A stretch of DNA of 64,000 nucleotides from an uncultured Gemmatimonadales bacterium (GTDB lineage Bacteria; Gemmatimonadota; Gemmatimonadetes; Gemmatimonadales; GWC2-71-9), in the NCBI GenBank assembly GCA_963771275.1, contig CAVYSW010000006.1, positions 96,001 through 160,000 of the forward strand, read 5' to 3'. The notes below the pieces were generated by a model. It searched no databases and was not told the DNA's origin. It saw only the letters and a list, made by a program, of their open reading frames with translations. Position numbers and translations under genes: made by a program. This document shows, piece by piece, positions 1 to 64,000 of this stretch (the stretch's first letter is position 1; every line of letters starts with the position of its first letter).

Positions 1-654
1 CGATAACCGGCGGGCCTGCGTCGCCCGGGCCGGTGCCGTCCGCGTCGCGCGGTAGACGTGCACGATGCGCTGTACCACGGTGATGCCGGCGGCCAGCGCC
101 AGCAGGCCGACGATGACGAGCAGCAGCAGGCCGCGCGGCCCAGCGCCGAAGAACAGCGTCGGCACCCCCAGGCCGACGATGCGCTCGGCCCGCTGCGCCA
201 TCCCGACCTTGCACTCGAGGCCGAGGCCTTCGGCCCGTGCCCTGGCGTACGAGACGATCAGGCCGGCCGAAAGCGCCGTCATGGCCAGGGCCACCGCGAG
301 CAGCATCAGGGGCGGCGCGACCATGCCGCGCGCGCAGCCGAGGGCGATGCCGCCGAACAGGGCCGCCTCGCCCACGCGGTCCAGTGTCGAGTCGTAGAAT
401 GCCCCGAACTTGGTCATCCCACCACCGCCCCGCGCCACGCGTCCGTCGAGCATGTCGCACACCCCGCTCGCCAGCAGCAGGGCGCCTCCCCACCGCGGCC
501 ACACCGCCGCATACGCGACCCCGGACACCAGCAGGACACCGGTCCCCACCGTCGTGATGGCGTTCGGGCTGGTGTGCCGCGCAATCAGGATATCGACGAG
601 CGGCTTGAGGAGTCGCTCGAACCCGTCGCGAAGGGGGGATGGGATGAGGCTCAT
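1..654 (-). CDS. CDP-alcohol phosphatidyltransferase, PgsA/PIP-synthase-like (3' end runs off the window)
   Basis: Not in the ORF track; translated by hand as MSLIPSPLRDGFERLLKPL..SPNAITTVG..DMLDGRVARGGGGMTKFGAFYDSTLDRVGE..VSYARARAEG..RAER. It carries the DxxDGxxAR..GxxxDxxxD signature. Alternative start at 660. Confidence 0.88.
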   Translation of the reverse strand, partial: MSLIPSPLRDGFERLLKPLVDILIARHTSPNAITTVGTGVLLVSGVAYAAVWPRWGGALLLASGVCDMLDGRVARGGGGMTKFGAFYDSTLDRVGEAALFGGIALGCARGMVAPPLMLLAVALAMTALSAGLIVSYARARAEGLGLECKVGMAQRAERIVGLGVPTLFFGAGPRGLLLLVIVGLLALAAGITVVQRIVHVYRATRTAPARATQARRLS

Positions 655-748
655 GCGCATGCCTGCTGGAAACGGATAAGCATAACGGCGGCTTCCGGCG
701 ACGGCAATTCCGCACCTGCGACGGCCGGCGCAATGCGACGGCGCGCGC

Positions 749-1957
749 TCAGTACAACAAGTACCGCCGCCGGGCTTCCGCGAACCGGGCCAGCGCGTCC
801 CGCCAGCCGGCGGCCACGCTGTCCGGGGGCACGCCGGCGAGGATCGCCGTGCGGAAGCGGTCGGTCCCGGCGCGCCGGTCGAACCCCGGCGCGTCGAGCC
901 GCAGGGAATCGCGGTGGCGCCGCGCGATCGCGGCGAGCAGACGGGCCGCCAGGCGCACCGGGTCGTAGGTCGCTCGATCGGTTACCACAAACCGCAGCGC
1001 CGGGAGCAGCACGCCGTCGTACTTGCCGTCGCTGGGCGCACGCGGCCTCACCATCGTATCGCTGATCGTCACGCCGGGCGCGTCGGCAAGCTCCGCCGCA
1101 ACACCGCGCGGATCGAGCCACGGGGCCGCGAGCACCTGGAAGGCGATCGGCGTACCGCGTCCCACCGACAGGTTGGTGGCCTCGAACAGCACCAGGCCAG
1201 GGTAGTGGGCGGCGCTCTCGAGACTGGGCATGCTGGGCGACGGACGCACCCACGGCAACCCGGTCGCGTCGAACCACTCGTCGCGCCGCCACCCCGCGGC
1301 GGGCACGACACTCAGCGTCCCGTGAATGGCGAGCACGTCGTTGCCGAAGCGCAGCAGCTCGCCCAGCGTCATGCCATGGCGCAACGGTACCGGCAGCATG
1401 CCGACGAACGACGCCAGCGCCGTGTCGAGCACCGGCCCCTGCATCACCGTCCCACCGATCGGGTTCGGCCGGTCGAGGACGACGACCGCCACGTGGGCCC
1501 GCGCCGCCGCCCGGAGCGTGTGGAGCGCGGTCGAGACGTAGGTGTACGTGCGCGCACCGATGTCCTGAAGGTCCACCACGATGACGTCCACCCGGGCCAG
1601 CATGGCGGCGGTGGGCTCCAACACGTTGCCATAGAGCGAGAACACCGGGAGGCCCGTAGCGGAATCGACCCCGGGTCCGATATTCTCCACGTCGAGCACG
1701 CCGCGGACCCCGTGCTCCGGGCTGAACAGCGCGGTCACCGTGAGCCCGGCGCTCCGCAGGCGGCTCAGGTCATCGCGCCCCGCGCCGTCCACGCCGGTCT
1801 GATTGGTGAGCAGGCCGATGCGGCGCCCGCGCACGAGGGTCAGCGAGTCGGTGAGCAGCACCTCGATGCCGGGACGCACCGGCACCGGCCGCGCGCACAC
1901 CGCGCCGATGCCCAGCAGGGCGACCACTGCCAAGGAGTGCCATCCGTGCGAACGCAT
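749..1957 (-). CDS. namZ: exo-beta-N-acetylmuramidase NamZ family (DUF1343)
   Basis: Motifs GLLTNQTG, LFSPEHG, DLQDIGARTYTY, VLDRPNPIGG, RHGMTLGE, PSPSMP, SVGRGT; N-terminal signal peptide. Confidence 0.9.
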   Translation of the reverse strand: MRSHGWHSLAVVALLGIGAVCARPVPVRPGIEVLLTDSLTLVRGRRIGLLTNQTGVDGAGRDDLSRLRSAGLTVTALFSPEHGVRGVLDVENIGPGVDSATGLPVFSLYGNVLEPTAAMLARVDVIVVDLQDIGARTYTYVSTALHTLRAAARAHVAVVVLDRPNPIGGTVMQGPVLDTALASFVGMLPVPLRHGMTLGELLRFGNDVLAIHGTLSVVPAAGWRRDEWFDATGLPWVRPSPSMPSLESAAHYPGLVLFEATNLSVGRGTPIAFQVLAAPWLDPRGVAAELADAPGVTISDTMVRPRAPSDGKYDGVLLPALRFVVTDRATYDPVRLAARLLAAIARRHRDSLRLDAPGFDRRAGTDRFRTAILAGVPPDSVAAGWRDALARFAEARRRYLLY

Positions 1958-3712
1958 ATCGTGCCCGTCTCCCTGCTTGGCCTGGCCCTCGCCTCGTGCG
2001 CCCGCGCGCGCCCGGAAGCGCCCCCACCCGTCCCCGACCCGTACGCGGTGCTCCCGCCGGTGGAGGTCGAGCGTGCGTCAAAGGTAACGCCCGATTCCCT
2101 CCTGCGGACGCTGTCCACGCGCGAGAAGATCGGCCAGCTGATCGTCCCGTGGCTGTTGGGCGACTACGCGGCGCTCGACGCCGCCAGCCTGGACAGCATG
2201 CGGGTCGCGATCGACTCGTTCGGGATCGGGGGCATCGTGATCTCGATCGGCTCGCCGCTCGACGTGGCCGCGAAGCTCAATGGACTGCAGCGCCGCTCCA
2301 GGCTGCCGCTGCTGATCGCCGCGGACCTGGAGTACGGCACCGGCATGCGATTGCAGGGTGGCACGACGTTCCCGATGCCGATGGGGATCGGGGCGACCGG
2401 CGACGCGATGGCCGCCTACGAGATGGGACGCGTGACCGCCATCGAGGCCCGCGCGGTCGGCATCCAGCTCACGTTCTCTCCCGTGGCCGACGTCAACAAC
2501 AACCCGGCGAACCCGATCATCAACACGCGCTCGTTCGGCGAGGATCCTGCACTGGTGAGCCGGCTCGTGGCGGCGTACGTGCGGGGCGCGGCGGAACACG
2601 GCTTGATGACCACGGCGAAGCACTTCCCCGGCCACGGCGATACCGGCACCGACTCCCACATCGCGGTGCCCGTGGCACCCGGGTGCTGGGACCGGCTCGA
2701 CACGCTCGAATTGGCGCCGTTCCGGGCGGCCATCGCGGCCGGCGTCACCGCGATCATGACGGCGCACGTCGCGCTCCCCTGCCTCGACAGTCTCGACCCC
2801 CTCCCGGCCACGCTCTCACCGACCGTCATGACCGCGATCCTGCGGGACTCGCTGGGCTTTCGCGGGCTGGTGGTGACGGACGCGCTCGTCATGGGGGCGA
2901 TCGTCGACCGGTTCGGCGCGGGCGAGAGCGCGGTCCGGGCCTTCCTGGCCGGCTCCGACATCCTGCTGATGCCGGCGGACATCCGTGCCGCCGTGGACGC
3001 CATGACGGCGGCGGTGGATGCCGGGCGGATCACGGCGGAGCGACTCGACCGCTCGGTGCGCCGCGTGCTCGCGCTCAAGGTCCGCGCCGGGCTGTTCCAC
3101 CAGCGGCTCGTGTCGCTCGACGCGCTGCCCACGGTCGTGGGGCAGCGGGCGTTTCAGGAGATCGCCGACGACATCGCCCAGCGCTCGCTCACGCTCGCGA
3201 CCCGCGGACCGGTCGACGAGTTCCGGGAGCGCCGCGCCCGCGTCGCGGTGATCACCTACGCCGACGAGACCAACCTGTCGATCGGCAACACCCTGCTCCG
3301 GGAGCTGCGGGCCGCCGGCGACACCGTCGCGACGTTCCGCCTCTACCCGGCGTCCGGCCCGGCGTCGTACGACTCGGCGCGCGCGGTCATCGCCCGCGTC
3401 CCGCGGACGCTGTACGCCACCGGCGTGCGCCCGATCGCGTGGCGCGGCCACGTGGCGCTGCCCGACTCCCTCGCGGCGCTGATCGGCCTTACCGCCCGGG
3501 ATCACCCGACCATGCTGGTGTCGTTCGGAAGCCCGTACCTGCTGGGCCAGCTCCCGGGCTTTGCCGGCGGCTTCCTGCTGGCCTGGGGCGACAGCCCGGC
3601 CGCCGAGGGGGCCGTGGCGCGGGCGCTCACCGGGGGCGCAGCCATCACGGGCACCCTCCCCATCACCCTCGACGCCGGGCACCCGCGCGGGACCGGCATC
3701 CGCGTCCCGTGA
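1946..3712 (+). CDS. nagZ: GH3 beta-N-acetylhexosaminidase, lipoprotein
   Basis: Motifs AADLEYG, PVADVNNNPANPIINTRSFGED, KHFPGHGDTGTDSH, TDAL; lipobox LASC. True start is GTG 1946 or 1961, not 914. Confidence 0.9.
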   Translation: MRTHIVPVSLLGLALASCARARPEAPPPVPDPYAVLPPVEVERASKVTPDSLLRTLSTREKIGQLIVPWLLGDYAALDAASLDSMRVAIDSFGIGGIVISIGSPLDVAAKLNGLQRRSRLPLLIAADLEYGTGMRLQGGTTFPMPMGIGATGDAMAAYEMGRVTAIEARAVGIQLTFSPVADVNNNPANPIINTRSFGEDPALVSRLVAAYVRGAAEHGLMTTAKHFPGHGDTGTDSHIAVPVAPGCWDRLDTLELAPFRAAIAAGVTAIMTAHVALPCLDSLDPLPATLSPTVMTAILRDSLGFRGLVVTDALVMGAIVDRFGAGESAVRAFLAGSDILLMPADIRAAVDAMTAAVDAGRITAERLDRSVRRVLALKVRAGLFHQRLVSLDALPTVVGQRAFQEIADDIAQRSLTLATRGPVDEFRERRARVAVITYADETNLSIGNTLLRELRAAGDTVATFRLYPASGPASYDSARAVIARVPRTLYATGVRPIAWRGHVALPDSLAALIGLTARDHPTMLVSFGSPYLLGQLPGFAGGFLLAWGDSPAAEGAVARALTGGAAITGTLPITLDAGHPRGTGIRVP

Positions 3713-4911
3713 GCCGCCCGGCATCCCGGTGGAGGCGGCGCGGGGGCACCGCCATGCTAGTCGCGTGGGGCGCGGGTCCGGCCCTGGTCGCGGCGCAGGA
3801 ACCGCCCGGCCGGGCGCGGTTTGCGGAGGTCCGGACCTACCTCGAGCAGGCCGTCGAGCGGGGCGCGTTTCCGGGCGCCGTGCTCGTGGTCGGGCTGCGC
3901 GGGCAGGTGGCGTACCGCACAGCGGTCGGCGTGTACGGCGAGGACGACCGACGCCCGGTCTCCGACACGACTGTCTACGACCTCGCCAGCCTCACCAAGG
4001 TGGTGGGGCTCACCACGGCGGCGATGTTGCTCGTCGCGGACGGCCGGCTCGACCTCGACGCACCCGTCCAGCGCTATCTGCCCGAGTTCGCCGGTCCGGG
4101 GAAAGACCAGGTGACGGTCCGGCACCTCCTGCTTCACGCGTCGGGCCTGCCGGCCTGGCGACCGCTCTATCAGGAGGCGGCCGACGCCGGGACCGCACGC
4201 GCGCTGGCGGACACGACGCCGCTCGAGGCGCCCCCGGGCACGCACTATGCCTATTCGGACCTCGGGGCGATCGTGCTCACGCAGATCGTCGAGGGTCTCA
4301 CGGGCAGGCGGTTGGACTCGTTGCTCGCCGAGCAGCTGTTCACCCCGTTGGCCATGAGCCGCACGCGATTCCTCCCTCCGGCCGACTGGCTGCCGTTCAT
4401 CGCGCCGACCGAGCGCGATCCGTGGCGCGGCCGCGTGCTGCGCGGCGAGGTGCACGACGAGAACGCCGCGCGACTCGGTGGGGTGTCAGGACACGCGGGG
4501 CTGTTCTCCAACGCTCCGGACCTCGCGCGGTTCGCGTTCTGGCTGCTCGACGCCTACCACGGCCGCCTGCCGCCCGGCGCCCGGCCGGGCCTCCCGGCGG
4601 CGGTGGTCCGCGCGTTCCTGCGGCGGGCGAACGAGCCCCCCGGCTCGACCCGCGCTCTGGGCTGGGACACCCCCTCCCCCGAAGGAGGCTCGGGCGGGCA
4701 CTGTCTCTCCCCCACGAGCATCGGCCACACCGGCTTCACCGGGACGTCGATCTGGATCGACCCCGCGCGGGACCTGGTCATCATCCTGTTGACGAACCGG
4801 GTTCATCCGACACGCGAGAACCAGCTGATTCGGGAGGTTCGACCGGCGGTCGCGGACCGGGTGGTGCGGGCAGTGGCCGGTGCCGCAGCATGCCCGCGCA
4901 TCGATCGTTGA
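3709..4911 (+). CDS. Serine hydrolase / beta-lactamase family, AmiE-like muramoyl-L-alanine amidase
   Basis: SxxK (ASLTK), YSD, GEVHDENA, GHAGLFS, GHTGFTG; GTGA overlap with the nagZ stop. Confidence 0.85.
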   Translation: MSRPASRWRRRGGTAMLVAWGAGPALVAAQEPPGRARFAEVRTYLEQAVERGAFPGAVLVVGLRGQVAYRTAVGVYGEDDRRPVSDTTVYDLASLTKVVGLTTAAMLLVADGRLDLDAPVQRYLPEFAGPGKDQVTVRHLLLHASGLPAWRPLYQEAADAGTARALADTTPLEAPPGTHYAYSDLGAIVLTQIVEGLTGRRLDSLLAEQLFTPLAMSRTRFLPPADWLPFIAPTERDPWRGRVLRGEVHDENAARLGGVSGHAGLFSNAPDLARFAFWLLDAYHGRLPPGARPGLPAAVVRAFLRRANEPPGSTRALGWDTPSPEGGSGGHCLSPTSIGHTGFTGTSIWIDPARDLVIILLTNRVHPTRENQLIREVRPAVADRVVRAVAGAAACPRIDR

Positions 4912-4960
4912 CACCCGCACTCGGAGTTTCTACCTTGCGGGCGGACCTGGAGGTAAGACC

Positions 4961-5323
4961 ATGAGCACGACGCAACAGCCGCAGTTCACACTGGCCATCG
5001 GCCTGAGCGAGGCCGCGGCCGAGCAGGTGCGCGGCTTCATGCAGCAAGAGGGTATCCCGGTCGAGCATGGGGGGCTCCGCGTCTCGGTGCTCCCCGGCGG
5101 ATGCTCGGGCTTCAAGTACGGACTCAACATCGAGGAAGCGCCGCTCGAGGACGACATCGTGGTGGACGCGCAGGGCATCCGCCTGTTCGTGGATGCGTTC
5201 AGCGCGCAGTACCTGAGCGGCGTCACCATCGGCTACCACACGTCGATGCAGGGCTCGGGCTTCACATTCGACAACCCGAACGCCACGGGCGGCTGCGGGT
5301 GCGGTACCTCGTTCACCGCCTGA
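4961..5323 (+). CDS. HesB/IscA/ErpA Fe-S cluster insertion protein
   Basis: GGCSGFKY and NPNATGGCGCGTSF; GGAGG RBS ahead of ATG 4961. Confidence 0.93.
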   Translation: MSTTQQPQFTLAIGLSEAAAEQVRGFMQQEGIPVEHGGLRVSVLPGGCSGFKYGLNIEEAPLEDDIVVDAQGIRLFVDAFSAQYLSGVTIGYHTSMQGSGFTFDNPNATGGCGCGTSFTA

Positions 5324-5352
5324 GACCGCGTTTCGTGTCACATCACGCCGAG

Positions 5353-5387
5353 AAGGGCCTGCGTTGCGCGCGGGCCCTTTTCCTTTT
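5353..5387 (+). terminator. Probable intrinsic terminator/attenuator after the iscA-like gene
   Basis: AAGGGCC..GGCCCTT stem followed by TTCCTTTT. Confidence 0.5.
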
Positions 5388-5411
5388 CCGCTCCCCCGAG
5401 GGCCAGCCGAC

Positions 5412-6875
5412 ATGACCCGGATCGATGTCGCGGTCATGCTGGCGTATTTCCTCGTGATCCTGGGGATGGGCGCGTATTTTGCCCGGCGCCAGACCGACGC
5501 CGTGGACTACTTCCTCGGCCAGCGGGACCTCCCCTGGTGGGCGGTGATGCTGTCCATCGTCGCGACGGAGACATCGGCCCTGACCGTGATCTCCGTGCCC
5601 GGGCTGTCCGCGCGGGGCGACTTCACGTTTCTCCAGATCGCGCTGGGCTATCTGGTGGGGCGGCTGGGGGTCGCGGCGTGGCTCCTTCCGGGCTACTTCG
5701 AGGGCGAGCAGGAGACGGCGTACGCACGCCTGGGGTCGCGCTTCGGCCCCACCACCCGCCGCGCGGCATCCGGCATCTTCATGGTGATCCGCTCCCTGGG
5801 CGACAGCGTGCGGGTGTTCGCGACGGCGATTCCGCTGTCAGTCGTCACGGGCTGGCCCGCCTGGGTCAGCGTGCTCGTCGTGGCGCTGGTCACCCTGGTC
5901 TATACGTGGTTCGGTGGGCTGAAGGCCGTCGTCTGGGTGGACGTGCTGCAGCTCGGCCTGTACGTGCTGGGGGGCGTCGTGACGGTGGTGGTGGCGGCCC
6001 ACCTCGCCGGTGGGTTCGGGCATGCGGTGGCCGCGGCGGACGCAGCCGGCAAGCTGCGCGTGCTGGACTGGCAGCTCTCGCTCAGCGCTCCCTACACCGT
6101 GCTCGGCGGCCTCGTGGGCGGCGCCCTGCTGTCGGCCGCGTCCCACGGCACCGACCACCTGATCGTCCAGCGGCTGCTGGCGACGCGCTCGCTCAAGGAC
6201 AGCCGGCGCGCGCTCGTCGGGTCGGGCGTCGTCGTGATCGGGCAGTTCGCCCTGTTTCTGCTGGTGGGAACGATGCTGTGGGCAGCGGGCGCGGACCACG
6301 GAACCGGCTCGAGCGATCTGATCTATCCCCAGTTCATGGCGGCGGAGCTCCCCTCGGGTCTCGCCGGCCTGGTCATCGCGGGCGTGCTCGCCGCCGCGAT
6401 GAGCACGGTGGCCTCGTCGCTCAATTCCCTTGCTTCGGCCGCGACGCATGACTTCTACGCGCCGCTCACCGGGCGGCGCGACCCCAAGCACCTGCTGGTC
6501 GTGGGCCGGTGGGCAACCGTGTTCTGGGCCGTCGTGCTCGCCGGGGGCGCCCTGTCGTTCCGTTCGACGGATCAGCCGGTGGTGGAGCTGGCGCTCTCCG
6601 TCGCCTCGATCACCTACGGTGGCCTGTTGGGGACGTTCCTGCTCGGCGGCCTCGTCCGTCGGGCGCGGCAGCGTGACGCCATTCTCGCCCTCGCCACGGC
6701 CACGGCGGTGATGCTGGTCGTGGTGCTCGTCAAGCCGGGTCCGCTCGCTCGGCTCGCGTGGCCGTGGTACGTACCGCTCGGCCTGCTGATCACGCTGGTC
6801 ACGGGGTGGGCCGCGTCGCTCGCCGGTCCGCGCGCGGCCTGCGCACCCGATGCTCCCGGGAGCCTGCGGGGATGA
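5412..6875 (+). CDS. Sodium:solute symporter, probably amino-sugar uptake
   Basis: DYFLGQR, SIVATETSALT, GGLKAVVWVDVLQ, QRLLA, AAAMST; many TM segments. Confidence 0.9.
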   Translation: MTRIDVAVMLAYFLVILGMGAYFARRQTDAVDYFLGQRDLPWWAVMLSIVATETSALTVISVPGLSARGDFTFLQIALGYLVGRLGVAAWLLPGYFEGEQETAYARLGSRFGPTTRRAASGIFMVIRSLGDSVRVFATAIPLSVVTGWPAWVSVLVVALVTLVYTWFGGLKAVVWVDVLQLGLYVLGGVVTVVVAAHLAGGFGHAVAAADAAGKLRVLDWQLSLSAPYTVLGGLVGGALLSAASHGTDHLIVQRLLATRSLKDSRRALVGSGVVVIGQFALFLLVGTMLWAAGADHGTGSSDLIYPQFMAAELPSGLAGLVIAGVLAAAMSTVASSLNSLASAATHDFYAPLTGRRDPKHLLVVGRWATVFWAVVLAGGALSFRSTDQPVVELALSVASITYGGLLGTFLLGGLVRRARQRDAILALATATAVMLVVVLVKPGPLARLAWPWYVPLGLLITLVTGWAASLAGPRAACAPDAPGSLRG

Positions 6876-7807
6876 CCGAACAACCAACCGAGTTCCTCGT
6901 CGGGGTCGACGCGGGCGGCTCGCACACTGAGGCCGTGGTCGCCGACGAGCTGCTGACGATTCGCGCGCGGGTGCGGGGCCCGGCCGGCGCGGTACGGCCG
7001 GGCGGCCTCCCCGCGGCGGCGCGCGCGATCGTCGGCGCGGTCCGGCAGGCACTCACCGAAGCCGGCGTCACGGGCCTGCCACGCGCCCTGGTGGTGGGCG
7101 CGGCCGGAGCGGGGCGCGAGCAGGAGCGCCGTGCCCTGGGCGACGCCCTGATCGAGGCGCACGTGGCGCACCATGTCGAAGTGACCACCGACGCGGCCGT
7201 TGCCCTCGAGAGCGTGTTCCGGCAGGCGGCCGGCATCCTGCTGATCGCGGGCTCCGGCTCGATCGCCTACGCGCGTGATCCGTCCGGCGTCGTGTGGCGT
7301 GCAGGAGGACTCGGGTGGCAGCTGGGCGACGAGGGGAGCGGGTACCACCTCGGCCGTGCGGTGCTCGGCGCGGTCGGGAAGGCGGCCGACGGCCGGGGCC
7401 CCGCCACCGCGCTCGCGGCGGCGGTGGCGCGGCACGTGGGTGCCGACTCGCTCGATGCCCTGGTGCATTGGAGCGGCGCGGCATCACCGGGCGCCGTGGC
7501 GGCGCTCGCCAAGATCGCCCAGGAAGTCGCCCAGGGCGGCGACCGGGTCGCTCAGACGCTCGTGGACGCCGCCGCCGAGGAGCTGGCGCAGCACGTCCTC
7601 ACCCTGCTGCAGCGGTTCCCGGCCGAAGTGGTCGTCCCGGTCGCGCTCGCGGGCGGGATCCTCACCGCCGGCTTTCCGGTGCGGGACGCTCTGCTCGCCA
7701 CGCTGGCCGAGCGCGCGCCGCGGCTCTCCGTCGTGTCGCAGGAGGTCGACCCGCCGCGCGGCGCACTGGCGCTCGCGGCGCGCCTGCCGGCTACAGGGCC
7801 ACGGTAA
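6872..7807 (+). CDS. BadF/BadG/BcrA/BcrD ATPase family, GlcNAc/MurNAc kinase (MurK-like)
   Basis: VGVDAGGSHT, IAGSGS, RAGGLGWQLGDEGSGY; ATGA overlap with the SSS gene. Confidence 0.85.
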   Translation: MTEQPTEFLVGVDAGGSHTEAVVADELLTIRARVRGPAGAVRPGGLPAAARAIVGAVRQALTEAGVTGLPRALVVGAAGAGREQERRALGDALIEAHVAHHVEVTTDAAVALESVFRQAAGILLIAGSGSIAYARDPSGVVWRAGGLGWQLGDEGSGYHLGRAVLGAVGKAADGRGPATALAAAVARHVGADSLDALVHWSGAASPGAVAALAKIAQEVAQGGDRVAQTLVDAAAEELAQHVLTLLQRFPAEVVVPVALAGGILTAGFPVRDALLATLAERAPRLSVVSQEVDPPRGALALAARLPATGPR

Positions 7808-8549
7808 CCACGATCTCGCCCCGGACCAGCACGCCGTCGCGCGTGACCGCGGGGGCGAACGTCCACTGGTATAGCTGACTGACGAACCGGCGGCGGTATT
7901 CGGAGTCCCGGATTTGGGGCTGTAGCTCGACGTTCAGCACCCGGCCATCCACGTCCACCGTGAAGCGAACCTGGATCTCCTTGCCTTTGACCGACTGAGG
8001 TGCGGGCTGGGGCGGCAGAATGGTGTAGCGCGGCGCGGGCGGGAACACGTCGCCGCCCTGGCCGCCGGTGCCGGGACCGACCCCGGATCCCGCGCCCGTG
8101 CCGCGACCGCTTCCGATGCCCCCACCGGTTCCCGTCCCGGCACCCGGCCCGCCGCCGGTGCCGGGCCCCTGCCCGATGACCGGCGCTCCCGCTTCCGTCG
8201 CGGATTTCGGGATTTCGAACACCGGCTGCTGGATCTCCACCAGCTGCACCGCGGGCTTGGGAATCACGATCTCCTCAGGCCTGAGCTCCGGCTGCGGCGC
8301 CGCCTTGGCGGGTGGCTGATAGGCGGGCATCACGATGTAGGTGATGCGCGGTCCCCCGCCCCCACCCCCTCCGCCGGCCGGGCCGGGGCCGCCCGGGGTG
8401 AGCGTGGCCTGCATGGGCTCAGGGCTGCTCCAGTCCCACACCAGGGCGAAGATGATCAGGGCGTGCAGCATCACGGAAAACGCGGCCCAGCGCCACGGTG
8501 GGCGCGCGCGTTCCAGGTGGGGCAGGATCAACAGGCTCGGCGGCCGCAT
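7791..8549 (-). CDS. TonB-like energy transducer with Gly/Pro-rich linker
   Basis: SxxxH TM anchor (FSVMLHALI), Gly-rich linker, C-terminal VRFTVDVDGRV..W.FAPA fold. Confidence 0.7.
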   Translation of the reverse strand: MRPPSLLILPHLERARPPWRWAAFSVMLHALIIFALVWDWSSPEPMQATLTPGGPGPAGGGGGGGGPRITYIVMPAYQPPAKAAPQPELRPEEIVIPKPAVQLVEIQQPVFEIPKSATEAGAPVIGQGPGTGGGPGAGTGTGGGIGSGRGTGAGSGVGPGTGGQGGDVFPPAPRYTILPPQPAPQSVKGKEIQVRFTVDVDGRVLNVELQPQIRDSEYRRRFVSQLYQWTFAPAVTRDGVLVRGEIVVTVAL

Positions 8550-8629
8550 ACGCTATGGAATGATACACCGGGGGCGCGGGAGCCTTCCATCGGCCCCGCG
8601 CCCCCGGGTCACTCCGTTGGTCGCGCCGC

Positions 8630-9046
8630 CTACTTGGCTTCGGGCGGCGTAAACCCGATGACCTGCACGCCGGCGCCGCGGGCGACGTCCATCGCCTCGA
8701 CGACCTCCTCGAACTTCCGGTTGCGCGCGGTCTTGATGAACATCAGCTTCGTCGGGCGCGGGTCGTAGATCTCCCGCAGCCGGCGCTCGAGGTTCTCCTT
8801 GAGCACCGGGTCGTTGTTGATCGCGTAGCTGCCGTCCTCGTTCAGCTGCAGCACGATCTGGTCCGACGAGGCCTTTTGTGGCGGCAGTTGCTGCTGCAGC
8901 TCCGGCGGCAGCTGCACGTCCATCTTCTTCCGCTGCAGCGGGACCTGCATCATGAAGATGATGAGCAGCACGAGCAGAATATCGATCATCGGGACGACGT
9001 TCGGCTCGTTCCTGAAGCCGCCACTCCCCGCTTCCATGCCCGCCAT
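8630..9046 (-). CDS. exbD: Biopolymer transporter ExbD/TolR
   Basis: PNVVPMIDILLVLLIIFM. Confidence 0.9.
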   Translation of the reverse strand: MAGMEAGSGGFRNEPNVVPMIDILLVLLIIFMMQVPLQRKKMDVQLPPELQQQLPPQKASSDQIVLQLNEDGSYAINNDPVLKENLERRLREIYDPRPTKLMFIKTARNRKFEEVVEAMDVARGAGVQVIGFTPPEAK

Positions 9047-9049
9047 GGC

Positions 9050-9508
9050 TCAGTCCCCTCCCCCGCGTTTGCCGAACGCGCCTTCGCGCTTCTCTTCCGC
9101 GATGGTGGCGAGCACGCGCACGCCTCCCCGCCGGGCGATCTGGAGGGCGTCCTCCACCTTGCCGTAGTCCAGGTTCGCATCCGCCCGGAAGTACATCTTC
9201 TTGTCTTCGCGATTGGTGTAGATCTGCTTCAGGGCCTCTTCGAGCCGCTCCGGGCTCACCGGCGTGACCGTGCCCGACCCGGGGTCCAGGTAGTACGCCC
9301 CGTTCGCGTCGATGCCGAGCACCACATCGCCCTCTTCATCGGAGGCCGTCTCGATGTTCTTGCCCTGCGGGATCTTGGCCGTGAAGCCGGTGGCAATTGC
9401 GGGCGTCACGATCATGAAGATGATCAGCAGCACCAGCATGATGTCGATCATCGGCACCACGTTGGGCTCGGACTTGACCGATCCCTTGGCTCCTACGTCA
9501 GCTCCCAT
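9050..9508 (-). CDS. exbD: Biopolymer transporter ExbD/TolR
   Basis: PNVVPMIDIMLVLLIIFM; RADANLDYG. Confidence 0.9.
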   Translation of the reverse strand: MGADVGAKGSVKSEPNVVPMIDIMLVLLIIFMIVTPAIATGFTAKIPQGKNIETASDEEGDVVLGIDANGAYYLDPGSGTVTPVSPERLEEALKQIYTNREDKKMYFRADANLDYGKVEDALQIARRGGVRVLATIAEEKREGAFGKRGGGD

Positions 9509-9551
9509 GCGTCCATCCTCCCGTTCGCGGGTTCACGCACCGAGTCGGGGA

Positions 9552-10292
9552 TCAGCTGATGTGGCCGGTCTGCGCGGCCGACTGGGCCTTGAATTCCTTC
9601 GTGAAGATCGAGCGGCCGAACTCGCTCCCCGCGTTCTTGATCAGGAAGTCGACCAACTCCTTCGACGTATAGGTCATCTCGACCGTCAGGTTGTCGATCT
9701 TCGTCTGGAAGTAGTTGTAGAACCACACCGCCGGAATGGCGACCATGAGGCCGAAGGCGGTCGTGATCAGCGCCTCGGCGATCCCGGCCGACACGGCGGC
9801 GAGGCCGCCCGAGCCGCTCGTGGCCATGCCGGTGAACGAGTTCACGATGCCCATGGTCGTGCCGAGCAGGCCGACGAACGGAGCCGTCGAGCCCACGGTC
9901 GCGAGAAAGCCCATGCCGCGCTTGAGCTCGGACTGGAGGATCAGCATTTGCCGATCGACCGCCCGCTCCGCGGAGTTGATGTCCTGCGACGTCATCGTGG
10001 CCCGGTCCTTCAGCAGCGGCTTGATCTCGACCAGCGCCTCACCGAGCACCCGCGCGACGTGCGAGACCTTCTGCTTCTCCGCGAGCTGAATGGCCTTCTC
10101 GAGCTGCTCCTCCTGGAGGAACCGCGCGAACTCGGGCGCGAACTTGCGCGTCTGGCGCATGCTCTTGCGGAACCGCCACCACTTGGCACCCGCGACGGTG
10201 AGCGAGATGATGGACATGATCGCGAGGATGAAGATGATGCCGCGCGCGAAGAGGCCTGCGGATGCCCAGAGGTCCAGCAGTGAGAGTTGCAT
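9552..10292 (-). CDS. exbB: MotA/TolQ/ExbB proton channel
   Basis: LATVGSTAPFVGLLGTTMGI; GIAEALITTAFGLMVAIPAV. Confidence 0.93.
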   Translation of the reverse strand: MQLSLLDLWASAGLFARGIIFILAIMSIISLTVAGAKWWRFRKSMRQTRKFAPEFARFLQEEQLEKAIQLAEKQKVSHVARVLGEALVEIKPLLKDRATMTSQDINSAERAVDRQMLILQSELKRGMGFLATVGSTAPFVGLLGTTMGIVNSFTGMATSGSGGLAAVSAGIAEALITTAFGLMVAIPAVWFYNYFQTKIDNLTVEMTYTSKELVDFLIKNAGSEFGRSIFTKEFKAQSAAQTGHIS

Positions 10293-10367
10293 AACAGCGT
10301 CAGTCCTCCCTCAGACGGTACGGGTGCAGCGCGGATCGCCCCCGGGGCGCCGCGCCCTCGAGCTCCT

Positions 10368-11087
10368 CTAGCGGCTCTTGATGATGTTGAACACCACCGG
10401 CACTTCCACGAGCACGCGCACGGCCTGGCCGCGCATGCGTCCCGGCCGGTAGACCGAGCCGAGCACGGCATCGCGCGCCGGCCGCTCGAACGCCTTGTTG
10501 GTGGACCCGACGATCCGGACCGTCTCCGGCTCCGGATGGCCGTCCACGCCAATCACGACCTGGACCCGCACGGTGCCCTCGATTCCCGCGTCCTTGAGGA
10601 GCGGCGGGTAAGCGGGCTGCGGACCGGACAGCCGGATCGGCGCCTCATCGACGACCGCCTCGACGAATACCTGTGCCAGGTCCGTGGGCACCGGGCCGGT
10701 GCCACCTACCACGCCCTGCGCGATGCCGCCTTCGACGCCGACGCCGGAATAGTCGCGCGGGTCGAATCGCTCGTTGAGGTTGACGGGCGGGATTTCGGTC
10801 GGGATCTCGGTGACCACCACGACCGTCTGGAATCCCTGCGGGGGTGGCGTCAGCGAGGCCAGCTGCGGCTTCTCGGGCTCGGGCTCCGGTGGCTTGTCCT
10901 GCTGCTGCGTGAGGAAGACCAGGTTGGTATCGATCTGCGCATCCTGGACGGCCTCCCGGACCTTCATCGTCGCCATCACGGCGCCGTAGATCAGCGCGCC
11001 GTGGATCACCAGCGACATGAACGAGCTCGAGGCCGCGCCACCGATCTTCCGGCCCTTGGGATTGGACTCTACGAGGTTGTCGAACAC
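10368..11087 (-). CDS. tonB: Energy transducer TonB
   Basis: SLVIH anchor, Pro-rich linker, YPPLLKDAGIEGTV..PGRMRGQAVRV. Confidence 0.88.
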   Translation of the reverse strand: MFDNLVESNPKGRKIGGAASSSFMSLVIHGALIYGAVMATMKVREAVQDAQIDTNLVFLTQQQDKPPEPEPEKPQLASLTPPPQGFQTVVVVTEIPTEIPPVNLNERFDPRDYSGVGVEGGIAQGVVGGTGPVPTDLAQVFVEAVVDEAPIRLSGPQPAYPPLLKDAGIEGTVRVQVVIGVDGHPEPETVRIVGSTNKAFERPARDAVLGSVYRPGRMRGQAVRVLVEVPVVFNIIKSR

Positions 11088-11265
11088 GTGTTCCTCCCGG
11101 ACGTGGTCAACTCTACGATGAAAATTACCCCGGCATGCGCTCCACCACCTCGCGCACGCGTGGGCGCGAGATTACAGGACGATAACAATCACATTACGGT
11201 CGAGCCCGCACGACCGCTTCGGCGGTCATCCTGTCGCCCCGACCGGTCCCAGCCGCCGAGCTGCT

Positions 11266-11973
11266 CTACCGCTCGATCGCGAACCGGATGGGCTGGTGGA
11301 TCAGCACGCGCACCGCTTCGCCCCGGATCCGGCCAGGCCGGAACAGGCACCCCATCATGGCCTCCCGAGCCGCCGGCTCGAACGCGCGGTTCGTGGCGTG
11401 CACGACGCGCAGCGTCTCGGGCTCGGGGCGCCCATGGGCGTCGATCACCACCTCGATGACGACCTCGCCGCCGACACCCGCGGCGCGCAGCAGCGGAGGG
11501 TAGCGCGGCGGCCGCGCCGAGAGCAGCACGGGAGGCTCGTCGAGCAGCGCCGGCACGAACACCTGGGCAATGGTCAGGGGCGCCGGGGCCGTGCCATCCG
11601 GGTCGCCGTCGGCGACGCCGCCCTCGCGCCCTCGTCCGAGGTAGTCGTTCGGGTTCCAGCGCGCGAGCGGGTCCACCGGCGGAATACCGTCGGGGATCTG
11701 GATGACCGGGATCACGGTCTGGTAGCCCACGCGTGGCCGCTCGAGCGGCGGGAGCGCGGGGGACGCGGCGCGGCGCGCCGGCTGCACCGGCGGCGGAAAC
11801 ACGACGGGGATCGTATCGACCACGGCGGCGCGAACCATCTCCTGCCCCTGCATCGTTGCGGCGACGGCGCCGCACACGAGCGCGCCGTGGACGGCCAGCG
11901 ACATCATCGAGCTCGGTGCCGCGTGGGCGAGCCGGCTCGTCAGGCGTCCGGATGCAACCAGCGTGGTGAACAT
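11266..11973 (-). CDS. tonB: Energy transducer TonB paralog
   Basis: SLAVH anchor; YPPLLRAAGVGGEV..PGRIRGEAVRV; collinear with 10368-11087. Confidence 0.82.
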   Translation of the reverse strand: MFTTLVASGRLTSRLAHAAPSSMMSLAVHGALVCGAVAATMQGQEMVRAAVVDTIPVVFPPPVQPARRAASPALPPLERPRVGYQTVIPVIQIPDGIPPVDPLARWNPNDYLGRGREGGVADGDPDGTAPAPLTIAQVFVPALLDEPPVLLSARPPRYPPLLRAAGVGGEVVIEVVIDAHGRPEPETLRVVHATNRAFEPAAREAMMGCLFRPGRIRGEAVRVLIHQPIRFAIER

Positions 11974-12072
11974 GTCCACCCCCGGCCAGAGTCCGGATCC
12001 ACGTTAGAACGGTCGGCGCAGGCGCGCTTGTCGCCCCGGTGGCCAGTCAATGACAGGAGGGTGACGGGCGGG

Positions 12073-13545
12073 TTACACGCCGTCGATTTCGGGAGGCGCA
12101 GGGGGCTCGAGCGGCAGCGTCACGACGAACGTGGTCCCGCGGCCCAAGCGACTCTCCACGGTGATCGTGCCCCCGTGCGCCTCCACGATCCACTTGGAGA
12201 TGGCGAGCCCGAGGCCGACCCCGCTGCGCTCGCCGGTGCGACTGCGGGCCGGATCGGCGCGCCAGAACCGGTCGAAGATGTGCGGCAGGTCGCCGGGCCC
12301 GATCCCGATGCCGGTGTCGCGCACCGAGATCGCGACCTCGTGTTCCCGGAACTCGGACTGGATCGCGACCGTTCCGCCTGAGGGCGTGTACTTGATGGCG
12401 TTGGTGAGTAGGTTCATCAGCAGCTGGCGCATGCGGTTGCGATCGGCGCCCAGCATCACGGGGTGACCGGGCGTGTCGACGGTCACGTCCACCGCGGCCT
12501 GCTCGCCAAGCAGGCTCGCGGTCTCCGACACCTCCGCCAGGAGCTCCCGCAGGTCGATGGGTTCGAGGTGGAGCGGGGCCCGGCCTTCGTCGGCGCGGGC
12601 CAGCATCAGCAGCGCATCAACCGTCTCCGCCATCCGGTTCACTTCCGCCAGCGTCTCGTCCAGCACCTCCATCACCTCGGGGGTGACGCGCGGGTGGGTG
12701 ATGGCGCGCTCGATCCCCGAGCGGAGCACGGTGAGCGGCGTCTTGAGCTCGTGGCTCGCGTCCGCCGTGAAGCGCCGCAGCGCCTGAAAGCTCCGCTCGA
12801 GGCGGCCCAGCATCTCGTTCAGCGTGCGGGACAGGCGGGCCAGCTCGTCCCCGGTGTCGGGCGACGCGAGGCGCTTGTGGAGGCTCCGGCCGTCGGAGAT
12901 CGCCTCCACCTCGTCCACGATGCCGTCGACGGGCTTCAGGGTGCGGCCCGCCAGGAGGTAGCCGATCAGCGTCGACGCCAGCAGGATGAGCGGCGCAACG
13001 GCCAGCATGACGTAGACCAGGTGCCGGGGGGCAATCACGATGCCCGCCGTGGACACGGCGGACAGCACGGCCGCGATCTGCTCGCCCGCGCCGGTCACCG
13101 GCCGGGCGTAGTAGCGGACCAGCCCGACAGGCGCCCCGAGATCGGCGGTGCCGACGCCCGCCGCCGAGTCCGCGCGGAAGACGGGATTCAGCAACAGCAG
13201 CAGCTGGGCGTACCGCAGGGCCCGGGCGTCGGCCGACAGATGGAGCACGTCGCCGTCGGGACCCACGAGCACGACGAAGCCCGGGATCCCCTCGAGAAAC
13301 GGGCTCACCTCCGATGCGAGCACGGGACGGCCCGTCCGCCGGTCCGTGACCACCAGCGCGCCGCGGGCCCGGTAGGCCTCGCTCAACGTCGCCGCGATGA
13401 GGTTCGCCTCGAGGCGCGCGCGATCGTCCAGCTCGCCCAGGTTCTCGCGCCGCTGCACGAGGTAGATGACGAGCGCGAAGACGAACATCGTCCCGGCGAG
13501 CGCCACGGCGTAGGAGGCCGCGAGCCGGCCGCGAATCGTGCGCAT
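12073..13545 (-). CDS. HAMP-domain sensor histidine kinase
   Basis: FTADASHELKTPL, NLLTNAIKYT, DTGIG, GLGL. Confidence 0.92.
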   Translation of the reverse strand: MRTIRGRLAASYAVALAGTMFVFALVIYLVQRRENLGELDDRARLEANLIAATLSEAYRARGALVVTDRRTGRPVLASEVSPFLEGIPGFVVLVGPDGDVLHLSADARALRYAQLLLLLNPVFRADSAAGVGTADLGAPVGLVRYYARPVTGAGEQIAAVLSAVSTAGIVIAPRHLVYVMLAVAPLILLASTLIGYLLAGRTLKPVDGIVDEVEAISDGRSLHKRLASPDTGDELARLSRTLNEMLGRLERSFQALRRFTADASHELKTPLTVLRSGIERAITHPRVTPEVMEVLDETLAEVNRMAETVDALLMLARADEGRAPLHLEPIDLRELLAEVSETASLLGEQAAVDVTVDTPGHPVMLGADRNRMRQLLMNLLTNAIKYTPSGGTVAIQSEFREHEVAISVRDTGIGIGPGDLPHIFDRFWRADPARSRTGERSGVGLGLAISKWIVEAHGGTITVESRLGRGTTFVVTLPLEPPAPPEIDGV

Positions 13546-14214
13546 CTAGTCCTTCATCACGTAGCCGACGCCGCGCACCGTATGGATGAGCTTGTGGGAG
13601 AACCCCTGGTCGACCTTCTTGCGCAGCCGGTTGATCACGACGTCGACCACGTTGGTGCCGGGATCGAAGTGGTAGCCCCAGGCGTACTCGGTGATCAGCG
13701 TCCGCGACATCACGCGCCCGCGGTTCCGCGCGAGGTACTCCAGCACCGCGTATTCCTTCGGCGTGACGTCGAGCGGCCGTCCGGCCCGGCGGATCTCCCG
13801 GCTGGCGGTGTCGATCTCGAGGTCGGCGACCTTGAGGGTGGGCGGCGCGATCGCCTTCGGGCGCCGGGCCACGGCCTCGACCCGCGCGAGCAGCTCCTCG
13901 AAGGCGAACGGCTTGGTGACGTAGTCGTCCGCCCCGGTCCGCAGCGCCTGGACCTTCGACTCGACCGCGTCCTGGGCCGTGAGCACGAGCACCGGTGTCG
14001 TGACCCCGCGATCCCGCAGCGTGCGCAGCACCTCGACCCCGGAGAGCGACGGGAGGCGCAGGTCCAGCACGATCAGGTCGAACTCGCCCGCCGTCGCCCG
14101 CTCGAGACCTTCCCGCCCGTCACCCACCAGCTCCACCTGCATGCCCTGCTCCTCCAGGCCCCGCATGACGAACTGTCCAACCGTGCGATCGTCCTCGACC
14201 ACCAGGACCCTCAC
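13546..14214 (-). CDS. OmpR-family response regulator
   Basis: VLVVEDD, DLRLP, GADDYVTKPF, IHTVRGVGY. Confidence 0.94.
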   Translation of the reverse strand: MRVLVVEDDRTVGQFVMRGLEEQGMQVELVGDGREGLERATAGEFDLIVLDLRLPSLSGVEVLRTLRDRGVTTPVLVLTAQDAVESKVQALRTGADDYVTKPFAFEELLARVEAVARRPKAIAPPTLKVADLEIDTASREIRRAGRPLDVTPKEYAVLEYLARNRGRVMSRTLITEYAWGYHFDPGTNVVDVVINRLRKKVDQGFSHKLIHTVRGVGYVMKD

Positions 14215-15776
14215 GCGTCCTCCTTCACCTGGAAGACCGGCAGGATGACCCGGAAGGTGGAGCCGGATCCGACCTTCGAATCCACCACGATGCGGCCGCC
14301 GTGGTGCTGCACGATGGCGTAGGCGATCGAGAGCCCGAGGCCCGTGCCCTGGCCGGGAGCCTTGGTGGTGAAGAACGGCTCGAAGATCTTCGCGATGTCC
14401 TCGCGGGGAATGCCCATCCCGGTATCGGCGATCTCGATCCAGACTTCGTCGCCGCGCGCGGGACTCAGGCGCGTTGCGACGGCCAGCGTGCCGCGGCCGT
14501 CCATCGCGTCGATCGCGTTCAACATGAGATCGAGGAACACCTGCATGAGCTGCTCGGCGTTGGCCTCGACGGGCGGCAGGTCCTCGGTGATGCGGCGGTC
14601 GAGCGTGATGCGCTTGAACCGGTCGTGGTGCCGCAGCAGGAACAGCGCGTCCTCGACGACCTGGTTCACCTGCACCGGGTACTTGGCCCGCCCCTTGGGC
14701 CGCGAGAAGTCGAGCAGGCCATCCACGATGGACTTGCAGCGGCTCAGCTCCGACTCGACGATGTCGAGGTACTCCGTGACGGTCTGGCGCGGCGCCGCGG
14801 GCACCTCGGCCATGCGGGAGGTCAGGGCTTCCACGCAGGCACCAATGGTCGCCAGGGGGTTGTTCAGCTCGTGCATCACCCCGGCCGCGAGCTGCCCCAC
14901 CGCGGCGAGCTTCTCGGTCTGCGAGATCTGCTGCTGGGCGAGCTTGGATTCGGTCACGTCTTCGCCGATCGTGATCACGTGGGTCACGTGCTCGTCGTGC
15001 AGCCGCATCGGGATCTTCGAGATGCGGTAGTAGCGGGGCCCGCCCCGCGTGTCGGTCGAGACCTCGACCTCTTCGATCTGCCCGGTCTCGAACACGCGGT
15101 CGAACTCCTGCTGCAGCAGCGCCCGGGGCTGGCGGTGCAGCACCTCGAACACGGTCCGGCCGAGCGCGTCATCGCGCGACACTCCCTGGGTACCGGTTTC
15201 GCGCTTGCGGTTCCAGGCCTGAATGCGGTACAGCCGGTCGATCACGTAGAGGCCGACGGGCAGCGAATCGATGATGCGGCTGGTGAAGCGCCGCTGCGAC
15301 TCGATTTCGCGCGTCCGCAGGGCGACCTCGCTCGCCAGGTCCTCGGACAGCGCGATGGTCGACAACAAGGGGGCGAGGATGTTCGCGACCGTGCCGACCA
15401 CCTGGCCCCACACCTGGAGGTCGCTCTCGTCGCGCACGTAGCACTCGAGCAGGCCCAGCCGCTCGCCCTGGTAGACGAGCGGGGCCAGCAGCCACGGCTG
15501 CTGCCGGGTCCATGGCGGCAGGTGCTCCAGCGCCACCAGCGCCGCGATCTCCGCCTCGGAGCGCCGGGCGACCGGCGCGTCGGGTGGGCCAAACGGGCGG
15601 AACGACACGCCATCCGGCGCCCGCACCCACACGCAGCACTCCTCGGCGCCGACGCCGCGCCGCAGGGCCCCCGCAATGCCCACCAACGCGTCCTCGACGC
15701 CGATCGAGCCGCCGAGGAAGCCGGCGACCTCGGCCATGACCCCAAGTGCCGCCCGCGATGCCGTGTCCTCAGGCAT
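14211..15776 (-). CDS. Cytoplasmic GAF/PAS histidine kinase (NtrB-like)
   Basis: [32 protein letters not shown] region [13 protein letters not shown]. Confidence 0.9.
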
Positions 15777-15826
15777 CGGCCCCTCCGGCGGCGAGGGCTA
15801 CACGGCGCAGCATGTTCGCTCCTCGG

Positions 15827-16975
15827 TTAGCGCACGACCCGGCGGACAACGTAGCCGCCTGAGTCACTCACAAAGACCAGCCGTCCCACGGCGGCCACTC
15901 CCGCGGGGCCCGCGATGCCCGTCGCCCCGATCGGCTGGAGGTCGGCACCCGGCGTGGCCACACCGGTGCCGCCGAATGTGTCGAGCGAATCCGGCCCCAC
16001 CCGAATGATACGCACCCGCTGGTTGCCGCGATCGGCCACCAGCAGCAGGGTCCCGACGACCGCCAGATGACCGGGCGCGTCGAACAGGGCGGCCTGCGCG
16101 GCGCCGCGATCGCCCGCGAAGCCGGCCGCGCCGAGGCCTGCATAGGCGAAGATCGTGTCACGGATCACCCGCCGGATGCGGTTGGTCCCGCCATCGGCGA
16201 TGTACAGAGTGTCGCCCATCCAGGCCAGCCCGGCGGGCCCCAGCAGCGTCGCGGCCCGTGCCGGCCCGCCGTCTCCCGCATCCCCCCGCGCATCGCCGCC
16301 CGCCACGACCGTGACCGAGCCATCCACCTCGATCCGGACGACACGGCCGTTGCCGCGCTCGGCGACGTACACCAGGTCGGCAGGGCCGAGCGTGACGGCG
16401 GCGGGGCGGTCGGTCGGGGCCGCCTGGGCCACTGCGCCGTCGCTCGCCCGGCCGGGCTGGCCCGTCCCGAGCACGACGCCCACCCGTCCGGCGGCGGGGT
16501 CGTAGCGGTACACGCGGTGTCCGCTTTCGTCGGCTATCACCAACGTGCCGTCGTGCGCCAGCGCGACGCCGTCCGGCCCCGCGAGACACACGGTGGTCGG
16601 GTCGCCCGACCCGGGACCGGGGTCGGCGCACGCTCCCCTGCCCACCCGCCACTCGAGGTGCCCGTCCGGGGCCACGTAGCCAACGCGGCGCCGGAGCCGG
16701 TCGGCGAAGTAGAAGCTGCCATCGTCGAGCGCGGCCAATCCGGCCGGCATCCCGAGCGGGATGTCGAGGGCGTCTCCCGGGCCGGCGGTGTCAGGGAAAC
16801 TCACGACGTAGGGGACGCCCAGCACGCCGGCCACGACGCGCGCCACGCCGGGAGCGTCACCCACCAGAACCTCGGTCGGACCGCACGCGGAGGCCAGCAG
16901 GAGCGGCAGGAGCGGCAGCAGCGGCCGCGCCGACGGCGGTCGGGACGTCTGGTCGCGCGGCACGCGGCCCCTCAT
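15827..16975 (-). CDS. NHL-repeat beta-propeller lipoprotein
   Basis: Lipobox-like LASAC; repeated P.G.A....YVAD..N.RVR and GDGGPA motifs. Confidence 0.8.
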   Translation of the reverse strand: MRGRVPRDQTSRPPSARPLLPLLPLLLASACGPTEVLVGDAPGVARVVAGVLGVPYVVSFPDTAGPGDALDIPLGMPAGLAALDDGSFYFADRLRRRVGYVAPDGHLEWRVGRGACADPGPGSGDPTTVCLAGPDGVALAHDGTLVIADESGHRVYRYDPAAGRVGVVLGTGQPGRASDGAVAQAAPTDRPAAVTLGPADLVYVAERGNGRVVRIEVDGSVTVVAGGDARGDAGDGGPARAATLLGPAGLAWMGDTLYIADGGTNRIRRVIRDTIFAYAGLGAAGFAGDRGAAQAALFDAPGHLAVVGTLLLVADRGNQRVRIIRVGPDSLDTFGGTGVATPGADLQPIGATGIAGPAGVAAVGRLVFVSDSGGYVVRRVVR

Positions 16976-17012
16976 TGACAGTCGATCCCCCCGGGTTCCT
17001 CTTTCGGCGTCA

Positions 17013-19754
17013 ATGTCGCCGACTCTCCGGCATCTCGCAACGGCGCTGCTCGCGCTCGCCCCGACCCTGCCGCTTCCCGCTCAGACGACCGGCCAGATCG
17101 TCGGGCGGGTGGTGAGCGCCCGCGACACCGCGCCGGTCCGGAGTGTGCGGGTGATCGCCGTGGGATCGGGCGGGGATTCGACGGTTGCGGCGACGACTGG
17201 TGCCGACGGGCAGTTCGTGCTGATCGGGCTGGCACCCGGGACCTACCAGGTCGTCGCCCGGAGCCTCGGCTTCCGGCCCGCCGAGGTGCTCGGCGTGATC
17301 GTGCGCTCGGGGACGAGCACGCGGCTGGCCGTGAGCCTGGAGCCCGCCGCCATCGAGCTGGCGCCGATCCCCGTGGTGGCGGCGGAGCGGCCGCTGCTCA
17401 CGCCGGACGTCACCGCGTCACGCCAGGTGGTGAGCCGCGACGAGCTGCAGGCCGCGCCCGTGCAGGACATCGCCCAAATCCTGGAACTGCGCACCGGGGT
17501 GTCCGACGGGCATTTTCGCGGCGGCCGGATCGGGCAGGAGTCCTATGTGATCGACGGCGTGGACGTGAAGGACCAGTTCGCGGCGTCGCGCAACGGGATC
17601 GCGTTTCAGCTCGCGCCGTCGGCGGTGCAGGAGATGAACGTCTTCACGTCGGGGTTCTCCGCCGACCAGCCAAGCGCGGTGAGCGGGGTCGTGACGCTCG
17701 TCTCGCGCAGCGGACCGCGCGACCGGTGGTTCGGGCGGGTCGAGGGCGTCACCGACGAGGCGGCACCGGCATCGCTCGCGCGCGGCTACGTACGACTCGG
17801 CGGAACCGCGGGCGGGCCCCTGCTCCACGGGGCAACGGCTTTCCTCGACCTCTCCCTCATCGGCCGCGCCGACCAGGACCCGCGGGTGCACGGCCTCACG
17901 TGCCTGGCCGTGGACTTCCCATGCCCGGCCGAGCGGGCCATCATCCCGCACCACGCCGGTGACCAGTATTTCGCGTTCGGGCGCCTCGACGTGCCGCTGG
18001 GGGAGCAGTTCGCCGCCCTGCTGTCGGTGAGCCGGAACCGCGACCAGCACGAGCTGTACTCGACCCGGTTCAAGTACGCGCTGAGCGGGTATCTCGCGGA
18101 GCGGGAGACCGCGACGCTGGCGACGATGCAGCTGGCCGGGACGTTCCGCGCGAACGCGGCGCGCGCGATCCGGCTGAGCACACGCCTGTCGCTGGGTCGC
18201 GTGGACCGGTACCTCGGCGTCCCCGACACGATCCAGCCCGGGCGGATTGGCCGGTTCCTGCTTGGGGACCTGCGGTTCCGCGGCGAGGACGTGGTGCGCA
18301 GCGCGGCGGCCGAGCAGATCGGGACGGGCCGCACGCTACCCGGCTACACGGCCCCGTCGGATTCCGGCCTCGGGAGCCCGTACGGCATCCTCGGCGCGGA
18401 TCTGTTCGTCACCGACGGCACGAGCGGCATCGCCGAATGGACGCGCAGCGACTTCGCCGACCTGCGCGTCGACCTCCAGACGCTCGTGTCCCCGCAGCAC
18501 GACCTCAAGGTGGGTGGGGACTTCCGGCTCTACCGCATCGCGGCGTACCAGCACGTGCACGCCGGGCTCACGGGAGCCGCGCCGAGCTTCGTGCAGTTCT
18601 ACCCGCGCACGGCGGCCGCCTGGGTTCACAGCACGCTGTACACGCTGGACGCCGCCACCGTCGATCTGGGCGTGCGGCTCGAGGCGTTCCAGCCACGCCT
18701 GATAGCGCCCCAGGACCGACGCGATCTCTCGGCGCCGACCGAGACGACCCGCTGGAACGTGATCGTGCACCCGCGCATCGGGTTCGCGATGCCGCTCCAG
18801 GTGCTCGGCCTGGATCGAGCCGCGGTCCACTGGAATTTCGGCCGCTTCTCGCAGCCCCCGGACTTCCAGTTCTTCTTCGATCAGGCGCTGGACGACTCGC
18901 TCAACACCGCCGTGCGGCGTCAGGGAAATCCGCACCTCGGCTTCGAGAGAGCCACCCAGTACGAGGCGGGTCTCGACTACCTGCTGGGGAGCGACGTCGT
19001 GCTCCGCGCCACCGGGTTCCTCAAGGACCTCACCGCCATCACGACCAGCGGGATCGTGATCGCCTCACAGGGCCAGACGTTCACCAATCTCGATTTCGGA
19101 CGCGTGCAGGGGCTCGAGGTGCGGCTCGAGGGGCGGCTCGACCGGGGGCGCCGGTTCGAGCTGGGGTACGCGTTGCAGCGGGCCGTCGGCGTGGCGTCCA
19201 CCGCGTTCGACTCGACCCCCGGGGGCACGGACAGCACGGGCCGGGTCGAGCTGCCGCTGCAGTTCGATCGGCGGCACAGCATCGACCTCAACCTGTACTG
19301 GCAGCTCCCCGCCGGATTTCGCATCGCGGTAAGCGGCACGGCCGGATCGGGCTACCCGGTGCCCGGCGCTTCCGAACGCCGCCTGCCGTGGACGGTGGCG
19401 CTCGCCGGCCGGCTGGCGCGCGAGTGGCGGTGGGGCGCGCGCGCCGTCCGGGTGATGCTCGAGGGTCGCAACCTCCTGAACCACGCCAACCTTCAGACGG
19501 CGCGCGAGGGAGGGGGCGTCGTGCCCGACGTGGCGGCGTTGGGGGCGCGCGCGGTGCAGGAGACGAGCGGGGCCACGCCGATTCCCCATGAGTCACCGCT
19601 CTACCTGCCCGGGTTCGACGCCAATCACGACGGCTTCCTCGATGCCGGGGAGCAGACCGCCGCCCGGCGCGCCGCCCTGCTCGACTACTACGAGCCCACG
19701 CTGTTGTACGGCGAAGCCAGGCAGATCAGGGTTGGGGTCGAGATCGTGTTCTGA
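17013..19754 (+). CDS. TonB-dependent receptor with N-terminal carboxypeptidase-regulatory-like domain
   Basis: Signal peptide, TTGQIVGRV, plug HFRGGR..YVIDG, GNPHL..E, C-terminal VEIVF. Confidence 0.88.
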   Translation: MSPTLRHLATALLALAPTLPLPAQTTGQIVGRVVSARDTAPVRSVRVIAVGSGGDSTVAATTGADGQFVLIGLAPGTYQVVARSLGFRPAEVLGVIVRSGTSTRLAVSLEPAAIELAPIPVVAAERPLLTPDVTASRQVVSRDELQAAPVQDIAQILELRTGVSDGHFRGGRIGQESYVIDGVDVKDQFAASRNGIAFQLAPSAVQEMNVFTSGFSADQPSAVSGVVTLVSRSGPRDRWFGRVEGVTDEAAPASLARGYVRLGGTAGGPLLHGATAFLDLSLIGRADQDPRVHGLTCLAVDFPCPAERAIIPHHAGDQYFAFGRLDVPLGEQFAALLSVSRNRDQHELYSTRFKYALSGYLAERETATLATMQLAGTFRANAARAIRLSTRLSLGRVDRYLGVPDTIQPGRIGRFLLGDLRFRGEDVVRSAAAEQIGTGRTLPGYTAPSDSGLGSPYGILGADLFVTDGTSGIAEWTRSDFADLRVDLQTLVSPQHDLKVGGDFRLYRIAAYQHVHAGLTGAAPSFVQFYPRTAAAWVHSTLYTLDAATVDLGVRLEAFQPRLIAPQDRRDLSAPTETTRWNVIVHPRIGFAMPLQVLGLDRAAVHWNFGRFSQPPDFQFFFDQALDDSLNTAVRRQGNPHLGFERATQYEAGLDYLLGSDVVLRATGFLKDLTAITTSGIVIASQGQTFTNLDFGRVQGLEVRLEGRLDRGRRFELGYALQRAVGVASTAFDSTPGGTDSTGRVELPLQFDRRHSIDLNLYWQLPAGFRIAVSGTAGSGYPVPGASERRLPWTVALAGRLAREWRWGARAVRVMLEGRNLLNHANLQTAREGGGVVPDVAALGARAVQETSGATPIPHESPLYLPGFDANHDGFLDAGEQTAARRAALLDYYEPTLLYGEARQIRVGVEIVF

Positions 19755-19756
19755 GA

Positions 19757-19820
19757 GGAAACGGGAACCGGAAAACGGGAAACGTGAAACCGGACCCCGT
19801 TTCCCGTTTCCCCCTTCCCG
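19757..19820. repeat. Degenerate heptamer tandem array (GGAAACG-like) with inverted (GTTTCCC) copies
   Basis: ggaaacg ggaaccg gaaaacg ggaaacg tgaaacc ggacccc gtttccc gtttccc ccttccc. Confidence 0.7.
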
Positions 19821-19859
19821 CCTTTATATTGCATCTCCCAGCACAACTTGGAGGCATAC

Positions 19860-20468
<609 letters not shown>

Positions 20469-20479
20469 GGGTTGAGGGT

Positions 20480-20521
20480 CAGCCGTTGGCGGTCGGCGGT
20501 TGGCGGTTGACCGTGGGAGGT
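20480..20521. repeat. Degenerate heptamer array (TGGCGGT-like)
   Basis: cagccgt tggcggt cggcggt tggcggt tgaccgt gggaggt. Confidence 0.6.
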
Positions 20522-20632
20522 GGTGTCTCCAGGGGTGCCACCTCCCGCGTCGTTCCGGGGAACCCCGTCGCCTCGTTGCTTTTTCGGCGCGAAGCTTGTA
20601 TAAAGCCTTGCGAAACCGCCGGTTAGGACACC

Positions 20633-21382
20633 ATGGAAACCACGCTCCGCAGTATCCCGCTGTTCTCGCAGCTACGCGAGTCGGACCTGTGGCGCATTCG
20701 CGAGGCAACGGTCAGCAGGTCCTACCCGAAGGACAGCATCATCCTGTTCGAGGGCGAGCAGGCTGAGGCGCTCTACGTCGTGCTGTCGGGCCGCGTGAAG
20801 GTCGTCTACGTGTCCGAGGACGGTCGCGAGGTCATCCTGGGCACGCGGGACAAGAGCGATTTCTTCGGGGAAACGGCGCTGCTGGACGAGCTGCCCAACC
20901 CGGCGCACGTGATCGCGATGCAGGACACCGAGCTGCTGGTGCTGCGGCGCGAGGAGTTCCGGCGCTGTCTGAACGAGATGCCGGGGGTGAGCCTCGGATT
21001 GCTGCGGGCACTGTCCCGCCGGCTGCGGTCGCAGGACGACACGATCCGCGGGCTCGTACTGCTGGACGTGCGGGGGCGTGTCGCGCGGCTGATTCTGGAT
21101 CTGGCCGAGCGCAACGACGGCAGCGCGGTGCCCAAGGGGATCACGCACAACCTCATCGCCCAGATGGTGGGTGCGAGTCGGGAGACCGTGTCGCGCACGC
21201 TGCGCGAGCTGACGACGGAGGGGCTGCTTCAGGTCACCGGGCGGCGCATCGCGGTGGCCAACCGCCCCGCGCTCGCCGCGGCCGCTCAGCTCGAGCCCGT
21301 GACCCGGTACGAGCCGGCCCCGCCGGTGGCGGTGGGGCAGCCGTTTGCGCGACGGGCGACGGACGCGGCGGCGGGATCATAG
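20633..21382 (+). CDS. Crp/Fnr family transcriptional regulator
   Basis: cNMP-binding fold ([14 protein letters not shown]); [17 protein letters not shown]. Confidence 0.92.
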
Positions 21383-21407
21383 GGGAGCCTGCCGGGCACC
21401 AGGGGAT

Positions 21408-21435
21408 GGCGGGCCGCCTCGGGGCGGCCCGTTTT
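21408..21435 (+). terminator. Intrinsic terminator after the crp-family gene
   Basis: GCGGGCCGCC-TCGG-GGCGGCCCGT followed by TTT. Confidence 0.65.
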
Positions 21436-21510
21436 GCGTCAGGCGTCCGCGGCCGTGGGGCAATCCAGCCGGCCCGGGGTATACCGATGGACCCTCTTCG
21501 GAACGACCTC

Positions 21511-21944
21511 ATGACACCGCGCTCGATCGTCTTCCGATCCCTCGGAGCCGCCCTCGCCGTCGCACTGACGGCCGCCGCGGTAGCCGCGCAGCATGCCGGT
21601 CACCAGGAACAGGCGCCGGGTGCGCCCACCAAGGCCGTGGCCGTTCTCGCTCCAACGGCGGGCAACACGGTCCATGGGGTGGTGACGTTCATGGCCGTGG
21701 ACGGCGGCGTGCGGATCACGGCTCAGGTCGAGGGCCTTCCGGCCGGTGGCCATGGGTTCCACATCCACGAGTACGAGGAACGGCATCGTACGACCGGACG
21801 GACCCGCAGGTGAGCCTGACCGGCGCGCACGGCATCATTGGCCGAGCTGTGATCGTCCATGCCCAGCCCGACGACTTCACGACCCAGCCCACCGGGGGCG
21901 CGGGCGCGCGGCTGGCCTGCGGCGTCATCGGGATCGCGAAGTAG
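21511..21944 (+). pseudogene. sodC: Cu/Zn superoxide dismutase with internal deletion and frameshift
   Basis: N-half (signal peptide..GHGFHIHEY) and C-half ([26 protein letters not shown]) are in different frames. The GDC..AGGHFNP..H..HxGDLGN segment is absent. Confidence 0.8.
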
Positions 21945-22038
21945 CAACCAGCCCTGTGGGTGATCCGCCGAACGATGTGCCAGCTCCCTGGGCGCGGTGG
22001 CGTCGCGCCGGCGAGCGCCTCAAGGCCTCTCGGAACCG

Positions 22039-22584
22039 TCAATGGCCACCGAAGAAGAGCGCAACCCCGAGCTGACCCCCGATCGTGAACGTGCCGGGGA
22101 AATGCGAGCTCTCAAACGAATACTGGACGGGGAACTCCGTGCGGAGCGAAACGCGATCGGCGAGCCGCGTCTTGGCGCCGAATGACGCCCCGATGCCGAA
22201 TTGGACGTCGCTGTCACCCACGCCTGACGCCCCGGCGTTTACGAACCTGAGGGCGCCGAACGGAGCGAAGAACATGCCACGCCGTACACCCTCAAAGGAG
22301 ATGGAGACGCCGAGGCCGAGGCCCGCAACGAGGAGATTGGCACCGTCTACGCGAGCAAAGGCAATCGAGACCGATGGCTCGATGGCCAAGCGCTCACGTA
22401 TCGGGATACCCAGGTAGATGCCGCTACCAGCTGTCTGAAAGGAGAAGACGTGCGTTCCGCCGCCCGACGCATACGAGAACATGCCGACCGCCGCGCCAAC
22501 TTCCATCGCTCGACCCTGCGCGTACGCGAACCCAAGCGGAAGCACGAAACCCGTGAATGCGAATACCACGATCATCTTGCGCAT
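22039..22584 (-). CDS. Outer-membrane beta-barrel protein
   Basis: Signal peptide MRKMIVVFAF..AYA; alternating beta-strands; C-terminal aromatic residues (ALFF). Confidence 0.65.
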   Translation of the reverse strand: MRKMIVVFAFTGFVLPLGFAYAQGRAMEVGAAVGMFSYASGGGTHVFSFQTAGSGIYLGIPIRERLAIEPSVSIAFARVDGANLLVAGLGLGVSISFEGVRRGMFFAPFGALRFVNAGASGVGDSDVQFGIGASFGAKTRLADRVSLRTEFPVQYSFESSHFPGTFTIGGQLGVALFFGGH

Positions 22585-22765
22585 GCCCGCCCCCGGTTGG
22601 TTGGAGTGCGACCGTTGTCTGACCGGCGGCGCGCCCCCCTGCCCACCCGGGAACGCGACACGCGGAGGCATGAATTCGGATTCGCGGTCTGAAACCGCCG
22701 TGAAGGGGGGATGAAGCGCGGTTGACGGCGCGCGGGAAGGTCAAGTGGCCGTGGGTATTGGCCTG

Positions 22766-22808
22766 ATGGAGCGGACGGGATTCGAACCCGTGACCCCCTG
22801 CTTGCAAA
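22766..22808 (-). repeat. att site: 43-bp duplicate of the tRNA-Ala 3' half
   Basis: Identical to 30831-30873 (atggagcggacgggattcgaacccgtgaccccctgcttgcaaa). Confidence 0.95.
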
Positions 22809-22919
22809 TTAGAGGCTCCGGGACTCCCAGCGATTCCCCGCCGTTCCCGATTCTCCCGTTTCCCCTCTGAAAACGCGCTCTTGCCGGTTCCTAGACGTTC
22901 CCCTAGATTCCTTCCAAGT

Positions 22920-22953
22920 GGTTACCCGGCGGCTACCCCAGGTCCGGGTAACC
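22920..22953. repeat. Putative integrase arm-type sites, left end
   Basis: GGTTACCC-GGC-GGCTACCC plus inverted GGGTAACC; matches 30763-30781. Confidence 0.7.
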
Positions 22954-22974
22954 CAACCCGTCAGGGGGTGCCGG

Positions 22975-24291
22975 ATGCGCGCCAAGCTCACCAAGAGGAT
23001 CGTGGACAGCCTACGCTGCCCCAGGACGGGCGATCGGTTCGCCTGGGATACCGAGTTGCGGGGGTTCGGCATCCGGGTCAAGCCGAGCGGCGCGAAGAGC
23101 TTCTGTCTCGCCTACTACGCGCCCGGGCTCCACAAGGTGCGTCGCCGGCTCACGCTCGGCGCGTATGGCGTGCTCACCGTAGAGCAGGCCCGCGCCAAGG
23201 CGACCGAGATCCTGGGGCGCGTGCTGAAGGGAGAGGATCCTGCTCGAGAGCGTGTCGAAGCCCGCCGCGCCGCGGAGCAGGAGACGGTCGAGAAGCTGTT
23301 CAACGAGTACCTGGACGACGGCCGCGCCCGGTTCAAGTTGCGAACGGTCGAGGCGTTTGAGAGCGTCGGCCGCTTGTACATCATCCCGAACCTGGGCACG
23401 CTCCCCGTGTCGCGCGTCACCGTGCGCGACGTGGCCCGCTTGCACCACGAGTTGCGCGACAAGCCGGTGCAAGCGAACCGCGTCGTGTCCGTCTTGAAGG
23501 CGTTCTACTACTGGCTCGAACGGCGCGCGCTGTTCACCGGGACGAATCCCGCGCGCCACGTCGAGCCCTATCCAGAGAACCCGCGCGAGCGGTTCCTGTC
23601 CGTCGAGGAGATGGGGAAGATCGGCCAGGCGCTCCGCGTCGCCGAAACGCTCGGCCTGCCCCCGGCACCGGAGCACAAGCGGCCACCTGGCACATCGAAG
23701 CGGGAGCGCAACGCGGGGATGTTTGCCCCGCGGCTCGAAGCCGCGAACCCCGTCACCGTGGCGGCGCTCCGCTTCCTGCTGTTCACCGGCTGGCGCGAGC
23801 AAGAGGCGTTGACGCTCCAGTGGAGCGACGTCAACCTGAAGGCGGGAATCGCCACGCTCGCCGACACGAAATCCGGGAAGAGCGTGCGGGCGCTCGGCGC
23901 TCCGGCGCTCGAGCTGCTGGCGGCGCAACCACGGGTGCAGGGCTCGCCCTATGTGTTCCCGGGCCGCGATCCGTCGAAGCCACTCGAGGGGGTGCGCCGC
24001 CTCTGGCACGCTGTCCGCTGTGAAGCGGGACTCGAAGGCGTCCGGCTCCATGACCTACGGCATTCCGTCGCGTCGTTCGCGGGTGGGCGTGGGTACTCTC
24101 TCTTCCTCATCGGGAAGCTCTTGGGCCACAAGACGGCGCGCTCGACGGAGCGGTACGCGCACCTGGCCGACGATGCGCGCAAGCTGATGGCCGACGACGT
24201 GAGCACTGTGATTAAAGAGGCGTTGGAAGCATCGGACCTGGAGACGGCGCATCTCGCCGCGCCCGTCATGTCGCTCCGCGGACGGCGCTAG
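22975..24291 (+). CDS. Tyrosine recombinase/integrase with N-terminal arm-binding domain
   Basis: KLTKRIVD, WDTELRGFGIRV, LTLGAYG; catalytic TGWR, TKSG, HDLRH, LLGH, TERYAH. Confidence 0.95.
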   Translation: MRAKLTKRIVDSLRCPRTGDRFAWDTELRGFGIRVKPSGAKSFCLAYYAPGLHKVRRRLTLGAYGVLTVEQARAKATEILGRVLKGEDPARERVEARRAAEQETVEKLFNEYLDDGRARFKLRTVEAFESVGRLYIIPNLGTLPVSRVTVRDVARLHHELRDKPVQANRVVSVLKAFYYWLERRALFTGTNPARHVEPYPENPRERFLSVEEMGKIGQALRVAETLGLPPAPEHKRPPGTSKRERNAGMFAPRLEAANPVTVAALRFLLFTGWREQEALTLQWSDVNLKAGIATLADTKSGKSVRALGAPALELLAAQPRVQGSPYVFPGRDPSKPLEGVRRLWHAVRCEAGLEGVRLHDLRHSVASFAGGRGYSLFLIGKLLGHKTARSTERYAHLADDARKLMADDVSTVIKEALEASDLETAHLAAPVMSLRGRR

Positions 24292-24816
24292 GTGCCTGAC
24301 ATCGCGGAGCTCGGCTTGCGCCTCAAAGATGGGAAGGTTGTCGGCACCACTCGCCCGTGGGTCCACACGCTGCACAACATCCAATGCCGCATCGACAAGG
24401 GCGAGACGCCAACGCACGCCGAGATCCTCGCCGCCCTCGCGGCGCATCCCGACGTCGGGCCGGCCATCGCCAATCTGCTCACCAAGGGCAAGAGGAAACG
24501 GGGTCCGCGTGCGAACCCCGACGCCAAGTGGGCGCGCCATCTTTCGCGCGTGTGGGCGGTGAGCCTTCGCGAAGCGGAGTTGCGGCGGCAAGGCGAGCGG
24601 TGTGCGGCCTCGCGTGCCCAGAAAGAGGTGGCGAAGGAACTTGGGATCGCTCTCGCCACACTGAAAGATGCTGTGCGGCGCGCGCCCCTGGGGGCACCGG
24701 CGGGGATCTGCACCATGCACCGCGCGATGCGGGACTACGGCCGAGCTGCTGGCCTTCCTTCGCGCGCACCCCGACGTCGGGCCGGCTCTCACCGACCTGC
24801 CAAGGGGGGTAAGTAA
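24292..24816 (+). CDS. Hypothetical element protein, possible HTH (AQKEVAKELGIALATLK)
   Basis: Starts immediately after the integrase stop; HTH-like segment; contains an out-of-frame internal repeat. Confidence 0.45.
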   Translation: MPDIAELGLRLKDGKVVGTTRPWVHTLHNIQCRIDKGETPTHAEILAALAAHPDVGPAIANLLTKGKRKRGPRANPDAKWARHLSRVWAVSLREAELRRQGERCAASRAQKEVAKELGIALATLKDAVRRAPLGAPAGICTMHRAMRDYGRAAGLPSRAPRRRAGSHRPAKGGK

Positions 24817-24876
24817 AACCGACGAAATAGCTACCCGCATTACGCGATGCCCGCGGCCGTTCCTACCTTGTCCCCC

Positions 24877-25104
24877 ATGACGATCCCCACTGATACGCTA
24901 CTCCTCACCGCGCACCAAGCCAGCGAGCTGCTCGGCCTGGCCGCCTCGACGCTCGCGAAGATGCGCCTCCGCGGTGACGGCCCCAGGTACGTGAAGCTCG
25001 GCGTCTCCGTGCGCTACCCGGTCAGCGCGCTCGAGGCGTACGTCGCCAGCGCGCCACTCCGTCGCTCAACCAGTGAGTACCTCCCCCGGCACCGAGAGGC
25101 ATGA
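24877..25104 (+). CDS. Excisionase/AlpA-like HTH_17 DNA-binding protein
   Basis: LLTAHQASELLGLAASTLAKMRLRGDGPRYVKLGVSVRYPVSALEAY. Confidence 0.88.
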   Translation: MTIPTDTLLLTAHQASELLGLAASTLAKMRLRGDGPRYVKLGVSVRYPVSALEAYVASAPLRRSTSEYLPRHREA

Positions 25105-25334
25105 CCATGACGACACCCTGGCCCCAACAACCACCCCCGGCGCCCTCGGTGCTCGACCGCTCCGTCCAGGCGACCTTCGACGCCAAAATGGCAGAAATCC
25201 AAGAAGCAGAAAACCGGCTACGGCAATCCGATGACTGGTTCGACTTGCCGACGCGGGAGCGGCAGCGGCTCCTCGGCCCGCTCGAGGCGGAACGCGCAGA
25301 GCTGCGGCGCGTCATGAAGGACTTCGGGTTGTGA
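25101..25334 (+). CDS. Hypothetical coiled-coil protein
   Basis: ATGA coupling to xis, GAGG RBS, helical composition. Confidence 0.6.
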   Translation: MTMTTPWPQQPPPAPSVLDRSVQATFDAKMAEIQEAENRLRQSDDWFDLPTRERQRLLGPLEAERAELRRVMKDFGL

Positions 25335-25672
25335 AGGGGCGCGTCGATCGTTTGTGGCGGGACCTGCGCTGCCGGGAAGCCGTGAAGCTGCGTGCCCAGG
25401 GCCGCGCCGTCGCCAGCGGCTTCGACCTGGCGCGTCCTGACAGCATCGCCGCCCTCGCCGCCCTCGATCCGATCGGCCGGCAGGCATGTCTGGCCGCGCT
25501 CAAAGTGGAGCAGCTCGAGCAGCTCGCCGCGGGCGACGACTTCCGCGCCGCGTACGGGGTCGGGCTCGATGACCTGAGTGATGGGGAGCTCAAGCGGCTC
25601 GCCGCCGGCGAAGACCCCCACACCGTGCTCAGGGGCGGTGAGCGTGGACGTGGTGAGCAACAGTCACCGTGA
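25331..25672 (+). CDS. Hypothetical protein
   Basis: GTGA coupling; LDDLSDGELKRLA motif common in small phage proteins. Confidence 0.55.
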   Translation: MKGRVDRLWRDLRCREAVKLRAQGRAVASGFDLARPDSIAALAALDPIGRQACLAALKVEQLEQLAAGDDFRAAYGVGLDDLSDGELKRLAAGEDPHTVLRGGERGRGEQQSP

Positions 25673-26048
25673 CGGTCAGCGTCGATGCGAGGCGCGCACC
25701 GCCACCGGGAAGCCCTGCCGTATGCCTCCACTCGCCGGCCGGTCATTCTGTTTCAACCACGATCCGGAGCGGGCGCGCGATCGTGCGACGGCTCGCCGTC
25801 GTGGGGGGAAGCAGTCGCGCCGCGATGCGCAAAAGGCCTCGACGCCGGCGGCCGTGGGCACCGTCGAGCAGCTGCAGGGGATCCTCGGCAAGGCGATCGC
25901 GGACATTCAGGTGCTCGAGAACAGCTGCAGCCGCGGCCGTACGCTCGCCTCGCTGGTGCACACCGGCCTCGCGGCGCTCGAGGTCGGGGAGCTCGAGCAG
26001 CGGTTGCGCGTGCTCGAGGAGCGGTTCGGCGCGGCGCGGAGCTCGTGA
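25650..26048 (+). CDS. Zn-finger plus coiled-coil protein, small-terminase-like (DUF5763/HGGxSTG-like)
   Basis: CEARTATGKPCRMPPLAGRSFCFNHDP..RRGG and C-terminal EVGELEQRLRVLEE; start uncertain. Confidence 0.6.
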   Translation: MVSNSHRDGQRRCEARTATGKPCRMPPLAGRSFCFNHDPERARDRATARRRGGKQSRRDAQKASTPAAVGTVEQLQGILGKAIADIQVLENSCSRGRTLASLVHTGLAALEVGELEQRLRVLEERFGAARSS

Positions 26049-26690
26049 GATGATCGTGATGTTCGAGGTGAACGTGATGTCCAGGGGTGGCGCGGTGCAC
26101 GCAAGTGCTCGGGTAGAGCAGGCCCGGCGGGGATGATCCCCACCCCGGCCGCGCGTTCCCTCGGGTCGGGCTGATAGAAGAACAACGCGCCCCGGGCGTG
26201 CAACCCGGAGGCGCGGACCTACTAGCGGCGCGAAAGGGGCGCCACTCGATGCAGAATCTAGCGCGACCATATGACACGCGGCAAGCCGGGAACCGAGCCC
26301 GCCGCACGCGGGAAGGCACGCTGTAGGTGTTCGTGCAGCTGTAGGTGTTGATGTAGGTGATGCACGGCAGTTCTGACACCGTTCTGCCGGTCCCGGGAGC
26401 GAGCCCGGGCGAATCCCAACGGGATGAAGGCAAAGGGGACCGAACTAATCCGGGCTCTGTGGAGACAACCCGGGCCGCCCGAATCCCCTCTGCTGGTTTG
26501 AGGCCGCGTTGAAGGGCCTCTAATGGCTCCCCGATGGGGGCCGCGAACCCGACCCGTTCGCGCGATCATCGGCGCCACCTTCAACCTACTCGCTTTGATG
26601 GCCCCTCGCTGTACAGGGGGTAGTCCGAAGGTCCTGGGCGGCGTACTCGGGTCACAAGGATGGACGCACTAGCCGTAACGGGGGGCCGTC

Positions 26691-26960
26691 GTGAGTGAGG
26701 GTGTTAGCCGTAACGCGAGGGTGCTGGTCGTGGCGCAGTGCATCGCGTGTCACGCGCCCCGCTGGCTTGCGCTCGACGGACGGGGGCACACCAAACCCCT
26801 CTTGGTGCATTGCGCCGGGTGTCACCGCGACGTGCCCCTACCATCGGTCCCGCGTCCGGCACGCCGGCGTCGGGCGACACGGCGCGACGTGGTGTTCTGC
26901 TCGTCGGCGTGCCGTCAAGCGCTTTCCGGGAACGTCACCGCGCTTGAGGAGAAGAAATGA
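26691..26960 (+). CDS. Small Cys-rich (Zn-ribbon) phage-type protein
   Basis: CIAC, CAGC and FCSSACRQ motifs; overlaps the next start (ATGA). Confidence 0.45.
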   Translation: MSEGVSRNARVLVVAQCIACHAPRWLALDGRGHTKPLLVHCAGCHRDVPLPSVPRPARRRRATRRDVVFCSSACRQALSGNVTALEEKK

Positions 26961-27517
26961 CGCAGCAAGTCATCAACATCGGCACGATCCCCGGCGACCA
27001 CACGGGCACCAAAGGGCTCCGGACCGCCGGCGACATGATCAACGACAACTTCGGCGAGCTGTACGCGGCGGTTGACGCCCTGAGTGGCTTTGACCTCGAG
27101 GGCCTGTCGGATGCGGTGGACGTGCTCACCGCGACCGTGGCGCCCTTCACGACGGGCGCAGACGTGGCCGTAGATCGTGCGGTGCGCTGCGGCTTGGCAA
27201 CGGTGACCGTGGCGAGCGGCGACGTGGCCAAGAGCATCGCCCTGACCGCCGCGAACGTCACGCGCGTCCTCCTGGGGAACACCAATCCCGTCGAACTGAC
27301 ACTAACCGGCCCGGTCGCCGGCGCGTGCTACAGCTTGGCGCTCTATGCGAGTGGCGGCGCGCGGTCGTTTACCTGGGGCACGTCCGTTACCTGGGTCGGC
27401 GACGAACCGGACGGCACGCTCGCGCCGGGTAACGCGCAGATCGTGACCTTGCTTGCCATGTCGGGCGGTATCCTACTCGGCTGGGCGTCCGCAGAGGGCG
27501 CCTACGGGGCCATCTGA
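26957..27517 (+). CDS. Phage tail/baseplate-associated protein with T4 gp9/gp10-like N-terminus
   Basis: QQVINIGTIPGDHTGTKGLRTAGDMINDNFGELY resembles the T4 gp9/gp10 N-terminal motif; C-terminal RSFTW..VTW.G..P tail-fibre-type module; GAGGAG RBS. Confidence 0.7.
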   Translation: MTQQVINIGTIPGDHTGTKGLRTAGDMINDNFGELYAAVDALSGFDLEGLSDAVDVLTATVAPFTTGADVAVDRAVRCGLATVTVASGDVAKSIALTAANVTRVLLGNTNPVELTLTGPVAGACYSLALYASGGARSFTWGTSVTWVGDEPDGTLAPGNAQIVTLLAMSGGILLGWASAEGAYGAI

Positions 27518-27972
27518 TGCCAGCGTACAACCGGCTGCTCGCGGCGCTCGAGTTGGTCGGTGGCGGCGACCCGTGTTCCGGCGCGCCCTCGATCGTGTCG
27601 GTGACGGCCAGCACGGCGAGCAACCCGTGCGCCTCACATGGCGTCACGCATACCGGCGAAGTGGATCTGTCGGACGTGCTGAGGGGCGGGTTGAAACTGC
27701 AATGGGAAGTCTACACCGACGAGGATAGCGGCTGGCGAACACCGAGCGGTGGCGCCTACACGAGCCCAGGCGGGACCGTGAGCGTCAACACGGACCTCGG
27801 GCTCGGTGGCTATGACACCGCGGGGACGGACGGCGGGCCGCTGTCCATTGGCACCCCGACCGCGAAGTTTCGCTGTCGCATCGTGCGGAGTGATGGGACC
27901 GCGTGCGGCGCGGGGACGTGGACCGAGAGCAGTTACTCAACGGATGGCGCGGACATGTACGAATGCGCGTAG
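27517..27972 (+). CDS. Hypothetical Gly/Thr/Cys-rich beta protein, possibly virion-associated
   Basis: TGATG coupling to the upstream gene; good codon usage. Confidence 0.55.
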   Translation: MPAYNRLLAALELVGGGDPCSGAPSIVSVTASTASNPCASHGVTHTGEVDLSDVLRGGLKLQWEVYTDEDSGWRTPSGGAYTSPGGTVSVNTDLGLGGYDTAGTDGGPLSIGTPTAKFRCRIVRSDGTACGAGTWTESSYSTDGADMYECA

Positions 27973-28240
27973 ACCTCGGACGGCTCGGCCGCCGCACCAG
28001 GATGCCCTAGGAAGGGCCGAGCTAGGCCGTGGTGGGACGTGCTCGACGTGGTGACCACGCAGACCCAGATGGCGACCCCACCCATCTGACACGGCGTTCG
28101 GTAGTCGCACGATGCGACTACCGCCCGCGCCGTGATTGAAGCTTCGGCGCTCGCTGAGCGCGTTGCCGCCCTCGAAGCGGCGACCGCGTGGCCTCGGGCG
28201 CACTAACGGGTGTCACATCGGGAGTGCATATTTCCCCGTG

Positions 28241-28382
28241 GTCCAACCACCGCGTTGAACCGGGCTGGCCCGGCGGCTGGTGGAATGCTCACTCAATGGG
28301 GCAGGTTTCGTTGAGGACGTCACTTGACACACGTTGCTGCTAGCGGAGCCGTGGGCCGGCGCAAACGCGCGGGCCGTTAGAC
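28241..28382 (+). other. Integron attC-like recombination site (solitary)
   Basis: Begins GTCCAAC (RYYYAAC) and ends GTTAGAC (GTTRRRY); inner CGCGTTG../..AACGCG boxes; next ATG 16 bp downstream. Confidence 0.65.
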
Positions 28383-28398
28383 GGTCACCCTCTGTCCG

Positions 28399-29520
28399 AT
28401 GAACGATGCCCTGCTCAGGGTCGCGCTGACGGATTCGCTATCAGACCCCAACTCGCACGCTAATCCACAGTCGCCCATTCGTCATGCGCTAGCAACGGAC
28501 CCCGAGCTAACGCAATTCCAAGACCAGTTTCACTTCCAGGTGTCAGGCTGGGCTCGGGCGACACATCAGACGCTTGCTGGTTGGCTCATTGAGCGAGCGA
28601 GAGCCACCTCAGCTGCCACGGCTGTTTCTGACCTGGCTCGGTACGTCGCCACTGACACAATCACCTGTACACACGTGATGACGCTCGGCGGCGTGCGAGT
28701 TGACCGCGCCGTCCAAGTCGGTCCGGGTATCCAACTCATCTCGTTCGAGGGGATTAGTACGTTCTTCTGGGCAAGTCGCATCGCCGGCTTGTATCGGACC
28801 TTCCATAAGAACTACCAGCCGACCGCCGCAATCCTCCAGACCGCAGCCTACCGGAAAGCGGTCCGCCCACCGGGCGCACAAATGGACTTCCCACCAAACA
28901 TGTACCAATCGCTTGAGGACGTTAGGCGATGCGTCACAGCTATCGGCCCGTCGTGCCCTGTTTGGCTGGGCACTTGGACGGAGCTTGACGAGTGGCTCCC
29001 AACCTATGGGAGCGGCGCGGCGATTCCCAACCCCTTCGAGACGGGTGGCTTCCCACGAAAAACCCGCGAAGGTGACTGGGAGCAACTGCCGTCACTTTAC
29101 TCAGCATGGTGCCGTCTGCCCGTGCGTGAACGAGAACATCTGCGCGTTCCTCTGGACCGCCTAAACCGCGCACAACGGAATCTCCCCATCGTGGACGTCG
29201 CAATCGAGCTTGGGGTGGCGGTGGACGCCTTGTTCCTCGCGGAGCGCGAGGCAGACCGTGGCGAGCAAACCCTCACGCTGCGCTTGCGCGCATCGCGGTT
29301 CCTCGCCCAAGAGGTCCCGGAGCAGCGTATGCTCGCGAAACGCTTCGGCACGCTGTATCGAGCCCGGTCCATGGCGGTGCACGCAGGCCGTCTCGATGAC
29401 GCGATTGACGGCCTAAACACCCGGCAATTGCTCGACCAGGGCTGCGACCTTGCCGCGACCGCACTACGCAGAATCATCCTCGAAGGCCCACCGGATTGGA
29501 CTGAGCTTCTCTACACCTAG
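28399..29520 (+). CDS. HEPN-domain protein, ApeA-like (putative RNase/anti-phage)
   Basis: C-terminal IELGVAVDALFL..TLRLRASRFL..LYRARSMAVHAG containing the RxxxxH motif. Confidence 0.78.
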   Translation: MNDALLRVALTDSLSDPNSHANPQSPIRHALATDPELTQFQDQFHFQVSGWARATHQTLAGWLIERARATSAATAVSDLARYVATDTITCTHVMTLGGVRVDRAVQVGPGIQLISFEGISTFFWASRIAGLYRTFHKNYQPTAAILQTAAYRKAVRPPGAQMDFPPNMYQSLEDVRRCVTAIGPSCPVWLGTWTELDEWLPTYGSGAAIPNPFETGGFPRKTREGDWEQLPSLYSAWCRLPVREREHLRVPLDRLNRAQRNLPIVDVAIELGVAVDALFLAEREADRGEQTLTLRLRASRFLAQEVPEQRMLAKRFGTLYRARSMAVHAGRLDDAIDGLNTRQLLDQGCDLAATALRRIILEGPPDWTELLYT

Positions 29521-29557
29521 GGGACCACACGGGGACGTTGCTGCGGAGCCTCTGACC

Positions 29558-29938
29558 TCAACAACTCCCCGCGGCTAGCAGCACGCTGCGACTGGTTCCC
29601 GCGCCCATGTCAGCGTCCGCAGGGAGACTCATGCAGGTCTGCGGTTCCTCCCGGTGCACACGCACCTCGAGCGGGGGTGGCGCCGCGGTTCGGCGGGCCC
29701 CCGCGCGGGGTTCTGGGATCTCAGACCCCCACTTCAGCTTGGCCGTGATGTACTCGTCGAACACCTCGTCGAGATGTTGCATTGCCTCTACGTCACTGGA
29801 GCCATCTGTCTTGCAGCCGGAAAGTTCCTCGATCCAGGCTAGCCAATACCGGCCACCCGGCTCATCCGGCTGCTCGACAGGCTCACACCGCCGAGTGTAC
29901 GGGAGTGCTTGGTAGTACGGCAAGTTCTTGTCAGTCAT
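29558..29938 (-). CDS. hicB: Type II antitoxin HicB family
   Basis: YWLAWIEELSGCKTDGSSDVEAMQHLDEVFDEYI..EIPEP. Confidence 0.82.
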   Translation of the reverse strand: MTDKNLPYYQALPYTRRCEPVEQPDEPGGRYWLAWIEELSGCKTDGSSDVEAMQHLDEVFDEYITAKLKWGSEIPEPRAGARRTAAPPPLEVRVHREEPQTCMSLPADADMGAGTSRSVLLAAGSC

Positions 29939-29943
29939 GGTCT

Positions 29944-30192
29944 TTATGATTGGCGTCTCGTAAGCTCGTCCACCAGTTTCACGGCATCCTCTGATACCCA
30001 GCTGCGTAGGACATTGTGCCGCGGAACGCCCATGGTCAAGTCCGGATGATCAGGGTGTTCACAGATTGTATGCTTACCTCCCTCCTCAACGCGAAAGCCG
30101 AAGCCCCGGAGCATCGAGCAGACCTCGTCATGGCCCCAGCCGTGCTTAGTCGCCCGCATGCGCACAAGCAGCCTCTCTGCGCTCCGGCTCAT
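29944..30192 (-). CDS. hicA: Type II toxin HicA family
   Basis: 82 aa; LRGFGFRVEEGGKH..VPRH; lies upstream of hicB. Confidence 0.82.
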   Translation of the reverse strand: MSRSAERLLVRMRATKHGWGHDEVCSMLRGFGFRVEEGGKHTICEHPDHPDLTMGVPRHNVLRSWVSEDAVKLVDELTRRQS

Positions 30193-30193
30193 T

Positions 30194-30616
30194 TCAGTGC
30201 GTCAGCCGAGCGTCGCGCGCCTGGACAGCATAGAGAGGGACGCTTCCTACGTGCCTTCCATCGATTTTCACGGCGAAGTCGTAGGCTCCCGCGTGGGGTA
30301 GCGTGATGTTGGGAAGCTCCATGACGAATTCCCAGGCGAGTGGGGCGTCTGGGTACACTCGACCCTCAGGCTTCAGATCAAACGCGATCTTCTGGGACTT
30401 GCCACACACCTGTCCGTCAGCGTCGATCAGTTCAATAACCAAGTGATGTGCACCGGCTTCGAGTCGCGAGCCCTCCACCCGCACGAGAATCGACAGACTC
30501 TTGTGAATGACTGGAAAGGCGGGAGCGGCAATCAAGTCGAAGATCCCGATGACGATCTTCTTGTTGGCCTGCCCTGGGGTGATGTGGTCGGCAATGAAGC
30601 CGTAGCGGAGATACAT
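30194..30616 (-). CDS. DUF6941-like beta-sandwich protein
   Basis: IADH..KIVIGIFDLIAAPAFPVIH..LPHAGAYDFAVKIDG; 1 bp from hicA. Confidence 0.7.
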   Translation of the reverse strand: MYLRYGFIADHITPGQANKKIVIGIFDLIAAPAFPVIHKSLSILVRVEGSRLEAGAHHLVIELIDADGQVCGKSQKIAFDLKPEGRVYPDAPLAWEFVMELPNITLPHAGAYDFAVKIDGRHVGSVPLYAVQARDARLTH

Positions 30617-30762
30617 GTTGGACTCCCGTCACCTGCGTTTCCCGACCGACGCCGTGTAGTCGTTTGTCACAGCCATTGGCACAGCGCATTGGTGTCGCGC
30701 CTCGCCAACGGCTCGGTGCGCCCCGAGCTGGCGATTTCCTGACCCCCGAAACCCTGCCGGTC

Positions 30763-30781
30763 GGTTACCCGGCGGTTACCC
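30763..30781. repeat. Putative integrase arm-type sites, right end
   Basis: GGTTACCCGGCGGTTACCC, 18/19 identical to 22920-22938. Confidence 0.7.
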
Positions 30782-30831
30782 TGGCTCCAGACCTCCGCGC
30801 CTGAAATCGGCTAAGTGCTTGCGGGACAACA

Positions 30832-30904
30832 TGGAGCGGACGGGATTCGAACCCGTGACCCCCTGCTTGCAAAGCAGGTGCTCTCCCAACTGAGCTACCG
30901 CCCC
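30832..30904 (-). tRNA. tRNA-Ala (TGC)
   Basis: GGGGCGGTAGCTCAGTTGGGAGAGCACCTGCTTTGCAAGCAGGGGGTCACGGGTTCGAATCCCGTCCGCTCCA; G3:U70; CCA not encoded. Confidence 0.97.
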
Positions 30905-30939
30905 CACGACCACGTAGCCCCTCCAGCGGGCAGCGCCGC

Positions 30940-32908
30940 TCAGCGACCACCCGCGTCGGGGACTTCGATCACGATGAATCGGGCATCGTCCCGGCCGATG
31001 CCCCGGAACCAGGCGATCAGATCGCCCAGTTGCTCAGGCGGGAAGATACCGCGCGCCCCGCTCAGGCGGCGGGTGACCCGAAGCACGCGCCCTTCCTGAG
31101 CGTACGTCGCCACATAGCTGCCAAACACGCTCCCGGCCGAATCGCCGGCCGGAAGCCGCGCCTTCCAGCCGGCGGGCAGGGTGAGCTGGATCTCGGTGAC
31201 CGCGGCTTCGGGCCCGATCACCTTCGCGGCGTCGATCGGGAGGGTCCGCGCGGGAAGCGCGGCCAGCTCGGCCGCCCCGGCGGCGAAGGCCTGGGTACTG
31301 CCGAGTGGCAGCGTCAGGATGAACGTGCTGCCCGAGCGCTCGGCCGCCCGACCGTGCCGCAGCCGGACCGCCACGGCGGGCTCCGCTTCCAGATCCTTGC
31401 CGACGAAGGCGATCAGGCTGTCACCCGCCGCCCCGTCGAACACCTTCTGCCCCATCGCCCGGAGAAACGTCGCCTTCCGCGTCGAGTCGAACGGCGTCCA
31501 GAAGGCGTCGCGCAGGTCGTACTCCTGGGAGCCCGCGGCGCGCTGCCGGTACCACCCCTCGAAAGTACCCGAGCGTATCCAGCGTGCCGGTGATTTCGGT
31601 CTCCGTGCGGTTGGCCGATGCCGAGTCGAGCGGCAGAGTCACCACCTGGCCGCGACCGTCGGGGTGTACGACGAGGCCGAACTCCCCCTGCTCCGCGGCC
31701 GGCAGGAGTCCCAGTGGCACGGCAGCCGCGGTGAGGTCCGCGTAGAGATCGCTGCCGTCGGGCCGCACCACCGCCGCGATGGCGTGGTCCAGCTGCTGGA
31801 CGGACGGGAGGTCGCGGACGACCGCGCCGGAGGCGTTGAGCAGTACCGGGTACGCAGTGATGCCGAGGTCGCCGAGGGCCGCGACGAAGATCGTCGCCTT
31901 GTCCTTGCAGTCGCCAAACTCCGTCTCGAACACCTTGGCGGGAGAACGCGGCTGGTAGCCTCCGAGGCCGAGCGCGATCGACACGTACCGAATGTCCTGC
32001 GCCACCCACCGGTGGATCGCGCGCACAGTATCGTCCCACGAGCGCGCGTCCGCCACCAGCTGGTGGACCTTGTCCCGGAGCGCGGCCGAGAGTCCGTAAC
32101 GATCCTTGGCGAGGCCGGCGTACCACGCGGCCAGGGCACCCCACGAGTCCGGGCCGGTCAGCGCGAGGTGCATCACGACACCGTTGGAGTCCGCGGCAAA
32201 CGGCTCGGCCCGGAAGCGCGGCACGTCGGCCGTCGCCCACACATAGGTCGCGCGCCCGTTCGCGTGGGTTTCACGCCGCGGGAAGTTCAGGTTCCACTCG
32301 CGAATCGTGAGGGGGAAGCTCTCCGGCACGTCCACGATGAGGCGCGACCGCCGGGTGGTGAGAGCGGTGGTGACGCTCCAGCTGTCGTAGAAATCCCCAG
32401 GGCGGTAGGGCTTCGTCTCTTCCTGGGTGTAGCTGTAGTCCACCAGCGTCCCCACGGCAACGCCCGACAGCGACGCCCGGATGACACGCCGATCGGAGTA
32501 GACGGGGTCACCCATCGCGGCGGGGACGTCGGATTCCTGCATGTGCGCTGGAGCCGCGCTGATCACGGTCCCGTCGGGCTTCACGACGCGGATCCAATTG
32601 ATCGTCAGCTTCTGATGGCTCGGGGTGTACGAGAAGCGGTGCTCCTGCTCGGCCGCGACGCCGCCTTCCCGGAGGATCTGGACCACCTGCCGATAGGTCT
32701 TCGACCAGCGGCCGTCCGCCTCATAGCGGACCACGCCATCGTCCAAGAGGAAGGCACTTGCCTCCTCGGGGTGATCGGCCGAGTCGACCGCCAAGGCGTA
32801 GATCGTGTCGTTCCGGACCGACGGATCGCCTCTGGTGGTGATGCGCGGCGCCTGGGCGGCCAGCGTGGAAGCCGCGAGCGCCAGGGCAAGCAGAACCGAG
32901 CGGAACAT
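30940..32908 (-). CDS. DUF3857 + transglutaminase-like protein, frameshift near 31555
   Basis: Signal peptide, DIRYVSI, GDCKDKA, DHAI. The frame switches at GYFRG|WYRQ to join ORF 30940-31455. Confidence 0.82.
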
Positions 32909-33040
32909 GGCAGTGACCTCGACGCGAACGCGTGGGTGATCGGCTGTCGGCCTCGGGGGACTCGTCAGGTGATCGTGATACTGAGGTCCGGCCATGTTGT
33001 CGACAGGGGTGGTGCGTCGCCGAGCCGGTGCTCTCCCAGG

Positions 33041-34495
33041 CTAGCTCGGCGCGATACTCGGCGCCAGAACGGGGTTGAGAATGTAGCGGATGACGTCTGC
33101 CGCCGAATACCCGCTTCCGCCCGCGCGCACCAGCGGTGCGATGTGCGCCACGTCATCGCCGATGGTCACGATCGGCGGCTCGACGTAACCATCCTCGCGC
33201 CATTGCGGGAAGCCTGCGGTCGCATTGAGCGCATTGCACAGGCAGACGCAGCCGACCGTGTCCGCCGCATCGCCGCCATTCCGGACGTAGTCGTCCACGG
33301 GTCCGGCAGGGCAGCGATAGCCGATGGAGCCGTCGTCCTTCTTGAACAGCGTGCGCAGAAAGCACAGGTCGCACACCCGCGCCCGCGCCGCGCGCACGCG
33401 CTCGTCCGAGAGCGTGCCGTCCAAGCAGAGGACCTTGAAGGGGAAGCCGGTCGGCGACGCGGTGGCGCTGGTGAGGATCAGCGCCCGGCCCTCGCGCGCC
33501 TCGCGCAGCACGCGGCGCTTCAACACCGGATCCATGCCGGATTCGTCGCACAGGGCGAAGGGGGTGCCGACCTGAATGCCCGCCGCCCCGGCGGCCAGCG
33601 CCGCGCGCAGCCGATCCGGATGTCCGTAGCCGCCGGCCAGCCAGAAGGGAACGCCAAAGCCCCGCAGCTTTTCGGGATCGACCAGATCCCGCTCGCCGTA
33701 GATCGGCTCGCCCCGTTCGTTCAGGAGGAGCGGACCCCGCGGCGGGGCATTGTGCCCGCCCGCGGTGGGTCCTTCCACCACGAAGCCGTCCACCGAGCCT
33801 TCGCTGCGCTTGAGCAGGGCGCGCGCCAGCACCGCGGACGAGATGATCGGGATGAACTTCGGGCGCTTCAGCTGGCCGATGCGGCGCGCGATGCCGGCGA
33901 ACAGGCGCTCGGGATCGAAATGAATCCGCGCGTCGTCGTCGGGCTTCATGCCCAGCACGTCGAGCCGGTAGGAGACGGGCTCGTGACGCGCCAGCTTGTC
34001 CACCACCGCGGCGATCTGGGTCGGGATCCCGGCCCCCATCAGCAGATAGTCCACGCCCGCGAGCATCGCCCCGTAGATCGAGGCCAGGTTGGGCAGCTGG
34101 ATCTTCTCGAGCAGGTTGATGCCCACCGGTCGCGAGTGGCCCTGTTTGGCCAGGAACACCTCGACGTAGTTCGCGATCACCGTAAACTGGTCCGCAAAAC
34201 GCGACGGACGGACCGTGTACGCAGGGGGACTCTGGTAGGGCGCGTTGGGCGCCTTGCCACCCGGAACGAAGTAGCGCCGCAGGGCCTTCTCCACCGACTC
34301 CGGGAACCGGAAGCTCTCGAGCGCGCGGCGCATGTGGCCGCCGGGATCCCCATCCGTCAAGCGGCTGGTCAACACCCGGGTCATTCCGGTACCGGAGACC
34401 ACGCCGAGTTGCCCGAGGCGCGACACGGTACTGGCCAGGCGCCAGTTGGAGATGGCGACGCCCATGCCACCCTGGATGATCATGGGACAACTCAC
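33041..34495 (-). CDS. Nitronate monooxygenase / 2-nitropropane dioxygenase family flavoprotein
   Basis: IIQGGMG, EGPTAGGHNAPPRG, GIQVGT, SPTGFPFK; Cys-rich C-terminus. Confidence 0.88.
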   Translation of the reverse strand: MSCPMIIQGGMGVAISNWRLASTVSRLGQLGVVSGTGMTRVLTSRLTDGDPGGHMRRALESFRFPESVEKALRRYFVPGGKAPNAPYQSPPAYTVRPSRFADQFTVIANYVEVFLAKQGHSRPVGINLLEKIQLPNLASIYGAMLAGVDYLLMGAGIPTQIAAVVDKLARHEPVSYRLDVLGMKPDDDARIHFDPERLFAGIARRIGQLKRPKFIPIISSAVLARALLKRSEGSVDGFVVEGPTAGGHNAPPRGPLLLNERGEPIYGERDLVDPEKLRGFGVPFWLAGGYGHPDRLRAALAAGAAGIQVGTPFALCDESGMDPVLKRRVLREAREGRALILTSATASPTGFPFKVLCLDGTLSDERVRAARARVCDLCFLRTLFKKDDGSIGYRCPAGPVDDYVRNGGDAADTVGCVCLCNALNATAGFPQWREDGYVEPPIVTIGDDVAHIAPLVRAGGSGYSAADVIRYILNPVLAPSIAPS

Positions 34496-34696
34496 GCCGG
34501 AGCTCCGGGGCGTGAGGGACTCGTCGCTGGGTATCGCATCTGGTACAAGATAACGGGGCCGGGTCCGGATGTCCTGTCCGGCGCACGCCGCTACGAGATC
34601 GGACCGGGGGCGAGGCCTCCCGGCGCGCTTGACCGCCACCCCGATGAGGCCCTAGCCTTCGCCATCCCACAGGACCGTAGTGCGAGAGCCCGCGCG

Positions 34697-35560
34697 ATGC
34701 CCACCTGCTTCTTCGTCTCGGATCTGCACGGCCATCGTGACCGGTACGACACGCTGTTCGATGCGATCGAGCGGGAGCGGCCCGCGGCGGTGTTCCTCGG
34801 CGGGGATCTCCTGCCCCACGTGATGGCCTCGCTCGACTCGACCGCCCCGCTGTCCCACGACTTCCTCGACCGCTATCTGGTCCCCGGCTTCGCCCGCGTG
34901 CGACGGCGCCTCGCCACCGCCTACCCGCGGGTGTTCCTGATCCTCGGCAACGACGACGCCCGCGTGGAGGAGCAAGCGGTGCAGGACGCCGGCGCCGACG
35001 ACCTGTGGGAGTACGCGCACGAGCGGCGGATTCCCTGGGGCCCCTGGGACGTGGTCGGCTACGCCTGGGTCCCGCCCACGCCGTTCCGCCTCAAGGACTG
35101 GGAGCGCTACGACGTGTCCCGCCACGTGGAGCCGGGCTGCAGCACGCCGGAAGAGGGCTGGCACAGCGTTCCCGTGGACGTGCGGCAGATCCGGTTCGCG
35201 ACGATCCGCCAGGATCTCGACCGCCTGGCGGAGGCCGGCGACCCGCACCGCACCGTGTTCCTGTTCCACACGCCGCCGTACGACACGGCGCTCGATCGGG
35301 CGGCCCTGGACGGGAAGCAGGTCGACCACGCGCCGCTCGACGTGCACGTGGGGAGCATCGCCGTGCGGCGGTTCATCGAGCAGCACCAACCGCTGCTCAC
35401 GCTGCACGGCCACGTCCACGAGTCGGCGCGCCTCACGGGCCGCTGGCGCGAGCGGATCGGCCGGACCCACGCGTTCTCCGCCGCGCACGACGGGCCGGAG
35501 CTCGCGCTGGTGCGGTTCGATCCCGCAGCGCTCGATGCGGCGACGCGCGAGCTGCGCTAG
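34697..35560 (+). CDS. Calcineurin-like metallophosphoesterase
   Basis: SDLHG, GGD, GNDD, FHTPP, HGHVHE. Confidence 0.9.
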   Translation: MPTCFFVSDLHGHRDRYDTLFDAIERERPAAVFLGGDLLPHVMASLDSTAPLSHDFLDRYLVPGFARVRRRLATAYPRVFLILGNDDARVEEQAVQDAGADDLWEYAHERRIPWGPWDVVGYAWVPPTPFRLKDWERYDVSRHVEPGCSTPEEGWHSVPVDVRQIRFATIRQDLDRLAEAGDPHRTVFLFHTPPYDTALDRAALDGKQVDHAPLDVHVGSIAVRRFIEQHQPLLTLHGHVHESARLTGRWRERIGRTHAFSAAHDGPELALVRFDPAALDAATRELR

Positions 35561-35618
35561 TGCCGTTGCAGCGCGCGGCGGTTGGAGCGGACGAGCGGCG
35601 AATGGCGTTGGACCGGTC

Positions 35619-38600
35619 CTAGAGGGCGCGCGCCCCCTTCATGGCCAGCGGCCGGGCCGCGTCGGTCACCGCGCCGACTTTCGCGGCAAAGCTCGACTTG
35701 CGCTGGACATCGTCGTCGGTGATGTAGTGGACGTCCAGCAGCCCCGCCGTCTTGACGCCGGTCCGCAGGAAGTTGAGCTCCGCGAGACTCAGGCTCCATC
35801 CCTCGAACCACGCCGTAAGCGCGCGGTGGTGCGCTTCCGCTCCGTCGTAATGCACCAGCAGGTCGATGTCGCTCCCCGCGCCGCACGTCGCGTTCTTGGT
35901 TGATCCGATCAGGTACATCGCCCGCACGCCGAACCGCTCGGGGTCGAGCTGCGCCGCGACGCGCTCGCCCATGTGCAACCTCCAGCGCCAGTGGAACTCG
36001 CGCGCCTCGTGCTCCCGCCGCCGATCCTGGGATACCTCGGAGAGCGCCGCCGGGGCGGCCAGCAACGCCACCGCGCGGTCCTGATCGCCGTTCATCAGGA
36101 CCCGGAGCACCAGGCCGCCGGAGGCCTGCGGGACGTCGATCACCCGGACGGTGCCCGCCAGCCGGGCGTGCTCCGGAAGCAGCTCCGGGAGCACGTTGGG
36201 GGAGTGGAGCAGGAAGTCTTCGTTGAACACGTTGTCGGGCTCGTCGGGATAGAGCGGGAGGTAGCGGATCGACGCCTCGACGAGGTCCTGGAAGAAGTGC
36301 GTGCCGAAGGAGAGGTCCGGCATGTAGTTCCCCTCCTTCCGGGCAATCTCGACCAGCATGGCCGCGTTGTTGATCTCGGAGTAGGTGACGCTCACCCCGA
36401 GCTTGATGTCGCCGCGGCTTCCCCAGCGGCCCGGGCCCATCAGGATGAACCGGCGCTTGGGGAGCTGCTTGTTGAGCTTCCCCACGACCCGGCCGACCTC
36501 CCTGAGCGCCGCGAGGTCCTCCAACTCCTTGTAAGCGGCCGGGTCCACGTAGACGATGTGCGTGATCTCGGGCACCCGACCGTTCGAAACGTAGCGGTTG
36601 GCCGTGAACAGGACGCGGTCTCTCGGCAGGTCCGCCGGGATGAGCGCGGGCGTCGCCTCCGTAGCGTAGCTCTGCGGCCGGCATTGCAGGAGATACAGGT
36701 GCGCGCCGTCGTGGGCGAACTCCACGTCCACCGGCACGGCGAGCTTGTCCTGCAACAGCTTGAGCAGGGCGCGCATCTGCATCACGAACGGCGTCCGCGT
36801 CACCAAACCGTCAAACGTCACCACCACGTCGTCCTTCTCGAAATCCACCTGCATCCCGAGGGGCCGGCGGATCGTGCCGTCTTCCACGATGGACACGATG
36901 TCGCCGATCTGCGGGAATGCGCTCCCGCAGTCCTTCAGCAGCTCGCGGAAATTCACCGACTCGAACGACCGGGTCTCCAGATTGATGGCGTCCACCATTG
37001 TGGGCGAGTAGCGCAACACCTCGTCGGGTGAGACGTTGACGCGCAGCCCCGGTTGCCCGGGCGCAATCAGCACCGGATAGTCGTCACCCAGCCGGTCGAC
37101 CGCGCGCGTGCCGAGCCCAGGCACCAGCCGCAGCAGCCCATCGTCGCGCCGGATCCGGGCCGACCAGCGGAACTCGTTGTTGCTGAACGCCACCCCGGAG
37201 AACGCCGGCAGGAAGTGGTCGCCCACACGCGTGCCGACCACCTCCTGGATCATGATCCCCATCTCCTCGTGCAGATCGAGCATGCCGCGCTCGGCGCGGT
37301 ACTCGATGGGGTCAGGCGCGAAGATCGAGGCGTAGACCTCCGCGATCGCGTCCTGCAGCGCCGTGAGACGTTCCTTGCGGGTTCCCAGGTTCGCGAGGAA
37401 CAGGCTCTTGTACTTGCCGGAGAAGGCGGCACCCATGCGGTCTTCCAGCAGGCTCGAGCTGCGCACGATGAGCGGCCGGTCGTCCATGTCGTCGAGCACC
37501 AGCGCCAGGCCCTTTGCGATCTCCGTCGAGAAGTGCGAGTTCTTGAACACCTGGACGATGTGCGGGTACTCGCGCCGAATCTGCTCCAGCTCGAGGTACT
37601 TCCGGTCGTAGACATCCTCGAGGTGGTTGTCCTGGATGAAATCGAGCACGCCGTCCGACGTGATGTACCAGGTCTTCGGCACCCGGATGTCCGCCAGCAC
37701 GTCGGCGTACGCGGGCGAGCGCTGCACGATCTTGGCGGCGAGGATCAGGCCGGCGCTCTTCCCCCCCAGCTTGCCGTGGCCCCTGGCCGGGCAGATGATC
37801 CGCTGGGTGAGATCGAAGAAGTCGCTGACCTGGATGTAGTTCTTCGCGGTGTTCATGAAGCCGAGCTCGTCCGAGAAGAACCGCCGTACTAGCCCGACGC
37901 GGAGCGCGGTCTGGACCGGCCGGGTCAGGTCCGCCTCGTCCACGCCCACGAAGCGGAACCGCTGGATCGCCTCGGCGAGGTCCGTGAGCGTCGTGGCCGG
38001 GCGCTCCAACGCCTCCAGGAGAAAGCTCGACTTGTCGTCCTTGATCCACTTCTGGATCCGACTGAGGATCTCGTCCACGTCGAGCTGCGCCGCCGCGATC
38101 CGGAAGGTCGCGTCGGCGATGTCGAGCAGATCCTGCAGACTCTTCTTCTCCACCGGTCGATTGTCTTCGAACGGAATCCGCTCCGCAGCGTCGAGGTCGG
38201 GTGCGAACCGCTGCAGCAGCTCCTGGGCCTCCTCGACCCCGTTCCAGCACAGGTGGTTCAGCATCTTGCGGGCGAGGCGGATGAGCAGGTGGCGGTCGGT
38301 ATGGCGCAGGAAGTCGATGATGACCCACCAGTCCGGCTCTTCCTCCGTAGCCGTCATGTCCCGCGACGCCGCCTGCCACTCGCGGATCGCCCCCTGGAGG
38401 CGGCGCTGGACCAGGTACTGGCCGATGCGCTCGGCGACCGTGTCGATCAGCTTGCGCTCTTCCTTGAGAAACGGCCCCTCGTCGGAGCGGGGCATGACCC
38501 GCGTGTAGTAGACCTCGACGCGGCCCAACGTCCGGCCTTGGACGGAGATGTCGGCCGTCTGCACCCACGGCGTTTCCTGGAACCCCGGAGGCTCGTAGAC

Positions 38601-38807
38601 GGTCTCCTCGATGACGAGCCGCGCCTGGCATATGCTGGGGTACTGATAGCCCGGAGGAATCGTCTCGAGGATGCCGCGGAAGATCTCGTCGGGCGTGGCG
38701 TCCGGCTGGTTGATCCGCTCGTCCACCTGATAGAGGCAGTTGAGCTCTTTGGCGCGCTCCTGGAGCGCCTCGAGAATCTTGTCGATCGGCTGGTGCGGAT
38801 GACTCAT
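35619..38807 (-). CDS. PPDK_N (PEP/pyruvate-binding ATP-grasp) protein with N-terminal sensor-like domain and C-terminal nucleotidyltransferase
   Basis: LQERAKELNCLY; LGGKSAGL, VRSSSLLED, FSGKY, GLGTRAV, DVEFA, LLQCRP, GPGRWGS, SFGTHFF; IGSTKNATCGAGSDIDL. Confidence 0.85.
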   Translation of the reverse strand: MSHPHQPIDKILEALQERAKELNCLYQVDERINQPDATPDEIFRGILETIPPGYQYPSICQARLVIEETVYEPPGFQETPWVQTADISVQGRTLGRVEVYYTRVMPRSDEGPFLKEERKLIDTVAERIGQYLVQRRLQGAIREWQAASRDMTATEEEPDWWVIIDFLRHTDRHLLIRLARKMLNHLCWNGVEEAQELLQRFAPDLDAAERIPFEDNRPVEKKSLQDLLDIADATFRIAAAQLDVDEILSRIQKWIKDDKSSFLLEALERPATTLTDLAEAIQRFRFVGVDEADLTRPVQTALRVGLVRRFFSDELGFMNTAKNYIQVSDFFDLTQRIICPARGHGKLGGKSAGLILAAKIVQRSPAYADVLADIRVPKTWYITSDGVLDFIQDNHLEDVYDRKYLELEQIRREYPHIVQVFKNSHFSTEIAKGLALVLDDMDDRPLIVRSSSLLEDRMGAAFSGKYKSLFLANLGTRKERLTALQDAIAEVYASIFAPDPIEYRAERGMLDLHEEMGIMIQEVVGTRVGDHFLPAFSGVAFSNNEFRWSARIRRDDGLLRLVPGLGTRAVDRLGDDYPVLIAPGQPGLRVNVSPDEVLRYSPTMVDAINLETRSFESVNFRELLKDCGSAFPQIGDIVSIVEDGTIRRPLGMQVDFEKDDVVVTFDGLVTRTPFVMQMRALLKLLQDKLAVPVDVEFAHDGAHLYLLQCRPQSYATEATPALIPADLPRDRVLFTANRYVSNGRVPEITHIVYVDPAAYKELEDLAALREVGRVVGKLNKQLPKRRFILMGPGRWGSRGDIKLGVSVTYSEINNAAMLVEIARKEGNYMPDLSFGTHFFQDLVEASIRYLPLYPDEPDNVFNEDFLLHSPNVLPELLPEHARLAGTVRVIDVPQASGGLVLRVLMNGDQDRAVALLAAPAALSEVSQDRRREHEAREFHWRWRLHMGERVAAQLDPERFGVRAMYLIGSTKNATCGAGSDIDLLVHYDGAEAHHRALTAWFEGWSLSLAELNFLRTGVKTAGLLDVHYITDDDVQRKSSFAAKVGAVTDAARPLAMKGARAL

Positions 38808-38872
38808 ATCACGCTCCGGATCTCCCGCTGGGCGCGCCCAGCGCCTCGATGGCCGAGTGAGCGTCCGCCAGA

Positions 38873-40615
38873 CTATGCACGCACCACACCTCTCCCCGTG
38901 CGACCATCCACTTTCACCACCAGGGGCGCGTCGAGCCGCACGTGCCGCACGAAGTCGGTTTCCGCCACCGCCCGCTGCCGCGCGAGCCAGTCCCAATCGA
39001 GCCGATCGGGGCCGTCGTGGCGCACGCAGAAGTAGCTCACCTGGAAGCTCGAGATGTTGTGGAAGAAATGCGAGCCCTGGCTCAGGTCCACGTTCATCGC
39101 GGGCAGCGTCGCCTCGACGATCGCCTTGGCACCCCCGATTTGCCCCCACGCCACGGGGATGCCGAGCGACGGATCGGAGCTGCCCCACCGTCCGAAGCCG
39201 ATGAGCAGGTAGGGGCGCCGCCCGTCCACCAGGGCGTCGTTCCGCGCGGCGACGTCGAGCGCGACGAGCCGGCTCGCCTTCGGCTCGAACCGCTCGGGCC
39301 GCACGTAGACGATGTCGTGGATGCCCTGCACTACCCCGTTGCCCATCACGTTGCCGGACGCCAGCACCAGCCCCTCGGGGCGGAGGTCATCGTCGGTCAG
39401 CTCGATGAACTCGTGCGACACGACCAGCGGGCGGACCTGGAGGAATCCGAATCGACTGACGGGCTCCGCCTCATCCCCGATCGTGATCGCGAACTCGATC
39501 TCGACCTTCTCGCCGAGCGCCCGCTCACTGTCCGCCAGCAGCCGACGCACGACCGCATTGAGTGGCGCCACCTCGTGCACGAGGAGCGGCGCGAACGTCA
39601 CGACCCGGGGCCCCGGGCGCCCGGTGCCGGGCGTGAGCCGGTCCGACGCCGGATCGTAGGTCGACGCGACATGATGCAGTGTCCCGTCCTGCTCGGCGTT
39701 GGCGAGGCCGGCCTGCAACAGGTACTCGGTCTCGCGAATCGGATCGTAGGCGGGGGGCTTTCCCATGTTGACCGCCCAGAATTCGGACTGGGTCTGGGCC
39801 AGCGTCTCCGCCGCCGACGCGAAGGGCGGCGCCGTCCTGGGCCAGGCCGGCGAGTAGCTCCAGACCAGCCCCCCGTCGACGATCGTCTTGCCGAGGCCGA
39901 GCGCCAGGTTCACGACACCGTCCTCGGGCTGCGCGTGGCCGGAGCGGTAGAAGTTGTACGAGCGGGCGACGCCGGAGACGTCGGGATAGAACCGGTCGCC
40001 GTGGCGCCGACCGACGACTTCCTGGATCAGGACGGCCATCTTCTCGTCCTCGATCCGGTGGTCCGTCATCCGGACGTAGCGCCGCGCGTTGGCGAAGAAG
40101 GTCGAGGCGTAGACGTACTTGACCGCCTCCACCAGCTGGCGGAACCGCGCATCCGGCTCCAGCTGGTTGTTGGGGATCATCTTGGTGCCGTAGACCCCGG
40201 CGAACGGGCGGTACAGCGCATCCTCGAGCAGGCTGGACGAGCGCACCGCGAGCGGCTGGTGCACCTGCTGCACGAGCGCCCGCAGGTCGCCAAGCAGCTC
40301 GGTGGGAAGGTCGGCCCGCTGGAACGCGCCGGCGATGCGGTCGTCGGGGAGGCTCTCGGCGACCACGTCCCGGAGCCGATTGCGCTCCATGAACGCGTCG
40401 AACAGGTCGGTGGCGACGACCGTGAGGGTGGGGATCTCGACGGCACACCCGGGGAACGTGCCCGGCTCAAGGCTCGCGAGGAGCAGCTGGTGGATGCGGA
40501 GGAGACCTGCAGCCTTGCCGCCGACCGCGCCACGCCCGATGCGGGTGAACCGCTCCTTGCCGTCGAAGAACTGACGGTCGAACTGCGGAACGTCCGGAAC
40601 GGGCGGGCCGTTCAC
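38873..40615 (-). CDS. PPDK_N dikinase-like protein
   Basis: VGGKAAGL, AVRSSSLLED, FAGVY, GLGKTIV, EIEFA, FLQVRP, GFGRWGS, SQGSHFF. Confidence 0.85.
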   Translation of the reverse strand: MNGPPVPDVPQFDRQFFDGKERFTRIGRGAVGGKAAGLLRIHQLLLASLEPGTFPGCAVEIPTLTVVATDLFDAFMERNRLRDVVAESLPDDRIAGAFQRADLPTELLGDLRALVQQVHQPLAVRSSSLLEDALYRPFAGVYGTKMIPNNQLEPDARFRQLVEAVKYVYASTFFANARRYVRMTDHRIEDEKMAVLIQEVVGRRHGDRFYPDVSGVARSYNFYRSGHAQPEDGVVNLALGLGKTIVDGGLVWSYSPAWPRTAPPFASAAETLAQTQSEFWAVNMGKPPAYDPIRETEYLLQAGLANAEQDGTLHHVASTYDPASDRLTPGTGRPGPRVVTFAPLLVHEVAPLNAVVRRLLADSERALGEKVEIEFAITIGDEAEPVSRFGFLQVRPLVVSHEFIELTDDDLRPEGLVLASGNVMGNGVVQGIHDIVYVRPERFEPKASRLVALDVAARNDALVDGRRPYLLIGFGRWGSSDPSLGIPVAWGQIGGAKAIVEATLPAMNVDLSQGSHFFHNISSFQVSYFCVRHDGPDRLDWDWLARQRAVAETDFVRHVRLDAPLVVKVDGRTGRGVVRA

Positions 40616-40622
40616 GTGCCCA

Positions 40623-41909
40623 TCAGACCCAGCCGCGATCGCGACAGGCCTGGGCCACGCGGCTCACCCCGATCACATACGCGGCGTCGCGCATGTACAG
40701 CTTCCGCTTGCGCGCGAGCTCGCTCACGGCGACGTAGGCCGACGTCATCTTGACGTCGAGCTTGCCCAGCACCTCGTCCTTCTGCCAGAAGTAGTTCGCA
40801 TTGGACTGTACCTGCTCGAAATAGCTGCAGGTGACGCCGCCGGCATTGGCCAGGAAATCGGGGATGATGAAGATGCCTCGCTGCTGGATCACCGCGTCCG
40901 CCTCGGGGGTCGTGGGTCCGTTGGCGCCCTCGGCGATGAGGCGGACGCGCTGGTGGATCTTCCCGACGTTCTCCGCGGTGATCTGGTTCTCGATCGCGTT
41001 GGGCATCAGGATGTCCACGTCCTGCTCGAGCCAGGCGTCACCGGGCAGGACCTCATAGCCCAGGTCCGCGGCCTTCTTCTTGTCGATACCGCCGAACCGA
41101 TCGGTGATGCCGAGTAGCGCATCGAGGTCGATACCGTCCTTCTTCCGGTAGGCGTACGACGCCTGATCGGTCTGGTCCCAGCAGGAGACGCACACCACTT
41201 TGCCGCCGATCTGGTCGTACAGCCTGATGGCGTACTGGGCCACGTTGCCGAAGCCCTGTACGCTCGCCGTGGTGTCTGCCGGTCGCAGCCCCAGCTCCTT
41301 GAGCGCCTCGCGCACCGCGAACACCACGCCAAACCCGGTCGCCTCGGCCCGACCGAGCGATCCGCCCAGGTTCACCGGCTTGCCCGTGATGAACCCCGGG
41401 TAGCGGCCGCCGTGGATCGTCTCGAACTCGTCGAGCATCCAGACCATGTGCTGGGCTGAGGTCATGACATCGGGCGCCGGGATGTCGCGCACCGGCCCCA
41501 TGTCCCGGGCGATCTGGCGCACCCAGCCGCGGCAGATCTGCTCCTGCTCCCGCATGCTGAGGTTGTGAGGGTCGCAGATCACGCCGCCCTTGCCGCCGCC
41601 CAGCGGGATGTCCACCACGGCGCATTTCCAGGACATCCACATGGCCAGCGCGCGGACGGTGTCGATCGTCTCCTGGGGGTGGAACCGGATGCCACCCTTG
41701 CTGGGGCCACGGGCGTCGTTGTGCTGCACGCGGAATCCGCGGAACACGCGGATGCGCCCGTCGTCCATGTGCACCGGAATCGCGAACTGGTACTCCCGGA
41801 CCGGGTAGCGGAGCAGGTCCCGGGTGGCCTGGTCCAGGCCCAGGATCTCCGCCACGTGGTCGAACTGCGTCTGCGCCATCTCAAACGAATTGAAGGCCTT
41901 TCCAGCCAT
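40623..41909 (-). CDS. gdhA: Glu/Leu/Phe/Val dehydrogenase (glutamate dehydrogenase)
   Basis: RGPSKGGIRF, GGGKGG, DIPAPD, TGKP..GGS.GR, QGFGNV, EGANGP, PDFLANAGGV. Confidence 0.93.
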   Translation of the reverse strand: MAGKAFNSFEMAQTQFDHVAEILGLDQATRDLLRYPVREYQFAIPVHMDDGRIRVFRGFRVQHNDARGPSKGGIRFHPQETIDTVRALAMWMSWKCAVVDIPLGGGKGGVICDPHNLSMREQEQICRGWVRQIARDMGPVRDIPAPDVMTSAQHMVWMLDEFETIHGGRYPGFITGKPVNLGGSLGRAEATGFGVVFAVREALKELGLRPADTTASVQGFGNVAQYAIRLYDQIGGKVVCVSCWDQTDQASYAYRKKDGIDLDALLGITDRFGGIDKKKAADLGYEVLPGDAWLEQDVDILMPNAIENQITAENVGKIHQRVRLIAEGANGPTTPEADAVIQQRGIFIIPDFLANAGGVTCSYFEQVQSNANYFWQKDEVLGKLDVKMTSAYVAVSELARKRKLYMRDAAYVIGVSRVAQACRDRGWV

Positions 41910-42046
41910 ATATGACCTCTCTCGGCCGTCGCCGGCGCGAACGGTACCGCAGGTGGACGCAAGTCCATCAACGACAAGCTATAAATACATCTCCGCAGGG
42001 TGTTATGCGATCATGAAGCCGGTGTGAAAAAGATGGCCGGGGGGCA

Positions 42047-42082
42047 CAAAACGGAAGCCCCGGGGAGGAATCCCCGGGGCTC
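42047..42082 (-). terminator. Intrinsic terminator of the peptidase gene
   Basis: Minus strand GAGCCCCGGGGA-TTCC-TCCCCGGGGCTT-CCGTTTT. Confidence 0.75.
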
Positions 42083-42115
42083 GGGCAGGCGTTCCGGAGC
42101 AGACCGGCAGGGCTG

Positions 42116-44260
42116 CTAGGGTCGGTGGATGCCCACCACCCGACCCGCTTGATCAACCCGCAGGATCGGCAGCCGGAGAATGTCATCCTTCATCTCGATC
42201 ACGCGACCCCCGCCGATCCCCTGCAGGGCCGGCGGCACGGGCCACGCGTACGAATCGGCATCCGAGTAGTTCACCAGGTAGTTCATGTCCCAGAACGACG
42301 CCAGCGTGACGATGCTCAGGGGATTCGTACCGGGGTTCAGGTACCCCGTCATGAGCTCCTGATCGAGTACCGATTCGCGCCAATGGCCGTTGACGGTCCC
42401 GGCCCCACATGGGCCGGGCGCGCCCACGCAGTTCTCGGCGGGGACCTTCGCCCCGGCGACATAGCTCGAGCCCCCGACCTGATCGAACGCCGCCAACGCG
42501 TGGGTACCGATGAAATGCGGATCGGTGATGCAATTGGTCGGGGACGGGCAAGGCCCCGCCAACAGGCTGAAGGGCGGGTTGTTCCACAGGGTGCCATAGC
42601 CAAGCACATGCCCCATTTCATGGAGAATCACGAGGCTCAACTGGCCGCTCGACTCCAGGTCCGCGAGGTCGGCCTTGTCGAAGTGCATGACGCCGAGGAC
42701 GGTGAGGCCCGAGCTGCTGCGAATGCGGCAAGGACCCGCTTGCCCCAGGACGTTGCCCGCGCCGTCGATCGAGTCGACCTTGGCGAAGATCAGGACGTCA
42801 TCCACGGTTTCATTGATCGCGGGAAGGTCCGGGAAGTCCGTCCCGCACGCAGTGCCGGCGCCGAGGTTCACGGGGATGTCCGTGAGATCGCCGAAGATCA
42901 GCGTCTGCCATTTTGCCTGGGCCGCGGCAAACGCCGCCTGCTGATTCGCCGTGGGCTGCTGCGTGCCGAAGTAGCGAATCACGATGTTGAACGCCGCGCT
43001 CTGCCCGGTGGCCGCGAAGCTCACCGGCGTCAGGGCGCCCGACGACGCCTGGACCGTGTTCGATCCGCCCCCGATCGTCCACCCGACCGACGCCAGGCCA
43101 TTCGCGTCCGTCACGGCGCTTGCGGCGGTGAGGCTGCCGCCCCCGCTGGTCACGGCGAAGTCCACCGTGACGCCCTGGACGCCGGCGCCGATCTGATCCG
43201 CCACCTTCACGGTGGGCGGCAGGTTCACGGGCTTCGCTTCGAGGCCGGTGAGGTTGTCACCCTGGACCTTGACCAGACTCGTGACGACTTGTGACGCCGC
43301 CGTTGCCGAGAACGTCGCGGGGGAGCCCCCGCTCAGACCCGCCGCCGTGGCGGTGAGGGTCTGCGCGCCCGTGGAGGCGCCCAGCGTCCATTCGACGGCC
43401 GCTCGCCCGGTGGCGTCCGTCGTCACGGTTGCCGGGCTGACGGTGCCCCCACCAGTCGCCGCCGCGAACGCCACCTGATATCCGCCGGCGAACGCGTTCC
43501 CATAGGCGTCGGTGACGCGCACGACGACCGACTCCGGGAGCGCCTGACTGGAGGTCCCGAGCTGGTTGTCTCCCGACACTTTCGCAAGGGAGTCCGCCAC
43601 GTCAGCCGTGGCCGTGGCCGTGAACTGAGCCGAGCGGTCGCCCCCGTGACGGTCGCCGTCACTCGATGCGCGGTCCCCGACACCGTCCCGAGCGTGAATT
43701 GGGTCGTCGCGCGCCCGGTAGCTCCGATCGGCACCGACGCCTGCGTCACACTCCCGTTTCCCTGCGTCACCGCGAACCCGATGCTACCGCTGGCGACCGA
43801 GCCCGGCACCACGTTCCCTTGGCTGTCCTGTGCTTCAACCTCGAGCGCGGTCCCGAGCTGTGTTCCCACCGTACCGGTCTGCGCGTCCCCGCCCGTCTTG
43901 GCGAGCTGCGCCACCACCTGCGCGACCGTCACGCTGGCGTTCGCGCTGTGCGTGCCCGACGTGGCGGTGACTTGCGTCTGTCCGTTCGCGACGGCGGTCA
44001 CCATCCCATTCGTCGTGCCCACCGTCGCGATGGCCGGATTCGCGCTGTTCCACGTGACCGTCTGGCCGGTCATGGCCTGTCCGCTCTGGTCCTTGACCGT
44101 CGCCGTGATCGTCTGGCTCGCGCCCAAGCGCGTTCAGGGTGACCGCGGTGGCACTCAGCGAGATGGACGTGGGGACCGGAACCGGCGGGCCGCTTTCGCC
44201 GCAGGCGGCAAGCGCCATGGCGGCGGCCGCGAGCAGGGCGGTCGAACGAGAGTGGTGCAT
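42116..44260 (-). CDS. Ig-like (Big) repeat lipoprotein with leishmanolysin-like zinc peptidase; frameshifts near 44125 and 43635
   Basis: Lipobox LAAC; Big domains; HEMGH and HWRES..ELMTG; three ORFs join by single-base shifts. Confidence 0.8.
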
Positions 44261-44360
44261 CGAGATTCCTGGTGAGGGGCTGGCGCCAAAGTAGGAGAAC
44301 CCCGACCGGAGAGCAAGGACGATAGCCGACAGCCGAGGGCCGACGGGACCGGAGCCCGAT

Positions 44361-44376
44361 TGTGACACAGCTCACC
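44361..44376. promoter_or_regulatory. Candidate CRP-type box
   Basis: TGTGA-CACAGC-TCACC (9/10 match to consensus), ~100 bp upstream of the peptidase start. Confidence 0.4.
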
Positions 44377-44406
44377 GACGCAACCCGCCGGCTTTCAAAG
44401 CCCTGG

Positions 44407-44448
44407 TCGGCTCTCGGCTCTCGGCTCTCGGCTCTCGGCCATCGGTCC
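44407..44448. repeat. Heptamer tandem repeat (TCGGCTC)x4 plus 2 degenerate units
   Basis: Read directly; inverted degenerate copies at 44324-44344. Confidence 0.85.
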
Positions 44449-44453
44449 TTCGG

Positions 44454-46781
44454 CTACCGCTTCAGCGTCTCCTCGAACAGTGTGAGGATCCGCTTGTACT
44501 CGTCGCGCCAGCTCGAGACCTCCGTGAACCCGTGGCGCTCGACCGGATAGAACGCGACCTGCCAGTTCTCCTTCCCCAGCTCGATGAGCCGCTGGGCGAG
44601 GCGCGCGGTGTCGTAGAACAGCACGTTGTCGTCCACCAGCCCGTGGCAGATCAGCAGGCGTCCCTGCAACCCCTCGGCGTGGAAGATCGGCGAGGAGACG
44701 CGGTAGGCGACGGAGTCGTCCTGTGGATCGTTGAGGATCGCGGACGTGTAGCCGTCGTTGTAATACGCCCAGTCGGTGACCGGCCGGAGCGCCGCGCCCG
44801 CCTTGAAGACGCCCGGGGCGGTGAACATCGCCATCAGCGTCATGAACCCGCCGTAGCTCCCACCGAAGATGCCGATGCGGGCGGAGTCCACCCCCATCTC
44901 CCGCACGAGCCACCTGGCACCGTCCACCTGATCGTCCAGATCCTTGCCGCCCATGTGGCGGTAGATCGCCACCCGCCAGTCGCGGCCGTGCCCCGCGCTG
45001 CCGCGGTAGTCGATGTCGAGCACGGTGTAGCCCTTCGACGCGAGCAGGTGGTCGAACATGTACTCGCGGTAGTAGCTGGACCACCAGTTGTGCACGTTCT
45101 GCGCGTAGCCCGCGCCATGCACGAACACCACCGCCGGTCGCTGTGCCGCCGGGGCGATGTTGGCCGTCGGCCGGTACAGCCGGGCCGGAACCCGCACACC
45201 GTCACGGCCCGGGATCATCACGATCTCGGGCTTGATCCACGGTCCCTTGCGCCACTCCTCGGTCGTGCTCTCGGTGATCTGGCGCATCAGCCGCCCGGCC
45301 CGGTTCTCCTGCACGTACAGCTCGGGCGGGTGGTTGGACACCGAGTGGCTGATAGCGAGCCACTTGCCGTCGGGCGAGACGTCGGCATCCTGCCGGCCCA
45401 CCGGGTCGGTCACCCTGGTGATGGCCCCGCCCCGGGCGGGCACGGTGTAGAGGTGCACCTCGGCGAAGCTCTCCTTGTTGGCAGTGAGGTACCACGTGCT
45501 CCCGTCCGGCGAGAGGTCGGCGCCGAGCACTTCCCACTGGCCGCTGGTGACGGGCGTGGCGTCGCCGCCGCGTGCGGGCACCGTGTAGAGGTGCGCCCAG
45601 CCCGAGCGCTCCGAGCCGAACCACACGGTCTCGCCATCCTCGAGGAACCCGCCCTGGCTGGGGATCGCCGGCCCCGGAAAACCGATCCAAGCGCTGTCGT
45701 GGTCCTGGGCGACGGTCCGCTCGGCCAGCGTGGGGAGATCCACCACCACCCAGTAGCGGTACTCGTCGTCCCGCGTCTCGACCCGAAGCAACGCGTGGGT
45801 GGACGTGGCCGATACGGCGACGCCCGCCACGCTCTTCTCCTTGCCGCCCACACTGTCCCCTACGAACGTCACCTTGCCGGTCGCGACCTCGAGCATGGCG
45901 GCGCGGCTCGTCGCTTGCGCGTCACCGACGTACGTGCGTCCGGTGTTGGTACCGATGTAGCCATCCGCGGTGATCCACAGCGGCATCTGCACGCGCTTGG
46001 CGTCGCGCGGCTGCTCCACCACGGTGAGCAGCACGAACTTGCCGTCGGGCGAGACCCGCAACCCCGCGACGTTGCGGTTCTCCCCCGGATAGAACGGCTG
46101 CGGTCGCGTGGAGTCCTCCGGCGGACTCGTGTTCCACGGCTGCTCCTTGTAGCGGCCGCTGCGGATGAAGTCGAACAGCTCCTTCTGCTCGTTCGCGATG
46201 ACCTTGCGCTGGCCCCCGGGCTCCCGCTCAGGGGGGGCGGTGCCCCGGCGGATGTCGGTGAGCTGGCGGCTCTCCGCCGTCTCGATGTTCAGCGCGAACG
46301 CGTTGCCGCCCCGCTGGAAGTACAGCGTCTTCCCGTCGGCGGACCACTGCGGGCTCGACTCCCGCTCCTGCGTGTCGGTGAGACGGCGCACGCCCTTCGC
46401 CGTCCAGAGCACGAGATCACCACGCAGCGGGAAGACGGCCCGCGTGCGGTCGGGCGACCACTCGGCGGCGCCGGCGAGGATCGTGTCGGGGTCGGCCTTC
46501 TCGAACCGCTCGGGCGCCCCGCCGGCGGGCGCGATGCGGTAGACCACGAGACTGGTGTCCACCCCGGGCTGCTGCCAGCGGAACCAGAGGTACTTCGCAT
46601 CCGGGCTCCAGCTGAACCCGCCGCCCCCGAACCCGCCGCGCAGGCCCTGCGGGGACCGGCCCACGAGCTCCGGACCCCGCATGATGTTGTCGACGGTGAG
46701 CTGGAAGTCCTGGGCCGGCGCGCGCCCCGCGCCGACCACCACCAAGAGAGCGACCACCGGGCCGATGACGCGTGCGTGCAT
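44454..46781 (-). CDS. S9 family (DPP IV-like) peptidase
   Basis: PD40/beta-propeller repeats; HGAGY, GGSYGG, DDNV, HGF; signal peptide. Confidence 0.92.
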   Translation of the reverse strand: MHARVIGPVVALLVVVGAGRAPAQDFQLTVDNIMRGPELVGRSPQGLRGGFGGGGFSWSPDAKYLWFRWQQPGVDTSLVVYRIAPAGGAPERFEKADPDTILAGAAEWSPDRTRAVFPLRGDLVLWTAKGVRRLTDTQERESSPQWSADGKTLYFQRGGNAFALNIETAESRQLTDIRRGTAPPEREPGGQRKVIANEQKELFDFIRSGRYKEQPWNTSPPEDSTRPQPFYPGENRNVAGLRVSPDGKFVLLTVVEQPRDAKRVQMPLWITADGYIGTNTGRTYVGDAQATSRAAMLEVATGKVTFVGDSVGGKEKSVAGVAVSATSTHALLRVETRDDEYRYWVVVDLPTLAERTVAQDHDSAWIGFPGPAIPSQGGFLEDGETVWFGSERSGWAHLYTVPARGGDATPVTSGQWEVLGADLSPDGSTWYLTANKESFAEVHLYTVPARGGAITRVTDPVGRQDADVSPDGKWLAISHSVSNHPPELYVQENRAGRLMRQITESTTEEWRKGPWIKPEIVMIPGRDGVRVPARLYRPTANIAPAAQRPAVVFVHGAGYAQNVHNWWSSYYREYMFDHLLASKGYTVLDIDYRGSAGHGRDWRVAIYRHMGGKDLDDQVDGARWLVREMGVDSARIGIFGGSYGGFMTLMAMFTAPGVFKAGAALRPVTDWAYYNDGYTSAILNDPQDDSVAYRVSSPIFHAEGLQGRLLICHGLVDDNVLFYDTARLAQRLIELGKENWQVAFYPVERHGFTEVSSWRDEYKRILTLFEETLKR

Positions 46782-46835
46782 GCGTGTCTCCAGCGGGAGG
46801 ATTCGTCTGGGAACGTCCGTGCGGCGACGTGTGAT

Positions 46836-47546
46836 TCAGAATTTCACGGCGTGAACGATCACCCCGCTCGCCGTCCCGAGCAATGCCCCAGCCAGCACAT
46901 CGGAGGGAAAGTGCTTGCCGGCGGTGACGCGCATCACGCCGACGCCGGCTGCGGCCACGAAACCGAGCCAGCCCGGCGCGCCCGGGCGTCCCGTCAGGTC
47001 CCGGCGGGCGAGCCAGTACGTTGTGGCGAGCGCGAACGCCATGCTGACGTGCCCCGAGGGAAACGAGCGCAGGTTGTCGCCGTTGCCCGCGGCGGCGACG
47101 GCACCGTCCGTGTACAGGACCGGCCGCGTCCGTCCCACCGCCGCCTTGAGCATCTCGGTCGCCCCTTCGGCCCACAGGCCCGCCTGCACGGCCGCCACCA
47201 GGTACGGGGTCCCCCGCTCGCGCCGTCCCAGATCCACCGCCACGGCGGCACCGAGGCCCAGCAGCGCGACGCTGCTGGCGGTGTTCCAGGTGGGGATCGC
47301 ATCGTGCACCGCCCAGCGGTCGAACCCCGGCAGATCCGCCCGATTGCATGGCGCGCAGGGCGCACTGTCGGGACCCCAGCCGAACAGCCGGGGCGCGACC
47401 GCGAGGCCCGCCGCGACGCCGCCCGAGATGATGTCGCCGGGGCGAACGGCCGGCAGTCTGGCCGCCTGGGCCGTCAGCAGCTCCGGGAGGGCTAAAGCGC
47501 CCACCAGCAGCAAGATGCGCGATCGCGTCGAGGGCTTGTTTCCCAT
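46836..47546 (-). CDS. PAP2 family phosphatase
   Basis: KAAVGRTRP, SFPSGH, RVTAGKHFPSD. Confidence 0.88.
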   Translation of the reverse strand: MGNKPSTRSRILLLVGALALPELLTAQAARLPAVRPGDIISGGVAAGLAVAPRLFGWGPDSAPCAPCNRADLPGFDRWAVHDAIPTWNTASSVALLGLGAAVAVDLGRRERGTPYLVAAVQAGLWAEGATEMLKAAVGRTRPVLYTDGAVAAAGNGDNLRSFPSGHVSMAFALATTYWLARRDLTGRPGAPGWLGFVAAAGVGVMRVTAGKHFPSDVLAGALLGTASGVIVHAVKF

Positions 47547-47627
47547 CCAGGTCAACGGTACTATGCTTGGCTGATTGGGTGCCGGCGCGGCTGCCGGAGA
47601 CGTGGCTCCTGGCCGAAGCGAGGGACC

Positions 47628-48830
47628 GTGGAAACGCAGACGCTGCAACACATCGCGCTGTTCGAGAAATGTAAGGGCTTCACCCGCGCGCGCGAGGTCC
47701 AGGCAGCGGGCCTGTACCCTTACTTCAAGCCCATCTCCAAGGCCGAGGACACGGTCGTCGTGATCGAGGGCAAGGAGCGGGTGATGATGGGGTCGAACAA
47801 CTACCTCGGCCTCACGCACCACCCGCGCGTTCTCGAGGCCGCCAAGCGGGCGCTCGAGCAGTTCGGCTCCGGCTGCACCGGCAGCCGGTTCCTGAACGGT
47901 ACGCTCGATCTGCACGAGCAGCTCGAGGCGCGCCTCGCAGAGTTTTTCGGCAAGGAGGCCGGGCTCGTCTTCTCGACCGGGTACCAGGCCAACCTCGGCG
48001 TGATCTCGGGCCTCGTGGGGCGCGGCGACATCGTCTTCCTCGACAAGCTCGATCATGCGTCGATCGTGGACGGCGCCAAGATGTCGTTCGGCGAGACCGA
48101 GCGCTTCAACCACGGCAATCTCGATCAGCTCGATCTGCTGCTGCAGCGCTACGCCGACAGCGGCAAGATGATCATCGTGGATGGCGTGTTCTCGATGGAG
48201 GGCGACATCGCGAACGTGCCGGGGCTGGTGAAGCTCGCCCAGAAGCACAGCGCGGCGCTCGCCCTCGACGATGCCCACGCCGTCGGCGTGCTCGGCCCAC
48301 GCGGGGACGGCACCGCGGCGCACTACGGCCTGACGGACCAGGTCGATCTCATCGTCGGCACGTTCTCCAAGTCGCTCGCGTCGATCGGCGGATTCGTGGT
48401 CGGTGACGAGACGGTGATTCACTACCTCAAGCACCACAGCCGGCCGCTGATCTTCACCGCCGCGCTGCCGCCCGCCAACACGGCCGGGGTGCTCGCGGCC
48501 CTCGAGATCATGATCAGCGAGCCCGAGCGCCGCGAGCAGCTGTGGGAGAACGCGCGCCAGCTGCAGAAGGGGTTCCGCGAGCTGGGCTACGACATCGGCG
48601 CCACCCAGACCCCGATCGTCCCCGTGGTGATCGGCACGCTGGAGGAGACGTTCATGTTCTGGCGGCGCCTGTTCGATGCCGGCGTGTTCACCAACCCCGT
48701 GGTCCCACCGGCGGTGCCGCCGGACGGCTGCCGCCTGCGCACGAGCCTCATGGCGACGCACACGTCCCAGCAGATCGACTTCGCCCTCGACCGGTTCGCG
48801 GCCATCGGGAAGGAAATGGGGGTCATTTGA
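47628..48830 (+). CDS. spt: Serine palmitoyltransferase (alpha-oxoamine synthase family)
   Basis: GLYPYF, GSNNYLGL, GCTGSRFLNGTLD.H, DKLDHAS, DDAH, GTFSKS; operon context. Confidence 0.85.
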   Translation: METQTLQHIALFEKCKGFTRAREVQAAGLYPYFKPISKAEDTVVVIEGKERVMMGSNNYLGLTHHPRVLEAAKRALEQFGSGCTGSRFLNGTLDLHEQLEARLAEFFGKEAGLVFSTGYQANLGVISGLVGRGDIVFLDKLDHASIVDGAKMSFGETERFNHGNLDQLDLLLQRYADSGKMIIVDGVFSMEGDIANVPGLVKLAQKHSAALALDDAHAVGVLGPRGDGTAAHYGLTDQVDLIVGTFSKSLASIGGFVVGDETVIHYLKHHSRPLIFTAALPPANTAGVLAALEIMISEPERREQLWENARQLQKGFRELGYDIGATQTPIVPVVIGTLEETFMFWRRLFDAGVFTNPVVPPAVPPDGCRLRTSLMATHTSQQIDFALDRFAAIGKEMGVI

Positions 48831-49960
48831 GCGAGGCCGCGGCGGTCCGGCCGGTACGGTCGGCCGCTGACCTACGCCGTTTCATCGCTCTACCGTACCA
48901 ATTGCACCGTGGGGACCCCTACTGGGTCCCCGCGTTGCGTCGGGACGTCCGGAAGGTGCTCGACCGGGGCAAGAACCCGTTCTTCGCGCACGCAGACGCG
49001 GAGCTGTTGCTGGCGGAGCGACGGAGCGGCGGGCGCGGCACGGTCGTCGGGCGCATCGCGGCGATCCACAACCAGGCCCACAACGACTTCCAGGGCGATC
49101 ACGCCGGGTTCTTCGGGTTCTTCGAGTGCATCGACGACCAGGGGGTCGCCAACCGGTTGTTCGACGCCGCGGCTGCCTGGCTCGAGCCCCGCGGCCTCGA
49201 CACGCTGCGGGGACCGGCCTCGTTCTCGACGAACGAGGAGTGCGGGCTGCTGGTCGACGGCTTCGACACGCCGCCGACCCTGCTGAACCCCCACAACCCG
49301 CGCTACTACGTGGGATTGGTCGAGCGCGCGGGCTTCCACAAGGCCAAGGATCTGATCCAGTACCGCCTCGAGAACCCGGAGATGCCGGAGCGGCTGATTC
49401 GGGGGGCGAAGCTGCTTGCCGAGCGGAAGCACATCACCCTCCGCCGGATCGACATGAAGCACTTCGACGCCGAAGTCGAGCAGATCAAGCGCGTGTACAA
49501 CGCGGCGTGGGAGAAGAACTGGGGCTTCGTGCCAATGACCGACGCGGAGATGGATCAACTGGCCGCGCAGCTCAAGCCCCTGGTGGTCCCCGACCTCGCC
49601 GTGTTTGCGCACCAGGGCGACAAGGTGATCGGGTTCGGGCTCGCGCTCCCCGACTTCAACGTGGCGCTCAAGACCAATCCCTCGGGCCGGTTCTTCCCCG
49701 GCATCCTCGGGATCCTGTGGGCCGCCCGCGGCATCCGCCGCATCCGCATCATCGCCCTCGGCCTGCTCAAGGAGTTCCGCGGCAGCGGCGCGGATGGCCT
49801 GCTGTATCACTGGATCTGGCAAAAGGGCTACGCGCTGGGGTATCGCTGGGGTGAGGCAGGCTGGATCCTCGAAGACAACCTCGCGATGACGAACGGACTG
49901 CTCCGCATGGGCTTCCAGCCCTACAAGACGCTGCGGATGTACGACCGCGCCCTGACGTGA
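48827..49960 (+). CDS. GNAT-fold N-acyltransferase, bacterial ceramide synthase (bCerS/YghO)-like
   Basis: WVPAL, NPFF, VGRIAA, FGFFECIDD, GLLVDGF, NPRYY, WGFVP, PDFN, WILEDN; TTG start overlaps the spt stop. Confidence 0.8.
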   Translation: MSEAAAVRPVRSAADLRRFIALPYQLHRGDPYWVPALRRDVRKVLDRGKNPFFAHADAELLLAERRSGGRGTVVGRIAAIHNQAHNDFQGDHAGFFGFFECIDDQGVANRLFDAAAAWLEPRGLDTLRGPASFSTNEECGLLVDGFDTPPTLLNPHNPRYYVGLVERAGFHKAKDLIQYRLENPEMPERLIRGAKLLAERKHITLRRIDMKHFDAEVEQIKRVYNAAWEKNWGFVPMTDAEMDQLAAQLKPLVVPDLAVFAHQGDKVIGFGLALPDFNVALKTNPSGRFFPGILGILWAARGIRRIRIIALGLLKEFRGSGADGLLYHWIWQKGYALGYRWGEAGWILEDNLAMTNGLLRMGFQPYKTLRMYDRALT

Positions 49961-50931
49961 GAGCGCTGGTGACGGGCGGGACCGGCTTCGTCGGGTCCCA
50001 CCTCGTGGAGCATCTCCTCGCCGCCGGTCACGAGGTCGTCTGCTACGCGCGAAACGCCGCCAAGGCCGAAGGCCTGTTCACCGAGCGTCGCCCCCAGGTG
50101 TTCGAGGGCTCGCTGTTCGACGGGGCCGCGCTGCGGCAGGCGATGACCGGCGCGGACGTGATCTTCCACGTCGCGGCGCTCACGGCCGCCCGCTCCCGGC
50201 GCGAGCTGTTCCGGGTCAACGAGGACGCGACGCGCCAGGTGCTCGCCGCGGCGCCGCCCGCACTGCGGCGCTTCGTCTACGTCAGCTCGCTGGCGGCGGC
50301 CGGACCGACGACCCGCGGCCGACAGCTCCAGGGCGGCGAGCCCGAGCGGCCGGTCACGCACTACGGCGCGAGCAAGCTGGCCGGCGAGCTCGCGGTGCGG
50401 GCGGCCCCGGTCCCCTGGACGGTCGTGCGGCCTCCCGCCGTGTACGGCCCGCGGGACGTGGAGCTGCTGCGGGTGTTCCGGATGGCGGCCAAGGGCGTCC
50501 TGCCGCAGTTCGGCGACGGGACGCAGGAACTGTCGCTGGTCTACGTCGAAGATCTGGCTCGCGCGCTCGCTGCCGCCGCGATCTCGCCCCAGACGGCGGG
50601 CCGGATCTACTACGCGACCCACCCGGACATCGTGCGCCAGCGTGCGCTGGCCGGCGCCATCGCCCGTGCCGTGCAGCCCGACCGCTCGCCGCTGATCATC
50701 GCGCTCCCGCTCCCGGTTGCCCGGATCGGCCTGTGGATCACGGGAGCGGCGGCGTACGTCGCGGGGCGGACCACCGTGCTCTCGCTCGACAAGGCCAACG
50801 AGTTCCTGGCGGGGGCGCTGACGTGCTCGCCAGCCGCCCTGGAGCGCGACACCGGTTGGACGGCGAGCTACTCGCTCGCGGCGGGTCTCGCCAAGACCGT
50901 CGCCTGGTACCGCGCGCAGCGATGGCTCTGA
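49957..50931 (+). CDS. NAD-dependent epimerase/dehydratase SDR, ceramide reductase (CerR)-like
   Basis: VTGGTGFVG, VSSLAA, YGASK, RPPAVYGP. Confidence 0.8.
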   Translation: MRALVTGGTGFVGSHLVEHLLAAGHEVVCYARNAAKAEGLFTERRPQVFEGSLFDGAALRQAMTGADVIFHVAALTAARSRRELFRVNEDATRQVLAAAPPALRRFVYVSSLAAAGPTTRGRQLQGGEPERPVTHYGASKLAGELAVRAAPVPWTVVRPPAVYGPRDVELLRVFRMAAKGVLPQFGDGTQELSLVYVEDLARALAAAAISPQTAGRIYYATHPDIVRQRALAGAIARAVQPDRSPLIIALPLPVARIGLWITGAAAYVAGRTTVLSLDKANEFLAGALTCSPAALERDTGWTASYSLAAGLAKTVAWYRAQRWL

Positions 50932-51797
50932 CCGCCACCGACAAACTGATCGCCGGCTATCTCGGATTCGTCACCGTGGTGCTGCTGGCGCGCGGCCCGC
51001 TCGCCGACGGCACGCCCTGGCTGCTCGCCGCGCACCTGTTGTTCGGTCTGGCGTTGCTCGCCATCCGGCGCCTGTCCCCGGGGGGCCGGGCGGGGCGCGT
51101 CGTGCATGCCTTCTACCCCCTGCTCCTGCTCAGCGCGCTCTACGGGGAGATCGGCGTGCTCAACACCCGCGTGGGCCTGGCCGCGATCCTCGGGCACGAC
51201 GCCTTGCTCCAGCGCTGGGAGGCGGCGGTCTTCGGCACGCAGGTGTCGTACGAGTGGATTCGCCAGGCGCCTTCGGTGTTCTGGTCGGGCGTGCTGCACG
51301 CGGCCTACGCGTCGTACTACCCGATGATCCTGCTGCCGGCCCCGCTCCTCGCGGCACGGGGCGACTGGGACGGCGCGCGGCGCGTCGTGTTCACGATGCT
51401 GCTGGCGTACGTGGCGTGCTACCTGGTGTTCCTGCTGTACCCGGTGGCGGGGCCCAACTATGCGTTCCCGCACCCGACCGGAGCGGTGCGCGAGGTGTGG
51501 AGCGCCCGGCTGGTGTACGCCGTGCTGAGCCGGGGGTCGTCGGTCGGTGCGGCGTTCCCTTCCTCGCACGTCGCCGCCACCGTCGCCGCCGTCGTGGCCG
51601 TGTGGCGCGCGTGGCGCCCGCTCGGCGCCGTGCTCGTCATTCCGGGCATCCTGCTCACGGTCGGCGTGGTCTACTGCCAGATGCACTATGGGCTCGATGC
51701 GCTGGCCGGGGCCGCCGTGGGAGGCGCCGCCGCGATGCTCGCCCCGCGGCTGTGGACCGCGTGGTCGGGCATGCGCGCCACCACCGCCCTCGCCTGA
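50922..51797 (+). CDS. PAP2_3 / Aur1-like inositol-phosphorylceramide synthase family membrane protein
   Basis: YASYY, YPVAGP, AFPSSHV, HYGLD; multiple TM segments. Confidence 0.75.
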   Translation: MALTATDKLIAGYLGFVTVVLLARGPLADGTPWLLAAHLLFGLALLAIRRLSPGGRAGRVVHAFYPLLLLSALYGEIGVLNTRVGLAAILGHDALLQRWEAAVFGTQVSYEWIRQAPSVFWSGVLHAAYASYYPMILLPAPLLAARGDWDGARRVVFTMLLAYVACYLVFLLYPVAGPNYAFPHPTGAVREVWSARLVYAVLSRGSSVGAAFPSSHVAATVAAVVAVWRAWRPLGAVLVIPGILLTVGVVYCQMHYGLDALAGAAVGGAAAMLAPRLWTAWSGMRATTALA

Positions 51798-51896
51798 TCG
51801 TCACCTGAACGACGGGCGGCGGTCGGTCGGATCCGGCGCACGACACTGCCGCTCGCCCCGGGACCTGCATGCGGGCCGGGCGGCGGGATGAGTCCG

Positions 51897-52583
51897 TCAG
51901 CCGCCGTTCGGTGACGCGGCCGGGGCGCTCCCCCCCCGCTTCCGCACCATCCAGATCACCAGGTACAAGGCGATCGTGCCGAACGCGACGGCCGACAGCA
52001 CGGGTGCGCTGACGTGCCAATACAGGCCGAGCGCCGCGAAGAACCAGAGGCGCGGGAACCGGCCGAGGAACGTGGCGAACAGGTAACGGCGGATGGGGTA
52101 GCCGGCGAGCGGCGCGACCACCCGCACCGCCCAATACGGGAGCGGCGACCAGGCGCAGAGCCAGACCGTGAAGAATGGTGCCCGCTCGAACAGGCGGACG
52201 GTCATCCGCACGAAGTGGCTCTCACGCGCAGGAGAGAACGACGCGAGGTGCAGTACCCGCCCGTAGAGGTGGAAGTTGAGGAATTCGACGTAGAGAATCC
52301 CGAGAATGCCGACGACCGCGATCAGCCACGGGGCGTAGATCCGGCCGAACAGCATCAAAATCGGCTCGTAGGTCGCCGGCATGAAGAAGCCGAGCGGCCC
52401 ATTCACCCAGATCGTGACGACGGTGAACGCGACGAGGCCGGCCGCGGTCGGGGACCCGAGCAGCATCACCCCGATCCCGGCGAGCGCGAGCGCGGCCGAG
52501 CCCCGGAGCAGCCCGTCCCACACGAAATTGCCGTGGCGACGGAGCAGGAGGCCAAGGATGCCCGGCGCGCGGGCGGCGGTCAC
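51897..52583 (-). CDS. DedA/VTT (SNARE-associated) membrane protein
   Basis: PATYEP, WSPLPY, FLGRFPR; hydrophobic. Confidence 0.7.
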   Translation of the reverse strand: MTAARAPGILGLLLRRHGNFVWDGLLRGSAALALAGIGVMLLGSPTAAGLVAFTVVTIWVNGPLGFFMPATYEPILMLFGRIYAPWLIAVVGILGILYVEFLNFHLYGRVLHLASFSPARESHFVRMTVRLFERAPFFTVWLCAWSPLPYWAVRVVAPLAGYPIRRYLFATFLGRFPRLWFFAALGLYWHVSAPVLSAVAFGTIALYLVIWMVRKRGGSAPAASPNGG

Positions 52584-54007
52584 CCGGGCCCGCCGGTCTC
52601 GGGGAGTACCCCGTCGATGCCCTGCGGCACCGTGACGCCGAGGTGGTCGAGCATCAACGGGAAGAGATCAGCCGTGCGGAGCGGGCCGCGCAGCGGGACG
52701 TTGCTCGCCAGGAGGCACCGCATGTGCTCGCGGTGCAGCGATCCGTGACCGGATCGGTGCTCGGGGATCTCCCAGTCGCGGCGCAGGTCCGCGCCCTCGG
52801 CGGCGATCACCACCAGGTCCCCGGTGCGGCCGGAGCGGAACAGCTGGAGCAGTTGCGTCGGGGCGTCGGGGAAGCGCGCGTCGATGGTGCTGGCGAGCCA
52901 GGCGCGGTCGGAGCGCGTCGCGGCCGGGCCGAGCTCGAGCACATCGGCCGTTGCGGGCTCGTACGCGGTCCCGCCCGGCGCCTGGTGCAGGCGGGCGCGC
53001 CCGTCCCGTGAGACCACGGTCACGCCGTCGCCATCGCTGCCCGCCACCAGCGCGATGCCGGGACGTGTGGCAAGATGCTGCACGGCGTGGCGCGGAATGC
53101 CGGGCACGGCGCCGGCCTCGACCTCGCCGATCGTGAAGCGCCGCTCGCGGCGGCGGCCGGGCAGCCAGTACACCTGGACGGACGCGTTGCCGGACACCAT
53201 TACCGCCGCCAGGGGATCGCGGCGCCAGATGATCGGGTGACGCAGCGTGGCCAGCCCCATGCCCTCGAGCGCCAACGCCACATCGGTGTGGCGGTCCACC
53301 CGTGACAGGCCGTGATCGCTCACCAGCAGGGTGAGGTGGTCACCGGTAAAGCCGCCCGCCGCCGCGTAGTCGCCCACCAGCCGGTCGAACTCGCGGTAGG
53401 TTGCGAGCACGGCCGGGTGGCGCGGGTCATGGAAATGCGTGACGCCATCGACGCCGGGGAAGACGGCGAAGACGAAGCGGTGGCGTTCGCGCGCCACCGC
53501 GGCGAGCGCGCGTCCCACGGCCCGCTCGAGCGTGCCGTAGCCGCCGGTGTAGTGGGCCAGGCCGCCCCACAGCTTCCGGGCTCCGGCGGCGCGCTCGCGG
53601 CTGGGGCCGAGGCCCCGCACGAACGGGGAGCACAGCGCGACCGATTCGGGAATCAGATCGAACAGGGTCGCGATACCGGGTCGGAGATCGGTGTTGAGCT
53701 GGCCGCCCTGATAGCCGCAGTAGCTGCGCAGATGCCGGCGATCATGCCACCAGTCGCCGCCGTAGCGCGCGACGTCGAGCCAGCGGATCCCCGGTACGTC
53801 GCAGGTCCCGGGATAGCAGCCAGTGAGGAACGGGAGATACGCGACGCCGGTGGTGGACGGAAACACCGTGGCCGCGGGAACGGTCCCGCCCGGCTCGAGC
53901 AGGTAGCGCGCGATGTTCGGCAGGTCGCCGCGGGCCGCGAGGTCCGCGAACACATCGTGCCGCGCGCCGTCGAGCAGCAGCACGACCGCCCGACGATCGG
54001 CGTGCAC
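52580..54007 (-). CDS. Alkaline phosphatase / nucleotide pyrophosphatase family
   Basis: LLDGAR, FPSTT, DGVTH, SDHG, HGSL. Confidence 0.85.
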   Translation of the reverse strand: MHADRRAVVLLLDGARHDVFADLAARGDLPNIARYLLEPGGTVPAATVFPSTTGVAYLPFLTGCYPGTCDVPGIRWLDVARYGGDWWHDRRHLRSYCGYQGGQLNTDLRPGIATLFDLIPESVALCSPFVRGLGPSRERAAGARKLWGGLAHYTGGYGTLERAVGRALAAVARERHRFVFAVFPGVDGVTHFHDPRHPAVLATYREFDRLVGDYAAAGGFTGDHLTLLVSDHGLSRVDRHTDVALALEGMGLATLRHPIIWRRDPLAAVMVSGNASVQVYWLPGRRRERRFTIGEVEAGAVPGIPRHAVQHLATRPGIALVAGSDGDGVTVVSRDGRARLHQAPGGTAYEPATADVLELGPAATRSDRAWLASTIDARFPDAPTQLLQLFRSGRTGDLVVIAAEGADLRRDWEIPEHRSGHGSLHREHMRCLLASNVPLRGPLRTADLFPLMLDHLGVTVPQGIDGVLPETGGPG

Positions 54008-54477
54008 TAGCGGACGATGGTGAGCTGCGCCTTCATGCCCAGCATCTCATGCGGCGTGCAGTAGTAGCCGTACACGCCGGCGGGCAGGTCCGCGAACGAG
54101 ACCTCGTACGTCTGGCCCGGCCGCTCCAGCAGGGGCCCCGTGAGCTCGGTCAGCCGGTTGGGCATCGTTGCGTCGAGCAGCTGCGCGGCGCCAGTCGGGA
54201 TCTGATTCGCGTAGAACGCCACGTTGTGCATGCCGCCGCTCACGTTGACCCAGCGCACCACGTCGCCCACCCGGATGGTGAGCGCGGCGGGCTCGAAGAC
54301 GAAGCGCCCGTCGGGCGTTTCCATCATCCTCACCTCGCGAACGGTCGCGGTCCCGGACGTGGTCGCCGTCGCCGCCTGCGGCTGACCGGCCGACGGCATC
54401 TGGCCCTCCGTCTCGCCCCGGGGCCCGCGTCCACACGCCACCGCTGCCGCAGCAACGGTCACCACGAGCACTCGCAT
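54007..54477 (-). CDS. Plastocyanin/azurin-family blue copper lipoprotein
   Basis: FEPAALTI..GD.V.W, HNV, YCTPH..GM. Confidence 0.9.
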   Translation of the reverse strand: MRVLVVTVAAAAVACGRGPRGETEGQMPSAGQPQAATATTSGTATVREVRMMETPDGRFVFEPAALTIRVGDVVRWVNVSGGMHNVAFYANQIPTGAAQLLDATMPNRLTELTGPLLERPGQTYEVSFADLPAGVYGYYCTPHEMLGMKAQLTIVR

Positions 54478-54637
54478 CGCGACTCCCTCGCTCGATCCCC
54501 ATCATGACTTGCCCCGCCACGCGCCGCGGCGCGGCGGGGCCGACCTTCTGAACGCGGCCAGAACATACTCAGCCTCCTGACCGGGGGCCAGAGGACAGGG
54601 TTGCAAACGCGGCCACAGGACCGTTTCTTACTCTCCC

Positions 54638-55015
54638 ATGCGCGCTCGCGCCGTTCTCGGACCCGCGATGATTCTCGTGGCAGGTGGATGCGCCTTCTTG
54701 GGATTCGGCCCCACGATGTCACTGATCGAGGGTTGGGCCGTGACGGCCGACGGCCAACAGCCGCTGGCGCAGGCCGAGGTGTGTGCCTTTGGTCGGGACA
54801 CGGTGTGTGTGCGGGCGGACCACAAGGGGCGATACACGCTGCGGCTCGCAGCGCAGAGTACCTGGCTGCGCTTCCGATGGGGCACGCTGCCGATGGCGAT
54901 GACCGACACGATCGAGGTCGTTCCCCCGCAGAAGTACACGGTGAGCTGCGCGCTGAGGACCGTCATGGTCCTCTCGGAGCGCCCCCAGCCCTGTCAGCCG
55001 GTGACGGCCCGGTGA
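54638..55015 (+). CDS. Hypothetical exported protein
   Basis: Signal/lipobox-like N-terminus; GTGA coupling to the next gene. Confidence 0.55.
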   Translation: MRARAVLGPAMILVAGGCAFLGFGPTMSLIEGWAVTADGQQPLAQAEVCAFGRDTVCVRADHKGRYTLRLAAQSTWLRFRWGTLPMAMTDTIEVVPPQKYTVSCALRTVMVLSERPQPCQPVTAR

Positions 55016-55017
55016 GC

Positions 55018-55875
55018 ATGGGGGTCCCCGACTGCGCGTGGCTCGGGCGCCACTGTCGTGCGCTGCCCGTCACCCTCCGCATCGCCGCGCTCGACGAAGA
55101 TGCCCCAGACGAACAGGACGCGCTCGCCACGTGGCTGCTGGGCCACACGGAGCGCATCGCGTTCGGCACGCCGTACGTGCGCGGTCGCGACCTGCTGGTC
55201 GAGGCCGTGATTCACGTGCCATGCCGCCATCTGACCGGACCCGGGGCGCCGACGGGCGGCAACGGAAGCCGTCCCCATCGCCAGAACGGGGGGAGGCCGG
55301 AGACCGGGGAGGACGTGCGCTGTGCGGCACACGGCTTCCAGGGGGTGCTGGAGGCGGCGACGCCCCCGACGCCGCCGAGTTATCGTCACGGGGAGCAGCG
55401 CTTCACGATCGTCCACGAGGGCCGCCGCCAGCAGCTCGACCTACCCGCGCCGCCACCCGCGCGGCGCGCGCTCCCGGTGCTCGAGGGGGCGAACCCCTGC
55501 TCCACCGCCGCGTGCCGCACGTCCGACAACACCCGCGGCGCGGCATGCTGCCGGGACCTGACGCTCGACGTGATCGCGCCGGAGGGAGAGAGCCGCGACC
55601 TCGAGGACCTGCTCCGCAACCGGAAGCTCCCCTACCTGTGCAAGGTCACCCGCGCGGACCCGAGCACGATCGAGTGCGAGGTGATCTCGGCGTGCGGGTA
55701 CCTGGAGAGCGACGGGGTGAGCTGTGGCCTGCACGACCGTACCCGGCCCGACGGGCGCCCCGCCAAGCCGATGGTCTGCAGCGAATGGCCCGGTCCGGAC
55801 GACGACGAGGAGTTCGCCGGCCACCCCGGGTGCGTCTTCTTGAAGGAAGGAACGCGGCAGCAGGCCCCGGGGTGA
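55018..55875 (+). CDS. YkgJ-like Cys-cluster (Fe-S/Zn) protein
   Basis: PCRHL..RCAAHG; CSTAAC..ACCRDL; CGYL..CGLH..KP.VC..WP. Confidence 0.65.
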   Translation: MGVPDCAWLGRHCRALPVTLRIAALDEDAPDEQDALATWLLGHTERIAFGTPYVRGRDLLVEAVIHVPCRHLTGPGAPTGGNGSRPHRQNGGRPETGEDVRCAAHGFQGVLEAATPPTPPSYRHGEQRFTIVHEGRRQQLDLPAPPPARRALPVLEGANPCSTAACRTSDNTRGAACCRDLTLDVIAPEGESRDLEDLLRNRKLPYLCKVTRADPSTIECEVISACGYLESDGVSCGLHDRTRPDGRPAKPMVCSEWPGPDDDEEFAGHPGCVFLKEGTRQQAPG

Positions 55876-55893
55876 TCCCCCCGGGCCCCCGTG

Positions 55894-55919
55894 TGCAACT
55901 TCGCCCGCCTTGGACGTCT
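55894..55919 (+). promoter_or_regulatory. Candidate ECF-sigma promoter
   Basis: TGCAAC-N15-CGTCT ahead of the VIT/ECF/anti-sigma operon. Confidence 0.35.
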
Positions 55920-55947
55920 CCCACTGTGACCTTCGCCGGGAGACTTC

Positions 55948-58119
55948 ATGCGCAGCCTGCTGGTTGTTCTCGCCCTGTCCCTGGTCGCGGCTCCGCTCGC
56001 GGCCCAGGGGTGGATCGAACCGCGCCCCGGGATCGCCCGGTTTGGCGTCGTCAAGGTCCGCACGGCCGTGTCGGTCCGCGTCGCGGGCCGGATCGCACGC
56101 GTGGAAGTCGAGGAGTGGTTTGAGAATCGCGGCGGCGGACTCGGCGAAGGGGACTATCTCTATCCGCTGCCGGGCGAGGCCGTCTTCAGCAACTTCTCCC
56201 TGTTCCAGGGCGAGGACGAGCTCCGCGGCGAGACGATGGACGCCGACAAGGCGCGCGCGATCTATGAAGAGATCGTGCGGCGGAAGCGCGATCCGGCGCT
56301 GATCGAGCTCGCCGGGCACGGTTTGATCCGCGCCCGCGTGTTTCCGATCAACCCCGGCGAGACGCGCAAGATCACGCTGCGCTACAGCCAGGTGCTGGCG
56401 CGCGCCGGCGACGCGCTGCAGTTCCGCTACGCCGCCGGCGGCCGGACCGGCGGTTCCGTGCCGGCGCCCGACGGGCGGGCGGGGCCACAGGTCCAGCGCG
56501 AGGCGGCGCCGCTCGCGTTCGTGCTCACGGCCGACAGTGCGGCCCAGTTCCGGGATCCGTTCTCGCCGACGCACGACGTCACGGTCCTTCGGCGCGACGG
56601 TCGGCTCACGGTACGGCCGGCGGCCGAGCTCACGGGCGATTTCGCCCTGTTCCTGCCGCTCGCGCGCGGGGCCGTCGGGCTCACCCTGGTGACGCACCGG
56701 CCGGATGGCGAGGCGGGCTATTTCATGCTCACGCTGTCCCCGGCGGCCGCCGCGGGCGAAACCACGCCGCGCGACATCACGGTCGTGACGGACGTCTCGG
56801 GGTCGATGTCCGGGCAGAAGATCGAGCAGGCCCGGGCCGCGCTGCGCCAGCTGCTCGCCAGCCTGCGGCCGAGCGACCGGTTCCGGTTGGTGAGCTTCAG
56901 CTCGACCGTGCATGGCTACCGCGACGGGTGGACGGTGGCGACGGCCGACGCGGTGCGCGAGGCGGTCCGCTGGGTCGACGACCTTCAGGCGGACGGCGGC
57001 ACCAACATGGCCGGCGCACTGGCTGAGGCGTTCCGGTCGGTGACACCCGAGGGCCGTCTGCCGATCGTGCTGTTCCTCACGGACGGCCTGCCGTCGGTCG
57101 GCGAGCAGAATCCCGAGCGGATCGCCGCGCAGGCGGAAGCCGATCGGGGCCGAGCGCGGGTGTTCGCGTTCGGGATCGGCTACGACGTGAACACGTACCT
57201 GCTGGACCGGCTGTCGGCCGCGGGGCGTGGGGCCACGGCGTACGTCGAGCCGCAGGAGGATGTCGAGCGCGCGGTGGGAACGCTCGTGGCCAAGATCCAG
57301 CACCCCGTGCTGACCGACCTGGCGCTGGGCGGCGACGCGCGGCTCACCGAGGTGTACCCCGCGCGGCTGCCCGACCTGTTCGCCGGCGAAGAGCTGGTGA
57401 TCTTCGGGCGCTACACGGCGAGCGAGGAGTCGGCCGCTGTGACGGTCACGGGCCGGCGGAACGGGCGAGCCGAGCGCTACGGCGTGACCGCGCCGTTCGC
57501 GGCCCGCGCGTCCGCCAACGACTTCATCCCGCGGCTCTGGGCGGCGCGCAAGATCGGCGTGCTGCAGCAGGCCGTGCGTCTCAACGGGCCCAATGCGGAG
57601 CTGGTGGAGGAGATCCGGCGCACGGCGCTGCGCTACGGGCTGTTGAGCGAGTACACGGCGTATCTGGTGCAGGACCCCAGCGTCGTCGCCGGACGAGGCG
57701 CCGTGGGCGGTGTGAACGCCCCCGCGCCCACGAGCGGGGTCGTGGCGGTCCGCGCCGCGGAATTCGACCGGGCGCGGCGGGAAGCGAAGAGCGCCGCGCA
57801 GCTCAACGCGGCCGACTCCGTGATGTTCGCGCGGCGGGACCTGGGGCAGGCTCAGCGGGTCGGTGGCCGGGTGTTCGTCGACAAGCAAGGCGTGTGGACC
57901 GACCTGCTGCTCAGGGATTCCCTGCCGGGCGTGACGATCGAGCCGTTCAGCCCCGCGTACTTCGAGCTGCTGCGGCGGCTGCCGGAGCTCGGCTCCATCG
58001 TGCAGCGATTCGACCGGGTGGTGGTGGCGGGCGAGCGGGTGAACATCCGCTTCGCCCCGGGCGGCACGACCGACGCCGCGCAGGTGCCGAGCGTGGTCCG
58101 GCGGTTCCGCGCCTCGTAG
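55948..58119 (+). CDS. VIT + von Willebrand A domain protein
   Basis: RDPALIE, RVFPI; MIDAS DVSGSM, GGTN, LTDG; RLWAARKI. Confidence 0.88.
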   Translation: MRSLLVVLALSLVAAPLAAQGWIEPRPGIARFGVVKVRTAVSVRVAGRIARVEVEEWFENRGGGLGEGDYLYPLPGEAVFSNFSLFQGEDELRGETMDADKARAIYEEIVRRKRDPALIELAGHGLIRARVFPINPGETRKITLRYSQVLARAGDALQFRYAAGGRTGGSVPAPDGRAGPQVQREAAPLAFVLTADSAAQFRDPFSPTHDVTVLRRDGRLTVRPAAELTGDFALFLPLARGAVGLTLVTHRPDGEAGYFMLTLSPAAAAGETTPRDITVVTDVSGSMSGQKIEQARAALRQLLASLRPSDRFRLVSFSSTVHGYRDGWTVATADAVREAVRWVDDLQADGGTNMAGALAEAFRSVTPEGRLPIVLFLTDGLPSVGEQNPERIAAQAEADRGRARVFAFGIGYDVNTYLLDRLSAAGRGATAYVEPQEDVERAVGTLVAKIQHPVLTDLALGGDARLTEVYPARLPDLFAGEELVIFGRYTASEESAAVTVTGRRNGRAERYGVTAPFAARASANDFIPRLWAARKIGVLQQAVRLNGPNAELVEEIRRTALRYGLLSEYTAYLVQDPSVVAGRGAVGGVNAPAPTSGVVAVRAAEFDRARREAKSAAQLNAADSVMFARRDLGQAQRVGGRVFVDKQGVWTDLLLRDSLPGVTIEPFSPAYFELLRRLPELGSIVQRFDRVVVAGERVNIRFAPGGTTDAAQVPSVVRRFRAS

Positions 58120-58128
58120 ATTGCACGC

Positions 58129-58632
58129 GTGCCGACCGACTGGTCCGCGGTGTACCGCAGCACGTTCCCGGCTCTGGTGCGCTTCCTGTACCGCAAGGTG
58201 TGGGAAGCGGACCGGGCCCAGGACCTCGCGCAGGAGGTGTTCGTGCGCGCGCTCGATCACGATCCGGAGAACCCGCGGGCCTGGCTGTTCACCGTGGCCG
58301 CGAACCTCGCGCGGGACGAGGCGCGGACGGCGGTGCGGCGGAGACGGCACCTCGAGCTGATCAAGAGCGAGCCGCTCACGACGCCGGCCCCGTCGCCCGA
58401 CGAGGAGCTCGAGGCACGCGAGCGGTTGGAGCGGGTGCAGGCGGCGCTGGCCGGGCTCAGCGAGCGCGACCGCGAGGTCCTGCTGCTATGGGACGCGGGG
58501 CTCGACTATGACGAGATCGCGGCGCAGACCGGACTCGCCCGCGGCGCGATCGGCACCACACTGGCGCGGGCGCGCAAGCGGCTGGTGGACGCGCATGACG
58601 CGCTGGAGGGACACGATGCCGCACTTGGATGA
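58129..58632 (+). CDS. ECF RNA polymerase sigma factor
   Basis: AQDLAQEVF, AWLFTVAANLARD, LSERDREVLL..YDEIA. Confidence 0.92.
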   Translation: MPTDWSAVYRSTFPALVRFLYRKVWEADRAQDLAQEVFVRALDHDPENPRAWLFTVAANLARDEARTAVRRRRHLELIKSEPLTTPAPSPDEELEARERLERVQAALAGLSERDREVLLLWDAGLDYDEIAAQTGLARGAIGTTLARARKRLVDAHDALEGHDAALG

Positions 58633-59668
58633 CGGGCAGATCGCGGAGTGGATCGACGCCGCAGACCGGCCGCACGGCGAGACCGCGCACGGTGAGGTCG
58701 CAGATCACCTGCGGCAGTGCATCGTGTGTCGGGAGCGGGTGGAGGAGGCGCGCCGCATCGCGGAGCGGGCGCGGACGATCCTCGGCGTCGCCACACCGGC
58801 GGTGAGCACCGTCCCGCCGTTCGAGGTCGTGCTGGCGCGCGCCGGCCGCACGCCCGCGCGACGGGGCATGAATCCCACGTGGCGTTGGCTCGCGTGGGCG
58901 GCGACGGTCGTGATCGCCGGCGGGCTGGGATGGTACGTGCGGGGCGAGCGGCTCAAGCCGTCAATCCGCAACGCGGCTTCGCCGGTCAGCGTGGCGGCCA
59001 GCGACTCCGCCGCTCCGCTCGCTGCGGCTCCACTGGACCACGGTGGCGTGGGCCCGGTGGGCGGCGTCGCGCAGGAGCCCCCGGGGGCTCAGGGGGCCGC
59101 CGCCGAGCAGGCGCCGGCCCGGCAGGAAGCGAAACAGGCGCGGGCGGACCTGCCAGCCGGCGCCGCCACCAAGGCAGCGCCACAGGAGGCCGACCAGGCG
59201 CTGCGCGACACCGCGGCAGGCAAGGTGGCGGCCGGCATCGTGGCCGCTCCTCCCGCCGTCGCCGCGCCGAGCCCGAGCCGCAACGCCGTCGAGCCGGTGG
59301 CCGCCGAAGAGCGAGCTGCCGAGTGGCGCATGATCACGCGCGACGCCGCCGAGCGCGTCCTGGGGGGGCCCGTGGCAACGGTGCCGGGCCTGCCAGTCGA
59401 GCGCTATGAGCTGCTGATTCGAGAGGCGGTGGTGCGTGTCGTCCAGCTCCTGCCCTCGGGCTCGCATCTGGAGCTGCTCGAGGCCCCTGCCCCCAAGGCC
59501 GAGCCAGCGGCCGCGTACGCGGGACGCGAACGTGAGCCCGGGCGCGCGGCCCTCCGGTCGGCCGTCGCGGCGCAGGACACCGTGACGCTCGATGGCGTGC
59601 GGGTCACGGTGCGCGCGGCCGTGGCGCTCGACTCGCTCAAGGTGCTGCTCGGGAAGGTCAGGCGCTGA
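58616..59668 (+). CDS. Zinc-binding (ZAS/zf-HC2) anti-sigma factor
   Basis: HL..HLRQCIVC, one TM (WLAWAATVVIAGGLGW), periplasmic tail. Confidence 0.8.
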   Translation: MPHLDDGQIAEWIDAADRPHGETAHGEVADHLRQCIVCRERVEEARRIAERARTILGVATPAVSTVPPFEVVLARAGRTPARRGMNPTWRWLAWAATVVIAGGLGWYVRGERLKPSIRNAASPVSVAASDSAAPLAAAPLDHGGVGPVGGVAQEPPGAQGAAAEQAPARQEAKQARADLPAGAATKAAPQEADQALRDTAAGKVAAGIVAAPPAVAAPSPSRNAVEPVAAEERAAEWRMITRDAAERVLGGPVATVPGLPVERYELLIREAVVRVVQLLPSGSHLELLEAPAPKAEPAAAYAGREREPGRAALRSAVAAQDTVTLDGVRVTVRAAVALDSLKVLLGKVRR

Positions 59669-59711
59669 GGGACGTCCGCGTTCGCCCGGCGGAGCGTGAC
59701 GATCGAAGTCG

Positions 59712-60737
59712 CTACCCCCCCACTCGCCGCAGTCGGATCAACTCCGCCATGACCGCGATCCCGATCTCGCCCGGCGTGTCCGCGCCGATGTCCTCGCCGA
59801 TTGGGACCTTGACGCGCTCGAGCGCCGCGCGCGGGACGCCCGCCGCCTCCAGCGCCTTCCAGATCACGGCCTGCTTGCGCCGGCTGCCGAGCATGCCCAC
59901 ATAGCGCGCCGGTGACGCGGCGGTGCGCTCGACCACGATGGCATCCATCGCGTGGCCGCGCGTGCAGGCGATCACGTAGTCGTCTCCGTCGACCACCAGG
60001 CCATCGAGTGTCGTGCGCAGGTCGGCAGCGACCACCTCGGCCGCCGTCGGGAAGCGCTCGCGATTGGCGAACTCCTCGCGGTCGTCCACCACCACTACGT
60101 GGAAGTCGGTCCCGGCCGCCGCGCGCGCGATCTCGGCGGCGACGTGGCCGGCCCCGAACAGAATCAGCCGCGGGACGCGCGGGAGGGGCTCGATGAACAG
60201 GCCCGCTTCCGGGTCGACGTTGGGCGCGGCGGCGGCGGCGGCGGAGGCGGCGGAGGCGGCAGGGATAGACCAGTTGCCGATGCTGCGCACCTCACCTTCG
60301 CCGTGCAACGCCTTGCGCGGGCCCGCCGTCCAGTCCAGGGCGGTAACCACCGCGGCGCGGCGGCGCCGATCGATTGCGTCGGCGACGGCACCATAGAGCG
60401 CGGCGGCCTCCGGGCCGGCCACCACGGGCTCGAGGAACAGCTCGACCGTCCCGCCGCACGAGAGGCCAAGATCGCCGGCGATGTCGGCGTTGAGCGTGTG
60501 GCGCACGAGGGTAGGCCGTCCGGAGGCGATCACGGCGAGGGCCTGGGCGGTGACATCCGCCTCGAGACACCCGCCCCCGATGGTTCCCAGACGCGCACCG
60601 TCATCGCTCACGAGCAGCTTGGCGTCCGACGCCATGGGCAACGATCCGCGGCGCCGCGCGACCGTGGCGAGCGCCGCGGCCGCCCCCGCGGCGGCCGCGC
60701 GGGCGGCGGCGCGCCACAGCACCGCGCGCTCACTCAT
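59712..60737 (-). CDS. xdhC: XdhC/CoxI family molybdenum cofactor chaperone
   Basis: GTIGGGCLE, GLSCGG, FGAGHV, DDREEFAN, TRGH, YVGMLGS, PIG. Confidence 0.88.
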   Translation of the reverse strand: MSERAVLWRAAARAAAAGAAAALATVARRRGSLPMASDAKLLVSDDGARLGTIGGGCLEADVTAQALAVIASGRPTLVRHTLNADIAGDLGLSCGGTVELFLEPVVAGPEAAALYGAVADAIDRRRRAAVVTALDWTAGPRKALHGEGEVRSIGNWSIPAASAASAAAAAAPNVDPEAGLFIEPLPRVPRLILFGAGHVAAEIARAAAGTDFHVVVVDDREEFANRERFPTAAEVVAADLRTTLDGLVVDGDDYVIACTRGHAMDAIVVERTAASPARYVGMLGSRRKQAVIWKALEAAGVPRAALERVKVPIGEDIGADTPGEIGIAVMAELIRLRRVGG

Positions 60738-61087
60738 GGGGCGGGGAGCTCCTGCAGGCGGGCCACCGCCCGGCGCAGATGGGGAATCACGATCGACCCG
60801 CCGACCACGAGCGCCACCGAGCAGGCGTCGTAGAGCTCATCATCCGTGACGCCCTCCTCGCGGCACCGCACGAGGTGATACGTGACGCAGTCGTCGCAGC
60901 GCAGCACCATCGACGCGACCAGGCCGAGCAGCTCCTTGGTCTTCGCGTCCAGCGCGCCGGCCTCGTAGGTTCGCGCATCCAGCGCGAAGAAGCGCTTGAT
61001 GCCGAGGTGCCCCGCGTTGAGGATCGCCTCGTTCAGCTTCTCGCGAAAATGCCGGAACTCTGCGAGCGTCTCGTGATGTTCGGCCAT
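60734..61087 (-). CDS. Carboxymuconolactone decarboxylase/AhpD family
   Basis: LDAKTKELLGLVAS..RCDDCVTYH. Confidence 0.88.
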   Translation of the reverse strand: MAEHHETLAEFRHFREKLNEAILNAGHLGIKRFFALDARTYEAGALDAKTKELLGLVASMVLRCDDCVTYHLVRCREEGVTDDELYDACSVALVVGGSIVIPHLRRAVARLQELPAP

Positions 61088-61150
61088 GCCGGGTCTCCTG
61101 GTGGAGCGACCCCCATGCCCGTGGCGCGGCGGCGAGGGGCCGGGTGGTGA

Positions 61151-62404
61151 TCAGTGATGCGACAGCTCCACCGCTTCCTCCGCCAGCCGCGGGCTCACCA
61201 TGGGGAACGCGCGGGCGAACAGGCCGTAGGCCAGCAGGAACAGCCCGAGGAAGCCGAGGCTGATGCCGATCTCGGGCACACCGAGCTGCGGCGCGGCGAC
61301 CAGCGACGGCTGGACCTGGAGGAACCGCTCCAGCCACATGCCGATGGTGCTGATCGCGGCGAACAGCGTGAAGGTGAGCGGCGACACCTTGGCCCGGACC
61401 CAGATCAGCCCCCAGAACGGCACCACGAACACGAGGATGAGGACCAGCACGGCCACGGGCTGCCAGCTGCTCCACATGCGGTAGAACACCCACGACGTCT
61501 CTTCGGGGAGGTTGCCGTACCAGATCACGATCAGCTGGCTGTAGGTGAGGTAGGCCCAGAAGATCGTGAACCCGAAGATCATCTTGCCGAGATCGTGGAA
61601 CTGCTGGCGCCCAATGAGCGCGTGCAGCCCGAGCCGGCCGCGCCAGTAGACCGTCATCAGCGCGAGCATCGTGAGCCCGGTGAGGAACGCCCCCATGAAG
61701 TAGTAGGCGCCGAACAGGGTGCTGTGCCACGACAGCGCCAGGGACATGATGAGGTCGAACGCCAGCAGGGAGAACAAGTATGCGTACAGCAGGCAGAGCA
61801 GCGGCGCCAGCCGGTTGATCCGCCGGGCGAGCGTTTCGACCTGCTCGGGCGTGCCGGTGTAGTCCCCCACGATGCCGTCATACAGGCGGCGGCGCCACCC
61901 GGTCGTCTGCTGGCGCACGGCGGCCACGTCCGGCTTGAGCTCGTGCCACACGAACGCCCCCGCGACGCCCGAGACCACCAGCAGGCTCACGAGGTCGCGC
62001 CAGAAGACCCACGGCACGGTGAGCCATTGCCCGCGCACCGGGGTGGGATGGGCGATCCACGGGAACACCTGGTCGCGGCCGAGGAACAGGACCAGGAACA
62101 GCACGAGCGCCACCGGCAGGAAGGCGACGCCCGCCTCCGCGAACCGGATGATCGAGCCGGCCCAGGTTCCCTTGGTGATCTTCTGGGTCGCCGCGAAGAT
62201 CACGGACCCCGCCGCGACCCCGGTGAAGAACAGGAAGTCCACGAGGAACATGCGCCACGCGCGGGCCGGGTCGTCCCCCAGCGCCAGCACGACGAACAGC
62301 CCGATCCCGGCCACGGTGAGGGCCCCGCCGAGGGCGAGCAGGCCGGTCGTGGGGGCGCGCGCCGCGCGCCGGTAGGCGTCCTGACGCACGGGTGTCCCGC
62401 TCAT
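61151..62404 (-). CDS. actF: Alternative complex III subunit F
   Basis: FDLIMSL..WHSTLFG, HDLGK, FWAYL.YSQ..IWYGNLPEE. Confidence 0.85.
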   Translation of the reverse strand: MSGTPVRQDAYRRAARAPTTGLLALGGALTVAGIGLFVVLALGDDPARAWRMFLVDFLFFTGVAAGSVIFAATQKITKGTWAGSIIRFAEAGVAFLPVALVLFLVLFLGRDQVFPWIAHPTPVRGQWLTVPWVFWRDLVSLLVVSGVAGAFVWHELKPDVAAVRQQTTGWRRRLYDGIVGDYTGTPEQVETLARRINRLAPLLCLLYAYLFSLLAFDLIMSLALSWHSTLFGAYYFMGAFLTGLTMLALMTVYWRGRLGLHALIGRQQFHDLGKMIFGFTIFWAYLTYSQLIVIWYGNLPEETSWVFYRMWSSWQPVAVLVLILVFVVPFWGLIWVRAKVSPLTFTLFAAISTIGMWLERFLQVQPSLVAAPQLGVPEIGISLGFLGLFLLAYGLFARAFPMVSPRLAEEAVELSHH

Positions 62405-62958
62405 CGGGCCCCCTGCAGGAGCCGTACGTAGTGCACCACGTCCCACCGATCGTCGCCGAGGATGCGGTCACCGTAGGCGGGCATGATGCCCCGCCCGTGG
62501 CGGATGATCGCGTGGAGGTAGCCGTCCGTGTAGCGCTTCGCCTGATCGGTGAGCAGGCTGGGCGCCACGAGCAGCTTGGCGTTCACCGGGCCGTCTCCGG
62601 CCCCCTTCTCCCCGTGACATGGCAGACAGTAGGTGTCGAACCTCCGCTTTCCCACGTCGAGCGACGCCGCCGTCCGCTGCACCGGGTTCCGCACCGCGTC
62701 GATCGCGGCGAGGTTGGCGGGAATCACCGGCAGCGGCGGCTCGCTCCCCGTGACGGGGATGGAGCCCGCGACCGGCGGGCGTGGCGTCGGCCACTTGTAC
62801 GGCTGGATGGCGAGCCCCCGATGCATGGTGGCAAACCACGGCACGGCGGCGACCGCATCGTCCGGGCCGGGCAGGCGGCGCATCCACTCCGGCCAGTTTT
62901 CGGCCGAGCAGGCGCCGAGCAGGACCACCAAGGCGAGGACGACGGCGCTACGCTTCAA
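62401..62958 (-). CDS. actE: Alternative complex III monoheme cytochrome c lipoprotein
   Basis: Lipobox LGAC; CLPCH; GRGIMPAY..DRW. Confidence 0.85.
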   Translation of the reverse strand: MKRSAVVLALVVLLGACSAENWPEWMRRLPGPDDAVAAVPWFATMHRGLAIQPYKWPTPRPPVAGSIPVTGSEPPLPVIPANLAAIDAVRNPVQRTAASLDVGKRRFDTYCLPCHGEKGAGDGPVNAKLLVAPSLLTDQAKRYTDGYLHAIIRHGRGIMPAYGDRILGDDRWDVVHYVRLLQGAR

Positions 62959-63454
62959 TCCGCACCTCCTCCGCCCCCGAGGCCTGAAGCAGCTGCTGGA
63001 CGGCGCCCCGCCGTTCCGGAGCGCACGGCACGAAGACGCCGATGTGGTCGTCGGTGAAGCGCGGGTCGAACGCGGCCGCCCGCCGGCCCCGCACCGCGTG
63101 CACGATCAGGCCGGTGATGGTTGCCAGCGCGCCGCACAGGATCGTCAGCTCGAACATGATCACGATGTACGGGATCACCGAGGGGATCGGCTTCCCTCCA
63201 ACCACGATGGGGTAGTCGACGGACATCCACATCGTCATCAGGAGGCCCAGGCCGAAGCCGGTGAGCCCGCCCAGCAGGGTCCACAACCGGACCGGGCTGG
63301 CCTTGCGGCCGAGCGCGTTGGCGATCTCCTGGTTCGGCACCGGCGTGTAGGCCGTGACGTCCGCGAAGCCGCTGGCGCGCAGATCGCGGATCGCCTGGGC
63401 CGCGTCGTCCACGTGGCGGAACGCGGCGAGGACCCCCCCCGGATGGCCGCTCAT
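62948..63454 (-). CDS. actD: Alternative complex III subunit D (DUF3341)
   Basis: AYTPVP, DYPIVVGGKP, FELTIL, DPRFTDD. Confidence 0.88.
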   Translation of the reverse strand: MSGHPGGVLAAFRHVDDAAQAIRDLRASGFADVTAYTPVPNQEIANALGRKASPVRLWTLLGGLTGFGLGLLMTMWMSVDYPIVVGGKPIPSVIPYIVIMFELTILCGALATITGLIVHAVRGRRAAAFDPRFTDDHIGVFVPCAPERRGAVQQLLQASGAEEVRIEA

Positions 63455-63999
63455 GCCTGCCCTCCCCGCCGCCGCGGCCACGGGATGATCTCCTTCACCT
63501 CGGTGATGGAGACCGTTGGGAAGTTCTTGGCGAACAGCAGGAACCACATGGAGAACCAGGCGAAGCTCCCCGCGAGGATCGTCCAGTCCACCCAGGTCGG
63601 CGTGTAGCGGCCCATCGCATACGGCTCGTACTCGTGCGACAGCGACACCACGATGATGACGAAGCGCTCGAACCACATGCCGAGATTGACGAACAGCGAC
63701 AGCACGAACAGCGCGGGAATGCTCCGCCGGACCTTCTCGAACCAGAGGAGCCAGGGCAGGACGCCGTTGCACACGATCATCGTCCACGTCGCCCACCAGT
63801 AGGGCCCGAACGCGCGATTCCAGAACGCCTCGCGCTCGACGGGATTGCCGCCGTACCACGCGATGAAGTACTCGATCGCGTAGGCATAGGCGACGATCAT
63901 CCCCGTGAGCAGCATCAGCTTCGCGAGGTTCTCGAAATGGATGACCGTGACGTAGCGCTCCAGGCGGAACACCTTGCGCAGCGGGACCGTGAGCGTGAT
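63451..63999 (-). CDS. actC: Alternative complex III subunit C (NrfD/PsrC family), 5' end outside the window
   Basis: EYFIAWYGGN, GPYWW, VNLGMWFERFVIIV, Y.PTWVD. Confidence 0.9.
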   Translation of the reverse strand: MTLTVPLRKVFRLERYVTVIHFENLAKLMLLTGMIVAYAYAIEYFIAWYGGNPVEREAFWNRAFGPYWWATWTMIVCNGVLPWLLWFEKVRRSIPALFVLSLFVNLGMWFERFVIIVVSLSHEYEPYAMGRYTPTWVDWTILAGSFAWFSMWFLLFAKNFPTVSITEVKEIIPWPRRRGGQA

Positions 64000-64000
64000 G

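Follow-up and report, generated by a model that had tools for sequence, protein, structure and literature searches.

According to the SatelliteFinder definition in the available text of PMC10085698, islands of the PICI/SaPI type share several traits with the 8.07 kb island described here, which is integrated at the 3' end of tRNA-Ala(TGC) in a Gemmatimonadota genome. Both are small, have a site-specific integrase at one terminus and an HTH regulator or excisionase of the AlpA/MerR type, include a member of a family known from the TerS position, and have accessory genes of defence type close to att. In contrast to this type, the island has neither primase-replicase nor capsid-morphogenesis gene, its TerS role is putative, it contains a tail-type gene forbidden by the model, its host belongs to Gemmatimonadota, and no conserved relatives were found. 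The PICMI of Vibrionaceae, as far as described in the available text of PMC10803314, resemble the island in their very few genes, the lack of capsid-remodelling genes and their defence cargo. However, they adjoin fis instead of tRNA-Ala and excise and replicate by means of three core proteins, whereas the island has no recognisable replication protein. Cryptic or defective prophage remnants at tRNA genes, for example CP4-57-type islands, likewise combine an arm-binding P4-type integrase beside an AlpA-like gene, an att at a tRNA 3' end, a gene order like that of a prophage with few structural genes left, and cargo of the toxin-antitoxin or abortive-infection kind close to attR. Unlike such remnants, the island has att repeats, int and xis that are all intact. 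If the island did arise by reduction, this was clean, since the island yielded no pseudogene fragments from the structural genes it lacks.

The island is probably a reduced, non-autonomous, phage-derived integrative element with lower-GC defence or addiction cargo. An earlier note on this DNA had described it as a small, phage-related, non-autonomous integrative element with defence-type cargo from an unclassified or degenerate satellite family, which uses tail genes and acquires cargo through an attC site. The general description holds and 'degenerate' is a fair term. Because the island combines intact int/xis, few phage leftovers and likely defence or toxin-antitoxin genes, we read it as a reduced island of phage descent of the ordinary sort, not as a novel satellite type that uses tail genes and resembles an integron.

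Within the window (the whole 64-kb stretch of DNA analysed), the island is bounded by exact 43-bp direct repeats corresponding to the 3' end of tRNA-Ala(TGC), as the earlier note had stated. The left copy (attL, 22766-22808) is a displaced tRNA 3' end. The right copy (attR, 30831-30873) forms the 3' part of an intact tRNA-Ala(TGC) on the minus strand (30832-30904; detected by ARAGORN, Rfam tRNA 73.4 bits). A tmRNA call at attL (24.5 bits, threshold 47) was rejected as an artefact of the tRNA-like piece. The empty site sought in relatives was found in two congeneric genomes, in which the left flank is joined straight to tRNA-Ala: sodC is followed after 25 bp by the tRNA in one, crp after about 147 bp in the other. 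Two further genomes have a second partial copy of the same tRNA, 3.8 kb (G016) and 1.9 kb (G024) away; hence, the site has been used repeatedly. A tyrosine integrase put the island into the tRNA 3' end, and the tRNA is restored by the 43 terminal nucleotides that the island itself supplies.

The left part of the island constitutes a recombination module of integrase, small HTH protein and HTH_17 excisionase, which looks intact. The integrase (22918-24291, plus strand; GC3 0.87) is of the P4/CP4-57 type with an arm-binding N-domain. The earlier identification is confirmed by Phage_integrase (2.5e-18), Arm-DNA-bind_3 (4.7e-16), Phage_int_SAM_3 (2.3e-6) and phrog_1 (1.3e-53). It is the only full-length copy in the genome, the second match being weak and covering 59 residues (E 8.4e-4). 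The xis gene (24847-25104, plus strand) was also assigned correctly: its AlpA-like product matches HTH_17 (6.5e-8; 33.2 bits, above the Pfam cut-off of 27) and phrog_66, 'excisionase and transcriptional regulator' (2e-5). Both int and xis are presumably still functional. Between them lies p174 (24292-24816, plus strand), a small HTH-like protein of no family with weak HTH matches only (HTH_10, 0.052). After it, its N-terminal part recurs at about 24668-24800 as a duplicate that is truncated and out of frame, visible as a 61-nt repeat (24418-24478 and 24740-24800, 75% identity). The last 50 codons of p174 are not coding-like (GC2 0.72 exceeds GC3 0.68), and the alignment with the duplicate is in a different reading frame. 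This duplicate and a 642-bp non-coding gap downstream of p156 are signs of decay or rearrangement.

By GC3, all 13 ORFs of the island are coding-like. None of them matches a primase, replicase, capsid, portal or TerL family in Pfam, PHROGs or NCBIfam, in agreement with the earlier observation that primase, replicase and capsid genes are absent. The island would be unable to replicate or to assemble particles by itself. A replication or hijacking function could nevertheless hide in it, since six of the 13 ORFs have no assignable function. These are p174, p77, p113, zf89, p151 and most of p186. The orphans p77 (25101-25334, plus strand; coding-like, GC3 0.78) and p113 (25331-25672, plus strand; GC3 0.81) were compared with Pfam, PHROGs, PADLOC and NCBIfam; p77 reached no curated cut-off and p113 had no match.

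Downstream of these ORFs begins a block of phage leftovers with host-like GC, comprising p156 and the overlapping genes zf89, p186 and p151. The Zn-ribbon and coiled-coil protein p156 (25578-26048, plus strand; homology from about 25665) is a putative DNA-binding protein related to proteins at the small-terminase position. It matches phrog_3678 (1.7e-5) and belongs to a large family (1651 representatives at E<=1e-3) with invariant or almost invariant Cys/His ligands; its AF2 model is confident (pLDDT 90.5). A TerL homologue lies directly downstream of the family member at seven of 12 loci in the phylum. In the clade of the window protein (21 rows) no TerL was found nearby, many of the contigs being too short to judge, and none was present at the ten loci of closest relatives having at least 2 kb downstream. 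These closest relatives occur either in small integrative elements that have a primase or rep gene or on contigs where no TerL is nearby. Of the earlier 'TerS-like Zn-finger', the Zn-ribbon family therefore stands, and 'TerS-like' remains a label because only more distant relatives sit immediately before TerL.

In the TerL-linked relatives, the position of TerL corresponds to the 642-bp gap of the island (26049-26690), which has no coding-like ORF. Over a short stretch of it (26320-26355), GCTGTAGGTGTT is repeated in tandem. The RNA fold z-score of the gap is -0.10, and it has no Rfam match. A tblastn search with seven TerL queries revealed no TerL remnant in the island; the best match in the window (E 0.021) was outside it. 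Decayed TerS-TerL remnants do exist beside integrases and tRNAs at two other loci of the phylum (L079 and L082). The gene order of the island (int, xis, early genes, TerS position, missing TerL to tail, baseplate-type gene, accessory genes, att) is the usual map of a temperate phage and thus fits a phage or PICI-type derivative reduced by internal loss. We infer the reduction from gene order alone, since no full-size prophage that shares these genes and could be the parent was found. Phage ancestry itself is suggested by the N-terminus of p186, its viral nearest neighbours and the position of the p156 family before TerL.

An element that was small from the outset would likewise be compatible with the exact att repeats and with int, xis and p156 being intact, and a satellite lineage could look like what the closest p156 relatives show, sitting as they do in small integrative elements or on contigs with no TerL nearby. 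A working helper-dependent satellite, i.e. a minimal PICI-like element, is the strongest competing explanation, although we consider it unlikely. Upon helper infection, int and xis would excise the island and p156 would act as a small terminase steering the helper TerL to island DNA, while replication, capsid and tail would come from the helper; the island would then belong to an undescribed Zn-ribbon-TerS set of Gemmatimonadota and Chloroflexota. Integrase, AlpA/MerR-type regulator and TerS-position member do amount to three out of five core functions of PICIs, but the available text of PMC10085698 classes elements with three core genes as 'Type C', possibly defective elements or chance aggregates, and its PICI model does not allow a tail-type gene. 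Minimal satellites are known from the PICMI (available text of PMC10803314), and three other small att-bounded islands of the phylum (L080, L081 and L077) combine a p156-family gene, int, HTH_17 and a replication initiator without TerL. L080 has 12.95 kb and a perfect 45-bp repeat at tRNA-Lys, and L081 has 9.4 kb. Our island, however, lacks primase, replicase and capsid-morphogenesis genes, and p156, whose subfamily has a putative TerS role, matches none of 50,697 phage records. Moreover, TerL (phrog_2) is absent throughout this 96.7%-complete genome, which therefore has no resident helper of that type. Helper-dependent, PICI-like transfer is possible.

When 17 proteins of the window (four from host-flank genes) were compared with 21 related or same-site loci, only int and xis gave matches, apart from the flank gene sodC, which matched at one locus with an empty site. 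Homologues of xis (45-62% identity) occur in five islands with related integrases. Islands whose integrases are 42-72% identical differ in layout and in gene content (Prim-Pol, DUF3631, restriction-modification). Apart from int, xis and p156, no island gene was found in other p156-bearing or integrase-related loci; relatives of p373 occur elsewhere. Since p186 and p151 also lack relatives among 5.8 billion proteins, the proposed satellite family is not borne out. As to the deletion remnant of a large prophage that the earlier note had set against such a family, a conserved small-element gene order was indeed not found, but neither was a full-size parent.

The gene zf89 (26691-26960, plus strand; GC3 0.76) encodes a small Cys-rich protein (zf-FCS 0.0038, below the cut-off), and p186 (26957-27517, plus strand) begins before zf89 ends. 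The last gene of the run, p151 (27517-27972, plus strand; GC3 0.82), is an orphan that found its own cluster only; a weak RecT-like viral match was judged spurious. The gp9/gp10-like assignment of p186 holds for residues 1-39 (phrog_677, 8.2e-6), whereas Pfam T4_gp9_10_N scores 14.9 bits against a cut-off of 25. By tblastn, p186 matches 130 records of T4-like cyanophages, mostly annotated as baseplate wedge tail-fibre connector. Coverage is at most 61% in all 30 matches listed, four of which extend to residue 114. A use of tail genes, as proposed earlier, does not follow, since p186 has only this 39-residue gp9-type N-terminal motif in common with tail proteins. It is very improbable, and pure inference, that zf89-p186-p151 is defence cargo whose free gp9-type domain enters the baseplates of infecting myophages and blocks tail or fibre assembly, like the Tai systems of PICIs, prophages and P4-like satellites. 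Tail-assembly inhibitors are known on mobile elements (available text of PMC11364771), and p186 has just the baseplate-anchoring motif of gp9-type connectors and is short and stand-alone, as are numerous viral proteins in the 168-189 aa range. But its nearest ESM-Atlas clusters, of this same length and 100% viral, fit a normal virion or accessory role equally well, and these data show no T4-like phage infecting this host.

The island consists of two compositional modules, a host-like high-GC left block and a lower-GC cargo near attR, separated by the spacer at 27973-28398. Within this spacer, exactly where GC falls from 0.68 to the 0.59-0.65 of its right side, lies the attC-like RYYYAAC...GTTRRRY pair (28241-28382), through which the earlier note had the cargo captured as an integron-type cassette; this is hardly credible, since the pair is the single one in the window, pairs over both strands are at chance level (two observed, mean 3.3 in 200 shuffles), the 142-nt stretch folds as ssDNA into separate local hairpins instead of one long attC-type stem, with ends not complementary outside the 7-nt cores, and the integrase scores 21 bits in the integron-integrase model (cut-off 265).

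In the ordinary reduced island that we favour, the lower-GC cargo would comprise DUF6941-HicA-HicB and a protein with a HEPN domain, which is likely an RNase triggered by stress or phage. It probably provides abortive-infection or addiction functions that aid persistence of the island. The two-domain protein p373 (28399-29520, plus strand) resembles ApeA-like and Abi-type HEPN proteins in its architecture, the HEPN-like Rx4H domain being C-terminal and preceded by an N-terminal one. R323-x4-H328 is invariant in p373 and its 14 homologues, three of which are on predicted viral contigs. The AF2 model is confident (pLDDT 90.7), the best VIA-align rows for residues 240-365 include HEPN toxins, HEPN-domain proteins, Csm6 and Cas13 at middling Z (4.5-6.5), and the nearest named ESM clusters are HEPN_Apea (0.86-0.89). 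Unlike those proteins, none of the 15 members matches a Pfam HEPN family or a PADLOC model. The HEPN gene reported earlier is thus supported in a weaker form, with p373 as a candidate abortive-infection RNase of an undescribed family.

A similar picture emerges for hicAB. The HicA-like toxin candidate (82 aa; 29944-30192, minus strand) and the HicB-like antitoxin candidate (126 aa; 29558-29938, minus strand), which starts 5 bp downstream, agree with HicAB pairs in size, order and spacing. In contrast to canonical hicAB, every profile match is below its curated threshold (HicA_toxin 2.8e-4, 21.4 bits against 27; UPF0150-like 6.1e-4, 20.1 bits against 27.3), and the pair has no PDB sequence match. 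The HicA-like protein also matches phrog_353 'toxin' (1.7e-4) and PADLOC HicA-like (0.035). For p373 and hicAB alike, the similarities that point to defence are sub-threshold or structural only. The minus-strand operon is opened by the DUF6941 gene (30194-30616; PF22091 5.2e-26, 91.9 bits), which is not a canonical part of hicAB and lies 1 bp from the hicA-like gene.

The island proposed in the earlier note is a real insertion at tRNA-Ala. One of the two tRNAs in the window is a tRNA-Ala(TGC) at 30832–30904 on the minus strand (Rfam 73.4 bits), and its last 43 nt (30831–30873) recur as an exact copy at 22766–22808, beyond which the sequences diverge. Since the exact 43-bp repeat ends where the copies diverge, the boundaries 22766 and 30873 of the earlier note are those of the two att copies, and the insertion comprises 8,065 bp downstream of the tRNA 3' end. 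An empty site was seen in two genomes of the same genus: in G004 a sodC homologue is followed by 25 bp and then the tRNA, in G001 crp is followed by about 147 bp and then the tRNA, and neither contains an island (the other four genomes of the genus were unresolvable at this site). A 210-aa gene lying just beyond attL on the sodC side (22039–22671, minus strand) is absent from both empty sites and may therefore be a relic of a previous insertion or a gene specific to this lineage. The site has been used repeatedly, since two other members of the family (loci L013 and L014) contain a second, partial copy of the 3' end of tRNA-Ala (43–44 nt, 91–93% identical). It lies 3.8 kb from the intact gene in G016 (C29:46488–46531 with 50303–50377) and 1.9 kb from it in G024 (C78:852–894 with 2727–2799). 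No relative of the island integrase is encoded between these copies, which resemble small remnants left behind at this integration site. Between 21.5 and 31.5 kb Rfam returned the tRNA alone, apart from a sub-threshold tmRNA match at attL that we regard as an artefact, and a promoter and terminator scan gave no excess over shuffles.

All 13 ORFs of the island are coding-like, with a third-position GC of 0.67–0.87. The integrase (22918–24291) has arm-binding, SAM-like and catalytic domains (Phage_integrase 2.5e-18, phrog_1 1.3e-53); its N-terminal domain is Arm-DNA-bind_3, which is typical of P4-type integrases. The genome contains no further full-length copy; a second match is weak and restricted to 59 residues (E 8.4e-4). 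The 85-aa product of xis (24847–25104) matches the MerR-like HTH_17 family at 6.5e-8, above the cut-off; it is not a member of the Phage_AlpA family itself, and its sequence identifies it as a predicted protein of the excisionase/AlpA type. Between both genes lies p174, which has weak HTH matches at best and is followed by an out-of-frame, truncated copy of its own N-terminus. Translated in different frames, both copies of the underlying 61-nt repeat (24418–24478 and 24740–24800, 75% identity) yield the motif AE(I/L)LA.L.AHPDVGPA. For p77, p113, zf89 and p151 protein-family profile searches gave no match. The earlier statement that no primase, replicase or capsid gene is recognisable holds for the 13 ORFs: Pfam, PHROGs and NCBIfam revealed no primase, replicase, helicase or replication initiator, and no TerL, portal, capsid or lysis family. 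Orphan ORFs could hide a primase-replicase. The composition is host-like from 22.9 to 28.0 kb (GC 0.66–0.72, GC3 0.76–0.87) and lower in GC from 28.3 to 30.7 kb (GC 0.59–0.65, GC3 0.67–0.72).

A conserved small-element gene order was not found in the loci and genomes compared, because only int, xis and sodC matched and islands with related integrases are laid out differently. Within the order, 24 of 301 genomes, source genome included, encode a related integrase (E ≤ 1e-30). When 17 window proteins were compared with 14 integrase-bearing and 7 same-site loci, these 21 loci yielded matches to the integrase (14 loci), to xis (5 loci) and to the flanking gene sodC alone; relatives with the gene order of the island, as the earlier note would have them, were not among them. 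When 40 relatives (41 genomes with the source genome) were searched at the DNA level, the tRNA matched, and otherwise there were only weak matches of 67–72% identity to the right-flank gene and to a stretch of the integrase. A full-size parent prophage was not found either. The deletion remnant of a large prophage, named in the earlier note as the finding that would speak against a satellite family, finds support in the lack of a conserved order, but a parent that would bear it out is missing from the loci and genomes compared. Three loci from comparison genomes, L049, L050 and L060, encode integrases about 41–64% identical to that of the island and are P4-like defence islands of the sister family. 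Their xis lies 10–13 kb from int on the opposite strand, Prim-Pol is present in L049 and L060, with DUF3631 in addition in L060, and L050 and L060 carry restriction-modification cargo. We also observed a divergent HTH_3 repressor in all three, a type I restriction-modification system in L050, and an MmeI-type enzyme with a DEAD helicase and a T5orf172 protein in L060.

A gp9/gp10-like tail gene had been claimed for p186 (26957–27517), and of this the N-terminal domain stands, the middle and C-terminal domains do not. The profile matches are confined to residues 1–39 (phrog_677, a tail family, 8.2e-6), and the Pfam gp9/10 N-terminal model stays below threshold (14.9 bits vs 25). A tblastn search of 50,697 phage records matched 130, all of them cyanophages with genomes of about 170–180 kb and below 60% identity, and in most cases the match falls on a feature annotated as gp9 baseplate wedge tail-fibre connector. 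Among the 30 matches listed, 26 are 51–56% identical over the N-terminus and four extend to residue 114 with 29–32% identity; all 30 cover at most 61% of the protein. No phage record covers at least 80%, and the C-terminal part of the 186-aa protein is an orphan. In the ESM-Atlas its nearest clusters consist entirely (100%) of viral proteins, 168–189 aa in length. Because of these viral neighbours of similar length and the partial coverage of tail proteins, p186 is, judged by its sequence, a short phage-type protein and not a cut-down fibre. The notion of a satellite that uses tail genes is therefore not supported, given a gp9-type match of 39 residues and no shared gene order.

For p186 and p151 a search of 5.8 billion proteins returned no relative beyond their own records. 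One record of p151 (27517–27972, protein P0166) is a 1-nt frameshift variant from a second public assembly, in which the frame changes after residue 110; the contig measures 7,863 bp, close to the 8,065 bp of the island. Close relatives of p186, p156, p151 and p174 in IMG/VR are absent or spurious: p156 and p174 gave no matches, the match of p151 to L110 is a RecT-like protein hit via an 8-residue pattern, and another match from the search with these four proteins, L020, falls in no ORF. A search of sequencing runs yielded small word shares of 0.07–0.13 in 4 runs from 3 studies.

The TerS-like Zn-finger of the earlier note is p156 (ORF 25578–26048). It does belong to a Zn-ribbon family, with 1651 representative clusters at E ≤ 1e-3 in an exhaustive HMMER search; the TerS role is a lead taken from the position of relatives. 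Members have about 120–140 aa and correspond to p156 from about residue 35 of its ORF onwards. Common to them are a C-x9-C-x10-C-x2-H ribbon, a basic RGG stretch and helices at the C-terminus, and the AF2 model of p156 has a pLDDT of 90.5. Among 401 genomes sampled from the phylum, 12 carry the family, at 13 places in total. A TerL homologue (phrog_2, 1e-11 to 1e-42) adjoins the gene in seven of the 12 loci outside the window; there the p156-family gene sits directly upstream of TerL, in six of the seven overlapping it or within about 20 nt, and one of the seven TerL genes is truncated. Four of the 12 (L076, L077, L080 and L081) have no TerL within about 10 kb, and the last is on a contig whose length allows no judgement.

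The closer relatives of p156 come from Chloroflexota genomes and metagenomes (5 and 16 loci). No TerL was found in the ten of these loci that have at least 2 kb downstream, and PHROGs identified no terminase among 54 ORFs from nine of the 21. The usual context is a primase, a ParB-methyltransferase, the p156-like gene and a ~240-aa unknown protein, in this order, with an excisionase and integrase nearby in some loci; the genes downstream of p156-like genes in TerL-less loci match no informative Pfam family. Four Chloroflexota MAG records and metagenome contigs (L090, L091, L093 and L103) share a recurring module of a ParB-domain DNA methyltransferase (phrog_498), small ORFs and the p156-like gene, with the upstream primase seen in L090 and L103. 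The ~240-aa protein, of very high GC3, follows the p156-like gene in L090, L103 and a further such locus, L100, where it is adjoined by a recombination directionality factor. In a tree of 30 rows (seven partial or duplicate rows left out), p156 of the window belongs to a clade of 21 rows with support 91/91, near which no TerL was found; several of the rows classed as TerL-less lie on contigs too short for a judgement. The TerL-linked copies form two other clades.

No terminase profile of Pfam, PHROGs or NCBIfam matches p156, and neither does any of the 50,697 phage records. The best match of a BFVD fold search was at 3.2e-3, the top named matches being uncharacterised Microbacterium-phage proteins, and a PDB-wide search returned generic helical hairpins alone, so that the fold searches are evidence neither for nor against TerS. 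Since the argument is based on position, the phage records are matchless and the fold searches uninformative, we consider the TerS role a reasonable lead, not a result. The window contains no TerL remnant, and nowhere in the genome (96.7% completeness) does phrog_2 find a match. The 642-bp stretch after p156 (26049–26690) is non-coding and unstructured (RNA fold z-score -0.10). It holds a tandem GCTGTAGGTGTT repeat at 26320–26355, two copies plus a degenerate third, which could be the remnant of an operator, an iteron or a packaging site.

Some of the loci with p156-family genes are themselves small islands. L080 (2847–15842) is att-bounded, 12.95 kb long, with a perfect 45-bp repeat at tRNA-Lys; L081 (3039–12507) is att-bounded as well, 9.4 kb long, with a 44-bp repeat at the 5' half of tRNA-Ser; for L077 (about 6500–13650), the third small Gemmatimonadota island, no repeat was found. 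Each combines int, HTH_17 and a p156-family gene without TerL, and in L080 and L077 a replication initiator adjoins short direct repeats. We regard the three as candidate PICI-like satellites. A fourth locus, L085 (3455–14173), encodes, in this order, an arm-binding integrase, AlpA, an AAA_25 helicase/primase, the p156-like protein, TerL and proteins of 230, 142 and 1196 aa; for the last three, neither Pfam (E ≤ 0.01) nor PHROGs (E ≤ 0.001) gave a match. The locus may represent a capsid-forming island, or else a compact prophage whose head genes escape recognition.

An attC-like site, through which cargo was thought to have been captured, had been proposed at 28241–28382. This site is rejected because its core pair occurs at chance level, it does not fold as an attC and the integrase is far below the IntI cut-off. 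A regex scan found the RYYYAAC...GTTRRRY pair once in the 64-kb window, and counted on both strands core pairs number 2, against a shuffle mean of 3.3 (sd 2.6, 200 shuffles). In an integron cassette attC the R''/L'' and L'/R' imperfect inverted repeats form one long hairpin, whereas the island site shares the 7-nt cores alone. As single-stranded DNA its minimum-energy fold consists of separate local hairpins; the ends are uncomplementary past the cores, and there is no single long stem. With the model for integron integrases (TIGR02249) the island integrase scores 21 bits against a cut-off of 265.

Regarding the known satellite classes, P4-like satellites have int as their seventh core component, and with their seven components in conserved order the island shares int and an AlpA-like HTH alone; no alpha primase, psu, sid or delta type was detected in it with Pfam, PHROGs and NCBIfam. 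The SatelliteFinder paper lists psu-delta-sid, alpA, epsilon and the alpha primase for the P4-like core (PMC10085698). None of the TerL, portal, capsid, head-tail adaptor and connector genes of cfPICIs is found among the island ORFs (Pfam, PHROGs). PICMIs, according to PMC10803314, integrate next to fis and have three core proteins for excision and replication, in contrast to the tRNA-Ala site and the lack of a recognisable replication protein here. The island does not fit the P4-like, cfPICI or PICMI class. The PICI model of SatelliteFinder comprises five functions (integrase; regulation by alpA, merR or stl; primase-replicase; capsid morphogenesis; TerS), and forbids tail and holin genes, although some accepted PICIs have no capsid-morphogenesis gene either (PMC10085698). 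The island has an integrase and an HTH_17 regulation module, but no recognisable primase-replicase or capsid-morphogenesis gene.

We consider the island a real insertion of an ordinary kind of element, probably a reduced derivative of a phage or PICI. This reading is favoured because the genes follow a phage map with blocks missing, a duplicate and a gap are present, and decayed remnants occur in the phylum. The order of int, xis, early genes, TerS position, gap, baseplate-type gene, accessory genes and att is that of a standard temperate-phage map lacking the TerL-to-tail block and the replication genes. The out-of-frame p174 duplicate and the non-coding gap point to rearrangement, and in the same phylum decayed TerS-TerL remnants adjoin integrases and tRNAs (L079, L082). 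The recombination module would have been kept in a working-looking state, and the lower-GC defence and addiction module beside attR may have been picked up, or retained.

A live minimal satellite, the main rival, is distinctly less probable. The exact att repeats and intact genes are what it would show, and small islands with a p156-family gene and no TerL do exist (L080 and L081, both att-bounded, and L077). By the SatelliteFinder definitions, however, the sequence would cover no more than three of the five core functions of PICIs, which is 'Type C', treated by its authors as possibly defective or fortuitous, and the tail-type match of p186 (phrog_677, 39 residues) would belong to a category that the PICI model forbids (PMC10085698). 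Improbable is the stronger version of an active, extremely reduced satellite of a Gemmatimonadota phage. It would represent an undescribed class of small integrative elements of Gemmatimonadota and Chloroflexota with a Zn-ribbon TerS-like protein and no TerL, which dispenses with a replicase and whose baseplate-connector-type protein adapts or poisons the helper tail. Should packaging of the island by a helper phage be shown, satellites could get by with fewer genes than the minimal set of PICMIs. Speculatively, and by analogy with Tai systems, which interfere with tail assembly according to PMC11364771, p186 might act in such a way.

As a reduced derivative, the island is a further tRNA-borne, phage-derived element with defence and addiction cargo and has mainly annotation value, in a host phylum whose mobile elements have received little attention. 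What makes it of interest is mainly an unannotated HEPN family, together with p156 as a possible marker for small elements that depend on phages in poorly studied phyla. The p156 family (>1,600 representative clusters) marks TerS-TerL pairs as well as small primase-bearing integrative elements, and could be a handle for satellites beyond Proteobacteria and Firmicutes.

The HEPN gene of the earlier note is p373 (28399–29520). An invariant Rx4H motif speaks for this assignment, the HEPN-type fold matches are middling, and curated profiles do not support it (Pfam and PADLOC match none of 15 family members). It has 14 homologues of 30–80% identity, R323 and H328 are invariant in all 15 aligned sequences, and the AF2 model is confident (pLDDT 90.7). 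When the model was searched against 48,161 PDB representatives, residues 240–365 aligned best with AbiA (Z 6.5), followed by the HEPN toxins 7ae2 (Z 6.2) and 8xdj (Z 5.8), the HEPN-domain proteins 2hsb (Z 6.2) and 4nqf (Z 4.9), and Csm6 and Cas13bt3 (Z 5.1 each). The HEPN-type matches span Z 4.5–6.5, which is middling by the tool's scale, and Foldseek found nothing in the PDB at E ≤ 1e-3. The nearest named ESM-Atlas clusters are HEPN_Apea (0.86–0.89), which is a lead, and three relatives lie on predicted viral contigs. We read p373 as representing an undescribed family of HEPN-type proteins outside current Pfam and PADLOC models, and as a probable candidate for a defence or abortive-infection effector.

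Beside it, hicAB is borne out by arrangement more than by score: the toxin-like gene precedes the antitoxin-like gene on the same strand at a distance of 5 bp, but the profile scores remain under the curated cut-offs. The hicA-like gene (30192–29944, minus strand, 82 aa) reaches 21.4 bits with HicA_toxin against a cut-off of 27, with the phrog_353 toxin at 1.7e-4 and PADLOC HicA-like at 0.035, and lies 5 bp upstream of the hicB-like gene (29938–29558, minus strand, 126 aa), which reaches 20.1 bits with UPF0150-like against 27.3. Sequence searches of the PDB gave nothing meaningful for HicA, HicB or DUF6941. The DUF6941 gene (30194–30616, minus strand; match 5.2e-26) lies 1 bp from hicA and is the first gene of the tightly spaced minus-strand operon DUF6941-hicA-hicB.
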